A stretch of DNA of 64,000 nt from Bacteroidaceae bacterium (GCA_017481745.1 JAFUOV010000012.1:96767-160766); one strand, 5' to 3'; counted from the stretch's first letter, positions 1 through 64,000 are shown. Notes: a model not told the origin generated them from the sequence alone. Numbers and translations are program-made.

Positions 1-1530
1 AGGATTGAGTACATATCGGTAATAATATGTTTGCTCGTTGTTGTTGGCTATCCATGCCGCGCTGTGGTCTTTGAGTACCTCCATCGACACATCGCGGCGG
101 TCTTTCTCCGACATTTCAAAAAGTACTTTTAGTGCGCTGTTGCGCTTCTCGGCAGGATATTCCGATAGGAATTGCGTAATGGTAGCATGATTGCCACGCG
201 ACTGCTTGATGAGTGTAGCCGTAAGTTTCTTATCTGTGCCCAGCGATTGAGCCAATGCGATAGCATCCTCCTCGGTGGGGAATGTGGCAACGTAGGCATT
301 GCGCATAGAGTCTTCTTGGGCAAATCGTTTTTTATTCAGTGCCACTTGCTCGGCAGTGAGCTCGGGCGTTGTGTTGCGCTCGGCAGGAGGCACGATATCC
401 ATTGTAAACGATGCTTCATAGCCGGCGCTCTTGTCAAGTGTGATAAGTATATCGTTCTCTTTTCCTGCCGACACTTTGCTGTATCCAAACATGCCGTCTT
501 TCGATGCCCATACCACCATATCACCACAGCCTGTTGTGAGCCATGCCTTGCCATTCTCGTCGCTCTCTTTGACAGCGGTTGAGTACAACTCGGAGTAGTT
601 ATAAATCTTAAACTCGACAGTTGCTTGCACCGGATTGCCGGCAGTATCTACAACTTGTACGGTGGTTGTTGCAGTGGGAGTATAGTTGGGTGTAACATTT
701 ATCTCGGTGTAGCAAGCGTTGCGACCAACGACCTCTTCCTCGCCGTTGTAGTTGCCAAACACATTGGTGTGCATGAGCATACCGCGTGATGCCGGGGCAT
801 TGAACCAACCCAAGTTGAGAACCGGCTCGGGTTCGCAAGCGCCCATAAAGTACCATTCGCCATCGACCCATGCCTCTACCCAAGCATGGTTGTCATCGGT
901 ATGTGCCCAGCGAGGTGTATATACTTGTCGGGCAGGAATACCCATGGCTCGCAATGCAGCAACGGTAAGGGTCGACTCTTCGCCACAGCGACCGTATGCT
1001 GTGCGAATAGAGGCAAGCGGTGAACTTGTACGCGCATCGGAGGGGGTATACGTAACCTTCTCGTGGCACCAATGGTTTATCTCAAGCACAGCATCGTACA
1101 TTGATAGGGTTTTCACTCTATCCTTCAACTCTTCATAGAAAACAGCACGACACTCGTCGAGGTTTTCGTTATTGACACGTGCCGGCAGCACAAAGTGCAG
1201 AAACTCTCTGTCGGGAACACGCTTACCCCATGGCATTTCGGCACGAGCGCGTAGGGCATAGTCGACATTCATCAGATGAAACTCGCCGGTGTAGTCGCTT
1301 ATGTCGGGCAGCGGCATATAGGCATATAGAAACTGCATAGCCTGTCGCTGTTCTACCGATAATTCCGAGTCGAAAATATCGAGATATCCACTCTCTTGCA
1401 ACTCGGTAGCACGACTTTCATAATCGCGTGTAAACTCTTCGCTGTTATTAAAACCCTCATTCAGAGAGCAACCGATAAGCGACAATAATGCTGCGTATAA
1501 AATTGTCAAGCCGAGGTTGTGTTTTTTCAT
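1..1530 (-). CDS. Transglutaminase-like domain lipoprotein (3' end outside the window)
   Basis: Not in the ORF track because there is no stop in the window. Manual translation from the ATG at 1530 gives MKKHNLGLTILYAALLSLIGC (lipobox) ... GRCGEESTLTVAALRAMGIPARQVYTPRWAHTDDNHAWVEAWVDGEWYFMGACEP, a transglutaminase-like Cys/His core. Confidence 0.85.
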   Translation of the reverse strand, partial: MKKHNLGLTILYAALLSLIGCSLNEGFNNSEEFTRDYESRATELQESGYLDIFDSELSVEQRQAMQFLYAYMPLPDISDYTGEFHLMNVDYALRARAEMPWGKRVPDREFLHFVLPARVNNENLDECRAVFYEELKDRVKTLSMYDAVLEINHWCHEKVTYTPSDARTSSPLASIRTAYGRCGEESTLTVAALRAMGIPARQVYTPRWAHTDDNHAWVEAWVDGEWYFMGACEPEPVLNLGWFNAPASRGMLMHTNVFGNYNGEEEVVGRNACYTEINVTPNYTPTATTTVQVVDTAGNPVQATVEFKIYNYSELYSTAVKESDENGKAWLTTGCGDMVVWASKDGMFGYSKVSAGKENDILITLDKSAGYEASFTMDIVPPAERNTTPELTAEQVALNKKRFAQEDSMRNAYVATFPTEEDAIALAQSLGTDKKLTATLIKQSRGNHATITQFLSEYPAEKRNSALKVLFEMSEKDRRDVSMEVLKDHSAAWIANNNEQTYYYRYVLNP

Positions 1531-1835
1531 GATATACTTGTTGGTCTATTGTTATTAGAAACTAAAGAGGTGCGCTTATTACATAATCGTCTATTGTCGA
1601 CCTCTTCTAAAACTTTTATTTGCTGATATATCGGTGGCATTGGTATTCTTTACGGTAATATTTGCCATAATCCATATCAACAGATAAAGTTTGTTGTGCA
1701 AAAATAAGAATAATTTATTAGATATGTAAATTCCAATAAGAGTTGCAAAGATTTGTCGAAAACAGGCAGGTACTTTCGTGGTGGTGAATATTCTTTATTT
1801 TGTTTCGCATCCATTTTCGTTTCTTTGTTGTATCT

Positions 1836-1911
1836 TTGTAGAAGATAGGATGCGGTTTGGAAGAATTCTCAAACAAGTTTGACCCTCTTCTCACACCTTT
1901 CACTATCTTTG
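1836..1911 (+). repeat. Palindromic intergenic element, copy 1, ending in a TATCTTTG -7 promoter box
   Basis: Terminal inverted repeat AAGATAG (1842-1848) / CTATCTT (1903-1909) and inner stem TCAAAC-aa-GTTTGA. The first 29 nt match 37891-37919 at 23/29 positions. Confidence 0.6.
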
Positions 1912-1931
1912 CATCTGATAGATAGTTGTCA

Positions 1932-3425
1932 ATGATTATGAAAAAGAGAATATTCCTTACGGGTGCAACCGGTGTGATGGGTTCGGCAGGATTGCGAGAG
2001 CTCGTCAAGTTGGGCGATAACTACGAGATTACACTCCTTGTGCGCCCTTCTTTGAAGAATAAAAAGAAGATGCGCCCATACCAGGCAATGCCGCAAGTGC
2101 GTATCGTATGGGGCGATTTGACTCGTTATAAGGACGTGCTGAAGGGTGTAACCGGCGCCGACTATGTATTGCACGTAGGTGGTATGGTATCGCCCAAAGC
2201 CGATAAATATCCCGAAAAGACACTGCACGTAAATGTTACTGCTGCCGAAAACGTGGTGCGAGCTGTCAAAGCGCAACCCAATGCCGACGAGATACGCACC
2301 GTATACATAGGTAGTGTGGCACAAACAGGACACCGTTGTCCTCCTATACATTGGGGACGTACCGGCGACCCTATCAATGTGAGTGTATACGACCACTATG
2401 CCATGTCGAAGTGTATGGCTGAACGTATCTTTGCCGAGTCGGGCTTGAAGCATTGGGTGAGCTTGCGCCAGACCGGTATTCTCTATCCCGAGCTGATACT
2501 CAATGGCGCCGATCCTATAACCTTCCATGTGCCGGTCGATGGCGTGTTGGAGTGGGCTACCAAGGAAGATTCGGGTCGTCTGTTGGCGCGCATTTGCGAT
2601 ACCGACTTGCCCGACAACTTCTGGCGACGTTTCTACAACATAAGCAGTGGCGAGAATTATCGTCTTACGCTGTATGAGTTTGAGGCATTATTGCTCAAAG
2701 CACTCTCGTGCCCACCGCCCGAGAAAGTGTTTGAACGTAATTGGTTTGCCACTCGCAACTTTCATGGCTATTGGTTCAGCGATGCCGATGTGTTGGAAGA
2801 GTATCTGCACTTCAGAGCCAATATACCCGTAGAGGAGTATTTCGACTCGTTGCGCAAGCAATTACCTTCGTTCTTCTCGTTGGCAAAGGTCGTGCCCGCA
2901 CCCCTTATCAAGTGGGGTATGGGGATGCTCACCCGCATGCGCCCCTTTGGTACAATGAGTTGGTTTGAGGATAACGATACGCAACGCATTAGGGCCTACT
3001 TCGGCTCACGAGAGGCTTGGGAAAAACTGCCCGATTGGAAGCATACCGACCTGTCGCGCCCCGATATGACACCTCGATTGCTCAAGCATGGCTACAATGA
3101 AGCCAAGCCTATGAGCGAGTGGAATATAGAGGATATGCAGCAAGCAGCCATGTGGCGAGGTGGCAAGTGCCTGTCGGAGACCATGACAGTGGGCGATGCC
3201 TATACCCCGTTGGAGTGGGAGTGTTACGACGGGCACCGATTTAAGGCTACTCCGGCGTTGGTATTGTTGGGAGGTCATTGGTGTCCCGAGTGTTTCCCCA
3301 TGCCATGGCAATACGACCGCGAGGCGCGCCACAATCCATTTCTCTCGCAAGTGTGGCATGCCAGCCACGATAAAGAGGAAGATAATGTATATGACGCATC
3401 AATTTTCGATTCATTTAAGAAATAA
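1932..3425 (+). CDS. NAD-dependent epimerase/dehydratase (extended SDR) with C-terminal zinc-ribbon
   Basis: Rossmann motif TGATGVMG, catalytic YAMSK, C-terminal WECYDGHRF...HWCPEC. Start is ATG 1932 or 1938. Confidence 0.85.
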   Translation: MIMKKRIFLTGATGVMGSAGLRELVKLGDNYEITLLVRPSLKNKKKMRPYQAMPQVRIVWGDLTRYKDVLKGVTGADYVLHVGGMVSPKADKYPEKTLHVNVTAAENVVRAVKAQPNADEIRTVYIGSVAQTGHRCPPIHWGRTGDPINVSVYDHYAMSKCMAERIFAESGLKHWVSLRQTGILYPELILNGADPITFHVPVDGVLEWATKEDSGRLLARICDTDLPDNFWRRFYNISSGENYRLTLYEFEALLLKALSCPPPEKVFERNWFATRNFHGYWFSDADVLEEYLHFRANIPVEEYFDSLRKQLPSFFSLAKVVPAPLIKWGMGMLTRMRPFGTMSWFEDNDTQRIRAYFGSREAWEKLPDWKHTDLSRPDMTPRLLKHGYNEAKPMSEWNIEDMQQAAMWRGGKCLSETMTVGDAYTPLEWECYDGHRFKATPALVLLGGHWCPECFPMPWQYDREARHNPFLSQVWHASHDKEEDNVYDASIFDSFKK

Positions 3426-3432
3426 AAGCACC

Positions 3433-3470
3433 AAGCAACCTCTTTGGTCGAGGGGTTGCTTTTTATTTTT
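3433..3470 (+). terminator. Intrinsic terminator
   Basis: Stem AAGCAACCTC/GGGGTTGCTT followed by a T-rich tract, just after the stop at 3425. Confidence 0.75.
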
Positions 3471-3534
3471 AGAAGTCAAGGTTTTATAGTGTAATTTTTT
3501 TGTTTAATCATTTCGCAGTGCCAAAAAATTACCC

Positions 3535-3542
3535 TACATTTG
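3535..3542 (+). promoter_or_regulatory. Bacteroidota sigma-A -7 box (TACATTTG)
   Basis: Matches TAnnTTTG about 50 nt upstream of ATG 3592. Confidence 0.6.
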
Positions 3543-3591
3543 CAAACGATGTATAAACCTGAAAGAAACTATTAACCTAAACCATAATAAC

Positions 3592-5469
3592 ATGATTAAA
3601 AAATTACTTCTCGGTATTGTAGCTGTAGCCCTCACAAGCGGTGCGGCTTTGGCAGATTTGCAGCCTGTTCAATTTATGAATAAAGGATTGGTTAAGAATG
3701 ATTTAACACAAAATCAATCGCAAAGTGTAAAACTTGGACGTCAAGCCGTAATCAAGGCTCCGGCTGCCGATGACACACAGATTTTCTTTGAAGATTTTGA
3801 AACATTTGATACAGAAACCATGGTGCCTCATGGCTGGGTAGCTGTTGACAATACAGTAGAAGGTGGCGTATTCGTTGCCAATATTCTTGAATCTTCGCAA
3901 GGCTATATTGAATCTTTCTCGGGCGACTTCGGTTTGGCTTCGATGTATAGCGACGAAAACTATCGCGACGGTTGGGCTATTGCTTCGGGTGTAAAACTTG
4001 AAGCCAACCACACTTACCACTTTGGTATTTATGCCTTTTGTCAAGGTTATCAAAAGGTGGTAGACGAGTGGGCTGTAACCATTGGTAATGCACAGACTGT
4101 TGAGGCTCAAACCAATATCGTTATAGATTGCACCGGTAAAAATGCAGTTGCCGATAAGGACTGGACACTGTATACCGGTACGTTTACTCCTACCGAAACA
4201 GGCACATATTATCCCGCTATTCACCACTGCACAACCGCTATGGGTGGTAACTTGTGCTTGTGGGACTACTTCCAAATTGATAGCGACCACGTTAGGATTT
4301 TGCCCCAAGGCTCTATGTTCTCGATAGGTGGTTTGTGGTCGTTGGATGGTCATACACAAGATGAAAATGGCGAAGTAGGTGTATATCGCCTCTACATTCA
4401 AGATGGCGACTCTCTTAAATATGGTTGCTATGCTACAAATTGCACCGGTGTAGAATGGGATTTTGGTGCTTATGCCACAACACCCAACAATATGGCTGCA
4501 CAACCCGTAGCAACATTCGACTTTGCATCTGCCAAGAAAGATGACGTTTATAACGACGTATTGCTTATTATGAAAAACGATGATGGTGAGTCGTATGCTA
4601 TGCGCGAATTCTTTGTAAACCGTCTGACTAATAATACTGTTTATTCCGATTTCGTGGGCAACTTCTGTCCCGAAGATGGTTTCTACCTCTACTCGGGTGG
4701 TGGCGACTATGATGCTTTGAGTGGTCTGAACGCCAACTATTACCGTTTTGCCGAGCGCTTCAATCTTCCCAAGGATGCTTCTGCTACTATCTCAGGTGCA
4801 TATATGATACCTTTGTATTACAACGTTTCTGTTATCAACAAGAATAAAGAGATTACTGTAAAAGTGCTCAGTGCCGACGAAAACAATATGCCTGCTGCAG
4901 AGGTTTATCGTGAGAATTTCAAAATTGGCGATGTATTTGGTACAAGCAACTTCCAACAAGCAGTTTTGACCGGCGTAGGTTTCAGCGAGCAAGCTCATGT
5001 GAAAGGTACATTCTTTATCGAATTTGAGTTTCCCGAAGGTATTAAAGTAGGCGGTAGCAACTACCTCTTCTTTGCAACCAGCAGCACTCGTGCCTTCCCC
5101 GAAGGCAACACTACTTACTACTACAATGCAGTAGGTACTGCCGACCGTCCTGCCGGTTGGTTGAGCGCAATAGACTACTACAAGGTGGGCGGTGGCGTTT
5201 CTACAGCCGTATATCCTTTGGTAACATTCCAAGACAAGACTGCTGTTGCAGCACCCAAAGTGAGCGACTGCACAGTATATGCCAACGGTGGCGAGATATG
5301 CGTGGTGAACGCGCCTCAAGGTAGCGATATCGTTGTTACCGACATAGCCGGTCGTGTAGTACTCAACGTAAAAGCCAATAGCGTGAAGACCAACATCAAT
5401 AGTGGTCTTAATGCCGGTATTTACATTGTAACAGTTGATGGTCAATCTACCAAGGTAGCTATTCGATAA
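3592..5469 (+). CDS. Secreted protein with cleaved-adhesin-like domain and T9SS type A C-terminal sorting domain
   Basis: Signal peptide; FFEDFE...GWVAVDN...TGTYYPAIHH adhesin-like motif; C-terminus VTDIAGRVV...GIYIVTVDGQSTKVAIR typical of a T9SS CTD. Confidence 0.75.
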   Translation: MIKKLLLGIVAVALTSGAALADLQPVQFMNKGLVKNDLTQNQSQSVKLGRQAVIKAPAADDTQIFFEDFETFDTETMVPHGWVAVDNTVEGGVFVANILESSQGYIESFSGDFGLASMYSDENYRDGWAIASGVKLEANHTYHFGIYAFCQGYQKVVDEWAVTIGNAQTVEAQTNIVIDCTGKNAVADKDWTLYTGTFTPTETGTYYPAIHHCTTAMGGNLCLWDYFQIDSDHVRILPQGSMFSIGGLWSLDGHTQDENGEVGVYRLYIQDGDSLKYGCYATNCTGVEWDFGAYATTPNNMAAQPVATFDFASAKKDDVYNDVLLIMKNDDGESYAMREFFVNRLTNNTVYSDFVGNFCPEDGFYLYSGGGDYDALSGLNANYYRFAERFNLPKDASATISGAYMIPLYYNVSVINKNKEITVKVLSADENNMPAAEVYRENFKIGDVFGTSNFQQAVLTGVGFSEQAHVKGTFFIEFEFPEGIKVGGSNYLFFATSSTRAFPEGNTTYYYNAVGTADRPAGWLSAIDYYKVGGGVSTAVYPLVTFQDKTAVAAPKVSDCTVYANGGEICVVNAPQGSDIVVTDIAGRVVLNVKANSVKTNINSGLNAGIYIVTVDGQSTKVAIR

Positions 5470-5487
5470 GACTATTTATATCAGCAC

Positions 5488-5526
5488 AAAAAAGCAGCGC
5501 CCCGAACTCGGGGCGCTGCTTTTTTT
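5488..5526. terminator. Bidirectional intrinsic terminator
   Basis: AAAAAAGCAGCGCCCCGA-ac-TCGGGGCGCTGCTTTTTT between convergent genes. Confidence 0.9.
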
Positions 5527-5560
5527 ATACTGAGAAGTAAACTATTTACTATGTCGGAGA

Positions 5561-6238
5561 TTACTCGTCCAACAATCCCGGGCGTAGACGGCGAGTGCGT
5601 TCAACGGCTTGTTCGTGTTTCCACTCGTCTATCTTGCGTTGATGTCCCGACAGCAGTACATCGGGAACGCGCCAGCCCTTGTATTCGGCTGGGCGGGTAT
5701 ATACCGGCGGAGCCAACAGATTGTCTTGGAAAGAGTCGCTCAGTGCCGATTGTTCATCGCCTATAGCACCGGGAATGAGGCGCACAATGGCATCGGCAAT
5801 GATGGCAGCCGGCATCTCACCACCGGTCAGTACATAATCGCCAATCGAGATTTCGCGCGTGATAAGGTGTTCTCTGATGCGGTAGTCTATCCCTTTGTAA
5901 TGCCCGCACAATATGATGATGTTTTCGAGCATCGAGAGCGAATTGGCAATGGGCTGGTCAAACAACTCTCCGTCGGGCGAGGTAAATATCACCTCGTCAT
6001 AGTGGCGTTGCTCTTTCAGGTACGATATGGCGCGGTCTACCGGCTCTATCTGCATCACCATACCCGCTTCACCGCCGAAGGGGTAGTCGTCTACGCGACG
6101 GTGCTTGTCGAGGGTGAAATCTCGCAAGTTGTGAACCACAATCTCGGCAAGACCCTTGTCTTGGGCGCGTTTGAGGATAGAGTTGTTCAACGGTCCGTCG
6201 AGCAACTCGGGTAATACGGTAATAATGTCTATGCGCAT
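5561..6238 (-). CDS. trmD: tRNA (guanine-N1)-methyltransferase
   Basis: [51 protein letters not shown]. Start moved to ATG 6238. Confidence 0.97.
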
Positions 6239-6254
6239 GCGATAACAACAATTT

Positions 6255-6800
6255 TTATACCAACATACCGGCTGCAACCTCTTGTGCCTTCTCTTCGCCA
6301 CACGATTGAGCTATCAATGACAAGGCAAAAGCTGTTGCCGAGGCAGGACCGTTGGCAGTGGTGATATTCTCATCTACCGAGCAACGCTCGCCTGTAACGA
6401 TAGCGCCTTCGAGGTTGTGCTCGAAACCGGGGTAACAAGTAGCACGACGACCATTGAGCAAGCCCAGCATGCCCAATATCGAGGGCGATGCGCATATAGC
6501 AGCCGTAAGACCACCTGCCTCAGCGTGGGCTTTTATAAGATTGCACAGAGGACGGCTTGCCGCCAAGTTGGTCATTCCGGGCATGCCACCGGGCAATATG
6601 AGCCACTCTACATCGTCAAAAGCTATATCTTGAGCCAGAGCATCGGCTACAACAGGAATACCGTGAGCACCGGTAACGACAGCCTTGTCGGTTACAGACA
6701 AAGTAACCAACGGCATTTCGGCACGACGCAATACATCTACAACGGTCAGCGCCTCGATTTCTTCAAAACCATCGGCGAGAAAAAGATACGATTTCTTCAT
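6255..6800 (-). CDS. DJ-1/PfpI (ThiJ/YajL) family glyoxalase/deglycase
   Basis: [20 protein letters not shown] nucleophile elbow, ATCYPGF. Confidence 0.92.
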
Positions 6801-7068
6801 ATACCTTTATTTTTAAAATTAAATGGCAGTGGCGCATACCCCACCAATTTACATTAAATTTATCTTCAGATAGCAAATATAGCAATTGCTTATTGTCGAA
6901 CAAAATATGAGCCGATTTTTTTCATTTTTTAGCACAACAATTTGCTCAAATATGCTCGATAAATACCTCCTGAGAGGGCGGGCGACTCACTCCGATGCAA
7001 AATGAGCAAAAAGATATTTTTTTATAAATAAAAGATGTGATATATTCTTTTTGCGAAAAACTTTTTTG

Positions 7069-7076
7069 TAACTTTG
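7069..7076 (+). promoter_or_regulatory. -7 promoter box (TAACTTTG) of the nuo/atp cluster
   Basis: TAnnTTTG 80 nt upstream of nuoA, with a TTTG at 7050-7053. Confidence 0.65.
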
Positions 7077-7156
7077 CGTGGATTTATGTTTGGAGGGAAT
7101 CCCTTTTTGAACTATATCTGAAAAATACAAAACAACAACAAAGGATAAATAGCAAT

Positions 7157-7507
7157 ATGAATTCAGCACTATTTGTAACCATCTTGGTTACAGCTATTGT
7201 AATGGTAGGAGCAGCTCTGCTTATAGCTTGGTTGCTTGCACCACGCTCATTCAATCCACAAAAAGGCGAAGCTTACGAGTGCGGTATTCCTACACGTGGT
7301 ACTTCATGGATGCAATTCAAGGCAGGTTACTATCTCTTTGCCATCCTCTATTTAATGTTCGATGTCGAGACAGTATTCTTGTTCCCTTGGGCAGTCATAC
7401 TGCGTGATGTAGGTGCGGCAGGTCTTGTCAGCATCGCTGTGTTTATGGTAATTCTTGTATTAGGTCTTGTGTACGCATGGAAGAAAGGAGCGTTGGAATG
7501 GAAGTAA
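7157..7507 (+). CDS. nuoA: NADH:quinone oxidoreductase subunit A
   Basis: K.EAYECG, YLMFDVETVFLFPWA, YAWKKGALEW; three TM helices; ATG at 7157. Confidence 0.96.
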   Translation: MNSALFVTILVTAIVMVGAALLIAWLLAPRSFNPQKGEAYECGIPTRGTSWMQFKAGYYLFAILYLMFDVETVFLFPWAVILRDVGAAGLVSIAVFMVILVLGLVYAWKKGALEWK

Positions 7508-8097
7508 AGAAATCGAAAATAAAAGCTATGCCTTACGAGGACTTCAAGGATAATGAGTCTCTCGAGCAAATGGTAGAAGAGCTTAATGCCGCCGGCGTAA
7601 ATGTTGTTGTAGGTGTTTTTGACGACGTAATCAACTGGGGACGTTCCAACTCGGTATGGCCCTTGGCTTTTGCAACAAGCTGCTGTGGTATTGAGTTTAT
7701 GTCGGTTGCCGCAGCACGTCATGATATGGCGCGTTTCGGATTTGAGGTAACTCGTAACTCTCCTCGTCAAGCCGACTTCTTGATGGTTGCCGGTACGATT
7801 GTGCATCGTATGGCACCTATCCTTAAGCGCGTTTACGACCAGTTGGCAGAGCCTAAATATGTAATTGCAACCGGTGCTTGCGCTGTGTCGGGTGGTCCGT
7901 TCCGTAGTTCATATCACACAGTACCCGGTATCGACCAAATACTCCCCGTCGATGTATATGTGCCCGGCTGTCCTCCACGTCCCGAGGCTATGCTGTATGG
8001 TATGATGCAATTGCAACGCAAAATCAAAGTGGAAAACTTCTTTGGTGGCGTAAACCGCAAACAAAAGAGAGAAGAATTCTTCAAAAACAAAGAGTAA
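7498..8097 (+). CDS. nuoB: NADH:quinone oxidoreductase subunit B
   Basis: TSCCGIEF, SPRQAD, GAC, VYVPGCPPRPEA (N2 cluster ligands); overlaps the nuoA stop. Confidence 0.96.
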   Translation: MEVKKSKIKAMPYEDFKDNESLEQMVEELNAAGVNVVVGVFDDVINWGRSNSVWPLAFATSCCGIEFMSVAAARHDMARFGFEVTRNSPRQADFLMVAGTIVHRMAPILKRVYDQLAEPKYVIATGACAVSGGPFRSSYHTVPGIDQILPVDVYVPGCPPRPEAMLYGMMQLQRKIKVENFFGGVNRKQKREEFFKNKE

Positions 8098-8147
8098 AAA
8101 TATTCTCTCAATAGCAATACGAAAACATACACCTTATATATAAATAT

Positions 8148-9776
8148 ATGGCAAGCATTCAAGAAAAAATAAGCAAGCTGATACCCGAAGCCACCTTTGC
8201 CGAGGCGCAAGTGCTACAAATATCGGTTCCTGATGCACAATGGCACAAGCTTGCAAAAGCCCTATATGAAGATACTGAAATGCCGTTTGACTACCTTACA
8301 ACCATCGTTGGTATGGATTGGGGCGAGACACTCGGCTGTTTATATTACCTCGAATCGACCAAGACCGGCAATCGCTTGTGTGTGAGAGTTGAAACATCGG
8401 ATCGTGAAAATCCTATGTTGCACTCGGTGAGCGACTTGTGGGAGTCGGCCAACTTCTACGAGCGTGAAGTGTACGACTTCTTTGGTATCGTCTTTATCAA
8501 CCACCCCGATATGCGCCGTCTCTTCTTGCGCCGCGATTGGGTAGGACATCCCCTTCGTAAAGACTACGATGCAAGCCCCGAGTTGAACCCTGTTCGCTTG
8601 CACCACGAAGAGGCTTACGACACCACCGTCTCGTATGTAGAGCAACCCGATGGCTCAATCAAAAAGACCGAGCCGGTGATATTTGCTCCCGACGATTATG
8701 TGGTGAATATAGGTCCTCAACACCCCTCAACTCACGGTGTATTGCGCTTGCGTTGCTCGCTCGATGGTGAGTTTATCAAGAAAGTAGATCCCTACTGCGG
8801 ATACATTCACCGCGGTATCGAAAAGATGAGCGAATCGCTCACATATCCTCAAACCCTCCACTTTACCGACCGTCTTGACTATCTTTCGGCAATGCAAAAT
8901 CGCCATGCCTTGTGTATGTGTATCGAAGATGCTTTGCAAGTAGAGATACCCGAGCGTGCTCAATATATACGTACAATCAACGACGAGTTGATGCGTATAT
9001 CGTCGCACTTGCTCTTCTGGGGTACTTTCTGCAACGACTTGGGTAGTACAACAGCACTTATCTACGGTTTCCGCGAGCGTGAGATGGTACTCGATATTCT
9101 TGAGGAAACAACCGGTGCACGTATGTCATTCCACTACAATAAGATAGGTGGTGTGATGAATGATATTCACCCCGATTATCAACGCAAAATCAAAGAGTTC
9201 TGCAAGATAATGCCCGAGCGCCTTAAAGAATATCACCGTTTCTTTACAGGCAACGTCATCGCACAAGGTCGTATGCACGGCATCAGTGTTATCTCGAAAG
9301 AGCGTTGTATTGCACACTCTATGACAGGTCCTTCAGGTCGCGCTTCGGGCTGGGCTTGCGACGTGCGTAAACGCATACCCTATGCACTATACGATAAGGT
9401 AGAGTTTGACGAGGTATTGCGCACCGAGGGCGATATCTATGCACGTTACATGGTGCGTATGGACGAGATTTTGCAATCTATTCGCATCATTGAGCAGCTT
9501 GTAGACAATATTCCCGAAGGTCCTGTAGCCGAGAAGATGAAACCCATCATCAAGTTGCCCGAAGGTCAATGGTTCCGCCAAGTAGAGGCAAGCCGTGGAG
9601 CATTCGGTGTATTCATCGAAAGTCGTGGCGACAAGTATCCCTATCGCTTGAAGTTCAATTCGCCGGGTATGATGCTCGTGGCATCGCTCGACGAGGTGTG
9701 TCGCGGTGGTAAGATTGCCGACTTGATAGCCGGTGGTGGCTCGCTCGACTATGTGATACCCGATATTGACCGATAA
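8148..9776 (+). CDS. nuoCD: NADH:quinone oxidoreductase fused subunit C/D
   Basis: NuoC motifs EREVYDFFGI and GHPLRKD; NuoD motifs NIGPQHPSTHGVLRL, GYIHRGIEK, RLDY and terminal DIDR. No NiFe CxxC pairs. Confidence 0.96.
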   Translation: MASIQEKISKLIPEATFAEAQVLQISVPDAQWHKLAKALYEDTEMPFDYLTTIVGMDWGETLGCLYYLESTKTGNRLCVRVETSDRENPMLHSVSDLWESANFYEREVYDFFGIVFINHPDMRRLFLRRDWVGHPLRKDYDASPELNPVRLHHEEAYDTTVSYVEQPDGSIKKTEPVIFAPDDYVVNIGPQHPSTHGVLRLRCSLDGEFIKKVDPYCGYIHRGIEKMSESLTYPQTLHFTDRLDYLSAMQNRHALCMCIEDALQVEIPERAQYIRTINDELMRISSHLLFWGTFCNDLGSTTALIYGFREREMVLDILEETTGARMSFHYNKIGGVMNDIHPDYQRKIKEFCKIMPERLKEYHRFFTGNVIAQGRMHGISVISKERCIAHSMTGPSGRASGWACDVRKRIPYALYDKVEFDEVLRTEGDIYARYMVRMDEILQSIRIIEQLVDNIPEGPVAEKMKPIIKLPEGQWFRQVEASRGAFGVFIESRGDKYPYRLKFNSPGMMLVASLDEVCRGGKIADLIAGGGSLDYVIPDIDR

Positions 9777-9807
9777 AATATGTAAATCCTAAATAAACGA
9801 AAACACC

Positions 9808-10884
9808 ATGTACGATTTTTCGAATATTACAATGTGGATACATAACCTCTTGATGAGCTTCCTGCCCGAGTGGGCTACATTGCTCATAGAGTTTGTGCTT
9901 ATAGGCGTAGCCATCTTGGCTCTATATTGCATACTTGCATTGTTCCTCATCTACTTTGAACGTAGAGTTGCCGGTGCATTCCAATGCCGCCTCGGTCCCA
10001 ATCGTGTAGGACCTTTTGGTATTTTCCAAAGTATTGCCGATATGCTCAAAATCCTTATCAAAGAGCTTATCTATCTGAAGAATATCGACCACTTCTTGTT
10101 CAACCTTGCACCTTTCTTTGTATTGGTGGCTTCGATGCTTACATTTGCCTGTCTGCCTTGGGGTAACGGCTTGCAAGTCATCGACTATAACGTAGGCGTA
10201 TTCTTCATGTTGGCAGTATCGGGCTTGGGTATCTTGGGTGTACTCCTTGCCGGATGGTCTTCAAACAGCAAATACACCGTTATCGGAGCCATGCGTGCCG
10301 GTGCGCAAATGATTAGTTACGAGTTGTCTATCGGATTGTCGATACTCACTATCGTTGCCATTTCGGGCAGCATGTCGGTAACCGGTATTGTTGAGGCTCA
10401 ACACGATGCGTGGTTCCTCTTCAAAGGACACATCCCTGCGCTCATTGCCTTCATCATCTATCTTGTAGCCGGTTCTGCCGAAATCAACCGCGGACCCTTC
10501 GATATGGCAGAGGCTGAGAGTGAACTCACCGCCGGTTATCACACCGAGTATTCGGGTATACACTTTGGTTTCTACTACTTGGCAGAGTACCTCAACCTCT
10601 TTATCATGGGAGGTATCGCCACAACCCTCTTCTTGGGCGGATGGATGCCTTTGCACATATCCGGTTGGGATAGCTTCAATGCCATTATGGACTATATACC
10701 CTCGATTGTATGGTTCTTGGGTAAGAGTATCATAGTTGTATGGATAAGCATGTGGTTCCGCTGGACGTTCCCCCGTCTGCGTATCGACCAACTGCTCAAC
10801 CTCGAGTGGAAATATCTCCTCCCCATAAGCCTTGTTAACCTCGCTATCATGAGTGTTGTAGTAGCTTTGGGTTGGCATTTCTAA
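9808..10884 (+). CDS. nuoH: NADH:quinone oxidoreductase subunit H
   Basis: ERRV...[50 protein letters not shown]. Confidence 0.96.
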
Positions 10885-10927
10885 TATTGTGAACGAAAAA
10901 AAATAAAAAGAATAAATAACCTTATAA

Positions 10928-12454
<1,527 letters not shown>

Positions 12455-12462
12455 TAACTGTC

Positions 12463-12696
12463 ATGAAACTCGAAATCATATCTTCGGAAACCACACTCTT
12501 CAGCGGCGAGGTAACATCGGTAACGCTACCCGGTACAAAAGGTTCGTTCACCGTACTCAACAACCACGCATCGTTGGTATCGACCCTGCAAAAAGGCAAG
12601 ATAGAGTATGTAATTGGCAACGAGCGCCATTCCGTAGAAACGAGTGGCGGATTTGTTGACGTAGACAACAATCGCATAGCGGTATGTATCTATTAA
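12463..12696 (+). CDS. atpC: F1Fo ATP synthase subunit epsilon (beta-sandwich only, 77 aa)
   Basis: V.LPG..G.F.VL.NHA.L motif and GGFV; lacks the C-terminal helices. Confidence 0.93.
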   Translation: MKLEIISSETTLFSGEVTSVTLPGTKGSFTVLNNHASLVSTLQKGKIEYVIGNERHSVETSGGFVDVDNNRIAVCIY

Positions 12697-12724
12697 TAAG
12701 TCCCGACAAAAGAAGCACAAATCA

Positions 12725-13798
12725 ATGAAAAAGCACTCGATACTTATCATAAGCATTACCCTCATCGTTCTTGCAGCGGCAGCAAGCATAGCCTTGTTTG
12801 ACCACTCGCATCACGACGAGAATGCCAAGTTTGATGCCAAAGAGACAATCTTTGACCACTTGGTAGACCACTACAGCTGGGAAGTGCCTTTTTCGCACAG
12901 CCATAAAATACCCCTGCCCATAATCGTACAAGACTATAAGGGCGGCTGGCACTGTTTTATGTCAAACAAGATAGAGCACGGCGACACCTACGACGGGTTC
13001 TATATTGACCCAAGCGAAGCACACCATGGCAAGGTAGTGGGCGTAAATGACAAGGGTGAGGTATATCGTCCGCTCGACATCTCTATTACCAAGAATGTCG
13101 CAGCTTTGTTTATTACCGTCATCGTTGTATGCCTGTGTATCTTCCCCCTTGTGCGTTGGTACAAAAACAATGGTAAGAAAGCTCCGAGAGGTTTTGTAGG
13201 CGCTATTGAAATGCTCACCTGCATGATTTACGACGACGTTATCAAGTCGATACTCGGTCCCGAGAAAGGTCGTCGTTTTGCACCCTACCTACTCACAGCC
13301 TTCTACTTTATTTTCGTATCGAACCTCATGGGCTTGATGGTAATATTCCCTGCCGGAGCCAACCTTACAGGTAACTTGGCTATCACGCTTGTACTTGCCA
13401 TCTGCACATTCTTGGCAGTAAACATCTTCGGTACCAAAGAGTATTGGAAAGAGATATTCTGGCCCGATGTGCCCATAGCACTCAAATGTCCGCTACCCAT
13501 CATGCCCTTTATCGAGGTGTTTGGTGTATTCACCAAGCCCATTGCATTGATGGTACGTCTGTTTGCCAATATGATGGGAGGACACATGATAGTGCTTGTA
13601 TTGCTGTCGCTCATCTTTATCTTCAAAGAATTGGGCGGTATGCCCGTAGCCGGTGCCACCACCGTATTGTCGGTAGGATTTTCTCTCTTTATGTATATAA
13701 TAGATACTTTGGTGAGCTATATCCAAGCATACGTATTCACCATGTTGTCAACCATATTCATATCGTTGGCACAAGTAGAAGGACATCATCATAAATAA
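12725..13798 (+). CDS. atpB: F1Fo ATP synthase subunit a
   Basis: KPIALMVRLFANM (essential Arg), IQAYVF.ML; Bacteroidota-type N-terminal extension. Confidence 0.95.
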   Translation: MKKHSILIISITLIVLAAAASIALFDHSHHDENAKFDAKETIFDHLVDHYSWEVPFSHSHKIPLPIIVQDYKGGWHCFMSNKIEHGDTYDGFYIDPSEAHHGKVVGVNDKGEVYRPLDISITKNVAALFITVIVVCLCIFPLVRWYKNNGKKAPRGFVGAIEMLTCMIYDDVIKSILGPEKGRRFAPYLLTAFYFIFVSNLMGLMVIFPAGANLTGNLAITLVLAICTFLAVNIFGTKEYWKEIFWPDVPIALKCPLPIMPFIEVFGVFTKPIALMVRLFANMMGGHMIVLVLLSLIFIFKELGGMPVAGATTVLSVGFSLFMYIIDTLVSYIQAYVFTMLSTIFISLAQVEGHHHK

Positions 13799-13848
13799 CA
13801 AAAAAGAAAAAACAAATAAATTATTAACCTTATAAAAAAGAAAACATT

Positions 13849-14094
13849 ATGTTAGCAATGATTTTAACAGCACTTGCACCCCTCGCAGTAATCGGTGCAT
13901 GCGTAGGAGCAGGTATCGCTGCAATCGCAGCAGGTTTAGGTATCGGTCGTATCGGTAGCTCTGCCATGGAAGCAATCGCACGTCAACCCGAAGCAGCCGG
14001 TGACGTACGTGGTAGTATGATTGTAATCGCGGCTCTTATCGAGGGTGTTGCCCTGTTTGCCGTTATCGTTTGTATTCTCGCATTGTTCCTCTAA
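13849..14094 (+). CDS. atpE: F1Fo ATP synthase subunit c (predicted H+-type)
   Basis: GLGIG, ARQPE loop, ion-binding Glu in ALIEGVALF. Confidence 0.97.
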   Translation: MLAMILTALAPLAVIGACVGAGIAAIAAGLGIGRIGSSAMEAIARQPEAAGDVRGSMIVIAALIEGVALFAVIVCILALFL

Positions 14095-14113
14095 TCTCGC
14101 CTAAACGTCCCGT

Positions 14114-14611
14114 ATGGAACTGTTCATGCCCGAAGCAGGGCTTATCTTTTGGATGTTTGTGGTATTTGTGGTATTATTTGCCATACTTGCCAAGTTTGCG
14201 TGGCCCGTCATCACCAAGATGGTCGACGAGCGTGCTACTCTCATTGACAAAGGTGTAGAGTATGCCGAGGCCGCAAAAGCAAGCCTTGAAGACTCTGAAA
14301 GCCAAGCCCGCGCTATTCTCGCTGAAGCAGGACGTCAACAAATGGAAATCATTCAAGAAGCTGCACAGATGAAGGCTCAAATCATCGAAGAAGCCAAGAA
14401 AGCTGCTGCTGCCGAAGCCAAGAAACTTGTTGATGCTGCTGCCATCAGTATCGAGCAATCGCGCAAAGAAGCCGAGCTACAGTTCCGCCAAGAAGTGAGC
14501 CAATTCGCCCTCACAATAGCCGAAAATATTATTCGCAAAGAACTCGCGGGCGACAAAGCTCAGGCGGAAATGGTAGAGCAATTATTGAACGAACTTGAAC
14601 ATAAAAACTAA
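14114..14611 (+). CDS. atpF: F1Fo ATP synthase subunit b
   Basis: N-terminal TM helix, KFAWP.I...ER, then an Ala/Glu-rich coiled coil. Confidence 0.94.
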   Translation: MELFMPEAGLIFWMFVVFVVLFAILAKFAWPVITKMVDERATLIDKGVEYAEAAKASLEDSESQARAILAEAGRQQMEIIQEAAQMKAQIIEEAKKAAAAEAKKLVDAAAISIEQSRKEAELQFRQEVSQFALTIAENIIRKELAGDKAQAEMVEQLLNELEHKN

Positions 14612-14616
14612 GAACC

Positions 14617-15156
14617 ATGAACGAAGGATTAATTCCTCGCAGATACGCTAAAGCCTTGTACAAATATGCACAAGAGCAGCAATGCACCCAACAAGTCTAT
14701 GCCGACTCGCAACGACTTGAAGAGGCATTTGCCACACACCCTGCATTGACCAAAGCGCTGGGCAATCCTGCCTTGAGCGCTACCGAGAAGGAACAGTTGC
14801 TTGTTGCAGCTGCCGGAACCGATGCAGGTAAAGCTATCCTTCGGTTCATCAACTTGGTAATTCTCAACCACCGCGAGACATACTTCCGAGCCGCAATGCT
14901 CGACTTTCAAGAGGTTTATCGCAAAGAAAACAACATAGCTCGTGTAACGATAACCACCGCTACAACTATGAACGATGATATTGTTGCACGCATTAAGAAC
15001 TTGTTGAAAACGCAACTCGACAAAGAGCTTGAGTTTGTTTACGTAACAGACCCCGCTCTCATCGGTGGTTTCATACTGCGCGTTGAGTCGATGCAACTTG
15101 ATGCATCTATTCAAAACGAGCTTAAAAAATTGCGCGTAAAATTACTAAACAAATAA
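14617..15156 (+). CDS. atpH: F1Fo ATP synthase subunit delta
   Basis: [19 protein letters not shown] motif. Confidence 0.94.
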
Positions 15157-15161
15157 TTTTT

Positions 15162-16739
15162 ATGATAAAACCAAACGAGATATCGGATATACTCAAAAGT
15201 AAGCTCGAAGAAGTTGACAAGCAAGCCAACTTTGAAGAGATAGGTACCGTACTCGAGGTAGGTGACGGTGTAGCACACGTATACGGTCTTGACAACGTAA
15301 AGTCGAGCGAGCTCGTAGAGTTTGAAAACGGTGTACGCGGTGTAGCCATGAACCTCGAGGAGAGCAACGTGGGTGTTATCCTTCTTAACGATATCGAAAA
15401 GGTTACCGAGAATATGACTGTACGCCGCACCGGCGACATCGCCTCTATACCGGTAGGAGAGGGGCTGTTGGGTCGTGTTATCAACACATTGGGCGACCCC
15501 ATCGACGGTGCAGGTCCTATTACAGGCAATACGGTTTTGATGCCCCTCGACCGCAAGGCTCCCGGTGTTATCTTCCGTCAGCCCGTAAAAGAGCCGCTTC
15601 AGACCGGTATCAAGGCTATTGATGCCATGGTGCCCATAGGTCGCGGACAACGTGAGCTCATCATTGGTGACCGTCAAGTAGGAAAAACAACCATTGCTAT
15701 AGATACTATCATCAACCAACGTGAAAACTTCAAGAACGGCAAGCCGCTCTATTGTATCTACGTTGCGATAGGTCAAAAGGCATCTTCGGTAGCAGCATTG
15801 GTAAATACATTGCGCGAACATGGCGCTATGGACTATACCATCGTTTTGGCAGCCAACGCATCAGACTCGGCAGCCATGCGCTACTATGCCCCCATGGCAG
15901 GTGCTGCCATTGGCGAATACTTCCGCGACTCGGGTCGCCACGCACTCGTTATCTACGACGACTTGTCGAAACAAGCTGTATCTTACCGCGAAATTTCGCT
16001 CATTCTGCGTCGTCCTTCGGGTCGTGAGGCATATCCCGGCGACATCTTCTACCTCCACTCGCGCCTCTTGGAGCGTTCGGCAAAGATTATTGACAACGAC
16101 AAGGTTGCCGCTTCGATGAACGACCTGCCCGAGGTGTTGAAGCCTATGGTAAAAGGTGGTGGTTCGCTCACAGCATTGCCCATTATCGAGACACAAGCAG
16201 GTGACGTTTCGGCATATATCCCCACCAACGTAATCTCTATTACCGATGGTCAGATATTCCTCGAGACTAAACTCTTCAACCAAGGTGTGCGCCCCGCTAT
16301 CAACGTAGGTATCTCGGTATCGCGTGTGGGTGGTAGTGCACAGCTCAAGGCGATGAAAAAGATTGCCGGTACACTCAAAATCGACCAAGCACAATTCCGT
16401 GAGCTTGAGTCGTTTACCCAATTTGGTGGCGATATCGACCCCGTAACCGCAATGGTTATTGACAAAGGTCGTAAAAACGAGCGCGTGCTCATCCAACCGC
16501 AATATAGCCCCGTTCCCGTTGAGGAAGAGATTGCTATTATCTATTGCGGTACACAAGGATTGCTCTCACCCGTTCCCGCCGAGAAAGTGGCCGAATTTGA
16601 GAAATTGTTCCTGCAAATACTTCACGCCAAGCATCAAGCCGACGTACTCGACGAGCTCAAGAAAGGTGTTCTCAACGACGAGATCGCTGCCAAGCTCACC
16701 GAGGTGGCAAAAGAAGTTGCTAACCGATTTAAGGCATAA
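15162..16739 (+). CDS. atpA: F1Fo ATP synthase subunit alpha
   Basis: [44 protein letters not shown]. Confidence 0.98.
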
Positions 16740-16746
16740 TTAAGAT

Positions 16747-17622
16747 ATGGCATCCATCCGCGAACTGAAAGGCAGAATAGGCTCGGTATCGACATCCGAG
16801 AAGATAACCGGCGCGATGAAAATGATTTCATCTGCCAAAATGCACAAAGCAATGCAAGCATTGCAACGTGTAGAGCCGTTCCGCCACCAGATACAATCAA
16901 CTATCGACAACCTATTGGCTGCCGATAGCCAATACACCTCGCCTCTCACCCAAGAGCGTCCCGTCAAGCAGATGGGTATCGTGTTGTTGGGTAGCGACGA
17001 AGGATTGTGCGGTGCTTTCAACATGATGCTATTCAAACAAATGCTCGAAACCATCAATCGGGTAAAAGAAGAGTCGAATGATGAAGTGTCATTTGTCATC
17101 TATCCCATTGGCAAGAAAGTCGTATCGGCCGCCAAGAAACTTGCGCTCCCCCATGTGAGAGTTGTCGAGTTGCCCTATATGACAGCAAAGAGCAATGGTG
17201 AGAAGATAAAACAAATGAGCGACGAACTCATGCAAGCGTTTCTCGGCGAAGAGCTGGATCGCATAGAAATTGTATTTATGGAGTTTCTCAGCATGGGACG
17301 TCAACGACTTGCCAACCGCACCATGTTGCCGGTCATAGCCGAAGCATCCGACAATGAGGCAGCGTGCAAACCCTACCTCTTTGAGCCGAATGTTGCAACT
17401 ATATTCGATACGGTACTGCCGCTGTCGGTATTGGCATCATTGCAAGAGAGCATCAGCCAAAATCGTGCCTCGGAACAAGCAGCGCGCGTTCTTGCCATGC
17501 AGTCGGCCAACGACAATGCCAAGAAATTGCGTGAAGAATTGCAACTTGAATACAACAAGTTACGTCAACAAAGTATCACAAACGAGCTGCTCGATATTTT
17601 GGGCGGTAAAGTTGACGGATAA
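16747..17622 (+). CDS. atpG: F1Fo ATP synthase subunit gamma
   Basis: KITGAMKMIS, SDEGLCGAFN, SEQAARV.AM..ANDNA, YNKLRQQSITNELLDI. Confidence 0.96.
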   Translation: MASIRELKGRIGSVSTSEKITGAMKMISSAKMHKAMQALQRVEPFRHQIQSTIDNLLAADSQYTSPLTQERPVKQMGIVLLGSDEGLCGAFNMMLFKQMLETINRVKEESNDEVSFVIYPIGKKVVSAAKKLALPHVRVVELPYMTAKSNGEKIKQMSDELMQAFLGEELDRIEIVFMEFLSMGRQRLANRTMLPVIAEASDNEAACKPYLFEPNVATIFDTVLPLSVLASLQESISQNRASEQAARVLAMQSANDNAKKLREELQLEYNKLRQQSITNELLDILGGKVDG

Positions 17623-17632
17623 ACCAAACCTT

Positions 17633-17676
17633 TCGACGAGAGGACTTGGCATCTTGATGCCAAGTCTGCTCGCCGA
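17633..17676 (+). promoter_or_regulatory. Strong stem-loop without U-tract in the atpG-nuoI spacer
   Basis: Perfect inverted repeat GACTTGGCATC-TT-GATGCCAAGTC (17643-17666), extended by imperfect TCGACGAGAG/TGCTCGCCGA pairing; followed by GAGATAATAA, not poly-T. Confidence 0.7.
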
Positions 17677-17723
17677 GAGATAATAACTATAACGAACTGA
17701 TAGGAATACTATCGAACAGACCT

Positions 17724-18212
17724 ATGGGAAGTAACAAGAACTATTTCACATCGTTATTTAAGGGCATCGGGAGCTTGCTCACCGGTATGAGTATTACGGG
17801 TAAATATTTTTTCAGCCGTAAAATTACACAACAGTATCCCGAAAATCGTAAAACTCTCGAAATCCCCGAGCGTTTTCGTGCCACCCTGTCGCTTGTATAT
17901 GATGAGGAAGGCAACCACAAGTGTATAGCTTGCGGTATATGCCAAAACAACTGCCCCAACAATACAATCGAAATTGTTGCCAAAAAAATTGAAACAGAAG
18001 ATGGTAAAACCAAGAGAGTACTCGATCGCTATATGTACGACTTGGGCTGCTGTACATTCTGTCAACTGTGCGTGAGCTCATGCCCGCACAACGCCATTAA
18101 GTTCACAAACGAGTTTGAACAAGCTGTGTTTACAAGAGAAAAACTTGTAAAACAACTCAACAACCGTCCTGAACCGGTGCGTGTAGAACCCAAAGAAGAA
18201 AAATCAGAATAA
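17724..18212 (+). CDS. nuoI: NADH:quinone oxidoreductase subunit I
   Basis: TQQYPE; two 4Fe-4S motifs, CIACGICQNNCP and CTFCQLCVSSCP. Confidence 0.95.
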   Translation: MGSNKNYFTSLFKGIGSLLTGMSITGKYFFSRKITQQYPENRKTLEIPERFRATLSLVYDEEGNHKCIACGICQNNCPNNTIEIVAKKIETEDGKTKRVLDRYMYDLGCCTFCQLCVSSCPHNAIKFTNEFEQAVFTREKLVKQLNNRPEPVRVEPKEEKSE

Positions 18213-18220
18213 TACAATAT

Positions 18221-18739
18221 ATGGAACTCTTACCTTTAGCTCAACAAGTTCTTTTCTACTTGCTTGCAATTGTGATTGTGGTATGCTCGATATTGGCAGT
18301 AACCACACGTCGCATACTTCGAGCTGCTACGTATCTGCTCTTCGTCCTTCTGTCGACGGCAGGTATATACTTCATGCTCGATTATACATTCCTCGGCTCG
18401 GTGCAAATAGCTGTGTATGCCGGTGGTATTCTGGTTCTGTTTGTCTTTTCGATATTGCTCACCAGCCATCCCGGCGAGAGCTGCGAAAAATCGAGCTTGA
18501 CCAAACGAATACTTGGTATTGTCGCTGCTCTTACAGGAGCTGCCGTATGTGCTTATGCCCTCTTTACCTACCAATGGCCTGCTGTCGACCTCATTGAGAC
18601 CGGCGAGCATCCCATCAAGGCTTTGGGTCATGCACTTATCGGCATGGACAAGTTTCAATATCTGCTTCCCTTCGAGGCAGTGAGTGTTTTACTATTGGCA
18701 TGTATCATCGGAGCCATTTTGATAGCTCGCAAACGCTAA
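18221..18739 (+). CDS. nuoJ: NADH:quinone oxidoreductase subunit J
   Basis: QIAVYAGGILVLFVF, YLLPFEA.SVLLL. Confidence 0.95.
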   Translation: MELLPLAQQVLFYLLAIVIVVCSILAVTTRRILRAATYLLFVLLSTAGIYFMLDYTFLGSVQIAVYAGGILVLFVFSILLTSHPGESCEKSSLTKRILGIVAALTGAAVCAYALFTYQWPAVDLIETGEHPIKALGHALIGMDKFQYLLPFEAVSVLLLACIIGAILIARKR

Positions 18740-18752
18740 ATAATAGAAGATT

Positions 18753-19064
18753 ATGGAAATACCAATGATATATTACATCGTATTGAGTCTTGTGATGTTC
18801 TTTGCCGGTGTTTATGGCTTCATCACTCGCAAAAATATGCTTATGATGCTCATCTCGATAGAGTTGATGCTCAATGCCGTTGACATAAACTTTGCCGTAT
18901 TCAATAGGTTTTTGTTCCCCGGACAGATGGAGGGCATGGTATTCGCTATCTTTGCCATTGCCATTGCAGCTGCCGAGACGGCTATTGCTATTGCTATTAT
19001 TATTAACATTTTCCGTCATATTCGCAACATCGACGCGGATAATCTCGACGATATGAAATATTAA
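18753..19064 (+). CDS. nuoK: NADH:quinone oxidoreductase subunit K
   Basis: SIELMLNA, AAAETAIA. Confidence 0.95.
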   Translation: MEIPMIYYIVLSLVMFFAGVYGFITRKNMLMMLISIELMLNAVDINFAVFNRFLFPGQMEGMVFAIFAIAIAAAETAIAIAIIINIFRHIRNIDADNLDDMKY

Positions 19065-19072
19065 GAACCGCT

Positions 19073-20986
19073 ATGGAATATACAGTTTTCATTTTACTAC
19101 TGCCGTTGGCTATGTTCTTGCTATTGGGATTGCTCGATAGCAAGTTGAAGCCCCGCGTAGCGGGTATATTGGGCACATTAGGCATGACCGTGTGCACGGC
19201 ATTGGCATATTTTACTGCCTATCAATTCTTCACACAACCTCGCAATGCCGAGGGTGTGATACCTTCGGTTACCCCTTACAACTACGAGTGGTTGCGCTTT
19301 ACCGAGCATCTGCACATCGACTTGGGTATCTACCTTGATCCTATCTCGGTAATGATGCTTGTTGTCATCACCACCGTATCGCTGATGGTGCACATCTATA
19401 GCCTTGGCTATATGCATGGCGAGAAGGGTTTCCAACGTTACTATGCCTTCCTCTCGTTGTTCAGCATGTCTATGTTGGGATTGGTTGTTGCAACCAACAT
19501 CTTCCAAATGTATATCTTCTGGGAGCTTGTGGGTGTTTCGTCATATCTGCTCATTGGTTTCTATTACACCAAGCCCGCAGCTATTGCAGCATCTAAAAAG
19601 GCATTTATCGTAACACGTTTTGCCGACCTCGGCTTCCTGATTGGTATCCTCATATTGTCGTTCTTTACCAAGACATTCGACTTTGCCACTCTCACAGCTA
19701 CTCCTACTGCCATCATCACCGAAACAGCCGGTGCTACATTCCTCGGTTGCTCGGTAGCTTCTTGGGCTTTGGCTTTGATATTTATGGGTGGTGCCGGTAA
19801 ATCGGCAATGTTCCCCTTGCACATCTGGTTGCCCGATGCCATGGAAGGTCCTACTCCTGTATCGGCACTTATCCACGCCGCAACAATGGTTGTTGCCGGT
19901 GTATACTTGGTAGCTCGTCTTTTCCCGGTATATTGTGTAACTCCCGAGGTGCTCGAACTTATCACCACTGTGGGAGCTATCACAGCGCTGTATGCCGCGA
20001 TTGTGGCTTGCGTGCAGACCGACATAAAGCGAGTGCTTGCCTTCTCTACCATCTCGCAGATAGCCTTTATGATTGTTGCATTGGGTGTTGCCAACGATAC
20101 CGACTTGCACGAGGGTCTTGGCTATATGGCTTCGATGTTCCACTTGTTTACACACGCGATGTTCAAAGCGTTGCTCTTCTTGGGTGCTGGTGCTATTATT
20201 CACGCCGTACACTCAAATGAGATGAGCGAAATGGGTGGCTTGCGCAAGTATATGCCCATTACGCATATTACATTCCTCATTGCCTGCTTGGCAATCGCCG
20301 GTATACCTCCCTTCTCGGGCTTCTTCAGTAAAGACGAAATTCTTACAGCTGTGATGCACAAGAGCACATTCTGGGGTATATGGATGACAGTAGTTGCCGG
20401 TTTGACAGCATTCTATATGTTCCGCCTCTACTTCCGCATCTTCTGGTGGAAGAACACCGATTGTAGCCACCACACTCCGCACGAGGCTCCTCTCACTATG
20501 ACTTTGCCTCTTATCTTCTTGGCATTGGTTACTTGCGTGGCAGGCTTTATCCCATTCGGCGAGTTGGTAAGTGTAAATGGTCAACCCTATCACATCCACC
20601 TCGATTGGAGCGTAGCAACCACCAGCATCATTGTTGCCGTTTGTGCTATCTCGTTGGCGGCATGGTTGTACCTGAAAGAGAACAAGAAACCTACTGCAAT
20701 GGCAGATGCCACTCGCACACTGCACACTGCTGCCTACCGTCGTTTCTACATAGATGAGATATATCTGTTTGTAACACACAAAATCATATTCAAGTGTATC
20801 TGTGCACCTATTGCATGGTTCGACCGCCACATCATCGACGGCACTATGGATATGTTTGCCAACGTTACTCAATGGGTATCGGCTCGTATCAAGGGCTTGC
20901 AATCGGGTTATATACAAAGCTATGTATGGATACTCCTTATGGGCACATTGCTTATTGCAGCCATAACAATATGTTGTCTCTTATAA
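19073..20986 (+). CDS. nuoL: NADH:quinone oxidoreductase subunit L
   Basis: WELVG..SYLLIGF, GKSAMFPLHIWLPDAMEGPTPVSALIHAATMV, HAMFKALLFL. Confidence 0.96.
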   Translation: MEYTVFILLLPLAMFLLLGLLDSKLKPRVAGILGTLGMTVCTALAYFTAYQFFTQPRNAEGVIPSVTPYNYEWLRFTEHLHIDLGIYLDPISVMMLVVITTVSLMVHIYSLGYMHGEKGFQRYYAFLSLFSMSMLGLVVATNIFQMYIFWELVGVSSYLLIGFYYTKPAAIAASKKAFIVTRFADLGFLIGILILSFFTKTFDFATLTATPTAIITETAGATFLGCSVASWALALIFMGGAGKSAMFPLHIWLPDAMEGPTPVSALIHAATMVVAGVYLVARLFPVYCVTPEVLELITTVGAITALYAAIVACVQTDIKRVLAFSTISQIAFMIVALGVANDTDLHEGLGYMASMFHLFTHAMFKALLFLGAGAIIHAVHSNEMSEMGGLRKYMPITHITFLIACLAIAGIPPFSGFFSKDEILTAVMHKSTFWGIWMTVVAGLTAFYMFRLYFRIFWWKNTDCSHHTPHEAPLTMTLPLIFLALVTCVAGFIPFGELVSVNGQPYHIHLDWSVATTSIIVAVCAISLAAWLYLKENKKPTAMADATRTLHTAAYRRFYIDEIYLFVTHKIIFKCICAPIAWFDRHIIDGTMDMFANVTQWVSARIKGLQSGYIQSYVWILLMGTLLIAAITICCLL

Positions 20987-21015
20987 AGTTGAAGAACCAA
21001 TAAAACGAAGAAACT

Positions 21016-22509
21016 ATGAATTTTCTATCATTATTTGTGCTTATTCCTATCTTGATGATGGCAGGTCTTGCCATAGCAAGAGATATGAAACAAATACGCA
21101 CGGTAGCAGTCGCGTTTTCGACCCTTCAACTGGGACTTGCTATCTATACTGTATTGAAATACTTGGCAGAGCGTGCCGCCGGTAACGCCGAGGAGATGCT
21201 CTTCCAAGCCTCGACTATGTGGTACGAGCCCCTCAATATCCACTATGCAGTGGGTGTTGACGGTATATCGGTAACAATGTTGTTGCTCACCGCCATTATC
21301 GTATTTGCCGGTGTATTTGCATCGTGGAAAATCGAACCCCTGTCGAAGGAATTTTTCTTGTGGCTCACACTGCTCTCTATCGGTGTGTACGGCTTCTTTA
21401 TCTCGATAGACTTGTTCACCATGTTCATGTTCTACGAGGTTGCCCTCATTCCTATGTATCTGCTCATTGGTGTATGGGGTAGTGGCAAGAAGAACTATTC
21501 GGCGATGAAACTTACCCTGATGTTGATGGGTGGCTCGGCATTGCTCATGTTGGGTATCTTGGGTATCTACTACCACTCGGCACCCGAAGGCGCTCCGCTC
21601 ACCATGAACATCCTTGAGATAGCCGGCAATAATGCTATACCTCACGATTGGCAATACTTCCTCTTCCCCTTGACATTCGTCGGTTTCGGTATCTTGGGCG
21701 CTATGTTCCCCTTCCATACATGGTCGCCCGATGGTCATGCTTCGGCACCTACTGCCGTTTCGATGCTCCACGCCGGTGTGTTGATGAAGTTGGGTGGTTA
21801 CGGATGTTTCCGCGTGGCTATCTATCTCATGCCTTTCGCTGCACAAGAGTTGTCTTGGATATTCCTTATCCTCACCGGTATCAGTGTGGTATATGGTGCG
21901 TTCTCGGCTTGTGTACAGACCGACTTGAAGTACATCAACGCTTACTCATCGGTAAGCCACTGTGGTCTTGTACTCTTTGCAATCCTCATGCTCAATAACA
22001 CTGCAATGACAGGTGCTGTGATGCAAATGCTCTCGCATGGTCTTATGACAGCCTTGTTCTTTGCCCTCATTGGTATGATATATGGTCGTACCCACACCCG
22101 CGACATACGCGAGATGGGTGGCTTGATGCAGATTATGCCTTTCCTCTCGGTTTGCTACGTGATTGCCGGTCTTGCTTCACTCGGTTTGCCCGGTCTTAGC
22201 GGTTTCGTTGCCGAGATGACAATCTTTGTAGGTTCGTTCCAACACACCGATATGTTCCACCGCGTATTCACCATCGTTGCTTGCTGCTCGATAGTAATCA
22301 CAGCGGTTTACATCTTGCGTGTAGTAGGTAAGTTGCTCTATGGTGCTGTGCAAAACGAGCATCACCGTGAGCTCACCGATGCTACATGGTGGGAGCGCCT
22401 CTCTGCTGTAACACTCATCGTTTGTGTTGCTGCCATTGGTTGCTTCCCCGGTTGGATATCAAACCTCATCAGTAACAGCCTTAACGCTATTGTAGAACGT
22501 CTATCATAA
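21016..22509 (+). CDS. nuoM: NADH:quinone oxidoreductase subunit M
   Basis: YE..LIPMY.LIG.WG, PFHTWSPDGHA.APT, LMKLGGYG, AYSSVSH, GLPGLSGFVAE. Confidence 0.96.
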   Translation: MNFLSLFVLIPILMMAGLAIARDMKQIRTVAVAFSTLQLGLAIYTVLKYLAERAAGNAEEMLFQASTMWYEPLNIHYAVGVDGISVTMLLLTAIIVFAGVFASWKIEPLSKEFFLWLTLLSIGVYGFFISIDLFTMFMFYEVALIPMYLLIGVWGSGKKNYSAMKLTLMLMGGSALLMLGILGIYYHSAPEGAPLTMNILEIAGNNAIPHDWQYFLFPLTFVGFGILGAMFPFHTWSPDGHASAPTAVSMLHAGVLMKLGGYGCFRVAIYLMPFAAQELSWIFLILTGISVVYGAFSACVQTDLKYINAYSSVSHCGLVLFAILMLNNTAMTGAVMQMLSHGLMTALFFALIGMIYGRTHTRDIREMGGLMQIMPFLSVCYVIAGLASLGLPGLSGFVAEMTIFVGSFQHTDMFHRVFTIVACCSIVITAVYILRVVGKLLYGAVQNEHHRELTDATWWERLSAVTLIVCVAAIGCFPGWISNLISNSLNAIVERLS

Positions 22510-22520
22510 ATACCGCAGAT

Positions 22521-23969
22521 ATGGATTTTTCTCAATATTCTTTGATATGGGAGTATATGCAACCCGAGTTGTTGCTGTTGGTAGCCACAATACTCCTTTT
22601 CTTTGTAGACCTCTTTGCATCGCCCCGTTTCCTCGATAAGTGGTTCTCGGGTATCGCTTGCGTACTGCTTGCTGCAGTTACTGCAATAAGCTGCATACCC
22701 GGTGGCGAGACACATACTCTATTTGGAGGCATGTTTATCAGCACACCTATGACTACAGCCATGAAGTTGGTGCTCAACATCGGTACTATACTTGTGTTGT
22801 TGCAAGCCCATTCGTGGGTCAACAGCGAGGCTTGTAAGGTGCGTCGTGGTGAGTTCTATGAGTTGATGTTCTTTACCTTGTTTGGTATGTACCTGATGAT
22901 TTCGTCGGGACACTTCCTCATTTTCTTTATCGGACTCGAAACTGCTTCGTTGCCTATCGCTGCATTGGTAGCCTTCAACAAGCAAGGTGGCGACTCGTAT
23001 GAGTCGGGTGCCAAGTACCTCTTCAATGCCGTATTCTCATCGGCAATATTCTTGATGGGTATCTCGTTTATGTATGCCATGTCGGGCTCGCTCTACTTTG
23101 AGGATATAGCCCTCAATGCTGCCAACAATACAGCTTTGTTTGTCGTTGCTTTGGCATTCATTATCTCGGGTATCGGATTTAAGTTGTCGCTCGTGCCTTT
23201 CCACTTGTGGACAGCCGACGTATATCAAGGTGGTCCTACTGCCGTTACAGCCTATCTCTCGGTTATCTCGAAGGGCGCTGCTGCATTTGCATTCTTGTGG
23301 GTTTTGTTCAAGACTTTCAGCCCCTCGCCCGAGTTGTGGCAGGGTATACTCTACGTGCTCATTATCCTCACCATTACATTGGGTAACTTGTTTGCCATCC
23401 GTCAGAAAGACTTGAAACGCTTCCTTGCCTTCTCGTCAATCTCGCAAGCCGGATATATCATGCTCGGTGTGATGGCAAATAGCGCACAAGGTCTTACTGC
23501 TCTTGTTTACTATATACTTGTTTACATCTTCTCAAACCTGGCAGCCTTTGGTGTGATAGCCTCTATTGAGAACAAGACAGGCAAAGTAAGCATGGACGAC
23601 TACAACGGATTGTACCAAACCAACCCCAAGCTGAGCCTCGCCATGATGCTCGCCATGTTCTCGTTGGCAGGTATCCCGCCGTTTGCCGGTTTCTTCAGCA
23701 AGTTCTTTATCTTTGCTTCGGCAGTAAACAGCGGATACTACATCCTTGTACTCATTGCATTGCTCAACACAATCATCTCGTTGTTCTACTATCTGTTGGT
23801 TGTGAAAGCGATGTTTATCAACCCCAATGACAATCCTATCGAAACTGTTAAGACCAATTGTTACGGTCGTACCGGACTTGTTATCTGTGTAGCAGGTATC
23901 TTGGTACTTGGTATAGCAAGTTGTGTATACGGCTACTTGTCGGGTTTGAGCCTTACAGTAGGTATCTGA
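22521..23969 (+). CDS. nuoN: NADH:quinone oxidoreductase subunit N
   Basis: FKLSLVPFHLWTADVYQG.PT, KRFLAFSSISQAGY, SLAGIPPFAGF..KF. Confidence 0.96.
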   Translation: MDFSQYSLIWEYMQPELLLLVATILLFFVDLFASPRFLDKWFSGIACVLLAAVTAISCIPGGETHTLFGGMFISTPMTTAMKLVLNIGTILVLLQAHSWVNSEACKVRRGEFYELMFFTLFGMYLMISSGHFLIFFIGLETASLPIAALVAFNKQGGDSYESGAKYLFNAVFSSAIFLMGISFMYAMSGSLYFEDIALNAANNTALFVVALAFIISGIGFKLSLVPFHLWTADVYQGGPTAVTAYLSVISKGAAAFAFLWVLFKTFSPSPELWQGILYVLIILTITLGNLFAIRQKDLKRFLAFSSISQAGYIMLGVMANSAQGLTALVYYILVYIFSNLAAFGVIASIENKTGKVSMDDYNGLYQTNPKLSLAMMLAMFSLAGIPPFAGFFSKFFIFASAVNSGYYILVLIALLNTIISLFYYLLVVKAMFINPNDNPIETVKTNCYGRTGLVICVAGILVLGIASCVYGYLSGLSLTVGI

Positions 23970-23988
23970 TAAATATTACATAATACTG

Positions 23989-24025
23989 CAAATGGCGAGC
24001 TTTTCGAGGCTCGCCATTTGTTTTT
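23989..24025 (+). terminator. Intrinsic terminator closing the nuo/atp cluster
   Basis: Stem CAAATGGCGAGC/GCTCGCCATTTG followed by TTTTT. Confidence 0.85.
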
Positions 24026-24068
24026 GGCTGTTGGCTTAATACTCCTGTATCATCCCTGCAAATCGACT

Positions 24069-24105
24069 AAAAATAAGGCTGAAACCTTTGCGAGATTTCA
24101 GCCTT
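24069..24105 (-). terminator. Intrinsic terminator of pepD
   Basis: Stem AAGGCTGAAA/TTTCAGCCTT with an A-run on the + strand (U-tract on -). Confidence 0.7.
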
Positions 24106-24127
24106 GTGTTATCGGAAATGTCGATTG

Positions 24128-25591
24128 TTATTTCTTCATATCGGCAACCTTCTCGAGGATGCGGAGCAGGTGCAACCAGAATTTCTCAACAGCAGGAATG
24201 TGCATGCGCTCGTCGGGAGAGTGAACGTCGCGCAATGTAGGACCAAACGAAATCATATCCAAGTGAGGATATTTGCTGAGGAACAAACCGCACTCAAGAC
24301 CTGCGTGGATAGCAAGAATTTCGGGTGTTACGTTGAACAACTCTTCGTATGCCTCAACAGCGATATCTTTGATAGCCGATTGCATGTTGGGTTTCCATCC
24401 GGGATAACCCTCGCCGTGCATGGGCACTGCACCTGCCATGGCAAAGAGTGCTTCTATTTGGTTGGCGATATCGTGTTTCTCGCTCTCTACCGAGCTGCGT
24501 TGGCTGGTAGCTACCACGATAGTATTGCCCTCGCGCATTTTTACCGATGCAAGGTTGGTCGATGTTTGTACCAAACCGGACAATTCGCGGCTCATGGCAA
24601 TCACACCGTGAGGTGCTGCGTAGAGAGCCGATATGAGGTTGTGTGCTGTCTTGCAGTCGATGCAAGTGGCAGGGGTGTCGGCAGTCTCCATACCCGAGCC
24701 TGTAAGGGCATCGACGCCTTTGAGTTCTTCTTCAACAGTAGCAATGTGGCAGTTGAAGTCGACACGCAACGACTCTTTGTCTTTCATAGGAACACCTACA
24801 ACAGCCATAGCCTCGCGAGGAATGGCATTGCGCAAGTTACCGCCGTCGATAGTAGCCAATTTTACATCATATTTCTTCATGGCGTTCCACAAGAAACGAG
24901 CCAATATCTTGTTGGCATTGCCACGACCCAAGTGGATGTCGCCACCCGAGTGTCCGCCGTTAAGACCCTTAATGCGCAATGTAGCGTAGTAGTAGTCTTG
25001 AGGTGCAACCTCTTCGCTATATGTAAATGTAGAAGTAGTGTCGATACCGCCGGCGCAACCGATGAAGATTTGAGCATCGTCTTCCGAGTCGAGGTTGAGC
25101 AGAATATCGCCGTTGATGAGCGAACCGTCGAGGTTGTTGGCACCGGTAAGACCGGTCTCTTCGTCTACGGTAAAGAGCGCTTGCAAGCGACCATGTTTTG
25201 CCTCGGGATTGATGAGTACTGCCATAGCAGCAGCCATACCTATACCATTGTCGGCACCGAGGGTAGTACCACGTGCGCGTACCCACTCACCGTCGATATA
25301 TGTTTGGATGGGGTCGTTTTCAAAGTCAAGCTCTACATCGCTGTTCTTCTCACAAACCATATCCATGTGGGCTTGCAAAATTACAGTAGGAGCGTCTTCG
25401 CAACCCGGAGTTGCGGGAACTGTCATTACCACGTTGCCTATTTCGTCGGTGGCAACTTCAAGGTTGTGCTTGTGTGCGAAGTCTAAAAGATAAGCGCGAA
25501 TTTTTTCCTCTTTTTTAGAAGGACGCGGCACTTGCGTAATGGCATCGAAAATTTCCCATACCAACGCGGGTTTCAGGTCTTTTACTTTCAT
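24128..25591 (-). CDS. pepD: Aminoacyl-histidine dipeptidase (M20C)
   Basis: LQAHMDMV, TTLGADNGIG, TVDEETGL, NLDSED, GGHSG.DI, IHAGLECG, HSPDE. Confidence 0.95.
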   Translation of the reverse strand: MKVKDLKPALVWEIFDAITQVPRPSKKEEKIRAYLLDFAHKHNLEVATDEIGNVVMTVPATPGCEDAPTVILQAHMDMVCEKNSDVELDFENDPIQTYIDGEWVRARGTTLGADNGIGMAAAMAVLINPEAKHGRLQALFTVDEETGLTGANNLDGSLINGDILLNLDSEDDAQIFIGCAGGIDTTSTFTYSEEVAPQDYYYATLRIKGLNGGHSGGDIHLGRGNANKILARFLWNAMKKYDVKLATIDGGNLRNAIPREAMAVVGVPMKDKESLRVDFNCHIATVEEELKGVDALTGSGMETADTPATCIDCKTAHNLISALYAAPHGVIAMSRELSGLVQTSTNLASVKMREGNTIVVATSQRSSVESEKHDIANQIEALFAMAGAVPMHGEGYPGWKPNMQSAIKDIAVEAYEELFNVTPEILAIHAGLECGLFLSKYPHLDMISFGPTLRDVHSPDERMHIPAVEKFWLHLLRILEKVADMKK

Positions 25592-25831
25592 AGTAGATTT
25601 CTTAATTTATTGCTCCACGAAAGCTAACAATTGTAATCGTGGAAAAATTTATGTTAATTTTTAAGGTTTTTCAAATACTATCAACAAAATATACCACCTA
25701 AAATGGTGGTTGGAAAGCTACTCTTTCCTATATTTGCACCACAAATATAGTGAAAGGTAAGAGAAGAACAAAATAAGCATACTTATTTTTTGTTACGAGC
25801 CATATACTATATCCTAAAAATTGAATAATTA

Positions 25832-26053
25832 ATGTTGACTACAATACTCATATCTGTTGTAATAGTTGCAGTTGCAGTGCTATTGTTGGGTGTAAAGGTC
25901 TTTTTTGTCAAAGGAGGAAAGTTTCCCGGCTTGCACATCAGCGGCAACAAAGAGATGCAGAAAAAGGGTATTACGTGCGCAGTATCGACCGATGCTCGTG
26001 ATAGAGCACGCAAGACACTCGACGATGTTGTGAAGCAGAATCAAATTAAATAG
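25832..26053 (+). CDS. Small single-TM conserved hypothetical protein
   Basis: Hydrophobic N-terminus and GKFP..HI.GNKEM.K.GITC motif; TATATTTG box at 25729-25736; directly upstream of the ompH-like gene. Confidence 0.75.
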   Translation: MLTTILISVVIVAVAVLLLGVKVFFVKGGKFPGLHISGNKEMQKKGITCAVSTDARDRARKTLDDVVKQNQIK

Positions 26054-26069
26054 AATATAAAATAGAATT

Positions 26070-26681
26070 ATGAAAAACCTTTTGAACGCTTTGTGCGTAA
26101 TTGCTCTTGTAGCAGGAAATCTTTTTTTAACATCGTGTGGTAAAACCGAGGATACCGCAACAACCGAAGATGTTGCTACCGCATGCGAAGGAAAAAAATT
26201 GCCTATAGCTTATGTTGACACCGATTCGCTTATTGGCATGTACGACTATGCCAAGGAATTGGAACAAAAGTTGGTAGAGAAAATCGAAAACGACCGTGCC
26301 AATTTGAATGCACGTGCTGCCGGATTGGCAAAACGTCAAGCCGAGTTCCAAAGAAAAGCTCAAAACAACGCTTTCCTTTCGGAGAGTAGCATGCAACAAC
26401 AATATGAGGCATTGCTCAAAGAGCAAGAGACATTGCAAACCGATGCTGCCCGCATAGATGCCGAGAACTTGCAAGCTCAACAACAAATGTTGCAAGAGAT
26501 TTCGGAAGAAATTCGCGACTACATTGCCGAGTATAACAAAACTGCCGGTTATGAAGTAATCTTGCAAAAGGCTGCAACAATCTTCATCAACGAGGCTTAC
26601 GACATTACTCAAGAGATTGCCGATGGTCTTAACAAAAAAACTCCTGCTACAAAAGAGGCAGAGACCGTAGCCGAGAAATAA
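26070..26681 (+). CDS. OmpH/Skp family chaperone, lipoprotein-like
   Basis: LTSC lipobox, IAYVDTDSL, coiled coil, YDIT..I..GLN. Confidence 0.9.
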   Translation: MKNLLNALCVIALVAGNLFLTSCGKTEDTATTEDVATACEGKKLPIAYVDTDSLIGMYDYAKELEQKLVEKIENDRANLNARAAGLAKRQAEFQRKAQNNAFLSESSMQQQYEALLKEQETLQTDAARIDAENLQAQQQMLQEISEEIRDYIAEYNKTAGYEVILQKAATIFINEAYDITQEIADGLNKKTPATKEAETVAEK

Positions 26682-26702
26682 TAAACGATTTATCAATGAT
26701 AT

Positions 26703-26737
26703 TAGGGGCTTTGCTTACCGGCAAAGCCCCTATTTTT
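26703..26737 (+). terminator. Intrinsic terminator
   Basis: TAGGGGCTTTGC/GCAAAGCCCCTA followed by TTTTT. Confidence 0.85.
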
Positions 26738-26803
26738 GTAGCCTGTTGTTGATGTTTTAAAAAAAATGTTACCTTTGTACTCTATCAACTAAGAACGACC
26801 CAT

Positions 26804-27796
26804 ATGGCATATTTCTCGCTTATTGTACCTGTGTACAATCGTCCCGATGAGGTGAACGAACTGCTCGAAAGTCTTACATACCAACGTTGCAAAGACTTTG
26901 AGGTGATTATCGTTGAAGATGGCTCGCAACAACCCTGTGAGGAGGTTGTGCAGGCATATACCGATCGTCTGGATATACACTATTATAACAAGCCCAACTC
27001 GGGTCCCGGGCAGTCGCGCAACTATGGAGCCGAGCGGGCGCATGGCGAGTATCTTATCGTTCTCGATAGCGATTGTATCATCCCCGAGGGATATATTGAT
27101 GCGGTGAAAGCCGAACTTGCATCGTCGCCTGCCGATGCCTTTGGAGGTCCCGACAGAGCGCACCATTCGTTTACCGATATGCAGAAGGCTATCAACTATG
27201 CCATGACATCGTTCTTTACAACCGGCGGCATAAGAGGCGGTAAAAAGAAACTCGACAAGTTCTATCCTCGTAGCTTCAATATGGGTATTCGTGCCGATGT
27301 ATACAAGGCTTTGGGAGGCTTCTCAAGGATGCGATTTGGCGAGGATATAGATTTCAGCATCCGCATCTTTAAGGGTGGATATAAGTGCCGCCTGTTTCCT
27401 GAGGCATGGGTGTGGCACAAACGTCGTACCGACTTGCGCAAGTTCTTCAAGCAAGTGCATAACTCGGGTATAGCGCGCATCAATCTCTATAAGAAGTACC
27501 CCGAGTCGCTCAAGTTGGTGCATCTGTTGCCGGCTGTGTTTACCATTGGCGTAGCTTTGTTGCTGTTGGGTACACCCTTTATACCTTGGTTGTCGTTGTT
27601 ATTGGGGCTTTTCATCTTGTTGATATTTGTCGACTCTTCGTTGCAGAACAAGAGTGTCAAGATAGGAGCTATCTCGGTGATAGCTGCATTTGTGCAGTTG
27701 ATAGGTTATGGAACAGGTTTCTTGCGTGCATGGTGGAAACGCTGTGTATTGGGAAAAGATGAGTTTGAAGCCTTTAAAAATAGTTTTTATAAGTAA
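26804..27796 (+). CDS. Glycosyltransferase family 2 with C-terminal TM helices
   Basis: SLIVPVYN, EDGS, SRNYG, LDSD (DxD), GEDIDFS. Confidence 0.9.
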   Translation: MAYFSLIVPVYNRPDEVNELLESLTYQRCKDFEVIIVEDGSQQPCEEVVQAYTDRLDIHYYNKPNSGPGQSRNYGAERAHGEYLIVLDSDCIIPEGYIDAVKAELASSPADAFGGPDRAHHSFTDMQKAINYAMTSFFTTGGIRGGKKKLDKFYPRSFNMGIRADVYKALGGFSRMRFGEDIDFSIRIFKGGYKCRLFPEAWVWHKRRTDLRKFFKQVHNSGIARINLYKKYPESLKLVHLLPAVFTIGVALLLLGTPFIPWLSLLLGLFILLIFVDSSLQNKSVKIGAISVIAAFVQLIGYGTGFLRAWWKRCVLGKDEFEAFKNSFYK

Positions 27797-28482
27797 TGGC
27801 AAAGCTTACCATAACACAGCTGTCGGTCGATGATCGTCCTCGTGAAAAGATGATGATGCACGGTGTGCGCGCATTGAGCAATGCCGAGCTGTTGGCTATC
27901 CTTATAGGTTCGGGCAATACCGAGGAGACTGCTATTGAGCTCTCGCAACGCATACTCAATGATACCGATAATAACCTTAATAGGCTGGGGAAATGCGACT
28001 TGAAGGAGCTGATGACCTATAAGGGTATAGGCGAGGCAAAGGCTATTACAATTATTGCAGCAATGGAGTTGGGTCGCCGTCGCCGCGAAGAAGGTGTGCC
28101 CGAAAGACCTCTGCTCAATTCGAGCCAAAAGGTGTATGATTATATGCGTCAACGACTTGTCGACCTGCCTCATGAGGAGTTCTGGGCTATCTTGCTCAAT
28201 CGTGCGGGACGTGTTATCGAGACGGTAATGGTGAGCAAAGGTGGTACTGCAGCAACTACTGTCGACGTGAAAATAATACTCCGAGCTGCCATACAATCGT
28301 TGGCATCGGCTATTGTGCTATGCCATAATCATCCGTCGGGTACATGCAAGCCAAGTCGTGAGGATGAGCTATCGACACAACGTGTCAAAGAGGCTGCCAA
28401 ATTGATGAATATATCGGTAGTCGACCATATTATCGTATGCGATAACAGCTATTACAGCTTTGCCGATAATGGCAATATCTAA
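27796..28482 (+). CDS. radC: RadC/JAB-domain protein
   Basis: DRPREK, LSNAELLAILIGSG, HhH GIGEAKA, JAMM motif HNHPSG...S.ED, DHII; TAATG overlap with the GT2 gene. Confidence 0.93.
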   Translation: MAKLTITQLSVDDRPREKMMMHGVRALSNAELLAILIGSGNTEETAIELSQRILNDTDNNLNRLGKCDLKELMTYKGIGEAKAITIIAAMELGRRRREEGVPERPLLNSSQKVYDYMRQRLVDLPHEEFWAILLNRAGRVIETVMVSKGGTAATTVDVKIILRAAIQSLASAIVLCHNHPSGTCKPSREDELSTQRVKEAAKLMNISVVDHIIVCDNSYYSFADNGNI

Positions 28483-28487
28483 TCGCC

Positions 28488-30206
28488 CTATTGGTTGGGC
28501 TCTAAACTCTTTATACGTCGGTATTGCGGGCAGTGGTATATTATGTAGCACCCTTGTGTGGGTAATGTTACCGTATCGGGGAAGAGTGCCTGTTCCGATT
28601 GAGAAAAGGTCTCGGGAGCAATAGCTCTGCGTAGCAATCCTGCCACCGATGCCGATGGCTCTTGTAGCGATGCCGGGTGGTAGTGCCAATACCACTCGTC
28701 ATGGGTCGATGTGCTGTCAATATGTGTTATAATGTAGTCGCCTCCGGTAGTGCCGTAGAAGGGGTTGTTGCCGGCTATCTTATGTTGAGGTGTGAAAAAC
28801 TCGTCGGGGGTTTCTATGGCAGTTTCCAATTCGTGTGGAATAATCTGTATATAGCGGTTGTGTAGTTGGTAGCTGCGGTCGGGGTTGAGTTGCATGATGG
28901 GTTTTCTCACCGCCAATGTATCTTTTAATTCTATCAGAGGAGTAACGAATGCTCTCCATTCCGCCTCGGGCGCAAGATAGTAATATTGGTGAAGGTTCAT
29001 CACCCAAGGTGCAGCCAATCTCGAGGTGTTTTCTTCCGGCAGGAATATAACTCCATCGCTATCGTGCCGGTGTGCCATGACGAGCGCATGGTGCTGCTTG
29101 CCGGTATGGTTGCACTCCGGTAGAACAATGACAGCCCAAGCGATGAGCAGTGTCGATATAGCTATGGTTATGCCTCTTTTTACTCTGTCTTGCAGAGCCG
29201 ATAGCTTGATATTGAGGTATCGTAGTAGTGGTAGCAGGGCAAAAAATTCGGCAGCATAGTAGATGCGCATGGTCTGCGCTCCGGCACGTATAGATAGAAC
29301 AAAGCCGAGGGCTATAATAGCGGTAAGAATAATAAAACTATTCTCTTTAATAAAAGTTTGCATCTCTCTACGCCATGATTTCTTGCATAGACTCACTATG
29401 TAAATAATGGCGCATAGAGGGAAGACTCGCAGCGAGTGAAGCGAAATAATTACGGACGTAATGTAGTCGTATATGCCTTCATATCCGATGTTCGATGCCT
29501 TGTTTTCAAGCCCCGGTGCAAGCAGTATTGTCATGCAGCCGAGTCCGTATGCAATAGAAATAACTGTGAGCGTGTTGTAACCTATACGGCGGTAATGATA
29601 GAGCATATAGAGCAGGATAGCGCCGCCTATGGGCAAAGCAAAAGCCTCGTGCAGTGAGGCGCAACATAAGGTTGCCGCAGCGCAGAGCCATGTCTTGCCG
29701 TTCACACCGTCATTGGCTCGTGTGGCGTGTTGCCAATAGAGCAGGAAAAGCACCGAGGCAAGCGATGTCCACATATAATTGAGTGAGCCTGCTGCCCAAT
29801 AGTATAGATAATCCATGTCGGGTAGCAACCAATATATGCCTGCTATGGTGAGAAGCAGTGGCAGTGGCTGTATCTTCTCGTTGGGCGATTGCGTGTATCG
29901 AGTAGTGCATGCTATCAACAAGAGGAAAACAAGTGTGTTGAGTATGTCAAACCCCCAATCGGGTAGCACTGCCAATATGCTTTGCAATACGATGTGTACA
30001 ATAGCGCGAGAGTTCTCGCCCATGTAGTGGTGATATTGTGAGATGAGAATGTCGTAAAATTGGGTGATAGGCGAGAGTGTCTCTTCGGGAATATAGCGAA
30101 GAGCATACCAAATATCGTCGTCGTAATATGGTACGAACAGATTGAGGCATAGAAAAACTATTGCCGTTGCAAGCAGAATGATTGTTATTGCGGTTTTTCT
30201 ATTCAT
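28488..30206 (-). CDS. DUF6056-type polytopic membrane protein, putative GT-C/GtrC glycosyltransferase (paralog 1)
   Basis: PYYDDDIWY after TM1, ENSR, W.AGSLNYMW, LHE, LAPG; many TM helices plus a periplasmic tail. Confidence 0.75.
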   Translation of the reverse strand: MNRKTAITIILLATAIVFLCLNLFVPYYDDDIWYALRYIPEETLSPITQFYDILISQYHHYMGENSRAIVHIVLQSILAVLPDWGFDILNTLVFLLLIACTTRYTQSPNEKIQPLPLLLTIAGIYWLLPDMDYLYYWAAGSLNYMWTSLASVLFLLYWQHATRANDGVNGKTWLCAAATLCCASLHEAFALPIGGAILLYMLYHYRRIGYNTLTVISIAYGLGCMTILLAPGLENKASNIGYEGIYDYITSVIISLHSLRVFPLCAIIYIVSLCKKSWRREMQTFIKENSFIILTAIIALGFVLSIRAGAQTMRIYYAAEFFALLPLLRYLNIKLSALQDRVKRGITIAISTLLIAWAVIVLPECNHTGKQHHALVMAHRHDSDGVIFLPEENTSRLAAPWVMNLHQYYYLAPEAEWRAFVTPLIELKDTLAVRKPIMQLNPDRSYQLHNRYIQIIPHELETAIETPDEFFTPQHKIAGNNPFYGTTGGDYIITHIDSTSTHDEWYWHYHPASLQEPSASVAGLLRRAIAPETFSQSEQALFPDTVTLPTQGCYIIYHCPQYRRIKSLEPNQ

Positions 30207-31809
30207 GATTATTCTCTATGCATGTTACGTTGCGATAACGATTTTTGGCAATGCAAATGTAATCAATATTATTGATATGTATGGTTGTGTAGTATGCCGG
30301 CAGTTTCTCGCTCGAGGGATACCGTTGTGGAGCCAACAATCGCAATAAGCGAGAATGTAGGGCAACGTCGTCGCCGAATGATACATTGGCGTAGTGATAC
30401 GTAAGGCTGTCTTGTCTTGCAGCATCGGGGGCAAGAACATAGTATTCTATGTCGTCGGTGGTATATAGCCGGTTGTTGCCCGCTACTTTATGGGCTGCTG
30501 TAAATAGCTCTTGTGGATTGTTGAGCGATGCGTTCAGATTGGTAGAAATCCATTGCAAGGGCTTGCCATGGTAGTAGGCTGCCATGTGTGTGGCAGTCCA
30601 GCCAATGCGATATTCGTTATCGAGATTGAGCGTGTAGGGCAATGCAAACCATGCTCTTTGTGGGGTGTTGAGTGTGACACTGCCATCGGGGCTGCCGGCG
30701 TAGGTTTCGATAAGTGCTCGGTGTGTTTGTTCTACCTTGCAGTGTTCGTTGTATAACAATCCGATGAATAGTGCCATAGCAATATAAAAGAGTATTATTC
30801 CTACTCTCGTTGCTCGAGGTGCAACATATTGGTAGCCAATATCGAGCAATGGAATAAGACAAAATAGAGCCATCCCAAAGAATGAGCGACCGGCATATTG
30901 ATAGGTTGCAAGGCATATAGGCAGTAATACGGTTGCTGCTGTGAGGCTGATGCGATGTTGTGTTATAAAAGAGCTGAAGGCTTGTTTGTTGCGTCTCGAC
31001 AAGAACCATAGCACTACTGCTAATGTTGCGGGCAGAACAAGCGCCCATAGCAGAGGTTGGTACTTCTCGACAGAGAATGTCGGTTGTGAGATAGTTTCAA
31101 GTCTATTCCATGAGCCGGGAGCAATTAGTATCATAGAAGCACCGGCTATGATGCCTATTGCCAACGTAATGTGTGCAGTCGACAACTTCTTGTGGCTAAA
31201 TAGTAGTTCGATAGCTACCCCGGCAGCCAATCCGAAAGAGAGAGCTTCATTGCTCCAACCGGCTATAAAACCCATTATGAAAATAGGCGGATATAGGTAG
31301 CCTGCTATCTTTATTGTGTGTAGCTTGCGCCAGAGAAACAAAACATAAAGTATCAGAGTGCCCACCCATAGATAGTTGATAGCACCTGTAGTCCACAGCA
31401 TTGTTTCGTAATGTCCGGGCAATAGAAGGAAAAGTGCTGCCGCCGACGTGATGATGCGGCGCGGTGATAGGCGTTGTGGTGTAACAAGGCGTGCTGTCAA
31501 CAGCGAGGCGAGGACAAAAATAATGGTGTTTAAGATATTGAAAATCCACTTTGGGCAGAAGGAAACAATCGCTTGTGCAACAAACGTAACGGGCAGGCGA
31601 CCATTGACGGTGTTGTAGTGATTGATTTGCGAGGTTGCGATGTCGCCCACATTCTCTACTCGCTCGGTAGGATAACTATAGTCCGGTTGGTGAATAAAAC
31701 TATACCACCAATCGTCGCTGTAATAGGGTGTGGCGCTGTTGAATAGATAGAAACAAACAGCAATAACAAAGCAGACAAAACAGACCGATATGTTACTCTT
31801 TTGTATCAT
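30199..31809 (-). CDS. DUF6056-type putative GT-C/GtrC glycosyltransferase (paralog 2)
   Basis: PYYSDDWWY, NGR, WTTGAINYLW, WSNE, IAPG..NR. Confidence 0.78.
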   Translation of the reverse strand: MIQKSNISVCFVCFVIAVCFYLFNSATPYYSDDWWYSFIHQPDYSYPTERVENVGDIATSQINHYNTVNGRLPVTFVAQAIVSFCPKWIFNILNTIIFVLASLLTARLVTPQRLSPRRIITSAAALFLLLPGHYETMLWTTGAINYLWVGTLILYVLFLWRKLHTIKIAGYLYPPIFIMGFIAGWSNEALSFGLAAGVAIELLFSHKKLSTAHITLAIGIIAGASMILIAPGSWNRLETISQPTFSVEKYQPLLWALVLPATLAVVLWFLSRRNKQAFSSFITQHRISLTAATVLLPICLATYQYAGRSFFGMALFCLIPLLDIGYQYVAPRATRVGIILFYIAMALFIGLLYNEHCKVEQTHRALIETYAGSPDGSVTLNTPQRAWFALPYTLNLDNEYRIGWTATHMAAYYHGKPLQWISTNLNASLNNPQELFTAAHKVAGNNRLYTTDDIEYYVLAPDAARQDSLTYHYANVSFGDDVALHSRLLRLLAPQRYPSSEKLPAYYTTIHINNIDYICIAKNRYRNVTCIENNHE

Positions 31810-32737
31810 TCTGTTTCTTGTATTGTCGCATGATATATGTAGGTCGGTTCTTGGTTTCGTTGAAGATGCGTCCCAAATATTCGCCTATGATACCCAGGGA
31901 CAGAAGTTGTATTCCGCCCAAGAAAAGTATGATACACATAAGCGACGGGTATCCCGCTACGGGATCGCCCCATAAGAGAGTCTTGGCAATGATGATAATC
32001 ATGTAGATAAATGCCACCAACGAAATAATACTGCCCAATATCGACGATATGCGCAAGGGTGTAACCGAGAAAGAGGTAAGCCCCTCGATAGCGAGGTTGA
32101 GGAGTGAGAAGAAGTTCCACTTGGATGCTCCTGCAATACGTTCTTGTTGGTCGCAGAGAATTTCTTTCTTGCGGAAACCTATCCATGCATACATACCCTT
32201 GGTATATCGGCACTGCTCGCGCAGTTGTTTCAATGTGTCGATGCACTTGCGGTCGAGCAGCCTGAAGTCGCCTACATCGGGCAATACGTCGATGTCGCTG
32301 GTATGTTGCAATAGCGAGTAGTATAGTCGAGAGAACGACTTGCGCAGTGCCGAGGCATCGCCACGTGTGCGACGTCGGGCATAAACATCGTCATAACCCT
32401 CCTCCCAATAATGCAACATCTCGGGTATGGCTGTGAGAGGGTGTTGCAGGTCGGCATCGAGGATGATAGCACAATCGCCCGTCGCATGATCGAATCCGGC
32501 AAGCATGGCAGCCTCTTTGCCAAAGTTGCGCGATAGCTCTACTACAGCCACGCGACTATCTTGTGCTATAAAAGAGTCGATGATGCAAGCCGTCTTGTCG
32601 GTACTGCCATCGTTGATAAAGAGTATCTCCCAGCTGTATTGTTGGTGTTCGTTTGTAAATAAGCATAATTGGTCGTACAATGGGTGTAACGACTCCTCTT
32701 CGTTATATGCCGGAATAATGAGTGTGATAGTTTTCAT
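31793..32737 (-). CDS. gtrB: Bactoprenol glycosyltransferase, GtrB/YfdH-like GT2
   Basis: PAYNEE, NDGSTD, LSRNFGKEAA, DADLQHP, GDFRLLDR, two TM helices, GEYLGRIF.E.K.RP.Y. Confidence 0.9.
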   Translation of the reverse strand: MKTITLIIPAYNEEESLHPLYDQLCLFTNEHQQYSWEILFINDGSTDKTACIIDSFIAQDSRVAVVELSRNFGKEAAMLAGFDHATGDCAIILDADLQHPLTAIPEMLHYWEEGYDDVYARRRTRGDASALRKSFSRLYYSLLQHTSDIDVLPDVGDFRLLDRKCIDTLKQLREQCRYTKGMYAWIGFRKKEILCDQQERIAGASKWNFFSLLNLAIEGLTSFSVTPLRISSILGSIISLVAFIYMIIIIAKTLLWGDPVAGYPSLMCIILFLGGIQLLSLGIIGEYLGRIFNETKNRPTYIMRQYKKQNDTKE

Positions 32738-33147
32738 AATCTCTTGGATTTAAGTACAAACCTCACCAACAAGAAGTTGATGGGTATAACTGTGAGAAAC
32801 ATCGGTATGGGCGCAAACTTTTCCGATAAGCCCATCCACATATATAGATTAAGAAATACGATTTGCAGTAGATAGTTGATACCATGACTCATGCCAAATC
32901 CTATACCTTTCTTTACCGTAGGCTTGGTGCGGAAAGTAAAATAGTTGGATAGGAAAAAGTTGAAGACAAAACTTATTATGTACCCTATTGTGAGCGAGGT
33001 AGTAGCGCCCCAACCAATGCATTGATTGAAAAGATAATATATCGCATACTGAATGAGCGTTGCCACACATCCTACAATACCAAATCGCACCACCTCACGA
33101 AACTGAGTGGAGTGCCATATCTTGTCGATGTATTGTGCGATGCTCAT
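32734..33147 (-). CDS. gtrA: GtrA family flippase
   Basis: RFGIVG, NFFLSNYFTF, INFLLVRF; four TM helices; TATCTTTG box on the - strand at 33172-33179. Confidence 0.88.
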   Translation of the reverse strand: MSIAQYIDKIWHSTQFREVVRFGIVGCVATLIQYAIYYLFNQCIGWGATTSLTIGYIISFVFNFFLSNYFTFRTKPTVKKGIGFGMSHGINYLLQIVFLNLYMWMGLSEKFAPIPMFLTVIPINFLLVRFVLKSKRL

Positions 33148-33195
33148 GTGGTATGAAATATGATTTTGAAACAAAGATAATAATTTTTTGTGGGT

Positions 33196-34833
33196 CTATT
33201 GTAGCGGTGCTACTTCACTTGGGTAAAAAATCACCTCTTTGGTTCGTTGGAAAGGGGGCTTTTTGAGGATGATGTAATATTTGCCATCTATGAGGAATGG
33301 CTTGGATGCATCGGTGCTATAATTTTTTACATCTGTAAAAGTTGTGGATAGCGATTGTGGCATAATTATGCGGCGCAACTTGCCTGTGAGTGATAGATCG
33401 GGATCTTGCAGGCTTGCCGGATATAGGGCGTATGTGTATCTGCCAGATGGTGGTATCGTGTCGCATGGCATAATGAGCCAATTTATACTATCGGTGGTGT
33501 AAAAAGGTAACTCACCTCCCAATCGGTTGCTTGCAACGAATAAGTTTCCGGAGATTATTGCATCATATGCCGACTGCGGAAGGATGCGGAAATCCCTTTT
33601 GTGTATGTATGTTAGTGAACGATACTCATAAAACTTCCAACGCTCATCGCTTGTTTCGATGTATGGAGAGGTTAAGAAAGATGGTTTTATATCTTTTGAA
33701 ACAACATAATCGCCTGTTGTAGTTTCAAATTTTTTATAAGCGGTGTTAACTTCATTATAAAACTCTTTCCAATCGTGAGCAAAGATACACTCGTAAACAA
33801 TAAACAGAGGTAGTAAAACAATGCCTAAACGATGCGTGATGTATTTGTTATAGAATGTCGAGATATAGCTCATAATTACGATGAATGCAAACAGCTCGGC
33901 AAAAAACATTGCGCGTTCACCTGCGCCAATAAATGCGCAGAAAGCCATGTTTCCTGCCATCGTGGCTATATAAATGCGTTGCTTTTTGATAAATTGCAGG
34001 GCTTCAACTTTGTTTTTGAATAAGTGGTATAGTAGCAATAGTATCGCTATATAGAACAATCGAGCTTGAAGGAATATTGAAACCGATTGAATAAGTGTAT
34101 TTGTAATAGTAATCTCTTCAACGGGAAATCTTCGGAAATTGCCAGGGGCTAATACCATTATGGTGCAACCAATGCAGCAGGCTATGCACATGAAGATGTG
34201 CAGCCGGGTGCGCTCTTTTCTTATAAAGATGTCTAACAGCAGTGCTAATGAAATACCTATGGCAAGTGATTCGTGCGACCATCCCATTATGAATGAGGCT
34301 ATAATATAGACCGGATAATATATGGGGCGAGCATCTTTGGTGTTGTTCTGATAGATATTCAATACGAGCAGTGCGTATAGTGAGGTCCAATAATAATTGA
34401 AATTTCCTGCTATCCAATAAGGTATAATGTATCCTGCCGGCAGGGCAAAGCGCAGTCCGATTATTGCAATAAGCCAATATGTCAAATTGCGATTTTGTTT
34501 GTTGGTTGTTGTTATTACAATTGTATGAGCAAGTGCAATCCACACAATCGTGTTAAGAAAATTTATTATGAACTTGTTTTCGGTAATCAGAAATACAAGT
34601 TGCAATAGAAAATGTATAAGACTTCGACCATTGATGTATTGGTAATGCCATATTTGAGAGGTAACAATATCGGGTATCGACTCAATGCGTTCGCCATATT
34701 GATGTATATATATGTACCTATAGTAAAAGTCATCTATAATGTATGGAAACTGAAAGCTTATCCATACAAAATAGATTGCGTATAGTAATAGTGCAAACGA
34801 TAAAATAAAGTAGGACTTTTTACTCATAAACAA
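33196..34833 (-). CDS. DUF6056-type putative GT-C/GtrC glycosyltransferase (paralog 3)
   Basis: PYIIDDFYY, NGR, WIAGNFNYYW, WSHE, LAPGNFRR; visibly more AT-rich than its neighbours. Confidence 0.78.
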   Translation of the reverse strand: MFMSKKSYFILSFALLLYAIYFVWISFQFPYIIDDFYYRYIYIHQYGERIESIPDIVTSQIWHYQYINGRSLIHFLLQLVFLITENKFIINFLNTIVWIALAHTIVITTTNKQNRNLTYWLIAIIGLRFALPAGYIIPYWIAGNFNYYWTSLYALLVLNIYQNNTKDARPIYYPVYIIASFIMGWSHESLAIGISLALLLDIFIRKERTRLHIFMCIACCIGCTIMVLAPGNFRRFPVEEITITNTLIQSVSIFLQARLFYIAILLLLYHLFKNKVEALQFIKKQRIYIATMAGNMAFCAFIGAGERAMFFAELFAFIVIMSYISTFYNKYITHRLGIVLLPLFIVYECIFAHDWKEFYNEVNTAYKKFETTTGDYVVSKDIKPSFLTSPYIETSDERWKFYEYRSLTYIHKRDFRILPQSAYDAIISGNLFVASNRLGGELPFYTTDSINWLIMPCDTIPPSGRYTYALYPASLQDPDLSLTGKLRRIIMPQSLSTTFTDVKNYSTDASKPFLIDGKYYIILKKPPFQRTKEVIFYPSEVAPLQ

Positions 34834-34923
34834 TCGGTTACATAAATACTCGACAAAAGTAGAAAAAATGTTTGAATATTGCCGGGCTTTAATAGCCCTT
34901 TGTTTAGGAGCTATAAAGAAATG

Positions 34924-34957
34924 AAAAAGCGTGTGTCGTAATGCACAGACACACGCT
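34924..34957 (-). terminator. Intrinsic terminator of the Lrp/AsnC gene
   Basis: Stem AGCGTGTGTC/GACACACGCT with an A-run on the + strand. Confidence 0.7.
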
Positions 34958-34981
34958 ATATAGTTTTTATGTATTGTTTTC

Positions 34982-35458
34982 TCAATCTATATCCTCTACG
35001 TCCTCGATGGGGAGTTGGCGACGGAAGACCTCTTTGAATGAAATAAGGCTCTCGGTACGTGCCAAGCCGAGGGGTTGTAGTTTTTTGTGTATAATTTCGA
35101 GCATGTGGCTGTTATCGCGCGCATATAGTTTGATAAACATGTCGTATTCGCCGGTTGTGAAGTGGCACTCAACAACCTCGGGGATTTGTCTTAGTTGCTC
35201 AACAATGTTTGAGAAATCGCCCGGTGTTTGCAGGTAAAATCCAATGTATGCACATGTGCCAAAACCGATTTTGTTTGAATCGAGAATGTACTCAGAACCT
35301 TTAAGAACCCCTAAATTTGTAAGTTTTTGTACGCGTTGGTGGATGGCTGCTCCCGATACACCACATTCGCGAGCTACTTCGAGGAACGGAATACGAGCAT
35401 TAGCTGCAATAAGCTTCAAAATTTTATAATCCAATTCATCCAATTGATGGTGTCCCAT
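34982..35458 (-). CDS. asnC: Lrp/AsnC family transcriptional regulator
   Basis: LDELD.KIL...NARIPFLEVARECGVSGAAIHQRV HTH; EVVECHFTTG.YD RAM domain. Confidence 0.9.
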   Translation of the reverse strand: MGHHQLDELDYKILKLIAANARIPFLEVARECGVSGAAIHQRVQKLTNLGVLKGSEYILDSNKIGFGTCAYIGFYLQTPGDFSNIVEQLRQIPEVVECHFTTGEYDMFIKLYARDNSHMLEIIHKKLQPLGLARTESLISFKEVFRRQLPIEDVEDID

Positions 35459-35755
35459 AGTGTTTTAGTATTAGAAAAGTTTGTGTGTTTATGTATTGTT
35501 TTTTGCAAAGTTATAATTCAAGATTGATATTTGCAACAAGATTGACGAGAAAAATGATAAAATTTTACAATTATATCGCCTTTGTTTCATATTGTAGGCT
35601 TTATTTTGCATAAATTCCTCTTGATAAATAGGTGTAAATGGCTGGTTTACATATTTGTTTATTTTTAAGGTACAAAAACTATTGATGTGTTTTGGTGAGA
35701 TGGTGTGTTTGTATTAATTTAGCATCTCGATTTTATTGCACAATTTAGTTCGATT

Positions 35756-36289
35756 ATGATTTATAGTAGACAGCTTACATCTCAATCGCCCGAGTGGGAG
35801 GTGTTGAGGCGTATTTATGAAGACTCTTTTCCTGCCGATGAGCGTCGCGATTATGATAGTTTGTTACAATTGGTCGAAACCGAGGACTCTTTCAATATGG
35901 AAGCTGTTTATCTTGATGATATGGTAGTGGGTTTTATATCGTCGTGGCGCTTCGACGAGTGGCGGTACATAGAGCACTTTGCTGTCGATGCTGCAATGAG
36001 AGGCAGTGGAATCGGGCAGGTGGTGCTGCGAAATTTTGTTGAAAGCGATACCTTGCCGGTTGTGCTTGAGGTAGAGCCGCCTATCGACGAGATGTGCCGT
36101 CGCAGGGTCGATTTCTATACCCGACAGGGCTTTGTGTTGCACGACTCTTATCGTTATATACAACCACCATACGATAGTGGCAGAAATGAGGTGGAGCTGC
36201 GCTTGATGACTTGTGGCGCCTCTTCAGCCTGCAATCTTGATGCTCTTGCAGCCTTGTTGCACTGGCGGGTATATGGCGTGAAGCGTTAG
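35756..36289 (+). CDS. GNAT family N-acetyltransferase
   Basis: YIEHFAV...RGSGIG acetyl-CoA motif, LEVE, RR..FY.R.GF, YIQPPY. Confidence 0.88.
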   Translation: MIYSRQLTSQSPEWEVLRRIYEDSFPADERRDYDSLLQLVETEDSFNMEAVYLDDMVVGFISSWRFDEWRYIEHFAVDAAMRGSGIGQVVLRNFVESDTLPVVLEVEPPIDEMCRRRVDFYTRQGFVLHDSYRYIQPPYDSGRNEVELRLMTCGASSACNLDALAALLHWRVYGVKR

Positions 36290-36374
36290 AATGGTCTTGT
36301 CGTGAAATGTTAAAAATGATAATAAATCAATCTCCTTTGACACAAATATTATACCTTTGATGTTACAAAATAGG

Positions 36375-37262
36375 ATGGAAAAGAGATTGTGTCATATTAT
36401 AGCTACTCTCCAAGTAGTATTGCTGCTTCTTTTGGTATCGTGCAGCTCGTCTCGACAAGATGAGGTGCGTGTGGTGTCTGTTACCATTCTGCCACAGCAA
36501 TACATTGCCGAGCAAATAGCCGGCGAGCACTTCGATATTCATTGCGTAGTGCCGCAGAATAGCAATCCCGAGGCTTACGACCCCACGCCCGAACAGCTTA
36601 TAAATGTGGAGAAAAGCGTGGCATACTTGCGTGTAGGCATGATTGGTTTTGAGATGGCTTGGATGGAACGGCTCTCTCGCAACAATCCCGATATGAAGAT
36701 ATATGACACTTCGCGCGGTGTCGAATTGATAGAGGGCGTGCATACACATACCCATGGCAATGGTGTGGTGCATGCCACTCACATGGTAGACCCTCATATA
36801 TGGTGCTCGCCCGACAATGTGTGCATTATGGCACGTAACATTTGTGATGCTTTTGTAGAACTCGATCCCGAGGGTGGCGACTATTACCAAGCCAACTATG
36901 AGCGTTTTGTTCGCCGAGTTGAGCAGGTCGATTCGCTCATGACCGATATTTTGCGACCCTGTAAGGGTACAGCTTTTGCGATATATCACCCTTCGCTCAC
37001 CTATCTTGCCCGCGATTATGATTTGCAACAGTTGTGCATCGAAGAGGCAGGCAAGGAGAGCTCGGCATTGTCGATGAGAACGATTGTCGATCGTGCCCGC
37101 GATGCCGGTGTAGAGGTGGTATTTGTGCAGAAGGAGTTTAATACTCGTCAGGTCGAAACTTTTGCGCAAGAGATAGGCGCCGAGGTCGTAACGATAAATC
37201 CTCTCAACTATGATTGGGAGAATGAAATGATACACATAGCCCATGCAATTGCCCGCGAATAA
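36375..37262 (+). CDS. Zn/Mn ABC transporter substrate-binding lipoprotein (ZnuA/AdcA-like)
   Basis: LVSC lipobox, His-rich loop HTHTHG...HATH, DPHIW, YHPSL.Y. Confidence 0.9.
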   Translation: MEKRLCHIIATLQVVLLLLLVSCSSSRQDEVRVVSVTILPQQYIAEQIAGEHFDIHCVVPQNSNPEAYDPTPEQLINVEKSVAYLRVGMIGFEMAWMERLSRNNPDMKIYDTSRGVELIEGVHTHTHGNGVVHATHMVDPHIWCSPDNVCIMARNICDAFVELDPEGGDYYQANYERFVRRVEQVDSLMTDILRPCKGTAFAIYHPSLTYLARDYDLQQLCIEEAGKESSALSMRTIVDRARDAGVEVVFVQKEFNTRQVETFAQEIGAEVVTINPLNYDWENEMIHIAHAIARE

Positions 37263-37896
37263 CATATTGGTGAGCCTTTCCGATATATCGGTGTCGTACG
37301 ATGGTATGTCGGTTTTGCAACATTGCAGTATAGATGTTGCCAAGGATGATTTTGTAGTTGTTACAGGACCCAATGGCGGCGGAAAGACCACCCTGTTGCG
37401 TGCGATGCTGCGGCTGTTGAAACCCGATGCCGGCACAGTATGCTACTACAATGATAGGGTAGAGGTTGAGCACCTTAACATAGGCTATCTGCCTCAGAAA
37501 AATACTATCGACAGCCGTTTCCCTATCAGTGTGGGTGAGGTAATCTTGTCGGGCTTGTATGATAAAAAGTCGCATCTTAGCAAGCGCGAGCAGCAAGAAC
37601 GCCTCAAGGCTATATTGAAAGATTTGGGCTTGGAGCAACTCGAATGCCGTCCTATTGGAGAGTTGTCGGGCGGACAGTTGCAACGCGTGTTGTTGGGGCG
37701 TGCTGTTGTGGCGCGACCGCAGCTTTTGGTGCTCGACGAGCCGTTGTCATACATCGACGGCGAGTGGTGCGAGCGTATATACGATATGCTGGCTCGTTGG
37801 AAGAATGATATGGCGATAGTGATGGTTACTCACTATCCCGAGAGGGTTGCCGGCTTGGCAACCAAGAGCCTTCATATTGAGCGTGGTGTGTTGTAG
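37243..37896 (+). CDS. Metal ABC transporter ATP-binding protein (ZnuC-like)
   Basis: GPNGGGKTT, LSGGQLQR, LVLDEP, VTH. Confidence 0.9.
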   Translation: MQLPANNILVSLSDISVSYDGMSVLQHCSIDVAKDDFVVVTGPNGGGKTTLLRAMLRLLKPDAGTVCYYNDRVEVEHLNIGYLPQKNTIDSRFPISVGEVILSGLYDKKSHLSKREQQERLKAILKDLGLEQLECRPIGELSGGQLQRVLLGRAVVARPQLLVLDEPLSYIDGEWCERIYDMLARWKNDMAIVMVTHYPERVAGLATKSLHIERGVL

Positions 37897-37971
37897 AATA
37901 TAGAATGTGGCTCGGATGAGCAATTTCATGCAAATTTGGTTTGCATCTTCGCTTGCATTTGCGTATATTTG
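37891..37971 (+). repeat. Palindromic intergenic element, copy 2, ending in a TATATTTG -7 box
   Basis: Terminal inverted repeat AATATA/TATATT, inner stem ATGCAAA-tttgg-TTTGCAT; similar to 1836-1911. Confidence 0.55.
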
Positions 37972-38014
37972 TGTCATTAAGACTTGCAATCTGTTCAAAA
38001 ATACCACGAAAATT

Positions 38015-39343
38015 ATGATGAAACATCGCCACTCCTTACGCCACTTTATCCTATTAGCACTGCTTGTATTCTTGTTTCAACCGCTTCTCGGGCAGAAGAA
38101 AAATCTACACAATTTTGTTGAAATAGAGATTGTTCCCAACCATCCCGATTGGACGTATGAGGAGGGTGAGGATGTCAACTTTACCTTGCGAGTTGTGCGC
38201 GAGAATGTTGCGCTTACCGATGTCGAGTTGGTATATACCATTGCTCCCGAGAAATGCACTCCCTTTATTACCGATACAATCGTCGTAGCAAGCGAAGAAG
38301 TGTGTATAAATGCAGGCACAATGCGCTCACCGGGTTTCATGACTTGTACGTGCAGTGTTGTTGTCGATGGCAAGGAGTATGGCAACTATATCAATGTGGC
38401 ATTTTCGCCGCACAAGATAACCCCCACACAGACCAACCCCAAGGACTTCGACTCTTTCTGGCGAAAATCACTCGCTAAAGCAGCAAAAATACCTTTAGAA
38501 CCTCTTATAACCCTTGTCCCCGAAAAGTGTACCCCACGCACCAATGTCTACCATGTGCGCTTGCAACATTGGCGCAAAGGCACATATATGTACGGATGGC
38601 TGTGTGTACCCAAGAAAGAGGGTAAATATCCGGCAGTGCTGTGCCTGCCCGGTGCCGGTGTAAAGCCTGTTCCTGCCGAGGTCGAGTTGGCTGAGATGGG
38701 CGATGGCTTGATAACCTTCTCGATGGGTGTAAATGGTATTCCGTTGACACTCGATAAAGAGGTATATGATAACTTGCGATATGGTGTGCTCAAGGATTAT
38801 GGATATATACACCTCGATAGCAAAGAGCACTACTACTATCGTCGCATCTACACCGGATGTGTGCGAGCAATCGACTTTATTACTACGCTTGACCAATACG
38901 ATGGCGCAAACCTTGGTGTGGCAGGTGCAAGTCAAGGTGGAGCATTGTCAATTGTTACGGCGGCGCTCGATAAGCGAGTAAAAGCTCTGGCTGCGTTCTA
39001 TCCTGCTTTGTGCGATGTTACAGGTTATCTGCATGGACGTGCCGGAGGGTGGCCTCACATCTTCTCGCCGTCGAAGATGGAACTGAACAATACTCCCGAG
39101 AAGATAGCCACCACACAATATTACGATGTGGTGAACTTCGCTCGACGATTGCAAGCCCCCGGTTACTATTCGTGGGGATATAATGATGCAACAACACCTC
39201 CTACATCGTGCTATGCTGCATACAATGTGATTGCAGCCCCCAAACAACTGTTCTTGGCACGTGCAACAGCCCATTGGCGACTGCCTGAACAGAACGAAAT
39301 AGTGTATGGATGGCTATATAAAACGCTTACAAATACGAAATGA
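38015..39343 (+). CDS. Acetyl xylan esterase / cephalosporin-C deacetylase (CE7)
   Basis: Signal peptide, P.DFD.FW, nucleophile motif GASQGG, YYDVVNFA, D.TTPP, catalytic His near the C-terminus. Confidence 0.88.
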   Translation: MMKHRHSLRHFILLALLVFLFQPLLGQKKNLHNFVEIEIVPNHPDWTYEEGEDVNFTLRVVRENVALTDVELVYTIAPEKCTPFITDTIVVASEEVCINAGTMRSPGFMTCTCSVVVDGKEYGNYINVAFSPHKITPTQTNPKDFDSFWRKSLAKAAKIPLEPLITLVPEKCTPRTNVYHVRLQHWRKGTYMYGWLCVPKKEGKYPAVLCLPGAGVKPVPAEVELAEMGDGLITFSMGVNGIPLTLDKEVYDNLRYGVLKDYGYIHLDSKEHYYYRRIYTGCVRAIDFITTLDQYDGANLGVAGASQGGALSIVTAALDKRVKALAAFYPALCDVTGYLHGRAGGWPHIFSPSKMELNNTPEKIATTQYYDVVNFARRLQAPGYYSWGYNDATTPPTSCYAAYNVIAAPKQLFLARATAHWRLPEQNEIVYGWLYKTLTNTK

Positions 39344-39521
39344 TATAAAAACACAATTATTAGAATAAAAACTACACTGATGTTTTTTTGCTGATTTTTA
39401 TTTTTGTAACGTTAAATAATGGACTTTTATATTTTATACCTTAATTCTATCGCATCAGTATATAAAATACCATTAGAATAATAAATAATTAATTACTAAT
39501 ACCAACCTAATTCTACACAGA

Positions 39522-42500
39522 ATGTTAAGAATGTTAATGAACTTTCGCGCAACTGTCGCAGTGCTGTTTTTAGCCATTGCGTGCAGCGTGTCGGCACAGA
39601 CTGTTACCATAAAAGGTACGGTAACAGATGCTAATGGCGAGCCCGTCATTGGCGCGTCTGTCTTGGAGAAGGGTACAAAGGTCGGTGCTTCTACCGATAT
39701 AGATGGTAACTTCTCGCTCAAGGTTACGGGGAAAAATCCCCTCGTTGTATCTTATGTGGGTATGGATACTCAAGAAGTAAACATTGCCGGTAAGACACAA
39801 GTAAATGTAGTATTGCAAGAAAACTCGCAAGTGCTCGATGAAGTAGTAGTAATCGGTTACGAAACGGTGCGTAAGAAAGACCTCACCGGCTCGGTATCAT
39901 CACTATCTTCCAAGGCTATAGAGAATGTCCCCGTAGTGAACGTGGCAGAGGCTATGTCGGGTAAATTGGCTGGTGTGAATGTTACCACTTCCGAGGGTTC
40001 GCCCGATGCCGAAATCAATATCCGCGTGCGTGGTGGCGGCTCTATTACACAAGAGAGCACACCTCTTTATATTGTCGATGGTTTCCCCGTATCGAGCATC
40101 TCTGATATTTCGCCTGCCGATATCCAATCTATCGACGTTTTGAAAGATGCCTCATCAACTGCTATTTATGGTAGCCGCGGTGCCAATGGTGTGGTTATCA
40201 TCACTACCAAAACTGCCAAAGAGGGCAAGTTCTCGGTAAGCTACGACGGTACTTATGGCTTCAAGATGATAGCCAAGACACTCGATGTGATGTCGCCTTA
40301 CGAGTTCGCCAAGAGCCAATATGAGCAAGCTGTTTTGCAAGATAAGTTAGACCGCTATCAAGGTTCTTTCGGTCTTTTCCAAGATATCGACCTCTACCAA
40401 GAGATGCGTGGTATCAATTGGCAAGACGAGGTGTACGGAAATACCGGTACATACTTCTCGCACAACGTGAGTCTCTCGGGTGGTACCGAGAAGGTGAGCT
40501 ATTTGGCATCATACCAACACACCGACGAGAATGCCATTATGCTCGATAGCGATTACAAACGCGACAACTTCTCGTTCAAGATGAATGCCAAACCGCTCAA
40601 ATGGTTGAAAGTCAACTTCAGTACTCGTTACAGCAATATGCTTGTAACCGGTGCAGGTGCCAACGACTCGAAACAAGGTGGTGGCGAGTCATCAACCAAC
40701 GACTCTCGCTTGAAACACACCGTTATCTTCCCGCCCATCAGTGTTACATCGCTCTATGAGGATGACGACACCGACGAGGATGTGGTAGGTTCGCTCGTGA
40801 AACCCACTACCGCTATACAAGACAACTACAAGAACCGTCGTCGTCAACTTTATAGCATCAATGGTGGTGTTTCTATCAATTTCATTAAAAACCTTCAATT
40901 CCGCACCGACTTTGGTATAGAAGGTCGTGTCGATGAGGATAAGATTTATAAAGGTTCTTCAACCTACGATGCTCGCAACTCTTCGTTGGCTCCCGGTATG
41001 CCTATTGCAACCATTACCGACAAGGATACTCAACGCCTGCGCAACACCAATACATTGTCTTACAAGTGGACTTCAAAGAACAAGGCTCACAACCTCAATG
41101 CAATGATTGGTGAGGAGATGACTATTACATCGGCAGTTACCAAGACCAATCGTGTCGAAGGTGTGCCCACATCATTTACGCCTGCCGAGAGCTTTGGCTA
41201 CTTGACCGAGGGTATGCCCGCTTCTATTGCCAATGAGTATGCCTACGACGATCGTTTGCTCTCGTTCTTTGGTCGTGTAGGTTATGACTACTTGGGTCGT
41301 TACCTCATTACAGCAACCTTCCGTGCCGACGGTTCAAGCAAGTTTGCTCCCGGCAATCAATGGGGTTACTTCCCCTCGGCTGCTGCTGCATGGCGCATCA
41401 GCGACGAGTCGTGGATGGAAAACGCTTCAAATTGGTTGAGCAACTTGAAACTTCGTGCCAGCTACGGTATTGCCGGTAACAACAACATTGCTGCCGGACA
41501 ATATATGAAAATATATTCTTCAAGTACCGAGTTGTGGATGAATGGTTTTAACTCTTATTGGACTCCAGGTACAACACTCAATAATACCGACATCAAGTGG
41601 GAAACAACCTATACATATAATATAGGTCTTGACTTTGGTTTCTGGAACAACCGCATCAATGGTACATTAGATTTCTATCAGAATGATGTGAATGACTTGC
41701 TCATCGACTTCCCCATACAAGGAACAGGTTACAAATCGGTTACTCGCAACATCGGTGCTACCCGCAACCGCGGTGTCGAGTTGGCTGTGAATGCTGCGCT
41801 TGTCAATACTCATGATTTTACGCTCGACTTCAACTTCAATATCGCTTACAACCAAAATGTTGTAATGGACTTGGGTGGTCTTGAGTTTATCAGCGGAAAC
41901 TCTGGTTGGGCAGGTTCTGAAATTCAAGAAGACTATCGTGTCATCGTAGGACAAGCCATGGGTCAGATGTGGGGTTATGTAACCGAGGGTTACTACACTG
42001 CCGACGACTTTACATGGGATGGCAATAAATGGGTTGCTAAAGATGGTGTCGTAGACAACAGTGCTATGACAGGTAGTTCTTGGGGACCCGGTGCCTTGAA
42101 AGTGAAAGACTTGGACAATAATAATGTGATTGATGAAGATGACCGCACCGTTATTGGTAGCGCAATGCCCGACTTTACCGGTGGTTTCGGTCTTTCAGCT
42201 ACATACAAGGGTTTTGACCTCTCGGCTGCATTTACCTTCTCGATTGGCAACGAAGTTTACAATGCCAATAAGTTGGAATTTACCAATACCAGCAAGTACT
42301 ATCACCGCAACCAACTGTCTATAATGGGTAGCGAAAACCGTTATACACAGATCGATTGGGCTACCGGTGAGCGCATTACCGATCCCGAGGTACTCAACGA
42401 GATAAACAAGAATGCCAATATTTGGTCGCCCGTAATGCCCAAATATGTATTCCATTCTTGGGGCGTTGAGGATGGTTCTTTCTTGCGATTGAACACCTTG

Positions 42501-42719
42501 ACATTGGGTTATACCTTGCCTACTCATTTGACCAAACAAATATACGTTCAACGCCTCCGCGTATTCTTCACCGGTACCAACTTGTTCTGCGCAACAAAAT
42601 ATACCGGCTACGATCCCGAGGTGAGCACTCGTCGCAAAGTACCCTACACACCCGGCGTAGATTATTCGGCATATCCCAAGAGCCGAGGCTTTAACTTTGG
42701 TGTTAATATAACATTCTAA
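39522..42719 (+). CDS. SusC/RagA family TonB-dependent transporter
   Basis: GTVTD..GEP.IGA, DLTGSV, IRVRGG.S, LKDASSTAIYGSRGANGVVIITTK, KWETT, terminal Phe. Confidence 0.96.
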   Translation: MLRMLMNFRATVAVLFLAIACSVSAQTVTIKGTVTDANGEPVIGASVLEKGTKVGASTDIDGNFSLKVTGKNPLVVSYVGMDTQEVNIAGKTQVNVVLQENSQVLDEVVVIGYETVRKKDLTGSVSSLSSKAIENVPVVNVAEAMSGKLAGVNVTTSEGSPDAEINIRVRGGGSITQESTPLYIVDGFPVSSISDISPADIQSIDVLKDASSTAIYGSRGANGVVIITTKTAKEGKFSVSYDGTYGFKMIAKTLDVMSPYEFAKSQYEQAVLQDKLDRYQGSFGLFQDIDLYQEMRGINWQDEVYGNTGTYFSHNVSLSGGTEKVSYLASYQHTDENAIMLDSDYKRDNFSFKMNAKPLKWLKVNFSTRYSNMLVTGAGANDSKQGGGESSTNDSRLKHTVIFPPISVTSLYEDDDTDEDVVGSLVKPTTAIQDNYKNRRRQLYSINGGVSINFIKNLQFRTDFGIEGRVDEDKIYKGSSTYDARNSSLAPGMPIATITDKDTQRLRNTNTLSYKWTSKNKAHNLNAMIGEEMTITSAVTKTNRVEGVPTSFTPAESFGYLTEGMPASIANEYAYDDRLLSFFGRVGYDYLGRYLITATFRADGSSKFAPGNQWGYFPSAAAAWRISDESWMENASNWLSNLKLRASYGIAGNNNIAAGQYMKIYSSSTELWMNGFNSYWTPGTTLNNTDIKWETTYTYNIGLDFGFWNNRINGTLDFYQNDVNDLLIDFPIQGTGYKSVTRNIGATRNRGVELAVNAALVNTHDFTLDFNFNIAYNQNVVMDLGGLEFISGNSGWAGSEIQEDYRVIVGQAMGQMWGYVTEGYYTADDFTWDGNKWVAKDGVVDNSAMTGSSWGPGALKVKDLDNNNVIDEDDRTVIGSAMPDFTGGFGLSATYKGFDLSAAFTFSIGNEVYNANKLEFTNTSKYYHRNQLSIMGSENRYTQIDWATGERITDPEVLNEINKNANIWSPVMPKYVFHSWGVEDGSFLRLNTLTLGYTLPTHLTKQIYVQRLRVFFTGTNLFCATKYTGYDPEVSTRRKVPYTPGVDYSAYPKSRGFNFGVNITF

Positions 42720-42733
42720 TACAGATAATAACA

Positions 42734-44656
42734 ATGAAACATATAGCTTTTAAAACATTATTGGTTGCGGCTTGTGTCGCGCTGGTAGGTTGTGAAGATA
42801 CTCCGTTCTTGAAGGTTGAAACAGAATCGGGTATGGACGAGAGCCTTGTCTTCTCAAAAGTAGAAACAACCGAAGGTCAGATAGCCTCGATATACCACGT
42901 GATGGGTGAAACAAACGCATACCGTAACAACCTTACCAACAATATGGGTGTAAACACCGATATTGAGTTGCAGTCGGGTAGTGCCGATTCTGATGCTCCT
43001 ACTGCCGACAACCGCCGTTCTTTGGCAATATATATGCACACTGCCGGCTTGGGCGATAACTGGAATGCTACCGACGGTAAAGACCCCTTCTCGCAAATCT
43101 ATTCGGCTATCGAGCGCTGTAATAACGCCGTAACAGGCATCGAAGCTTATGGCAATCCTCAACCCGGTACTCACATGGGTGCTTTGTATGCCGAGGCTCT
43201 TACACTGCGTGCATTCTTCTACTTCGACCTTATCAAGTATTGGGGCGATGTTCCTGCTCGTTTCGAGCCGTTGACTATGGAGACTGCATGGATGCCCAAG
43301 AGCGACCGCGTAGTGATATACAACAAAATACTTGAAGACCTTGCCACTGCCGATAAGTATGGCGCATGGCCCGGCGAATACTCTTATACTACTGTCGAGC
43401 GTGCCAACCGCGGTTTTGCAAAGGCGCTGCGTGCTCGTGTTGCCATGAGTGCTGCCGGCAAGGCTTTGGTGCGTGTCAATCGCGACTTTGAAAAACCCTA
43501 TACTGCCGGCGATGATCCCGGTGAAATCAATTGGGTGTTCCCCGATGAGGCTCGTCGTGCCGAGTTGTGGGGTATTGTAAAAGCCGAAACCGAGGAGTTG
43601 CTTGCATCGGGTTACTATACTTTCCCCACCGAGCGTGGCTCATTCGAGCAATTCTGGCGCGATATAATGAGCGACGTGATATCGGTAGGTCGTGAGTCGG
43701 TATTTGAGATTGGTTTCCGTACCGGTCGTGGTCGTGTGGCACACACTTTTGGTGCATACCACGACGATGCCGACAAATATGTGTCTAAGAAAATCAGCCC
43801 CTATTTTATAGCATCACCTATCTATTACTATCGCTTCCAAGAGGGCGACGTACGTCGTGATGTAACGGTTGTTCCTTATAAATATGTGAAGAGCGACAAG
43901 AAACTCATTGGTAATGCCGATGGTTTCCAGACATTGTCTTCTATCAATAAAATGTACTTTGGCAAGTTCCGCGCCGAGTATCGCGACATCAAGAGTGTAG
44001 GTATCCTCACCAATGCCGAGAATGACGAAGGTATCAACTTCCCCGTTATGCGTTTGGCAGACGTCGTTTTGATGGCAGCCGAGGCAAACTGCATGTTGGA
44101 CAATCAACCCAAGGCGCTCGAATATCTTACCATGATACGCACGCGTGCCTTTGGCGGTACAGGCGCAATGGACAAGATACCTCACAATATCGGTTCAAAA
44201 GCCGGTATGCTCAAGGCTATCAAGGACGAGCGTATGTTTGAGTTTGCCGAGGAACTTATTCGCAAGCAAGACCTCATCCGTTGGGGCGAGTTGAAAGAGG
44301 CAATGGATATTGCCAAGGAAGAGACAGCCGAGTTGCGCGAGTGCATTGGCGACTTCAGCTCGATGATGGAAGATGGCGAGCCTCGTCCTGTATATTATCG
44401 CTTGAAATCGGACGGCGAGACACTCGAATACCACAATATCGACCCCTACGAAAGCACCTTTACTCCGGCTGTGGGCGAAGAGTGGCAAGAGGCTAAATGG
44501 GCTAATGGCGAAAGCAATGATGTGCCTTACTTGTCGGACGAGACTATTGGCAAGATCTACTACCAAGGCGATCCCGACAAACGTCAATTATTGCCTATCA
44601 TGTCGGTGCTTATTACGGGTAGCCAATATACTCTTGTAAATGATTATGGATATTAA
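42734..44656 (+). CDS. SusD/RagB family glycan-binding lipoprotein
   Basis: LVGC lipobox, LRAFFYFDLIKYWGDVP, MRLADVVLM.AEA, ER..EF..E..R..DLIRW. Confidence 0.94.
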   Translation: MKHIAFKTLLVAACVALVGCEDTPFLKVETESGMDESLVFSKVETTEGQIASIYHVMGETNAYRNNLTNNMGVNTDIELQSGSADSDAPTADNRRSLAIYMHTAGLGDNWNATDGKDPFSQIYSAIERCNNAVTGIEAYGNPQPGTHMGALYAEALTLRAFFYFDLIKYWGDVPARFEPLTMETAWMPKSDRVVIYNKILEDLATADKYGAWPGEYSYTTVERANRGFAKALRARVAMSAAGKALVRVNRDFEKPYTAGDDPGEINWVFPDEARRAELWGIVKAETEELLASGYYTFPTERGSFEQFWRDIMSDVISVGRESVFEIGFRTGRGRVAHTFGAYHDDADKYVSKKISPYFIASPIYYYRFQEGDVRRDVTVVPYKYVKSDKKLIGNADGFQTLSSINKMYFGKFRAEYRDIKSVGILTNAENDEGINFPVMRLADVVLMAAEANCMLDNQPKALEYLTMIRTRAFGGTGAMDKIPHNIGSKAGMLKAIKDERMFEFAEELIRKQDLIRWGELKEAMDIAKEETAELRECIGDFSSMMEDGEPRPVYYRLKSDGETLEYHNIDPYESTFTPAVGEEWQEAKWANGESNDVPYLSDETIGKIYYQGDPDKRQLLPIMSVLITGSQYTLVNDYGY

Positions 44657-44663
44657 TCTTTAA

Positions 44664-46367
44664 ATGATGAAAAACATGAAACTAATAAATAAATTGGCAG
44701 TATGGAGTATCGCAGCGATGGCTGTGGTATTCACTGCCTGCGAAGACAATATGATAACCGGCGACATCGGTTATCCCGATGAGAATGTTTCTCGTCTTTT
44801 TGCTCCCATTGAGTTCTCTTATGTTTCTCCTATTATCGACGGTTATGAATTGGAGTGGTCGTCGGTAAGAGGTGCCGAAGGGTATTTTTTGCAATTCAGC
44901 GAGGACTCGCTGTTTAACGAGGGCGCCGACGAGTATTATGCCGGACACCCCGACATCGTGAGAACAGTCTATGCCGATACCGTTTTCTCGCCTGTGGGCA
45001 AAGCAAAAGTTACAGGATTGGGTCTTGACCATGATCTTTTCATCCGCGTGTCGGCTTTTGCTGCCGGTGTCGGACAGTCGCATTGGTTGGTATCGAGCAA
45101 GTCGTATAAGACCCTCGACCGCCCCTTGGTTGAGATGCTCAAGCAAGTAGACCGCAACGATGTATATGCCAACGAAGCTACCGTATATTGGTATGTCGAC
45201 TCATTGGTAAATCATCCGATGGACCAACTTATCATCAAAGTTAATGGCACCGAGGAGGAGACCGTTGTTACGCTCGATGCAGCTACACAACAAGCCGGTA
45301 GCTATACATTCACAGGCTTGCTCGAAGGTACAACCTACCTTGTGCGTGGTCATGACAGCTCTATTGAGGGCGAGTTTGGCGATTACAACGAGGTTTCGTT
45401 CAAGACCAAGAGTGGCGCGGGCGATGCTGTGGTATATGATGGCGTTGAGAATTTCAACGAACTCATTGCTCGTTTGCCCAATGGTAGCACTATTTACATT
45501 CCTGCCGGTATGTATGTTACTTGTGTAGGTTCAGAGGGCAATCCTTCAAATATTATCATCGACAAAGACCTCACTATTCGCGGTGAGAGTAGCACCGAAG
45601 GCAAGCCTACTATCTCGGTGAAAGAGTTCCGTTTGTCAGGTCTTCTCTCAAGCGTTACCTTCGAGAATATCAAGCTTGAAGGTCAATCGGGCTGGAGCTA
45701 TGTGATCAACTTGCACAAAGACCAGAACTTCCTCGGTTGCGATGAGTTGGCATTTATTGATTGCGAAATAACAGGTTATGGCAATGCTATCGTTCGTCAC
45801 CAAGCCGCCGAAGCTACAGGTCTTGGCAAGATTACCGTCGATAACTGCTATGTTCACGATATGAACGTCGAGGGCTCACAAAGCTACGCCATGTTTATGT
45901 TTAAGAATACCGACTACTTTGTCAATGAGTTCGTTTTAACCAACTCGACATTCTACAACATCGGTACAAACATCATCGAGCACCGCTCTAAAGCCGGAGC
46001 CGGTCGCAACTGTAACGCTACAATCAAGAATTGTACTTTCCAAAATTGCGGTAAGAACTCTCGCTACATGTTTGACTTTGGCGATACCGATAGCGGTAAC
46101 ATCCTCTTCGAGAAGAACCTCTTTGGTGCAGTGATGGATCCTGCTACACACAAGGGCTATCGTGGTAAGACCGTTAGTGGTGATGTTGTAAACTGCTACG
46201 CAACCGACGACTTTGTCTTTGCCAGCGCAACCGACATCTTGGGCAATGCAACTCCTCTTGGTGCTGCTGCAGCCGATGTATTTGTCGATGCCGCCAATGG
46301 CGACCTTACCCTCACCGGTGCCGCTGCTCCCTACGCTGGAACTATCGGCGACCCCCGCTGGTGGTAA
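44664..46367 (+). CDS. Surface glycan-binding lipoprotein with Fn3 and beta-helix domains (DUF4957/DUF5123-like)
   Basis: FTAC lipobox, SRLFAP, Fn3 motif FTGLLEGTTY, beta-helix repeats (NSTFYN, NCTFQN), C-terminal GDPRW. Confidence 0.8.
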   Translation: MMKNMKLINKLAVWSIAAMAVVFTACEDNMITGDIGYPDENVSRLFAPIEFSYVSPIIDGYELEWSSVRGAEGYFLQFSEDSLFNEGADEYYAGHPDIVRTVYADTVFSPVGKAKVTGLGLDHDLFIRVSAFAAGVGQSHWLVSSKSYKTLDRPLVEMLKQVDRNDVYANEATVYWYVDSLVNHPMDQLIIKVNGTEEETVVTLDAATQQAGSYTFTGLLEGTTYLVRGHDSSIEGEFGDYNEVSFKTKSGAGDAVVYDGVENFNELIARLPNGSTIYIPAGMYVTCVGSEGNPSNIIIDKDLTIRGESSTEGKPTISVKEFRLSGLLSSVTFENIKLEGQSGWSYVINLHKDQNFLGCDELAFIDCEITGYGNAIVRHQAAEATGLGKITVDNCYVHDMNVEGSQSYAMFMFKNTDYFVNEFVLTNSTFYNIGTNIIEHRSKAGAGRNCNATIKNCTFQNCGKNSRYMFDFGDTDSGNILFEKNLFGAVMDPATHKGYRGKTVSGDVVNCYATDDFVFASATDILGNATPLGAAAADVFVDAANGDLTLTGAAAPYAGTIGDPRWW

Positions 46368-46389
46368 TAATTGTTGATTAATTAAATAG

Positions 46390-46428
46390 AAAACCACGCT
46401 TACCCATTGCGAGTAAGCGTGGTTTTTT
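46390..46428. terminator. Bidirectional intrinsic terminator
   Basis: AAAACCACGCTTAC/GTAAGCGTGGTTTTTT between convergent genes. Confidence 0.88.
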
Positions 46429-46521
46429 GCTTCATGCAACGTTGCGAAGGCTGTAGTAATATGCGCTCACTCGCTTGTTGCGTATCGTGGTATATTGTTT
46501 CTGCGGTTTGATTATTCTTAT

Positions 46522-47943
46522 TTAGACTTTCTTTTCGATGCCGCGGCGTTGAGCTTCGTCGAGCATAAATTGCCATGCAGCCTCGCGCTCGTTGGGTATG
46601 ATGCCGTCGAGAATGGCATTTTTGATGGCACTTTTCAGCTCGCCTACTTCGCGCGAAGGGGGTAGGGCAAAGTACTCCATAATCTCCTCACCGCCAATAG
46701 GGGGCTGGAAGTTGCGCACGCGGTCTTTCTCCTCTATCTCGGCAAGTTTGCGGCGTACAAGGGCAAAGTTGTCCATGTATCGGCGCACCTTCTCGGCGTT
46801 GCGCGAGGTGATATCGGCTTCGCACAGCATCATCAATTCGTCGATGTCGTCGCCGGCATCAAAGAGCAGTCGGCGTACGGCAGAGTCGGTTACTATCTCC
46901 TCGGCAAGCACAATGGGGCGCATGTGCAGCTCTACAAGTTTCTGCACATACTTCATGTGCTCGTTCAAGGGTAGCTTCATGTAGCGGAATATGCCGGGTA
47001 TCATCTTGGCGCCAACGAAGTTGTGGTTGTGGAATGTCCAACCCAAGTGAGGGTCGTATCGTTTGGTGCGAGGCTTGGCTATATCGTGAAAAACAGCAGC
47101 CCAGCGCAACCACTCGTTGCGCGAGCGCAGTGCTACGTTGTCGAGTACGGTGAGTGTGTGGAAGAAGTTGTCTTTGTGTCCGTGCCCATCTTTGCTTTCG
47201 ATGCCTTTGAGGGCTGCCAATTCGGGGCAGATGTAGGGCAGCAAGCCACTCTCTTCAAGAAGTAAAAATCCGCGCGAGGGGATGTCAGAGCGAATAATCT
47301 TGCCCAACTCGTCGGCGATGCGCTCGCGCGAGATGATTTTTATACGCTCTTTATTTCTCTTTATCGCATCGAATGTGTCGGGGTAGATGCGGAAATTGAG
47401 TTGTGTGGCAAATCGGATGGCACGCATCATGCGCAGGGGGTCGTCGCTGAAGGTTATATCGGGGTCGAGCGGTGTGCGTATTAACCCACGCTCTATATCG
47501 CTCATACCGTCGAAGGGGTCGACCAACTCGCCGTAGCGGTCGCTGTTGAGGCATAGCGCCATGGCGTTGATGGTGAAGTCGCGGCGGTTTTGGTCGTCTT
47601 GCAATGTGCCATCCTCCACAATCGGCTTGCGCGAGTCGTGCGAGTATGATTCGCGTCGTGCACCTACAAACTCCACTTCCCACAGCTCTTTGCCCTTGCG
47701 GTATTTGACTTGAGCCGTACCGAAGTTGCGAAATACCGATAGGTGTGCTCCGCGCCCCAGTCGACGGCACAACGCCTCGGCAAGTTCAATGCCACTGCCA
47801 AGGGTTACCACGTCAATATCTTTCGATGGACGACACAGCACAATATCGCGCACGTAGCCGCCTATGACGAAGCAAGGTCGTTGCATCTCGTCGGCTACTT
47901 CGCCTATGAGCTTGAATATAGGATGTGTGAGGTGTTTCTGCAT
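46522..47943 (-). CDS. cca: CCA tRNA nucleotidyltransferase with HD domain
   Basis: IGGYVRD...DID, RRDFTINA, DDPLRMMRAIRF, SRERI, HDIAK. Confidence 0.88.
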   Translation of the reverse strand: MQKHLTHPIFKLIGEVADEMQRPCFVIGGYVRDIVLCRPSKDIDVVTLGSGIELAEALCRRLGRGAHLSVFRNFGTAQVKYRKGKELWEVEFVGARRESYSHDSRKPIVEDGTLQDDQNRRDFTINAMALCLNSDRYGELVDPFDGMSDIERGLIRTPLDPDITFSDDPLRMMRAIRFATQLNFRIYPDTFDAIKRNKERIKIISRERIADELGKIIRSDIPSRGFLLLEESGLLPYICPELAALKGIESKDGHGHKDNFFHTLTVLDNVALRSRNEWLRWAAVFHDIAKPRTKRYDPHLGWTFHNHNFVGAKMIPGIFRYMKLPLNEHMKYVQKLVELHMRPIVLAEEIVTDSAVRRLLFDAGDDIDELMMLCEADITSRNAEKVRRYMDNFALVRRKLAEIEEKDRVRNFQPPIGGEEIMEYFALPPSREVGELKSAIKNAILDGIIPNEREAAWQFMLDEAQRRGIEKKV

Positions 47944-47997
47944 CAAATTCTCATTTTATGTTATCGCCACCGGCATGGGCTTTGAGCCCGATGCCTA

Positions 47998-49173
47998 TCA
48001 GTCGAGTGGCATTATCTCTTCGGTAAAGTCGGTGAGGTTTTCGCATCCGTCGGCAGTGATGAGGTAGGTGTTCTCGATACCTACTGCACCTGTTCCGGGG
48101 ATGACAAATTTGGGCTCAACGGCAATCACGTTTCCTGCCTCAAAGACGTCGCGCGAGCGGGGGGCAAGTACAGGAGCTTCGTTTATCTCTATACCTACGC
48201 CATGACCTATGAAGCCGGCTTGTTGGGCATGTCCCATAAAGTACTCTGCCAATCCTGCCTCCTCTGCCATGCTGCGAGCCAAGTTGTATACGTCGGATGC
48301 CTTCACGCCGGGGCGAGCCATTGCGGCTATGGCATGGTGTATGGCAATAGAGCAGTTGTGCGCTTTGTGTGCCAACTCGCTGAGAGTGCCTACCGAGTAG
48401 GTGCGCGATATGTCGGTCATATAGCCGGTGAAGTTTCCGCAAAGGTCTACCATGGTACTCATGCCCGGTTCTATTACTGTACCATTGCAACCTACGGGCA
48501 GAGAGGCATCAAGACCGGCACCACCCATGGCAAAGTCGTAGGGCGATGGGTTGTCGGCGTTGTCGCCACTGATGAGGCTGCCCATAAATACCTCCATGCT
48601 GGGACCTGCTACGCGGAAGATACCCAAGCATCCGGCGCGGCGCAAGCGCGATTCTATCTCTATTTGCAACTCGGCATCGGTCATACCGGGACGGTAGATA
48701 CCTTGCAAGTTCTTGTATACACTCATGTGCCCTTGTGCCGATATGCGTATCTTTTCTACCTCATAAGCTGTCTTGGTAGAGCGTACATATCGCATGATGG
48801 CCGAGCCGTTTGAGGCTGTGGCTTCGGGAAATACCTTGGCAAGACGAGCTATGTCGCTATACGACATGAAGTCCATCTCGAGTGCTATTGTTGCGGGGGC
48901 ATTGATACCGGCTTGTTGCAGCAATGCGGGTATCTCCTCGGGCTTGCGTATGTAGGTAACGTCGTCGCCTTTGAGCAGGGCGGGGCGTTTCACGTAGTAG
49001 TGCATGTAGCCTTCGCTGTTGATATATACGTAGCCGCTGAATACGCGACCTGCCATATAGTAGTTGTTTACGTTGGTGCCGAGCAGAATGGCATCGGTGT
49101 TCATCGCTTTCAGGGCAGCAACGACTTTCTCTTTGCGAATGTTTATTTCGGGTGCAAAATCTTGTGTGTACAT
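47998..49173 (-). CDS. Xaa-Pro aminopeptidase family (M24)
   Basis: VD...GY.TDISRT, GHGVGIEINE.P, AVEP, GIE. Confidence 0.9.
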   Translation of the reverse strand: MYTQDFAPEINIRKEKVVAALKAMNTDAILLGTNVNNYYMAGRVFSGYVYINSEGYMHYYVKRPALLKGDDVTYIRKPEEIPALLQQAGINAPATIALEMDFMSYSDIARLAKVFPEATASNGSAIMRYVRSTKTAYEVEKIRISAQGHMSVYKNLQGIYRPGMTDAELQIEIESRLRRAGCLGIFRVAGPSMEVFMGSLISGDNADNPSPYDFAMGGAGLDASLPVGCNGTVIEPGMSTMVDLCGNFTGYMTDISRTYSVGTLSELAHKAHNCSIAIHHAIAAMARPGVKASDVYNLARSMAEEAGLAEYFMGHAQQAGFIGHGVGIEINEAPVLAPRSRDVFEAGNVIAVEPKFVIPGTGAVGIENTYLITADGCENLTDFTEEIMPLD

Positions 49174-49222
49174 ATAGTGTAGAGTTTAGGGTTTATAGTT
49201 TAGGGTTTAGGGTTTAGGGTTG
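49174..49222 (+). repeat. Tandem 7-mer array, consensus AGGGTTT (TTTAGGG), 7 units
   Basis: ATAGTGT AGAGTTT AGGGTTT ATAGTTT AGGGTTT AGGGTTT AGGGTTG. Confidence 0.9.
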
Positions 49223-49857
49223 ATTGCCGATTTTTCAAAGTGCTCTACAAGTTGAGCGAAGGTGTCAAACCGCAAATCGTATTGGTCGGTCTTGCCAAAT
49301 CCGTAGCTCATCCATGCAAAGGGTATCCCGGCTCGGTGTGCCTCGCTGCAATCGCCATCGGTGTCGCCTACGTATATGGGGTGTCGCAGGTTGTACTTCT
49401 CGACGAGTAGTTGCATATTCTCGGCTTTGCGTAGACCGGTGTTACCGTAGGCTATGGTGTCGGTTATGTAGTCTTCTATTCCTGCAAAACGCACAAAAAT
49501 GGGTAGCTCCAAGTCGTCGCAGTTGCTAAGCATGAATAGGCGATAGTGTTGCGCCAATCGGGCTACACCCTCTTGCACGCCATCGTACAGCTTGCCACCT
49601 AATACCGGCAGTTCACTACGCACAAGTGTGCCTATTGTCTTGAGCAGATGTTCGACGCACTCTTCGGGGACAAAGTGCCGCATGATGTCGTCGATGGGTG
49701 TACCTATCAGTGCCAATAAGTCGTCGCGCGTGATGCGACGGTCGTAGCCTTCAATTTCAAATGCCTTGTTCCATATTGTTGCATAGGTGTCTACGGCATC
49801 CCACATGGTGCCGTCCATGTCAAATATGATAGCATCTGTATTGCGGTCTATGGTCAT
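49207..49857 (-). CDS. HAD family hydrolase/phosphatase
   Basis: IIFDMDGTMWD motif I, LSN, K, YVGDT..D. Confidence 0.92.
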   Translation of the reverse strand: MTIDRNTDAIIFDMDGTMWDAVDTYATIWNKAFEIEGYDRRITRDDLLALIGTPIDDIMRHFVPEECVEHLLKTIGTLVRSELPVLGGKLYDGVQEGVARLAQHYRLFMLSNCDDLELPIFVRFAGIEDYITDTIAYGNTGLRKAENMQLLVEKYNLRHPIYVGDTDGDCSEAHRAGIPFAWMSYGFGKTDQYDLRFDTFAQLVEHFEKSAINPKP

Positions 49858-49870
49858 TGTTGCAACGTTC

Positions 49871-50950
49871 TTACTTCGCCTCGTTCGATGTCTCTTCTAT
49901 CAATTCGGCATTCTCTTGCTCAAGTTGCTCGCTTTGCTCCTTGAATTTCTCGCGGGCATACTCCTGCAAGTCGGCAACGGTATCTTTTTCGTCGACAATC
50001 TCTTGTCCGATAATGGTTTCTATAATATCTTCCATCGTTACAACGCCAAGGAAGCAACCGTATTCGTTGCGCACTTGGGCTATGTGCTCTTTGCCTTTGA
50101 GCATCTCTTCCCATACGTCGCCTACGGGAGTATCCTCGTCGTACGATAGGATGGGGCGACGTATGTAGCGCAACTCCATGTCGAACTTGTCTTCTGCCAA
50201 GTTCTCGAGGACGGTCTGTTTGAGGACAACGCCGGTGATGAAGTCGGGGTTTTCACTATAAATAGGAATGCGCGAGTAGGTGCGATGCTCCTCGGCTGCA
50301 TAGAACTCCTTGAGTGTTGTATTCTCTTGCGCCGCAACGACAACGGTGCGGGGTGTCATAATCTCGCCTACTGTAATGTTGTCGAGCTTAAAGAGGTTTT
50401 GTATAATGTCTTTCTCTTGCGATTCAAATACGCCCTCTTCTGTACCTACGGTTACCATGGCTGTTACCTCTTCACGACTCACCGATAGGGGTTGTTTGTC
50501 GGACGAAACCAATTTGGTGATAAACTCCGACAGCCATACAAGCGGGTACATAAGTACTATCATTATGCGAATGATGGGTGCAGCTGTCATGGCGAGTTGT
50601 CGCCAATAGTACGAACCGATGGTCTTGGGGATAATCTCGGAAAATACAAGGATAAGAATGGTGAGTACTGCTGAAATCACGCCAAACCATGCGTCGCCGA
50701 AAACTTTTGTTGCCTCGGCACCCACACCTGCCGAACCTACGGTGTGTGCTATGGTGTTGAACGAAAGGATTGCCGAGATGGGGCGGTCGATATCTTTCTT
50801 CAAGTGCATCATGAGAGGGGCATTTTTTGCGCCCTCTTGCTCTTTCATCGCTATGAAAGATACCGGAGTCGATAACAATACGGCTTCAAGAACCGAACAT
50901 AAAAACGACACTGAAAGTGCCAGTAATAAATATAAAATAACAAGTCCCAT
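49871..50950 (-). CDS. CNNM/DUF21 + CBS-pair membrane protein (CorB/TlyC-like)
   Basis: SFLCSVLEA, FSEIIPKT, IMTPR, SRIP, G.VTMEDIIE.IIG.EI.DE.D; ATG at 50950. Confidence 0.92.
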   Translation of the reverse strand: MGLVILYLLLALSVSFLCSVLEAVLLSTPVSFIAMKEQEGAKNAPLMMHLKKDIDRPISAILSFNTIAHTVGSAGVGAEATKVFGDAWFGVISAVLTILILVFSEIIPKTIGSYYWRQLAMTAAPIIRIMIVLMYPLVWLSEFITKLVSSDKQPLSVSREEVTAMVTVGTEEGVFESQEKDIIQNLFKLDNITVGEIMTPRTVVVAAQENTTLKEFYAAEEHRTYSRIPIYSENPDFITGVVLKQTVLENLAEDKFDMELRYIRRPILSYDEDTPVGDVWEEMLKGKEHIAQVRNEYGCFLGVVTMEDIIETIIGQEIVDEKDTVADLQEYAREKFKEQSEQLEQENAELIEETSNEAK

Positions 50951-51383
50951 AAAAGGTATTTCTTGTGAATAAATTTGTTTGTGATTAAATAAAATTATAG
51001 TTGAATAGATGCCTGTCGGTTGTGGCATCTACTATAATCGCAGTGTACAAAATAGTGTGGGTATACGTACAAGCAAAAACGATATAGAATACCCTATATC
51101 GCGCTTATAATGATATGTAGCCGCATTTTGCTGATGCGCATCTACATCGTCCGAAAGTGCATATTCGTTTGTTTCCATACGTCTATGGTACAAAGGTATG
51201 CAATAAAATCGACCCATACAAATATTACTGAAAAAATCTATCGGTATCGTTTGTATTGTCGCTTCTGAATGTTTTTGTCTGATAGTGTTATTTAACAAGA
51301 GATGTACGGAAACGTGCACATGCTTGGCTATATCTTTGCCTTGTCAATAATTCTTATCAGTATAAACCATTAAACGAAATACT

Positions 51384-51611
51384 ATGGAACGATACCTTTT
51401 ACAACCGAGCGAAAATAATGGATGGTGGGTAGTAACCGATATGAAATATAAGATTTCGGTCTTGTTTAAAGAGCACGAATTCACCACCAAGAAGTATGCT
51501 TCGATACTCGATGATCCCAATGCTGCCGAGAGCGATATTCGCCGCCTGTTGCGCTCGACAAAAGACCTCAATAACTATATGCGAGCATCACTTGCACATA
51601 TTGCTTTCTGA
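51384..51611 (+). CDS. Small hypothetical protein (75 aa)
   Basis: Clean ORF preceded by TATCTTTG (51331-51338) and an A-rich leader; motif LQ.S...WWV.TD....V.F.EH.F. Confidence 0.65.
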   Translation: MERYLLQPSENNGWWVVTDMKYKISVLFKEHEFTTKKYASILDDPNAAESDIRRLLRSTKDLNNYMRASLAHIAF

Positions 51612-51728
51612 TATTTTGTTGTATTAGTGATTGTATTTTCTTGTTGCTAATTCTGCAAAAATGGTTAACTTTGCATCCGTTTTTAAACGCGACTAATCAG
51701 ATAATACAATAATTTACAATTTAATTGT

Positions 51729-53159
51729 ATGAAGCACATTTTTCTATCAATAGTGGCTGCTGCCACTCTCTCGATGGGACTTGTAGGTTGCTGCAATGCA
51801 ACTCAAGAGCCCGAGGCATTGACCAACGATGAGGTAATCTTGCATGCGTGGTCGTGGTCGTTCAACACCATTGCCGATAACATGAAGTTGATAGCCGATG
51901 CCGGTTATGATATGGTACAGACTTCTCCTGCTCAAACATGCTTTGTAGGCGAGGATGGCGGTATGGCTCTTTTCAGCCAAGAAGGCGACTCGGTGCGCGG
52001 CAAGTGGTACTATTACTATCAGCCTATCGACTGGAAGATTGGTAACTATATGTTGGGTACTCGCGATGAGTTTAAGGCCATGTGCGATAGCGCTCATAAA
52101 TATAATGTGCGTGTATTGGTCGATGTGTTGCCCAATCACGTGGCAATAGACCATACAGCTGTTACAGCAGCTCTCGATAGCGTTGTAGGCGGTCACGAAA
52201 ACTTGTTTCATGCCAACGGTTTTACCGATATTACACAATGGAACGACCGTCTGGAGTGCACAACAGGTATGATGGGTAAGTTGCCCGACGTCAATACCGA
52301 AAATCCCGAGTTCCAATACTACTATATGAAGTATATCAACGACCTCATTGCTTGTGGCGCTCGTGGTTTCCGTTACGATACTGCCAAGCACATCGGATTG
52401 CCTTCCGATCCCACCGATGCCAAGTCGGAGCGCAACAACTTCTGGGATGTTGCAACGGGTCGTGAAGCTATCAAAGATATTACGCTCGCTCTGCCCGACA
52501 GCCTCTATTTCTATGGTGAGGTGCTGCAAGATCGCAATGTAAAAGAGACTGAATATGCCGAGTATATGAACCTCACTGCCAGCAGCTATGGTGGTGCATT
52601 GCGCAATGCTCTCAACCATCACAGCTATCACGCCGACAACTTGGCAGAGTGGCATCACCCTGTGGCTGCCGACAAGTTGGTAACTTGGGTCGAGTCGCAC
52701 GATACATATTGCAATGCTCACGAGTCGGCGGGTATGAGCGATGCGCTTGTCCGTCAAGGTTATGTGTTCCTCACTGCTCGTCAACATGGTACCCCTCTTT
52801 TCTATAGCCGTCCTGCCGGTAGTACCCGCGAGAACTATTGGGGCAATAACCGTATAGGCGAGCGTGGTAATGACGAGTTCTTCCACCCCGAGGTTGTGGC
52901 TGCTATTGCCTTCCGCAAGGCTATGAGTGGCTGTGCCGAGCAACTTGTTGCATCGGATAATGGCGCTGTTGTTGAAGTAGTCCGTGGTTCAAAGGGCGTT
53001 GCTCTTATCAACATCAGCGAGGAGGCTCAAGCCATCTCTATAAAAACTTCTTTGCCCGCCGGCGAGTATACCGATAATGTGCATAACGTTACGTTTAATG
53101 TAGCCGATAGCCTCATCACAGGCGAGTTGGCGCCGTTGTCGTCGTACATACTTTACTAA
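51729..53159 (+). CDS. Alpha-amylase lipoprotein (GH13, resembling the Bacillus AmyE/GH13_28 type)
   Basis: LVGC lipobox, ILHAWSWSFN, WYYYYQP, DV.PNH, GFRYDTAKH, YGEVLQ, VTWVESHD. Confidence 0.9.
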   Translation: MKHIFLSIVAAATLSMGLVGCCNATQEPEALTNDEVILHAWSWSFNTIADNMKLIADAGYDMVQTSPAQTCFVGEDGGMALFSQEGDSVRGKWYYYYQPIDWKIGNYMLGTRDEFKAMCDSAHKYNVRVLVDVLPNHVAIDHTAVTAALDSVVGGHENLFHANGFTDITQWNDRLECTTGMMGKLPDVNTENPEFQYYYMKYINDLIACGARGFRYDTAKHIGLPSDPTDAKSERNNFWDVATGREAIKDITLALPDSLYFYGEVLQDRNVKETEYAEYMNLTASSYGGALRNALNHHSYHADNLAEWHHPVAADKLVTWVESHDTYCNAHESAGMSDALVRQGYVFLTARQHGTPLFYSRPAGSTRENYWGNNRIGERGNDEFFHPEVVAAIAFRKAMSGCAEQLVASDNGAVVEVVRGSKGVALINISEEAQAISIKTSLPAGEYTDNVHNVTFNVADSLITGELAPLSSYILY

Positions 53160-53175
53160 TAGTATAAATATAGAA

Positions 53176-53215
53176 ATAGCGAGGAGGCACTATGTGGTGT
53201 TTCCTCGTTGTTTTT
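53176..53215 (+). terminator. Intrinsic terminator
   Basis: Imperfect stem AGCGAGGAGGCAC/GTGTTTCCTCGTT followed by a T-run. Confidence 0.7.
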
Positions 53216-53308
53216 ATGGTTAATTTTGCATACAATTTAGTCGCTTTATTAGAACCGCTGTTCGTTGAAAAATTTCTACTTTTGTAGGCAATCAATTATG
53301 ACTTTATC

Positions 53309-55198
53309 ATGAAAAACAAAGTTTACCTTTTTCCTTTACTTGTTGCAGCCGTTGCAGCATCGGTATTGCCTATGCATGCCAAGAAAGTACACACCATAGG
53401 CGACTCCACTATGGCTACTTACGACGAAACCTCCGATAAACGCGGTTGGGGACAGATGCTCAATCAATTCTTTACATCGGAGTTGCAAGTGAACAATCGC
53501 GCCAAGAGCGGTGCAAGCAGTAAGAGTTTCTACAACGAAGCGCCCTATTGGGCTACGGTAAAGACCCAAATTGAAGCCGGCGACTACGTGTTTATACAAT
53601 TTTCTCACAACGACGAGAAGAATGGCGGACTTGATGGCGATGAAATACAAGCTGCCAACCCCGATTCGGTTGTTGCCGATACACGTGGTACAGCACCGTT
53701 TACAACTTATAAAGAGTATTTGCGCAAATATATCGACGAAACACGTGCATTGGAGGCTACTCCTGTTCTGGTAACACCGATTGTTCGTCGTTATTTCTCG
53801 GGTGGAAAGATTACACAAAAAGGTCGACACAACCTCAGTGCCGAGGGACAACATGACCTTGACTATGTGCAAGCCATGAAAGAAGTGGCTCAAGAAAAAG
53901 GAGTGCAACTCATCGACCATACCGAGCTGACAGCCGAGTTGGTAGAGGCTTATGGCGATGCCGACTCGAAGGCGCAACTATATTGTCCGGGCGATGATAC
54001 ACATACCTCTGCCACCGGAGCGATGCTTTTTGCACGTTTGGTAGCGCAAGATATGGTGCGCCAGAATATACTTGGCGAGTATGTCGATGCCGAGGCTTCT
54101 CTTATTGTTAACCCTGCCGAGGTAGACTTTGGCAAGGGATATCCTCAAGCCGTAAAGACCCAAGAGTGCACAATCATGGGTATGGACCTCGTGCCTGCCG
54201 ATGGCGTGGTAACTCTCTCTACCGCAGCTCCCTTTGCAGTGAGTGTCGATGGCGTTACATATACCGAAACCATTACTCTTGCATATACCAATGGTAGCTT
54301 GGCACTTGCGCGATTTTTTGTAAGTTGCTCATCGCAAGAGATTGGAGTGCTGGAGGGTATGCTGACAGCAACTTGTGGCGATATCAAGAAAGAAATTGCA
54401 TTGAAAATGAATGTGGTAGACCTGAGCGATGGTGAGCCCTTCAATGTATATTGGGATTTGAGCCGCGATGACTCGTTTGTGTCGACCGGAGCTGTTACAC
54501 CCGTAGCCGAGTCGTGGAGCAAAATGTATGTTCAAAAGTACGCAGCGCCCAAAAACGAGGCTACAACTTGGCCCGAGGGTAGTGGGCATGGTGCATCGGA
54601 CAAGACCCAACGCAACCTTATCGAAGGCGATGAATGGCCCGGTAATGAGATTGATGCCGTAAGCGACCGATATATACAATTTGGTGTATCGACCAATCCC
54701 GGTACAAAGTTTACAGTCGATACAATAGGTATGTATATAGGTGGAGCCGGCGGTAGTGGCATGCGTTGGCGTGTTGAATACTCTATCGACGAAAACTTTG
54801 GAAACGAGGTGGTCTTGGCAGAGTATCTCTCTATAACATCCAATACAATGTATGCCATCGAGGCGATGCCTATGATTGAAGTACCCGAGGAACAAACCCT
54901 CTACATACGCATCTATCCGTGGTATAAGAGTACGGCAACAGGCAAGACTTTGTGTCTGTCGAACCTCTATATAGGTGGTGTTGTTTCCAAAACGAGCAAC
55001 GTTGACGATGTAGAGTCGGAAGATGCCATTACATACACCGGTAATGTTGTCAGCAATAGCAACGGAGCGCCCTTGGCTATCTACTCAACCACAGGGGCGT
55101 GCGTGATGCGTGAGAGTGGCGATGCCGACTTGTCGCATCTGCCCCAAGGGGTGTATGTAGTAAAAAGTGGTGATACTACTCTCAAAGTGATACGATAA
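53309..55198 (+). CDS. Secreted SGNH esterase (CE12, rhamnogalacturonan acetylesterase-like) with accessory domains and T9SS-type CTD
   Basis: IGDST, GWGQ, G.SS.SF, QFSHND, DDTH; C-terminus IYSTTG...LPQGVYVVK...KVIR. Confidence 0.85.
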   Translation: MKNKVYLFPLLVAAVAASVLPMHAKKVHTIGDSTMATYDETSDKRGWGQMLNQFFTSELQVNNRAKSGASSKSFYNEAPYWATVKTQIEAGDYVFIQFSHNDEKNGGLDGDEIQAANPDSVVADTRGTAPFTTYKEYLRKYIDETRALEATPVLVTPIVRRYFSGGKITQKGRHNLSAEGQHDLDYVQAMKEVAQEKGVQLIDHTELTAELVEAYGDADSKAQLYCPGDDTHTSATGAMLFARLVAQDMVRQNILGEYVDAEASLIVNPAEVDFGKGYPQAVKTQECTIMGMDLVPADGVVTLSTAAPFAVSVDGVTYTETITLAYTNGSLALARFFVSCSSQEIGVLEGMLTATCGDIKKEIALKMNVVDLSDGEPFNVYWDLSRDDSFVSTGAVTPVAESWSKMYVQKYAAPKNEATTWPEGSGHGASDKTQRNLIEGDEWPGNEIDAVSDRYIQFGVSTNPGTKFTVDTIGMYIGGAGGSGMRWRVEYSIDENFGNEVVLAEYLSITSNTMYAIEAMPMIEVPEEQTLYIRIYPWYKSTATGKTLCLSNLYIGGVVSKTSNVDDVESEDAITYTGNVVSNSNGAPLAIYSTTGACVMRESGDADLSHLPQGVYVVKSGDTTLKVIR

Positions 55199-55272
55199 AT
55201 CATATTCACCTCAACGATTGAGTTGTCCAAGTGTTGGAAAAGTAAAATTTTATTTATTCGCATATCTGTATG

Positions 55273-55310
55273 ATAGCCCTTTTGTAAATTTGCAAGAGGG
55301 CTATTCGTTT
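55273..55310 (+). terminator. Probable terminator hairpin
   Basis: Stem ATAGCCCTTTTG/CAAGAGGGCTAT with a weak T tail. Confidence 0.55.
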
Positions 55311-55352
55311 GTAATATCACGAAAATTCTTATCTTTGCACGCATAAGTAGAA

Positions 55353-55967
55353 ATGAATATGGAAGTAAAAAGTGCTCGATTTGTAATCAGTAACAGCGAT
55401 GTGCGTAAATGTCCCGATACAGGGTTGCCCGAGTATGCTTTTATCGGACGCTCTAATGTGGGTAAATCGTCGCTTATCAATATGCTTACCAATCACAACG
55501 GATTGGCAAAAACATCGTCGACCCCCGGAAAAACAACCCTGATCAACCACTTTGTCGTAAATGACAGTTGGTATATTGTCGACTTGCCCGGCTATGGTTA
55601 TGCCCGTCGCGGCAACGAAGGTCGTGAGGAGATACGTCGCATCATCAATGCCTATGTGTTGCGACGTGAAGCTATGACCTGCCTTTTCGTGTTGCTCGAT
55701 TGCCGTCATGAGCCACAGAAGATAGACCTCGAGTTTATTGAGTTTTTGGGTGAAAACGGTGTGCCCTTTGCCATTATTTTTACCAAAGCCGACAAGATTT
55801 CAAAGGGCGCATTAGAGCGCAATGTAACGGCTTACAAGGACAAATTGTTGGAGACTTGGGAGGAGTTACCACCCATATTCTGCACATCGTCAGAGAAGCG
55901 TATTGGTCGTGATGAGTTGCTCGACTATATAGATGAAATAAATCGCAGTATTGCTGTCGGAGAGTGA
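55353..55967 (+). CDS. engB: Ribosome biogenesis GTPase YihA/YsxC
   Basis: [24 protein letters not shown]. Confidence 0.95.
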
Positions 55968-56045
55968 TTTTAGTTTTATTAAACAACTCTATTGGCAACA
56001 AGTGGTTTTATTTGTTTACCTTTGAAAGAGATAAACTGTAGAATT

Positions 56046-56522
56046 ATGATTACCGAACAACAGAAAATGTGGATGCGTGAGGCGATAGCCCTCTCGTCGC
56101 GCAATATAGATGAAGCCGGAGGTCCCTTCGGCGCTGTGATAGTAAAAGATGGCGAGATAGTAGCTCGTGGTGCCAATCGTGTTACTGCCGATAACGACCC
56201 TACGGCTCATGCCGAGGTGAGTGCTATTCGTGCAGCTGCCAAGAAGTTGGGCACTTTCGACCTGTCGGGTTGTGAGATATATACCTCGTGCGAGCCTTGC
56301 CCAATGTGCCTGTCGGCTATCTATTGGGCTCACATCGACCGCATTTATTATGGCAATACTCAGTACGATGCCAAGGCGATAGACTTTGACGACTCTTTTA
56401 TATATACACAACTCTCGTTGCAGCCTGCCGAGCGCTCTATACCCTCCGAGCGTATCTTGGGTGAAGAGGCGATTGCTGCATTTGAAAAGTGGCGCGATAA
56501 AGAAGATAAAATAGAATATTAA
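56046..56522 (+). CDS. guaD: Guanine deaminase (cytidine deaminase fold)
   Basis: GGPFGA, DPTAHAE, EPCPMC, FDD.FIY, terminal Tyr. Confidence 0.85.
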   Translation: MITEQQKMWMREAIALSSRNIDEAGGPFGAVIVKDGEIVARGANRVTADNDPTAHAEVSAIRAAAKKLGTFDLSGCEIYTSCEPCPMCLSAIYWAHIDRIYYGNTQYDAKAIDFDDSFIYTQLSLQPAERSIPSERILGEEAIAAFEKWRDKEDKIEY

Positions 56523-56548
56523 TCATAAAAAACTCTAAATCAGATATT

Positions 56549-57001
56549 ATGGCAAATTGGTTTGAATGTAAAGTAAAATATGGCAAAACCCTCGAAACAG
56601 GTATTCAAAAGACCGTAACCGAGTCATTCCTTGTAGATGCCCTCTCGTTTACCGAGGCAGAGGGTCGCATTATTGAAGAGATACGTCCTTTCGTATCGGG
56701 CGAGTTTACCGTTTCGGCTATCAAGCGTGCCAACTATAGCGAGGTTTATTTCGATGCAACCGGCGACCGTTGGTTCCGTTGTCGCGTAGCTTTTATCACT
56801 ATCGACGAGAAAACCGGTGTTGAGAAACTCACGCCCACCAACATCCTTGTGCAAGCTACAGAACACTCGCAGGCTGTTGAAAACCTCAACATCTGCATGA
56901 AAGGTACTATGGCCGACTGGCGTATTACAGCCGTTAACGAAACCTCGTTGCTCGACGTTTACCGTTATGAAAGCAACGTGCCCGATGCACCCAAAGAATA
57001 A
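56549..57001 (+). CDS. DUF4494 family protein
   Basis: WFECK..Y.K, VDALSFTEAE.RI, TIDEK.G.EK, M.D..I..V.ET. Confidence 0.85.
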   Translation: MANWFECKVKYGKTLETGIQKTVTESFLVDALSFTEAEGRIIEEIRPFVSGEFTVSAIKRANYSEVYFDATGDRWFRCRVAFITIDEKTGVEKLTPTNILVQATEHSQAVENLNICMKGTMADWRITAVNETSLLDVYRYESNVPDAPKE

Positions 57002-57006
57002 CAGAT

Positions 57007-57675
57007 ATGTCGACCATAGCGCAACGACTCAACGATATAAATGCAACACTACCCGCCGGTGTCAAACTGGTGGCAGTGTCGAAGTTCCACCCAGCCGAGG
57101 CTATACGCGAGGCATACGATGCTGGGCATCGTTGTTTTGGTGAGAGTAGGGCGCAGGAGTTGCAGGCGAAATATCAGGAGTTGCCCCAAGACATCGAGTG
57201 GCACTTTATCGGGCACTTGCAAACCAATAAGGTGAAGTATATTGTGCCGTTTGTGTCGCTTATACACAGTGTCGACAGCACTCGCTTGCTCGACGAGATA
57301 GAACGACAAGCCGAGCGTGCCGGACGTGTAGTCGATTGCTTGCTCGAGGTGCATGTGGCACAAGAGGATACAAAGTATGGTTTCTCGCCTGCCCAATGTC
57401 GTGAGTTTATGGCATCGAACGATAGGGCTGCATATCCTCATGTGCGTTTTCGTGGCATAATGGGCATGGCTTCCAATACCGACGACGATGCTCAGGTGGA
57501 ATGCGAGTTCGCACAACTCAAGCAACTGTTCGATGATGTACGTAGCGATGTAGCAGATGCCGAAACGTTCGATATCCTCTCTATGGGTATGAGCCACGAC
57601 TACCTCATGGCGATAGGGCAGGGCAGCAATATGGTGCGTATAGGAACAACCATATTTGGCACCAGGGAATATTAG
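57007..57675 (+). CDS. yggS: PLP homeostasis protein
   Basis: LVAVSK, FGE, WHFIGHLQTNK, LSMGMS.D, VRIGT.IFG.R. Confidence 0.95.
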   Translation: MSTIAQRLNDINATLPAGVKLVAVSKFHPAEAIREAYDAGHRCFGESRAQELQAKYQELPQDIEWHFIGHLQTNKVKYIVPFVSLIHSVDSTRLLDEIERQAERAGRVVDCLLEVHVAQEDTKYGFSPAQCREFMASNDRAAYPHVRFRGIMGMASNTDDDAQVECEFAQLKQLFDDVRSDVADAETFDILSMGMSHDYLMAIGQGSNMVRIGTTIFGTREY

Positions 57676-57696
57676 TTGTTACCAATGTAAAAATAA

Positions 57697-57730
57697 GAGG
57701 CGCATATCGGTGTGGATATGCGCCTCGTTT
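57697..57730. terminator. Hairpin terminator between convergent genes
   Basis: GAGGCGCATATC/GATATGCGCCTC. Confidence 0.75.
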
Positions 57731-57745
57731 GTATCATGAGGTTTG

Positions 57746-58270
57746 TTATTCGAGCAGGTAGTCGTCTTCTTCCTCTTGTGGCAGATAAACGATAAATGTA
57801 GTTGCGCCTATTGTTACCACATCCTCATTCTTGATATTGGCGCGCTCGCGGTCGTTCAATATCTCACTGCGTAGGAATGTGCCGGTGAGGCTGGGGTTGT
57901 CGCGCAGGGTATATCGCACCGAGCCGTCGGCCATGGGTTTGACGTTGATGATACAGTGGCGGCGATCCATGCTCATGTCGCCACTCTGTATAGAGATGTC
58001 GGCTACGCTGCCCGGCGAGTGTCGACCGATGATGTTGTCGCCCGGTTGCAGGGCAAACGTCTGGCGATAACCAAACTGATTTTCCAATACAACGATGTAG
58101 CCATATGGGGCATCAATCTCCTCGCGGTTCATCTCTTCTATCTCGTCGAGTGTCATAGAGAAGTGCTTGCGACAAGCCGGGCAAGCAAAAGATATACTCT
58201 TGACTTGGCTATATCGGCTCTCGTCGAAGTTAAATGTATGTTCGCACTTGGGGCAGGTGATACGTTTCAT
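57746..58270 (-). CDS. Zinc-ribbon + FHA domain protein
   Basis: CPKC...CPAC; FHA motifs IIGR, M.RRH, D..S..GT, D...IG; TACCTTTG box on the - strand at 58300-58307. Confidence 0.82.
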   Translation of the reverse strand: MKRITCPKCEHTFNFDESRYSQVKSISFACPACRKHFSMTLDEIEEMNREEIDAPYGYIVVLENQFGYRQTFALQPGDNIIGRHSPGSVADISIQSGDMSMDRRHCIINVKPMADGSVRYTLRDNPSLTGTFLRSEILNDRERANIKNEDVVTIGATTFIVYLPQEEEDDYLLE

Positions 58271-58713
58271 CTTGGTAATAATTGTGTCTAAAAGCGGTGC
58301 AAAGGTAGTTATAAAAAATGGTTTGCCCAATAGTAATGTTAATATTGGTGTGTGAGGTAATAAACCACCCGATGCTCCGTTTTATATAGTAATAATGCTA
58401 TTGTGATAAAATATGTTCTTTAACACAAGTCGTAGGCGTAAACCGTTGAGCCATATAAAAACTAACCATGCTGTAATGTCAACGAGTGCTAAAAAACTTA
58501 CACAATGCTTTTTTTATCCGAAAATAAGTGCTAAATTTGCCCCGTTGAACTGTATATGTACTTATTTTGCCCCAATGGAAGTGTGGCAAATTGTATATGA
58601 AAAATGCATAGATGGTAGCAAATGTTTTGATTTCGCTCCGTTTTTGGAACTGAAAAAAGAGAGAACTAAATATTTAATATTAAACACTTAAACCAAATTA
58701 AAAAAATTAAATT

Positions 58714-59535
58714 ATGGCAACTAAAAATGCTGCGACTAAAAAGTCGAATGTAATCGGCGTTAAGAGCCCTATTTGGGTTATCTTGCTTTGCGCTGTAGCA
58801 GGTTTCTGCTTCTATCAATTTGTTTGCGGTGCTCCTCACCGTTTCTCTGAAGGCGACCCCGTTAACGGTCACCCCCTCAATGGCGACCTCCTCGCTACTG
58901 TGTACAAAGGTGGTTTCATTGTGCCTATCCTTATGACATGTCTTCTCACCGTTATCGTTCTTTCTGTAGAGCGTTTCATCGCTATGTGGAGTGCTAATGG
59001 TAAAGGTAACACTACTAAATTTATCGCTGACGTTAAAGCTGCTCTCGAAAACAACGACCTCGCTAAAGCTAAAGAACTTTGCGCTAAAAAACAAGGTGTT
59101 GTTGCCAGTGTAGTTGCTTCGGCTCTTATCAAATACGAGCAAGTTGAAGGCGACGAAACTTTGACTAAGGAGAAAAAAGTTGAGGCTATCCAAAAACAAC
59201 TCGAAGAGGCTACTGCTCTTGAGATGCCCGCTCTCCAACAAAACCTCCCCATCATCGCTACTCTTACTACTCTCGGTACTCTCGTTGGTCTTCTCGGTAC
59301 CGTTATGGGTATGATCAAATCATTTGCCGCTCTTGCTTCTGGTGACGGTGCTGCTGACTCGCAAGCTCTTTCAACCGGTATCTCTGAGGCGCTTGTAAAT
59401 ACTGCTACCGGTATCGCAACAGGTGCTTTCGCGGTAATTTCTTACAACTACTACTCAAACAAAATCGACACCCTTACTTACGCTATCGATGAGATTGGTT
59501 TCTGCATCGTAAACGCATTTAACAAAACTCACTAA
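58714..59535 (+). CDS. exbB: MotA/TolQ/ExbB proton channel
   Basis: GTLVGLLGTV.GMI.SF, GISEALVNTA.G. Confidence 0.92.
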   Translation: MATKNAATKKSNVIGVKSPIWVILLCAVAGFCFYQFVCGAPHRFSEGDPVNGHPLNGDLLATVYKGGFIVPILMTCLLTVIVLSVERFIAMWSANGKGNTTKFIADVKAALENNDLAKAKELCAKKQGVVASVVASALIKYEQVEGDETLTKEKKVEAIQKQLEEATALEMPALQQNLPIIATLTTLGTLVGLLGTVMGMIKSFAALASGDGAADSQALSTGISEALVNTATGIATGAFAVISYNYYSNKIDTLTYAIDEIGFCIVNAFNKTH

Positions 59536-59564
59536 TAATCAGCTAAAAGAAAGGACTTTGTAAT

Positions 59565-60215
59565 ATGGCAAAGGTTAAAGTAAAAAGGAAGAGTACGCTC
59601 ATCGACATGACCGCGATGAGTGACGTTACTGTGCTTCTGCTTACTTTCTTCATGCTGACATCAACTTTCGTTCAACAAGAGCCTGTGCAGACTATCACCC
59701 CTGCTTCGGTTTCTGAGTTCGAAATTCCCTCTCAAGACGTGCTCAAGGTGCTCATCGAGCCCAATGGTAAAGTCTTCTTGGGTCTTGACAACTTCAACGA
59801 CCGTGCTGCCGCTCTCGACGAGATGTTGAAAGTACACTCTGATGTAACTCTTACCGAGGAGCAAAAAAATACTTTCCGTCTCTCTGAATGGTTTGGTGTG
59901 CCTGTAAATCAAATGCCCGAGTTCCTCTCGATGCGTTTTGAAGACCAAGCCGGCGAGTTGAAAAACTATGGTGTACCCTGCGACTCTATCGACAACCAAT
60001 TCAAAGAATGGGTTGACTTTGCAACTCGCTGCGGTAGCCAACGAATGAAAGAGGATCCTGCTTATGACGAACTTGAGAACTCTCAAAAGAGATTGAAAAT
60101 CATTATCAAGGCGGATAAGAAGACTCCTTATGATGTAGTGAAAAAAGTAATGGATACGTTACAAGAATTGCGTCAAAACCGCTTTAGTCTAATAACTACC
60201 TTGAGTGAGGGTTAA
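59565..60215 (+). CDS. exbD: ExbD/TolR family protein
   Basis: IDMTAMSDV.VLLLTFFM, IKAD...Y..V..VMD.L. Confidence 0.9.
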   Translation: MAKVKVKRKSTLIDMTAMSDVTVLLLTFFMLTSTFVQQEPVQTITPASVSEFEIPSQDVLKVLIEPNGKVFLGLDNFNDRAAALDEMLKVHSDVTLTEEQKNTFRLSEWFGVPVNQMPEFLSMRFEDQAGELKNYGVPCDSIDNQFKEWVDFATRCGSQRMKEDPAYDELENSQKRLKIIIKADKKTPYDVVKKVMDTLQELRQNRFSLITTLSEG

Positions 60216-60246
60216 CCTCTTTTCAAGTAATTTAAACATTTAAATT

Positions 60247-60999
60247 ATGGCACAAGTAGAAGTAAAAGATAACGGCGGTAAAAAGAAAAAAGGTCAACAG
60301 AAGAAAATGAATATCCATGTGGACTTTACGCCCATGGTGGATATGAACATGCTTCTTATTACCTTCTTCATGCTCTGTACGACTATGACTGAAAGCCGTA
60401 CCATGGACTTGGTAATGCCCAGTAAAGACGCCGTAACGGAAGAACAACAAAGTAAATTGAAAGCTTCGGAGGCTATTACTATCCTCATTGGCGATAACGA
60501 TAAAGTATTCTACTATCTTGGTGAGCCCGACTATAAGGACTTTAACTCTTTGGTAGAGACTTCGTTGAATCCCGAAGATGAAAATAGCATTCGTAACCTC
60601 CTTCTCGACCGTAACGAAGAAGTTATCGGTTTGGTTGACGAGGCCAACAAGGCTTACGAAGAGGGTCAAGCCAATGTAAAGGCTATGCACTTGTCGAAAG
60701 CCGATACCGAAGCCAAGCTTGCTGAACTTATGACAGTACGTGATGATGCTGTGAGTGAAGCGAAGAAAACCAAAGGTGCTCCTATGGTGGTTATTAAAGC
60801 CAAAACAACTACCGAAAATCACGACTACGTGAACGGTCCCGGTGCTACTTATTCGAGCCTCGTAGACGTTCTCGACGAAATGATTGTATGTAGTGTTGGT
60901 AAATACGCTGTAGTAGACATAACCGATGGCGACCTCTTCCTCATTGGTAACTACCTCTCGAAGGGTGAGTTGGCAGCATCAAGCGATTTTGGAAAATAA
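60247..60999 (+). CDS. exbD: ExbD/TolR family protein (second copy)
   Basis: VDFTPMVD..MLLITFFM, Y..LVD.LDEM. Confidence 0.9.
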   Translation: MAQVEVKDNGGKKKKGQQKKMNIHVDFTPMVDMNMLLITFFMLCTTMTESRTMDLVMPSKDAVTEEQQSKLKASEAITILIGDNDKVFYYLGEPDYKDFNSLVETSLNPEDENSIRNLLLDRNEEVIGLVDEANKAYEEGQANVKAMHLSKADTEAKLAELMTVRDDAVSEAKKTKGAPMVVIKAKTTTENHDYVNGPGATYSSLVDVLDEMIVCSVGKYAVVDITDGDLFLIGNYLSKGELAASSDFGK

Positions 61000-61033
61000 C
61001 CTAATTCTCACAACTAAGTAAAAGAAACAAATT

Positions 61034-61858
61034 ATGGCAAACATTGATTTGAATTCACGGAAGTGGTGCGAATTAGCGTACGAAGGCAAAAACCAAGCTT
61101 TCGGTGGTTTCGTTATCCGCCAAGAGATTGGTAAACGCCACATTATCGCTTTCATCACTTCAGTAGTTGCTATCGCCTTGGCATTCCTTATTCCTTCTCT
61201 TATCGAAAAGCTCCCCAAAGAGAAAGAGGCTGAGTTGGAATTTACAGTAACCGAGGTTGAGATGGCAAATCTCGAAGAGCAAGAAGTAGAAAAGAATGAC
61301 GAAATTGAGCCTATCGTAGAGGCACCCCCTCCACCTCCTTTGAAGAGCTCTATCAAGTTTACTGCACCGGTGATTACTGCCGATGAAAACGTAGCTGACG
61401 AAGAGGAGATTAAGACTCAAGATGAGATGACGCAGACAAGTATCAATATCTCTATTGCCGACGTGCAAGGTGTTGATACCGAAGATGCTCAAGATATTGC
61501 AGACTTCCAGGAAGTCATCGCCGAGCCCGAGCCCGAGGTTGAGAAACCTTTCGAGGCTGTTGAGCAAATGCCTCAATTCCCCGGTGGCGATGCTGCTTTG
61601 ATGAAGTACATCAGTAGCAACTTGATGTATCCTCCTGTAGCTGCCGAGAACGGTATACAAGGACGTGTTATCTTGCGTTTCGTCGTTTCTAAGACTGGTA
61701 ACATTGAGCAAATACAAGTATTGCGTAGTCCCGACCCTAGCTTGGAGAAAGAGGCTATCCGCGTTGTTAAGAGCATGCCCAAATGGGTGCCCGGTAAGCA
61801 AAACGGTGTGAGCGTACCTGTATACTTTACACTCCCTGTTACCTTCCGTCTCCAGTAA
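61034..61858 (+). CDS. tonB: Energy transducer TonB
   Basis: TM anchor, PPPPP linker, EQMPQFPGG, YP..A...GIQGRV, W.PGKQNG..V.V...LPV.F.LQ. Confidence 0.93.
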   Translation: MANIDLNSRKWCELAYEGKNQAFGGFVIRQEIGKRHIIAFITSVVAIALAFLIPSLIEKLPKEKEAELEFTVTEVEMANLEEQEVEKNDEIEPIVEAPPPPPLKSSIKFTAPVITADENVADEEEIKTQDEMTQTSINISIADVQGVDTEDAQDIADFQEVIAEPEPEVEKPFEAVEQMPQFPGGDAALMKYISSNLMYPPVAAENGIQGRVILRFVVSKTGNIEQIQVLRSPDPSLEKEAIRVVKSMPKWVPGKQNGVSVPVYFTLPVTFRLQ

Positions 61859-61886
61859 GCAACGTTATCACAACGATAATTACTTT

Positions 61887-61923
61887 AAAGCGACCCTCCT
61901 TGCGAGGGTCGCTTTCTTTTTTT
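61887..61923 (+). terminator. Intrinsic terminator
   Basis: AAAGCGACCCTC/GAGGGTCGCTTT followed by a T-run. Confidence 0.9.
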
Positions 61924-62067
61924 GTTGTTTAGCTCGGATGTTTCGGTTGTAGTGTCGGCTGGTTTGTGGTTGTTGCGCGTTAAACCGTCGGCTCAAGCAC
62001 GTGTCTATAAAATAAACGACCCGATTTTAAGATTTGTTTAAATAAAGTTGTCGTATAAGATGAGTTG

Positions 62068-62105
62068 GTAGCTTGAAAAATTGCTATCTTTGTAGCTTGA
62101 AAAAT
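62068..62105 (+). promoter_or_regulatory. -7 box TATCTTTG (62085-62092) flanked by a perfect 14-bp direct repeat
   Basis: GTAGCTTGAAAAAT at 62068-62081 and 62092-62105. Confidence 0.7.
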
Positions 62106-62126
62106 AACTTGTTAAATAAAATACCT

Positions 62127-62369
62127 ATGACCCAAGATAATAACATCGAAAAGGAAGAATTTAATGAAGAGCCCCAAAGGAAGCCCTCTGTTTTTGCCAT
62201 CGTAACAGGCGTTATAATGGTGCTTATATATGTTGGTATGGCTTTCTTGTTGCTCTTTACAACGCTGTTTGTTGGCAAAGTGCCCGAGTGGGTGCGCTAT
62301 ATGATGGGTGTTGTGTTCTTTCTGTATGCTATATTTCGCGGTTATAGAGTGTATGCAAGTAATAAATGA
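62127..62369 (+). CDS. Small two-TM membrane protein
   Basis: G.IMVLIYVGM...Y.IFRGYR; two hydrophobic helices; ATG 62127 downstream of the promoter box. Confidence 0.75.
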   Translation: MTQDNNIEKEEFNEEPQRKPSVFAIVTGVIMVLIYVGMAFLLLFTTLFVGKVPEWVRYMMGVVFFLYAIFRGYRVYASNK

Positions 62370-62373
62370 GAAA

Positions 62374-63309
62374 ATGAAATTGATTTATCGCATATTGTTG
62401 GTTGTGCTATTGCCTTTGGTGATGCTGTCGGCGTGTACTCCTCGAGTAGAAGTCGACCATCGCATGTCCGAAGGTAATATAGACTTTCTCTGTGATGAGT
62501 CTTTTGCCAACGTTCTCGAGCAACATGTCTATGTCTTTACGCGCAGTAACCCCGGCGCTTATATAGATGTGGAGCGTGCCACCGAGCGCCAGTTGGTGCA
62601 AGCGTTGCTCGATGATAGTGTGCAGTTGGTAACACTCACTCGTAAACTCACACGTGCCGAGCGTGCCAAGTTGGTAGATGAGCATCTGCGCAACTGTAAC
62701 GAAACACTTATTGCCGTAGATGCTGTGGCGTTTGTGGTAAATAAAAACAACCCCGACTCGATATTGACCGTAGATGATATTCGCCGCATACTCACAGGCG
62801 AGGTGACTCAATGGAACGAAATATTCCCGCAGTCGAAACTCGGTAAGATACAAGTGATTTTCGATAATCGTAACTCGAGTACGGTGCGTTATGCAGTCGA
62901 CTCTATTTGCGCTCCACAACCACTCTACAATGGTGTGTCGGCGGTAGAAAATAGTCTTCAAGTAGTCGACGAGGTTTCGCAACGTCGCAATGCTATCGGT
63001 GTGTTGGGTGCGAGTTGGATTGCATCGGTCGATTCTACCAAAACCCCGGTCAGGGCTCGAGTATCTCCTGTCAGAGTGAAGAAAACTCCCGAGGCAAAGC
63101 CTTTCGGTCCCTTCCAAGCTTTTATAGCAACTGCCGATTATCCCTTTTTCCGCACAATATATATGATAAATACCGAAAGCAATAACGGACTTTGTACAGG
63201 ATTTACTATCTTTGTAGCTGGACAAAGAGGTCAGAAAATTTTTGAAAAAACAAATATCTCGCCGGCTCGCATCGAAGAGCGCGCCATAAACTTGAAAGAC
63301 GAATTTTAA
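62374..63309 (+). CDS. PstS-like (PBP2) substrate-binding lipoprotein
   Basis: LSAC lipobox, DESF, IA.DAVA..VN..N, I..G....W, SST.RY, YPF.R.IY, GQKI. Confidence 0.85.
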   Translation: MKLIYRILLVVLLPLVMLSACTPRVEVDHRMSEGNIDFLCDESFANVLEQHVYVFTRSNPGAYIDVERATERQLVQALLDDSVQLVTLTRKLTRAERAKLVDEHLRNCNETLIAVDAVAFVVNKNNPDSILTVDDIRRILTGEVTQWNEIFPQSKLGKIQVIFDNRNSSTVRYAVDSICAPQPLYNGVSAVENSLQVVDEVSQRRNAIGVLGASWIASVDSTKTPVRARVSPVRVKKTPEAKPFGPFQAFIATADYPFFRTIYMINTESNNGLCTGFTIFVAGQRGQKIFEKTNISPARIEERAINLKDEF

Positions 63310-63334
63310 TAAACACAAATAACAACTTAAAGAA

Positions 63335-64000
63335 ATGAAAATGAAATTTTTTGCGACGTTGACACTCGTCGTTGCTACTGTAGCTGCTGCTTTTGCCAGC
63401 GATTACAAAGATGGTATTGAGTATTTCAAAGCCGACCAAATTGAAAATGCCAAAACTATCTTGGAGCGTACGCTCAATGATGCCACTACCGACAAGGCTG
63501 AGGCTTACTACTATTTGGGCGAAATTGAATTTCTTAACAAAAACTATGATGCTGCTGCCGGCTACTATGCAATGGGCTTGGAGGTAAATCCCGAGTATCG
63601 TTACAACCTTATAGGTCAAGGTAAACTTCAATTGATGACCGATGCCAAGGCTGCTTCAAAAATCTTCTCTGAAGCTCTCAAGGGTCAAAAGAAAAATCCC
63701 GGTTTGCAATTGGCTATTGCCAAGGCATACTACGAGACTGCAACTCCCGGTTATGAGAAATACTTGGAGAATGCTCGTAAGGCAGACAAAACATACCCCG
63801 ATATCTATGTTTTTGAAGGCGATATCTTTGCCAAAGATGGCGACAAAGGTAAGTCGGCTTCATACTACGAGATGGCACAAATGTATGACCAAAACTGTGT
63901 TGAGGCATACATCAAATACTGCCATGTGTATTTCGATATAAATTCGGCTATGGCTATCGGTATGCTCGAGGAGTTGAACAAACTCGCTCCCGAGTCGGCT
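63335..64000 (+). CDS. Tetratricopeptide repeat protein (3' end outside the window)
   Basis: Not in the ORF track. Open frame MKMKFFATLTLVVATVAAAFA-SDYKDGIEYF...AEAYYYLGEI...A..YY...L..NP with signal peptide and TPR-like repeats. Confidence 0.85.
   Translation, partial: MKMKFFATLTLVVATVAAAFASDYKDGIEYFKADQIENAKTILERTLNDATTDKAEAYYYLGEIEFLNKNYDAAAGYYAMGLEVNPEYRYNLIGQGKLQLMTDAKAASKIFSEALKGQKKNPGLQLAIAKAYYETATPGYEKYLENARKADKTYPDIYVFEGDIFAKDGDKGKSASYYEMAQMYDQNCVEAYIKYCHVYFDINSAMAIGMLEELNKLAPESA

Follow-up and report, generated by a model that had tools for sequence, protein, structure and literature searches.

The analysed window is a stretch of 64,000 nucleotides from the draft genome (24 contigs, 90.9% complete) of a Bacteroidaceae bacterium; positions are counted from its first nucleotide. 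It carries a row of 18 ORFs in the order nuoA-B-CD-H / atpD-C-B-E-F-H-A-G / nuoI-J-K-L-M-N, all on the + strand and all open in an ORF scan, as the preliminary description had reported. The best NCBIfam match of each ORF is a Nuo or F1Fo subunit family. The curated cut-off is passed by 13 ORFs, whilst for nuoA, nuoI, nuoJ and the NuoC half of nuoCD the best match is to Nuo but lies under it. The upstream segment comprises nuoA (7157–7507; NF005839, E = 2.7e-29, 101.9 bits against a cut-off of 163), nuoB (7477–8097; NF011391, 373.7 bits, cut-off 283), a nuoC–nuoD fusion (8148–9776) and nuoH (9808–10884; NF004741, 320.6 bits, cut-off 305). In the fusion, residues 26–142 match the NuoC family TIGR01961 below threshold (109.1 bits against 122.45) and residues 184–542 match NuoD above it (NF004739, 423.4 bits, cut-off 360). 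The downstream segment comprises nuoI (17724–18212; TIGR01971, 109.6 bits, slightly below the cut-off of 113.05), nuoJ (18221–18739; NF005168, E = 4.3e-26, 91.9 bits, below 154), nuoK (18753–19064; NF004320, 95.7 bits, cut-off 57), nuoL (19073–20986; NF005141, 629 bits, cut-off 556), nuoM (21016–22509; TIGR01972, 428 bits, cut-off 263.8) and nuoN (22521–23969; TIGR01770, 396.6 bits, cut-off 332.6).

Between nuoH and nuoI lie the genes for a complete F1Fo ATP synthase (α, β, γ, δ, ε, a, b and c), each above its NCBIfam equivalog cut-off (8/8); loci with this layout are referred to as nested. The β subunit is encoded by atpD (10946–12454; TIGR01039, 762.6 bits, cut-off 462.85), whose ATG at 10946 agrees with the start in all relatives compared. 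It is followed by atpC (ε; 12463–12696; TIGR01216, 67.8 bits, cut-off 67.25), a short form of 77 amino acids that covers only positions 2–76 of the 130 in the model, and which is similarly short in 17 of 17 relatives compared. The remaining genes are atpB (a; 12725–13798; TIGR01131, 113.1 bits, cut-off 102.6), atpE (c; 13849–14094; TIGR01260, 51 bits, cut-off 43.95), atpF (b; 14114–14611; TIGR01144, 85.4 bits, cut-off 65.5), atpH (δ; 14617–15156; NF009964, 161.6 bits, cut-off 154), atpA (α; 15162–16739; TIGR00962, 744.2 bits, cut-off 484.45) and atpG (γ; 16747–17622; TIGR01146, 234.7 bits, cut-off 194.45). Assignment to the ‘alternate’ N-ATPase or another F1-like set was rejected, the alt_F1F0 models scoring under their cut-offs (β, TIGR03305, 564 against 752; α, TIGR03324, 557 against 750.5). 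Sodium-translocating c-rings bear a Ser or Thr after the essential Glu; in atpE the residue after the conserved essential Glu is Gly, whether the relative compared is nested or not.

All 11 subunits of the complex I-like enzyme (A, B, C, D, H, I, J, K, L, M and N) were found. The ORF scan revealed no nuoE, nuoF or nuoG within the locus, and the 90.9%-complete genome contains no NuoF above cut-off (top score 42.9 bits against 558.65). Both atpD and nuoH are single-copy in the genome. At this completeness it has no V-type ATPase A subunit above cut-off, which leaves the F1Fo enzyme as the sole rotary ATPase identified; it does encode NqrF and a fumarate reductase/succinate dehydrogenase flavoprotein. 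Both enzymes presumably function as elsewhere in the Bacteroidales: menaquinone would be reduced, and protons pumped, by the Nuo-like complex, with fumarate reductase as the sink, and F1Fo would interconvert proton-motive force and ATP.

The two junctions are an A-rich nuoH–atpD spacer of 61 nt (junction 1; 10885–10945) and an atpG–nuoI spacer of 101 nt (junction 2; 17623–17723), lengths that match those first described; the remaining intergenic gaps in the row are at most 50 nt each. Across 19 nested loci the nuoH–atpD spacer ranges from 22 to 83 nt, and some lineages (G040, G092 and L013) have very short spacers, of 22–31 nt for nuoH–atpD and, in one case, 17 nt for atpG–nuoI. The longest word common to both junctions in the window is 7 nt, a length reached in 220 of 300 shuffles, so there is no target-site duplication; the absence of a transposase or target-site scar, claimed at the outset, thus stands, and no mobile-element scar is seen at either junction.

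The layout recurs widely among relatives. Within the genus, nuoH is followed by atpD in all 12 relatives having these genes (a 13th, 77% complete, is without both), and in 10 of the 12 nuoL is found on the nuoH contig, 8.16–8.19 kb downstream, contig ends cutting the other two. In a sample of the order (251 genomes, at most two per family), 96 genomes have both nuoH and nuoI; by their coordinates, 14 are nested, 80 are canonical, with a nuoH–nuoI gap of 12–366 nt, and 2 are unassignable. The gap is 6.7–7.3 kb in 13 of the nested genomes; the last, G240, has a contig end within the gap but shows atpD after nuoH. The 14 span seven GTDB family codes, and the 18-gene order is uninterrupted in all of them. 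Wherever a nested locus has both junctions on its contig, the insertion lies between nuoH and nuoI; L003, L004, L014 and L021 reach junction 1 only.

Such recurrence leaves a negligible chance that the layout is an assembly artefact in which two loci were joined. In favour of an artefact are the draft state of the genome (24 contigs) and a contig break at 17666/17699, within the atpG–nuoI spacer, in an independent sequencing run (X6). Against this, junction 1 is bridged by one DNA contig of 7918 nt from an independent run (9748–17666), junction 2 is continuous in 17 of 17 other nested loci compared, and the same order recurs in 26 or more other, independently assembled genomes (12 of the genus, 11 further order-sample genomes and the separately found loci L010–L014). 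Independent assemblies exclude both misassembly and a recent origin.

Phylogenetic comparison of RpoB, Nuo and Atp, of the kind suggested in the preliminary description, places the nested genomes in one clade in each tree (RpoB, 11 rows, SH-aLRT 100; Nuo, 12 rows, support 100; Atp, 11 rows, support 99/98), with the same branching order within the clade in the Nuo and Atp trees. Since the nested genomes are monophyletic in all three, the layout is, on the evidence of these trees, of single origin in the ancestor of a gut Bacteroidales clade, and has since passed down vertically as a single unit. The age proposed for the event is upheld, with at least seven family codes descending from it. The window genome belongs to GTDB family code f1, to which f21 is the sister family in the RpoB tree; the nested clade includes the window’s family, one family (f21) that is probably Muribaculaceae, and at least five more family codes.

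The Atp tree also bears on a different account of how the genes came together, in which the atp block, rather than moving within the genome, was acquired horizontally from a different lineage of Bacteroidales, inserted between nuoH and nuoI, and took the place of a native atp operon. In that tree the nested clade’s atp genes and those of one sub-group within family code f131 are sister groups (7 rows, 100/100) on a long common stem (0.29 changes per column). In the RpoB and Nuo trees, by contrast, the f131 genome G143 lies far from the nested clade, and uniting it with the nested genomes is rejected by an AU test (p about 1e-83). This conflict over f131 implies that an atp block crossed between these lineages at least once. 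The direction is left ambiguous by the trees, but the atp of other f131 genomes is split and very dissimilar (of 30 atpD matches, 15 are at 68–70% identity, and three f131 genomes examined carry atpDC alone), so that f131 fits better as recipient than as donor. Moreover, the contiguous block order is also that of the nearest non-nested families, the cluster being a contiguous atpDCBEFHAG in 7 of 7 of the closest non-nested genomes for which the whole of it was compared. We therefore regard acquisition of the block by the nested lineage as unlikely.

Two matches to the Bacteroidetes −7 motif TAnnTTTG, a promoter consensus described in the accessible part of PMC7366714, lie on the + strand at 7069–7076 and 7085–7092, 88 and 72 nt upstream of the ATG of nuoA. 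In a scan that sees TAnnTTTG matches only, promoters of other consensus being invisible to it, the motif stands 85–89 nt before the nuoA start in 10 of 10 genus genomes examined, before atpD in one of the same 10, and before nuoI in none; over 18 nested loci it precedes atpD in four and nuoI in one. The promoter box originally noted before nuoA is thus borne out, a motif at this distance being conserved in the genus; the two motifs of the window probably serve as the row’s main promoter. An ORF finder places an earlier, alternative nuoA start at a GTG at 7037, which would overlap the motifs. A further TAnnTTTG, at 10862 within the 3′ end of nuoH, is not conserved.

Directly after nuoN, an intrinsic-terminator-like hairpin of 15 pairs (7 G-C) with a T run occupies 23988–24021 on the + strand. 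It tops the scan of 6200–24600 and is the only strong site there; the interval holds 18 terminator-like sites in all, where shuffled sequence would give 16.5, and apart from this one they are weak and fall mostly within coding sequence. This agrees with the earlier observation that no U-tailed terminator precedes the end of nuoN.

Absent from the preliminary description is a second, intercistronic hairpin directly 3′ of atpG (17630–17679, + strand), which was missed by the terminator scan because it has no T run. The 101-nt atpG–nuoI spacer folds at −37.6 kcal/mol (z = −8.2), with none of 200 shuffles as good, and 10 of 20 predicted pairs keep pairing via two-sided changes among nine genus sequences. 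Of 18 nested loci, 12 have a strong hairpin in this place (z −3.7 or lower), one has a moderate one, and five have a weak one or none. We propose that it may be a partial terminator or an mRNA-stability/processing barrier; it would probably modulate flow into nuoI–N, either by partial termination or by impeding 3′ decay, such that the segments could reach different steady-state levels. In some families (L010, G092, G075 and G147) a T-rich tract follows the hairpin, which there could be a real terminator, nuoI–N then needing a promoter of its own. Closer to nuoI, 10–26 nt before its start, a small hairpin (GATAG, a loop of 4–6 nt, CTATC; 17698–17714, + strand) has five pairs that are unchanged in 9 of 9 genus sequences, and covariation therefore says nothing for or against it; G010 shows a similar palindrome.

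Several features of the row would suit a single operon: one strand, gaps of at most 101 nt, very short spacers in some lineages, a promoter motif conserved before nuoA only, and a strong terminator after nuoN only. The stable hairpin 3′ of atpG, however, complicates this picture. One 18-gene transcript is plausible on these grounds; transcription would begin at the conserved promoter before nuoA, read through the atp block and stop at the terminator after nuoN, so that the proton pump and the cell’s only rotary ATPase would be co-expressed. RNA-library contigs from two runs of one study cross junction 1 (X15, 10675–11427; X17, 10147–11427), although these are assembled contigs without a DNA-carry-over control, and a two-gene contig is not proof of one transcript. 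Of the RNA-library contigs inspected, none runs across junction 2. A contig from a second study (X16) has its first base precisely at 10884, where nuoH ends, as would also be expected from an internal start or a processing site.

The same observations can be read to mean that the genes are nested but transcribed separately, the atp block having its own promoter (in the nuoH 3′ end or the spacer) and its own terminator (the atpG hairpin), with a third promoter for nuoI–N; adjacency would then be a neutral relic of rearrangement with no regulatory meaning. The start of X16, the TAnnTTTG at 10862 and the stem-loop found directly 3′ of atpG in 12–13 of the 18 nested loci, T-rich at its tail in four, are what this arrangement would be expected to leave, and the stem-loop resembles an old atp terminator brought along with the block, a strong hairpin also following atpG in two of seven non-nested relatives (G144 and G164). 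Yet a promoter motif is conserved at neither junction, the spacers of 17–31 nt in G040, G092 and L013 are too small for a promoter and leader, the genus atpG hairpins lack the U-tract that the terminator after nuoN has, the hairpin is weak or missing in five nested loci, and X15 and X17 span junction 1. Separate transcription is accordingly possible but doubtful. Far less probable is that nesting was selected because a shared mRNA lets the Nuo-like complex and F1Fo assemble together as a supercomplex or local proton circuit, possibly reversible (ATP-driven reverse electron flow). The persistence of the 18-gene order in 14 of 14 nested sample genomes across seven family codes, and the status of F1Fo as the only rotary ATPase found, would be in keeping with it, but gene order may persist merely because breaks within an essential operon harm. 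No added gene, fusion or linker protein is present, all gaps being at most 101 nt, and the subunits match ordinary family models. In the f131 sub-group, atp of the sister type forms a block of its own, alongside a nuo operon of canonical layout, hence nesting is not required by this atp type. Nothing in the sequence calls for obligate coupling, a supercomplex or ATP-driven reverse electron flow.

Taken together, we favour, with a probability of roughly 0.8, the reading in which an ordinary F1Fo block, atpDCBEFHAG, lies between nuoH and nuoI of an ordinary NuoEFG-less operon, with one origin, vertical inheritance and likely read-through transcription.

Intercistronic stem-loops are known to set unequal mRNA levels within one operon, as in puf of Rhodobacter and with the REP hairpins in malEFG of E. 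coli. The atpG hairpin is like these in being stable, free of a U-tract and located between co-oriented cistrons, with its structure conserved by compensating changes; it is unlike them in that its proposed function derives from sequence alone and that no Rfam family matches it.

The window’s nuo genes are the same 11, in the same order, as the canonical Bacteroidales nuoABCDHIJKLMN, also without nuoEFG, and their orthologues in the non-nested relatives compared are 46–82% identical to them. In the canonical operon, however, nuoI follows nuoH by 12–366 nt (80 of 96 genomes), whereas 6.8 kb of atp genes intervene in the window. The atp block shares its short ε and c-subunit type with the free-standing blocks of relatives. 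Its eight genes are in the order of the contiguous β-ε-a-c-b-δ-α-γ unit described for Bacteroides and Prevotella in the accessible text of PMC5709465, in which the term ‘nuo’ does not occur. Unlike that free-standing unit, the window’s block has nuo genes on both flanks and no intergenic region of its own.

The closest precedent is the S24-7 group (‘Ca. Homeothermaceae’, Muribaculaceae), for which F-type ATP synthase genes within the complex I locus were reported by Ormerod et al. (2016, Microbiome 4:36, PMC4936053); as in the window, an 11-subunit, NuoEFG-less complex I has the ATP synthase inside it. The accessible text of that paper devotes one sentence to the arrangement, without insertion point, spacers, transcription data or spread beyond the family, which differs from that of the window genome (f1). 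The preliminary description was thus right in taking the layout to be real, intact, old and scar-free, but its suggestion of novelty does not hold, given this report and the 14 nested genomes among 96 in the order sample; both parts of the refuting condition it had named, a common arrangement and an earlier description in related families, thus apply. The locus L014, labelled Muribaculaceae and by its similarity to G033 closest to family code f21, agrees with the window in gene order up to the end of its contig in atpF; the tie between f21 and Muribaculaceae comes from this one locus. The shared insertion point and the Nuo, Atp and RpoB trees indicate that the nesting in the window and in Muribaculaceae would stem from the same ancestral event; the layout is not new, but an old inherited trait of several related families.

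The 18 open frames at 7157-23969 of the window are intact and form an unbroken row on the + strand. NCBIfam models place them in the order nuoA, nuoB, fused nuoCD, nuoH, then atpD-C-B-E-F-H-A-G, then nuoI-J-K-L-M-N; the atp block is therefore nested between nuoH and nuoI, which are direct neighbours in the canonical layout. All eight atp products pass curated NCBIfam cut-offs, as do nuoB, nuoD, nuoH, nuoK, nuoL, nuoM and nuoN; nuoA, nuoI, nuoJ and the NuoC half of the fused gene fall slightly or far under a cut-off, with a Nuo family still the top match. The spacers at the two junctions measure 61 nt (nuoH-atpD, 10885-10945; junction 1) and 101 nt (atpG-nuoI, 17623-17723; junction 2), and every other gap is 50 nt or less. 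Two copies of the Bacteroidetes -7 motif (TAnnTTTG, the consensus given in PMC7366714) lie 88 and 72 nt 5' of nuoA, and the sole strong terminator-like hairpin with a T run (23988-24021, + strand) lies immediately 3' of nuoN. The preliminary description of this row was accurate in its order, strand, frames, spacers, promoter box and terminator after nuoN, all of which were reproduced here. Neither junction spacer matches an Rfam family, and an Rfam match on the terminator region (23986-24110) is at chance level, scoring 29.7 bits where the gathering score is 97.

Both atpD and nuoH are single-copy in the genome, a 90.9%-complete draft of 2.15 Mb in 24 contigs. Thirteen further genomes, belonging to a single genus, make up the rest of the window's family, and atpD is the next gene after nuoH in 12 of the 12 that have the genes; nuoL follows nuoH by 8.16-8.19 kb on the same contig in ten of these, the loci of the other two being cut by contig ends. 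A single 7918-nt contig of an independent DNA run (9748-17666) takes in nuoH and the complete atp block with junction 1 between them, thereby bridging 10884/10946, where read support had been in question. The same order in the relatives' assemblies, together with this contig, rules out misassembly as the source of the layout. Among loci fetched from named public records, 15 of 18 are nested; the three with canonical order come from one 'Candidatus Odoribacter' and two actinomycete records. Three nested loci (L010-L012), with 68-69% NuoH identity, are mutually 97-99% identical in NuoH, AtpD and NuoCD; their record titles name Agathobacter rectalis, Bacteroides fragilis and Bacteroidaceae bacterium, so that at least two of the three have probably been misbinned or mislabelled.

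A gene-neighbourhood survey reveals that the nested layout recurs in seven Bacteroidales family codes. An order-wide sample of 251 genomes, with at most two per family, was searched with NuoH, AtpD and NuoI, and at the thresholds used both nuoH and nuoI are present in 96. In 13 of the 96, the two genes are 6.7-7.3 kb apart with atpD directly after nuoH, as read from coordinates; a further genome (G240), in which a contig end cuts the locus, has atpD after nuoH and is the 14th nested genome. Canonical order, with nuoI 12-366 nt past nuoH, is found in 80 of the 96, and two could not be assigned to either layout. Family codes f1 (that of the window), f21, f28, f63, f80, f105 and f135 account for the 14 nested genomes, and in these seven families all sampled genomes are nested. 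A locus from a record titled Muribaculaceae (L014) has as its nearest relative the f21 genome G033 (83% identity in NuoH and 91% in AtpD).

Phylogenies of the Atp and Nuo proteins were compared with that of RpoB, and the nested genomes form one clade in all three trees: in the RpoB tree (11 rows, SH-aLRT 100; nested genome G117 has no rpoB match), in the concatenated NuoCD-H-L-M tree (12 rows, support 100) and in the concatenated AtpD-A-B-G tree from a careful search (11 rows, support 99/98). Since the branching order within the clade is identical in the Nuo and Atp trees, the pump and synthase genes have travelled together since the event. These trees point to a single origin of the nesting, followed by vertical descent with co-diversification of nuo and atp. 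The preliminary description had called the event old, and the monophyly of the nested genomes across seven family codes agrees with an ancient, clade-wide layout. The atp block was probably inserted whole; atpDCBEFHAG is contiguous in seven of the seven closest non-nested genomes with a full atp cluster fetched. Its absence of any visible transposase or target-site duplication, remarked on earlier, also holds: the longest direct repeat shared by the junctions is 7 nt, a length matched by 220 of 300 shuffles, and the gaps, of 101 nt or less, are too small for a transposase, so that a mobile-element scar can be set aside. For six non-nested genomes with a free-standing atp block, homologues of the flanking genes were sought in the window's genome as markers of an 'empty site'. 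These flanks vary from one outgroup to another, and the homologues are spread over seven contigs, so that the place where atp once stood in this genome could not be identified.

The nearest relatives of the nested atp genes lie in a second family, f131. In the AtpD-A-B-G tree the nested-clade atp is sister to that of an f131 sub-group, in which the atp block is free-standing and the nuo operon beside it is canonical; in the RpoB and Nuo trees, f131 is far from the nested clade. From this conflict we infer that the whole atp block of this type crossed horizontally between the nested and f131 lineages once. A sample of 41 f131 genomes gave 30 atpD matches (11 genomes lack an AtpD match at E <= 1e-120), divided between a block type (15 of 30, 79-82% identity to the window) and another type (15 of 30, 68-70% identity) in which atpDC lies apart from the rest in the three loci examined. 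The fetched f131 loci fall into two very different atp types, L020 (genome G143) and L068-L073 versus L074-L076. The common stem of the nested and f131-block Atp sequences measures 0.29 changes per column; most other internal branches of that tree span 0.04-0.11, and the matching Nuo stem measures 0.069. These branch lengths suggest that the ATP synthase changed in a burst at about the time when the block was rearranged or transferred.

It is plausible that the 18 genes share one transcript. TAnnTTTG is present 85-89 nt 5' of nuoA in 10 of 10 genus genomes; before atpD it occurs in one of the ten (the window itself, where it lies inside nuoH) and before nuoI in none. Across all nested loci it precedes atpD in 4 of 18 and nuoI in 1 of 18, and the nested row appears to contain no conserved internal promoter motif. 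Three lineages have nuoH-atpD spacers of just 22, 28 and 31 nt, and in one lineage 17 nt separate atpG from nuoI, lengths too short for a promoter plus leader. A sigma-70 promoter scan found 19 sites against 30.2 expected and is uninformative for Bacteroidetes. Junction 1 is spanned by contigs at 10675-11427 and 10147-11427, assembled from two RNA-library runs of one study, to which DNA carry-over may contribute; as a point on the other side, in another RNA study the contig begins at 10884. No contig among those listed, RNA or DNA, bridges junction 2, near which pieces end at 17560, 17585 and 17666 and begin at 17642 and 17699; the DNA run is broken here as well, so that this gap is uninformative on transcription. 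An A-rich word, AACCTTATAA, lies approximately 20-30 nt 5' of the atpD start (~10915-10930) and again before the atpE start (~13825-13840), and is kept in most genus relatives; it may provide a translation-initiation context for beta and c, the two most abundant subunits.

The 101-nt atpG-nuoI spacer is predicted to fold at -37.6 kcal/mol (z = -8.2; equalled by 0 of 200 shuffles), with its main stem-loop at 17630-17679. A comparable stem is formed with differing letters in nine of nine close genus sequences, and two-sided changes preserve 10 of the 20 predicted pairs. Of the 18 nested loci, 12 have a strong hairpin, one has a moderate one, and five have a weak one or none. The genus hairpins have no U-tract; a T-rich tail follows the hairpin in four other lineages. 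The hairpin is probably the former atp terminator, brought along with the block; today it would stop only part of the transcripts or protect them from 3' decay. A small palindrome, GATAG and CTATC around a 4-6 nt loop (17698-17714), lies approximately 10-26 nt 5' of the nuoI start; it is invariant in nine of nine close genus sequences (L001, L002, L005-L009, L015 and L034) and recognisable in genome G010, and could serve to bind a protein or, as a hairpin, to control translation.

The encoded enzymes look ordinary, and nothing in their sequences would call for a supercomplex. The Glu-Gly core of the c subunit is the same in nested and free-standing blocks, and this occurrence of one c type in nested and non-nested genomes alike speaks against a change of ion specificity with nesting. 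Epsilon (12463-12696) likewise has the same short form in both; at ~77-84 aa in 17 of 17 Bacteroidales genomes printed it covers only the N-terminal part of the family model, and in these genomes its C-terminal helical domain appears to be missing group-wide. No V-type ATPase A or NuoF scores above cut-off in the window's genome (90.9% complete), which encodes NqrF and a fumarate reductase/succinate dehydrogenase flavoprotein; the host presumably respires fumarate in the manner usual for Bacteroidales, F1Fo being its sole rotary ATPase. A 711-aa frame outside the window (G000:C1:25221-25892) matches F1 beta (35.5 bits) and V-type A (25.3 bits) weakly, and is probably another RecA-fold ATPase, e.g. 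Rho. A bolder reading, that one obligatory transcript with hairpin-set ratios leads to co-translational, side-by-side assembly of a Nuo-F1Fo supercomplex or a local proton circuit, would explain the unbroken order across at least seven gut Bacteroidales families; we consider it improbable, at roughly 0.07. Were such co-assembly to occur, the nesting would also open a genetic route to the 11-subunit complex, its electron donor and its role.

The nested layout is real, ancient and clade-wide. It provides a clean rare genomic change marking an abundant gut Bacteroidales clade (Muribaculaceae and neighbours), and joins the proton pump to the sole rotary ATPase of the cell in one genetic unit, a simple natural system for asking about co-regulation or co-assembly of respiratory complexes and ATP synthase in anaerobes. 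It may also help to define the role of NuoEFG-less complex I in Bacteroidales. The layout has already been described and, as a discovery, is ordinary: the novelty suggested in the preliminary description is not borne out, the arrangement being common in related families and reported for S24-7 (Muribaculaceae). A contiguous beta-epsilon-a-c-b-delta-alpha-gamma unit has been noted in Bacteroides and Prevotella (PMC5709465), in a paper that does not mention nuo. For S24-7 genomes, Ormerod et al. (2016; PMC4936053) describe an 11-subunit complex I without NuoEFG and an F-type ATP synthase within the complex I locus; full-text literature outside subscription journals yielded no further report. As the arrangement was published in 2016, the value of the present analysis is incremental: to that S24-7 system it adds an extent beyond one family, a single origin with nuo-atp co-diversification, a conserved post-atpG hairpin, the lack of a conserved internal promoter motif and the apparent atp exchange with a second family.
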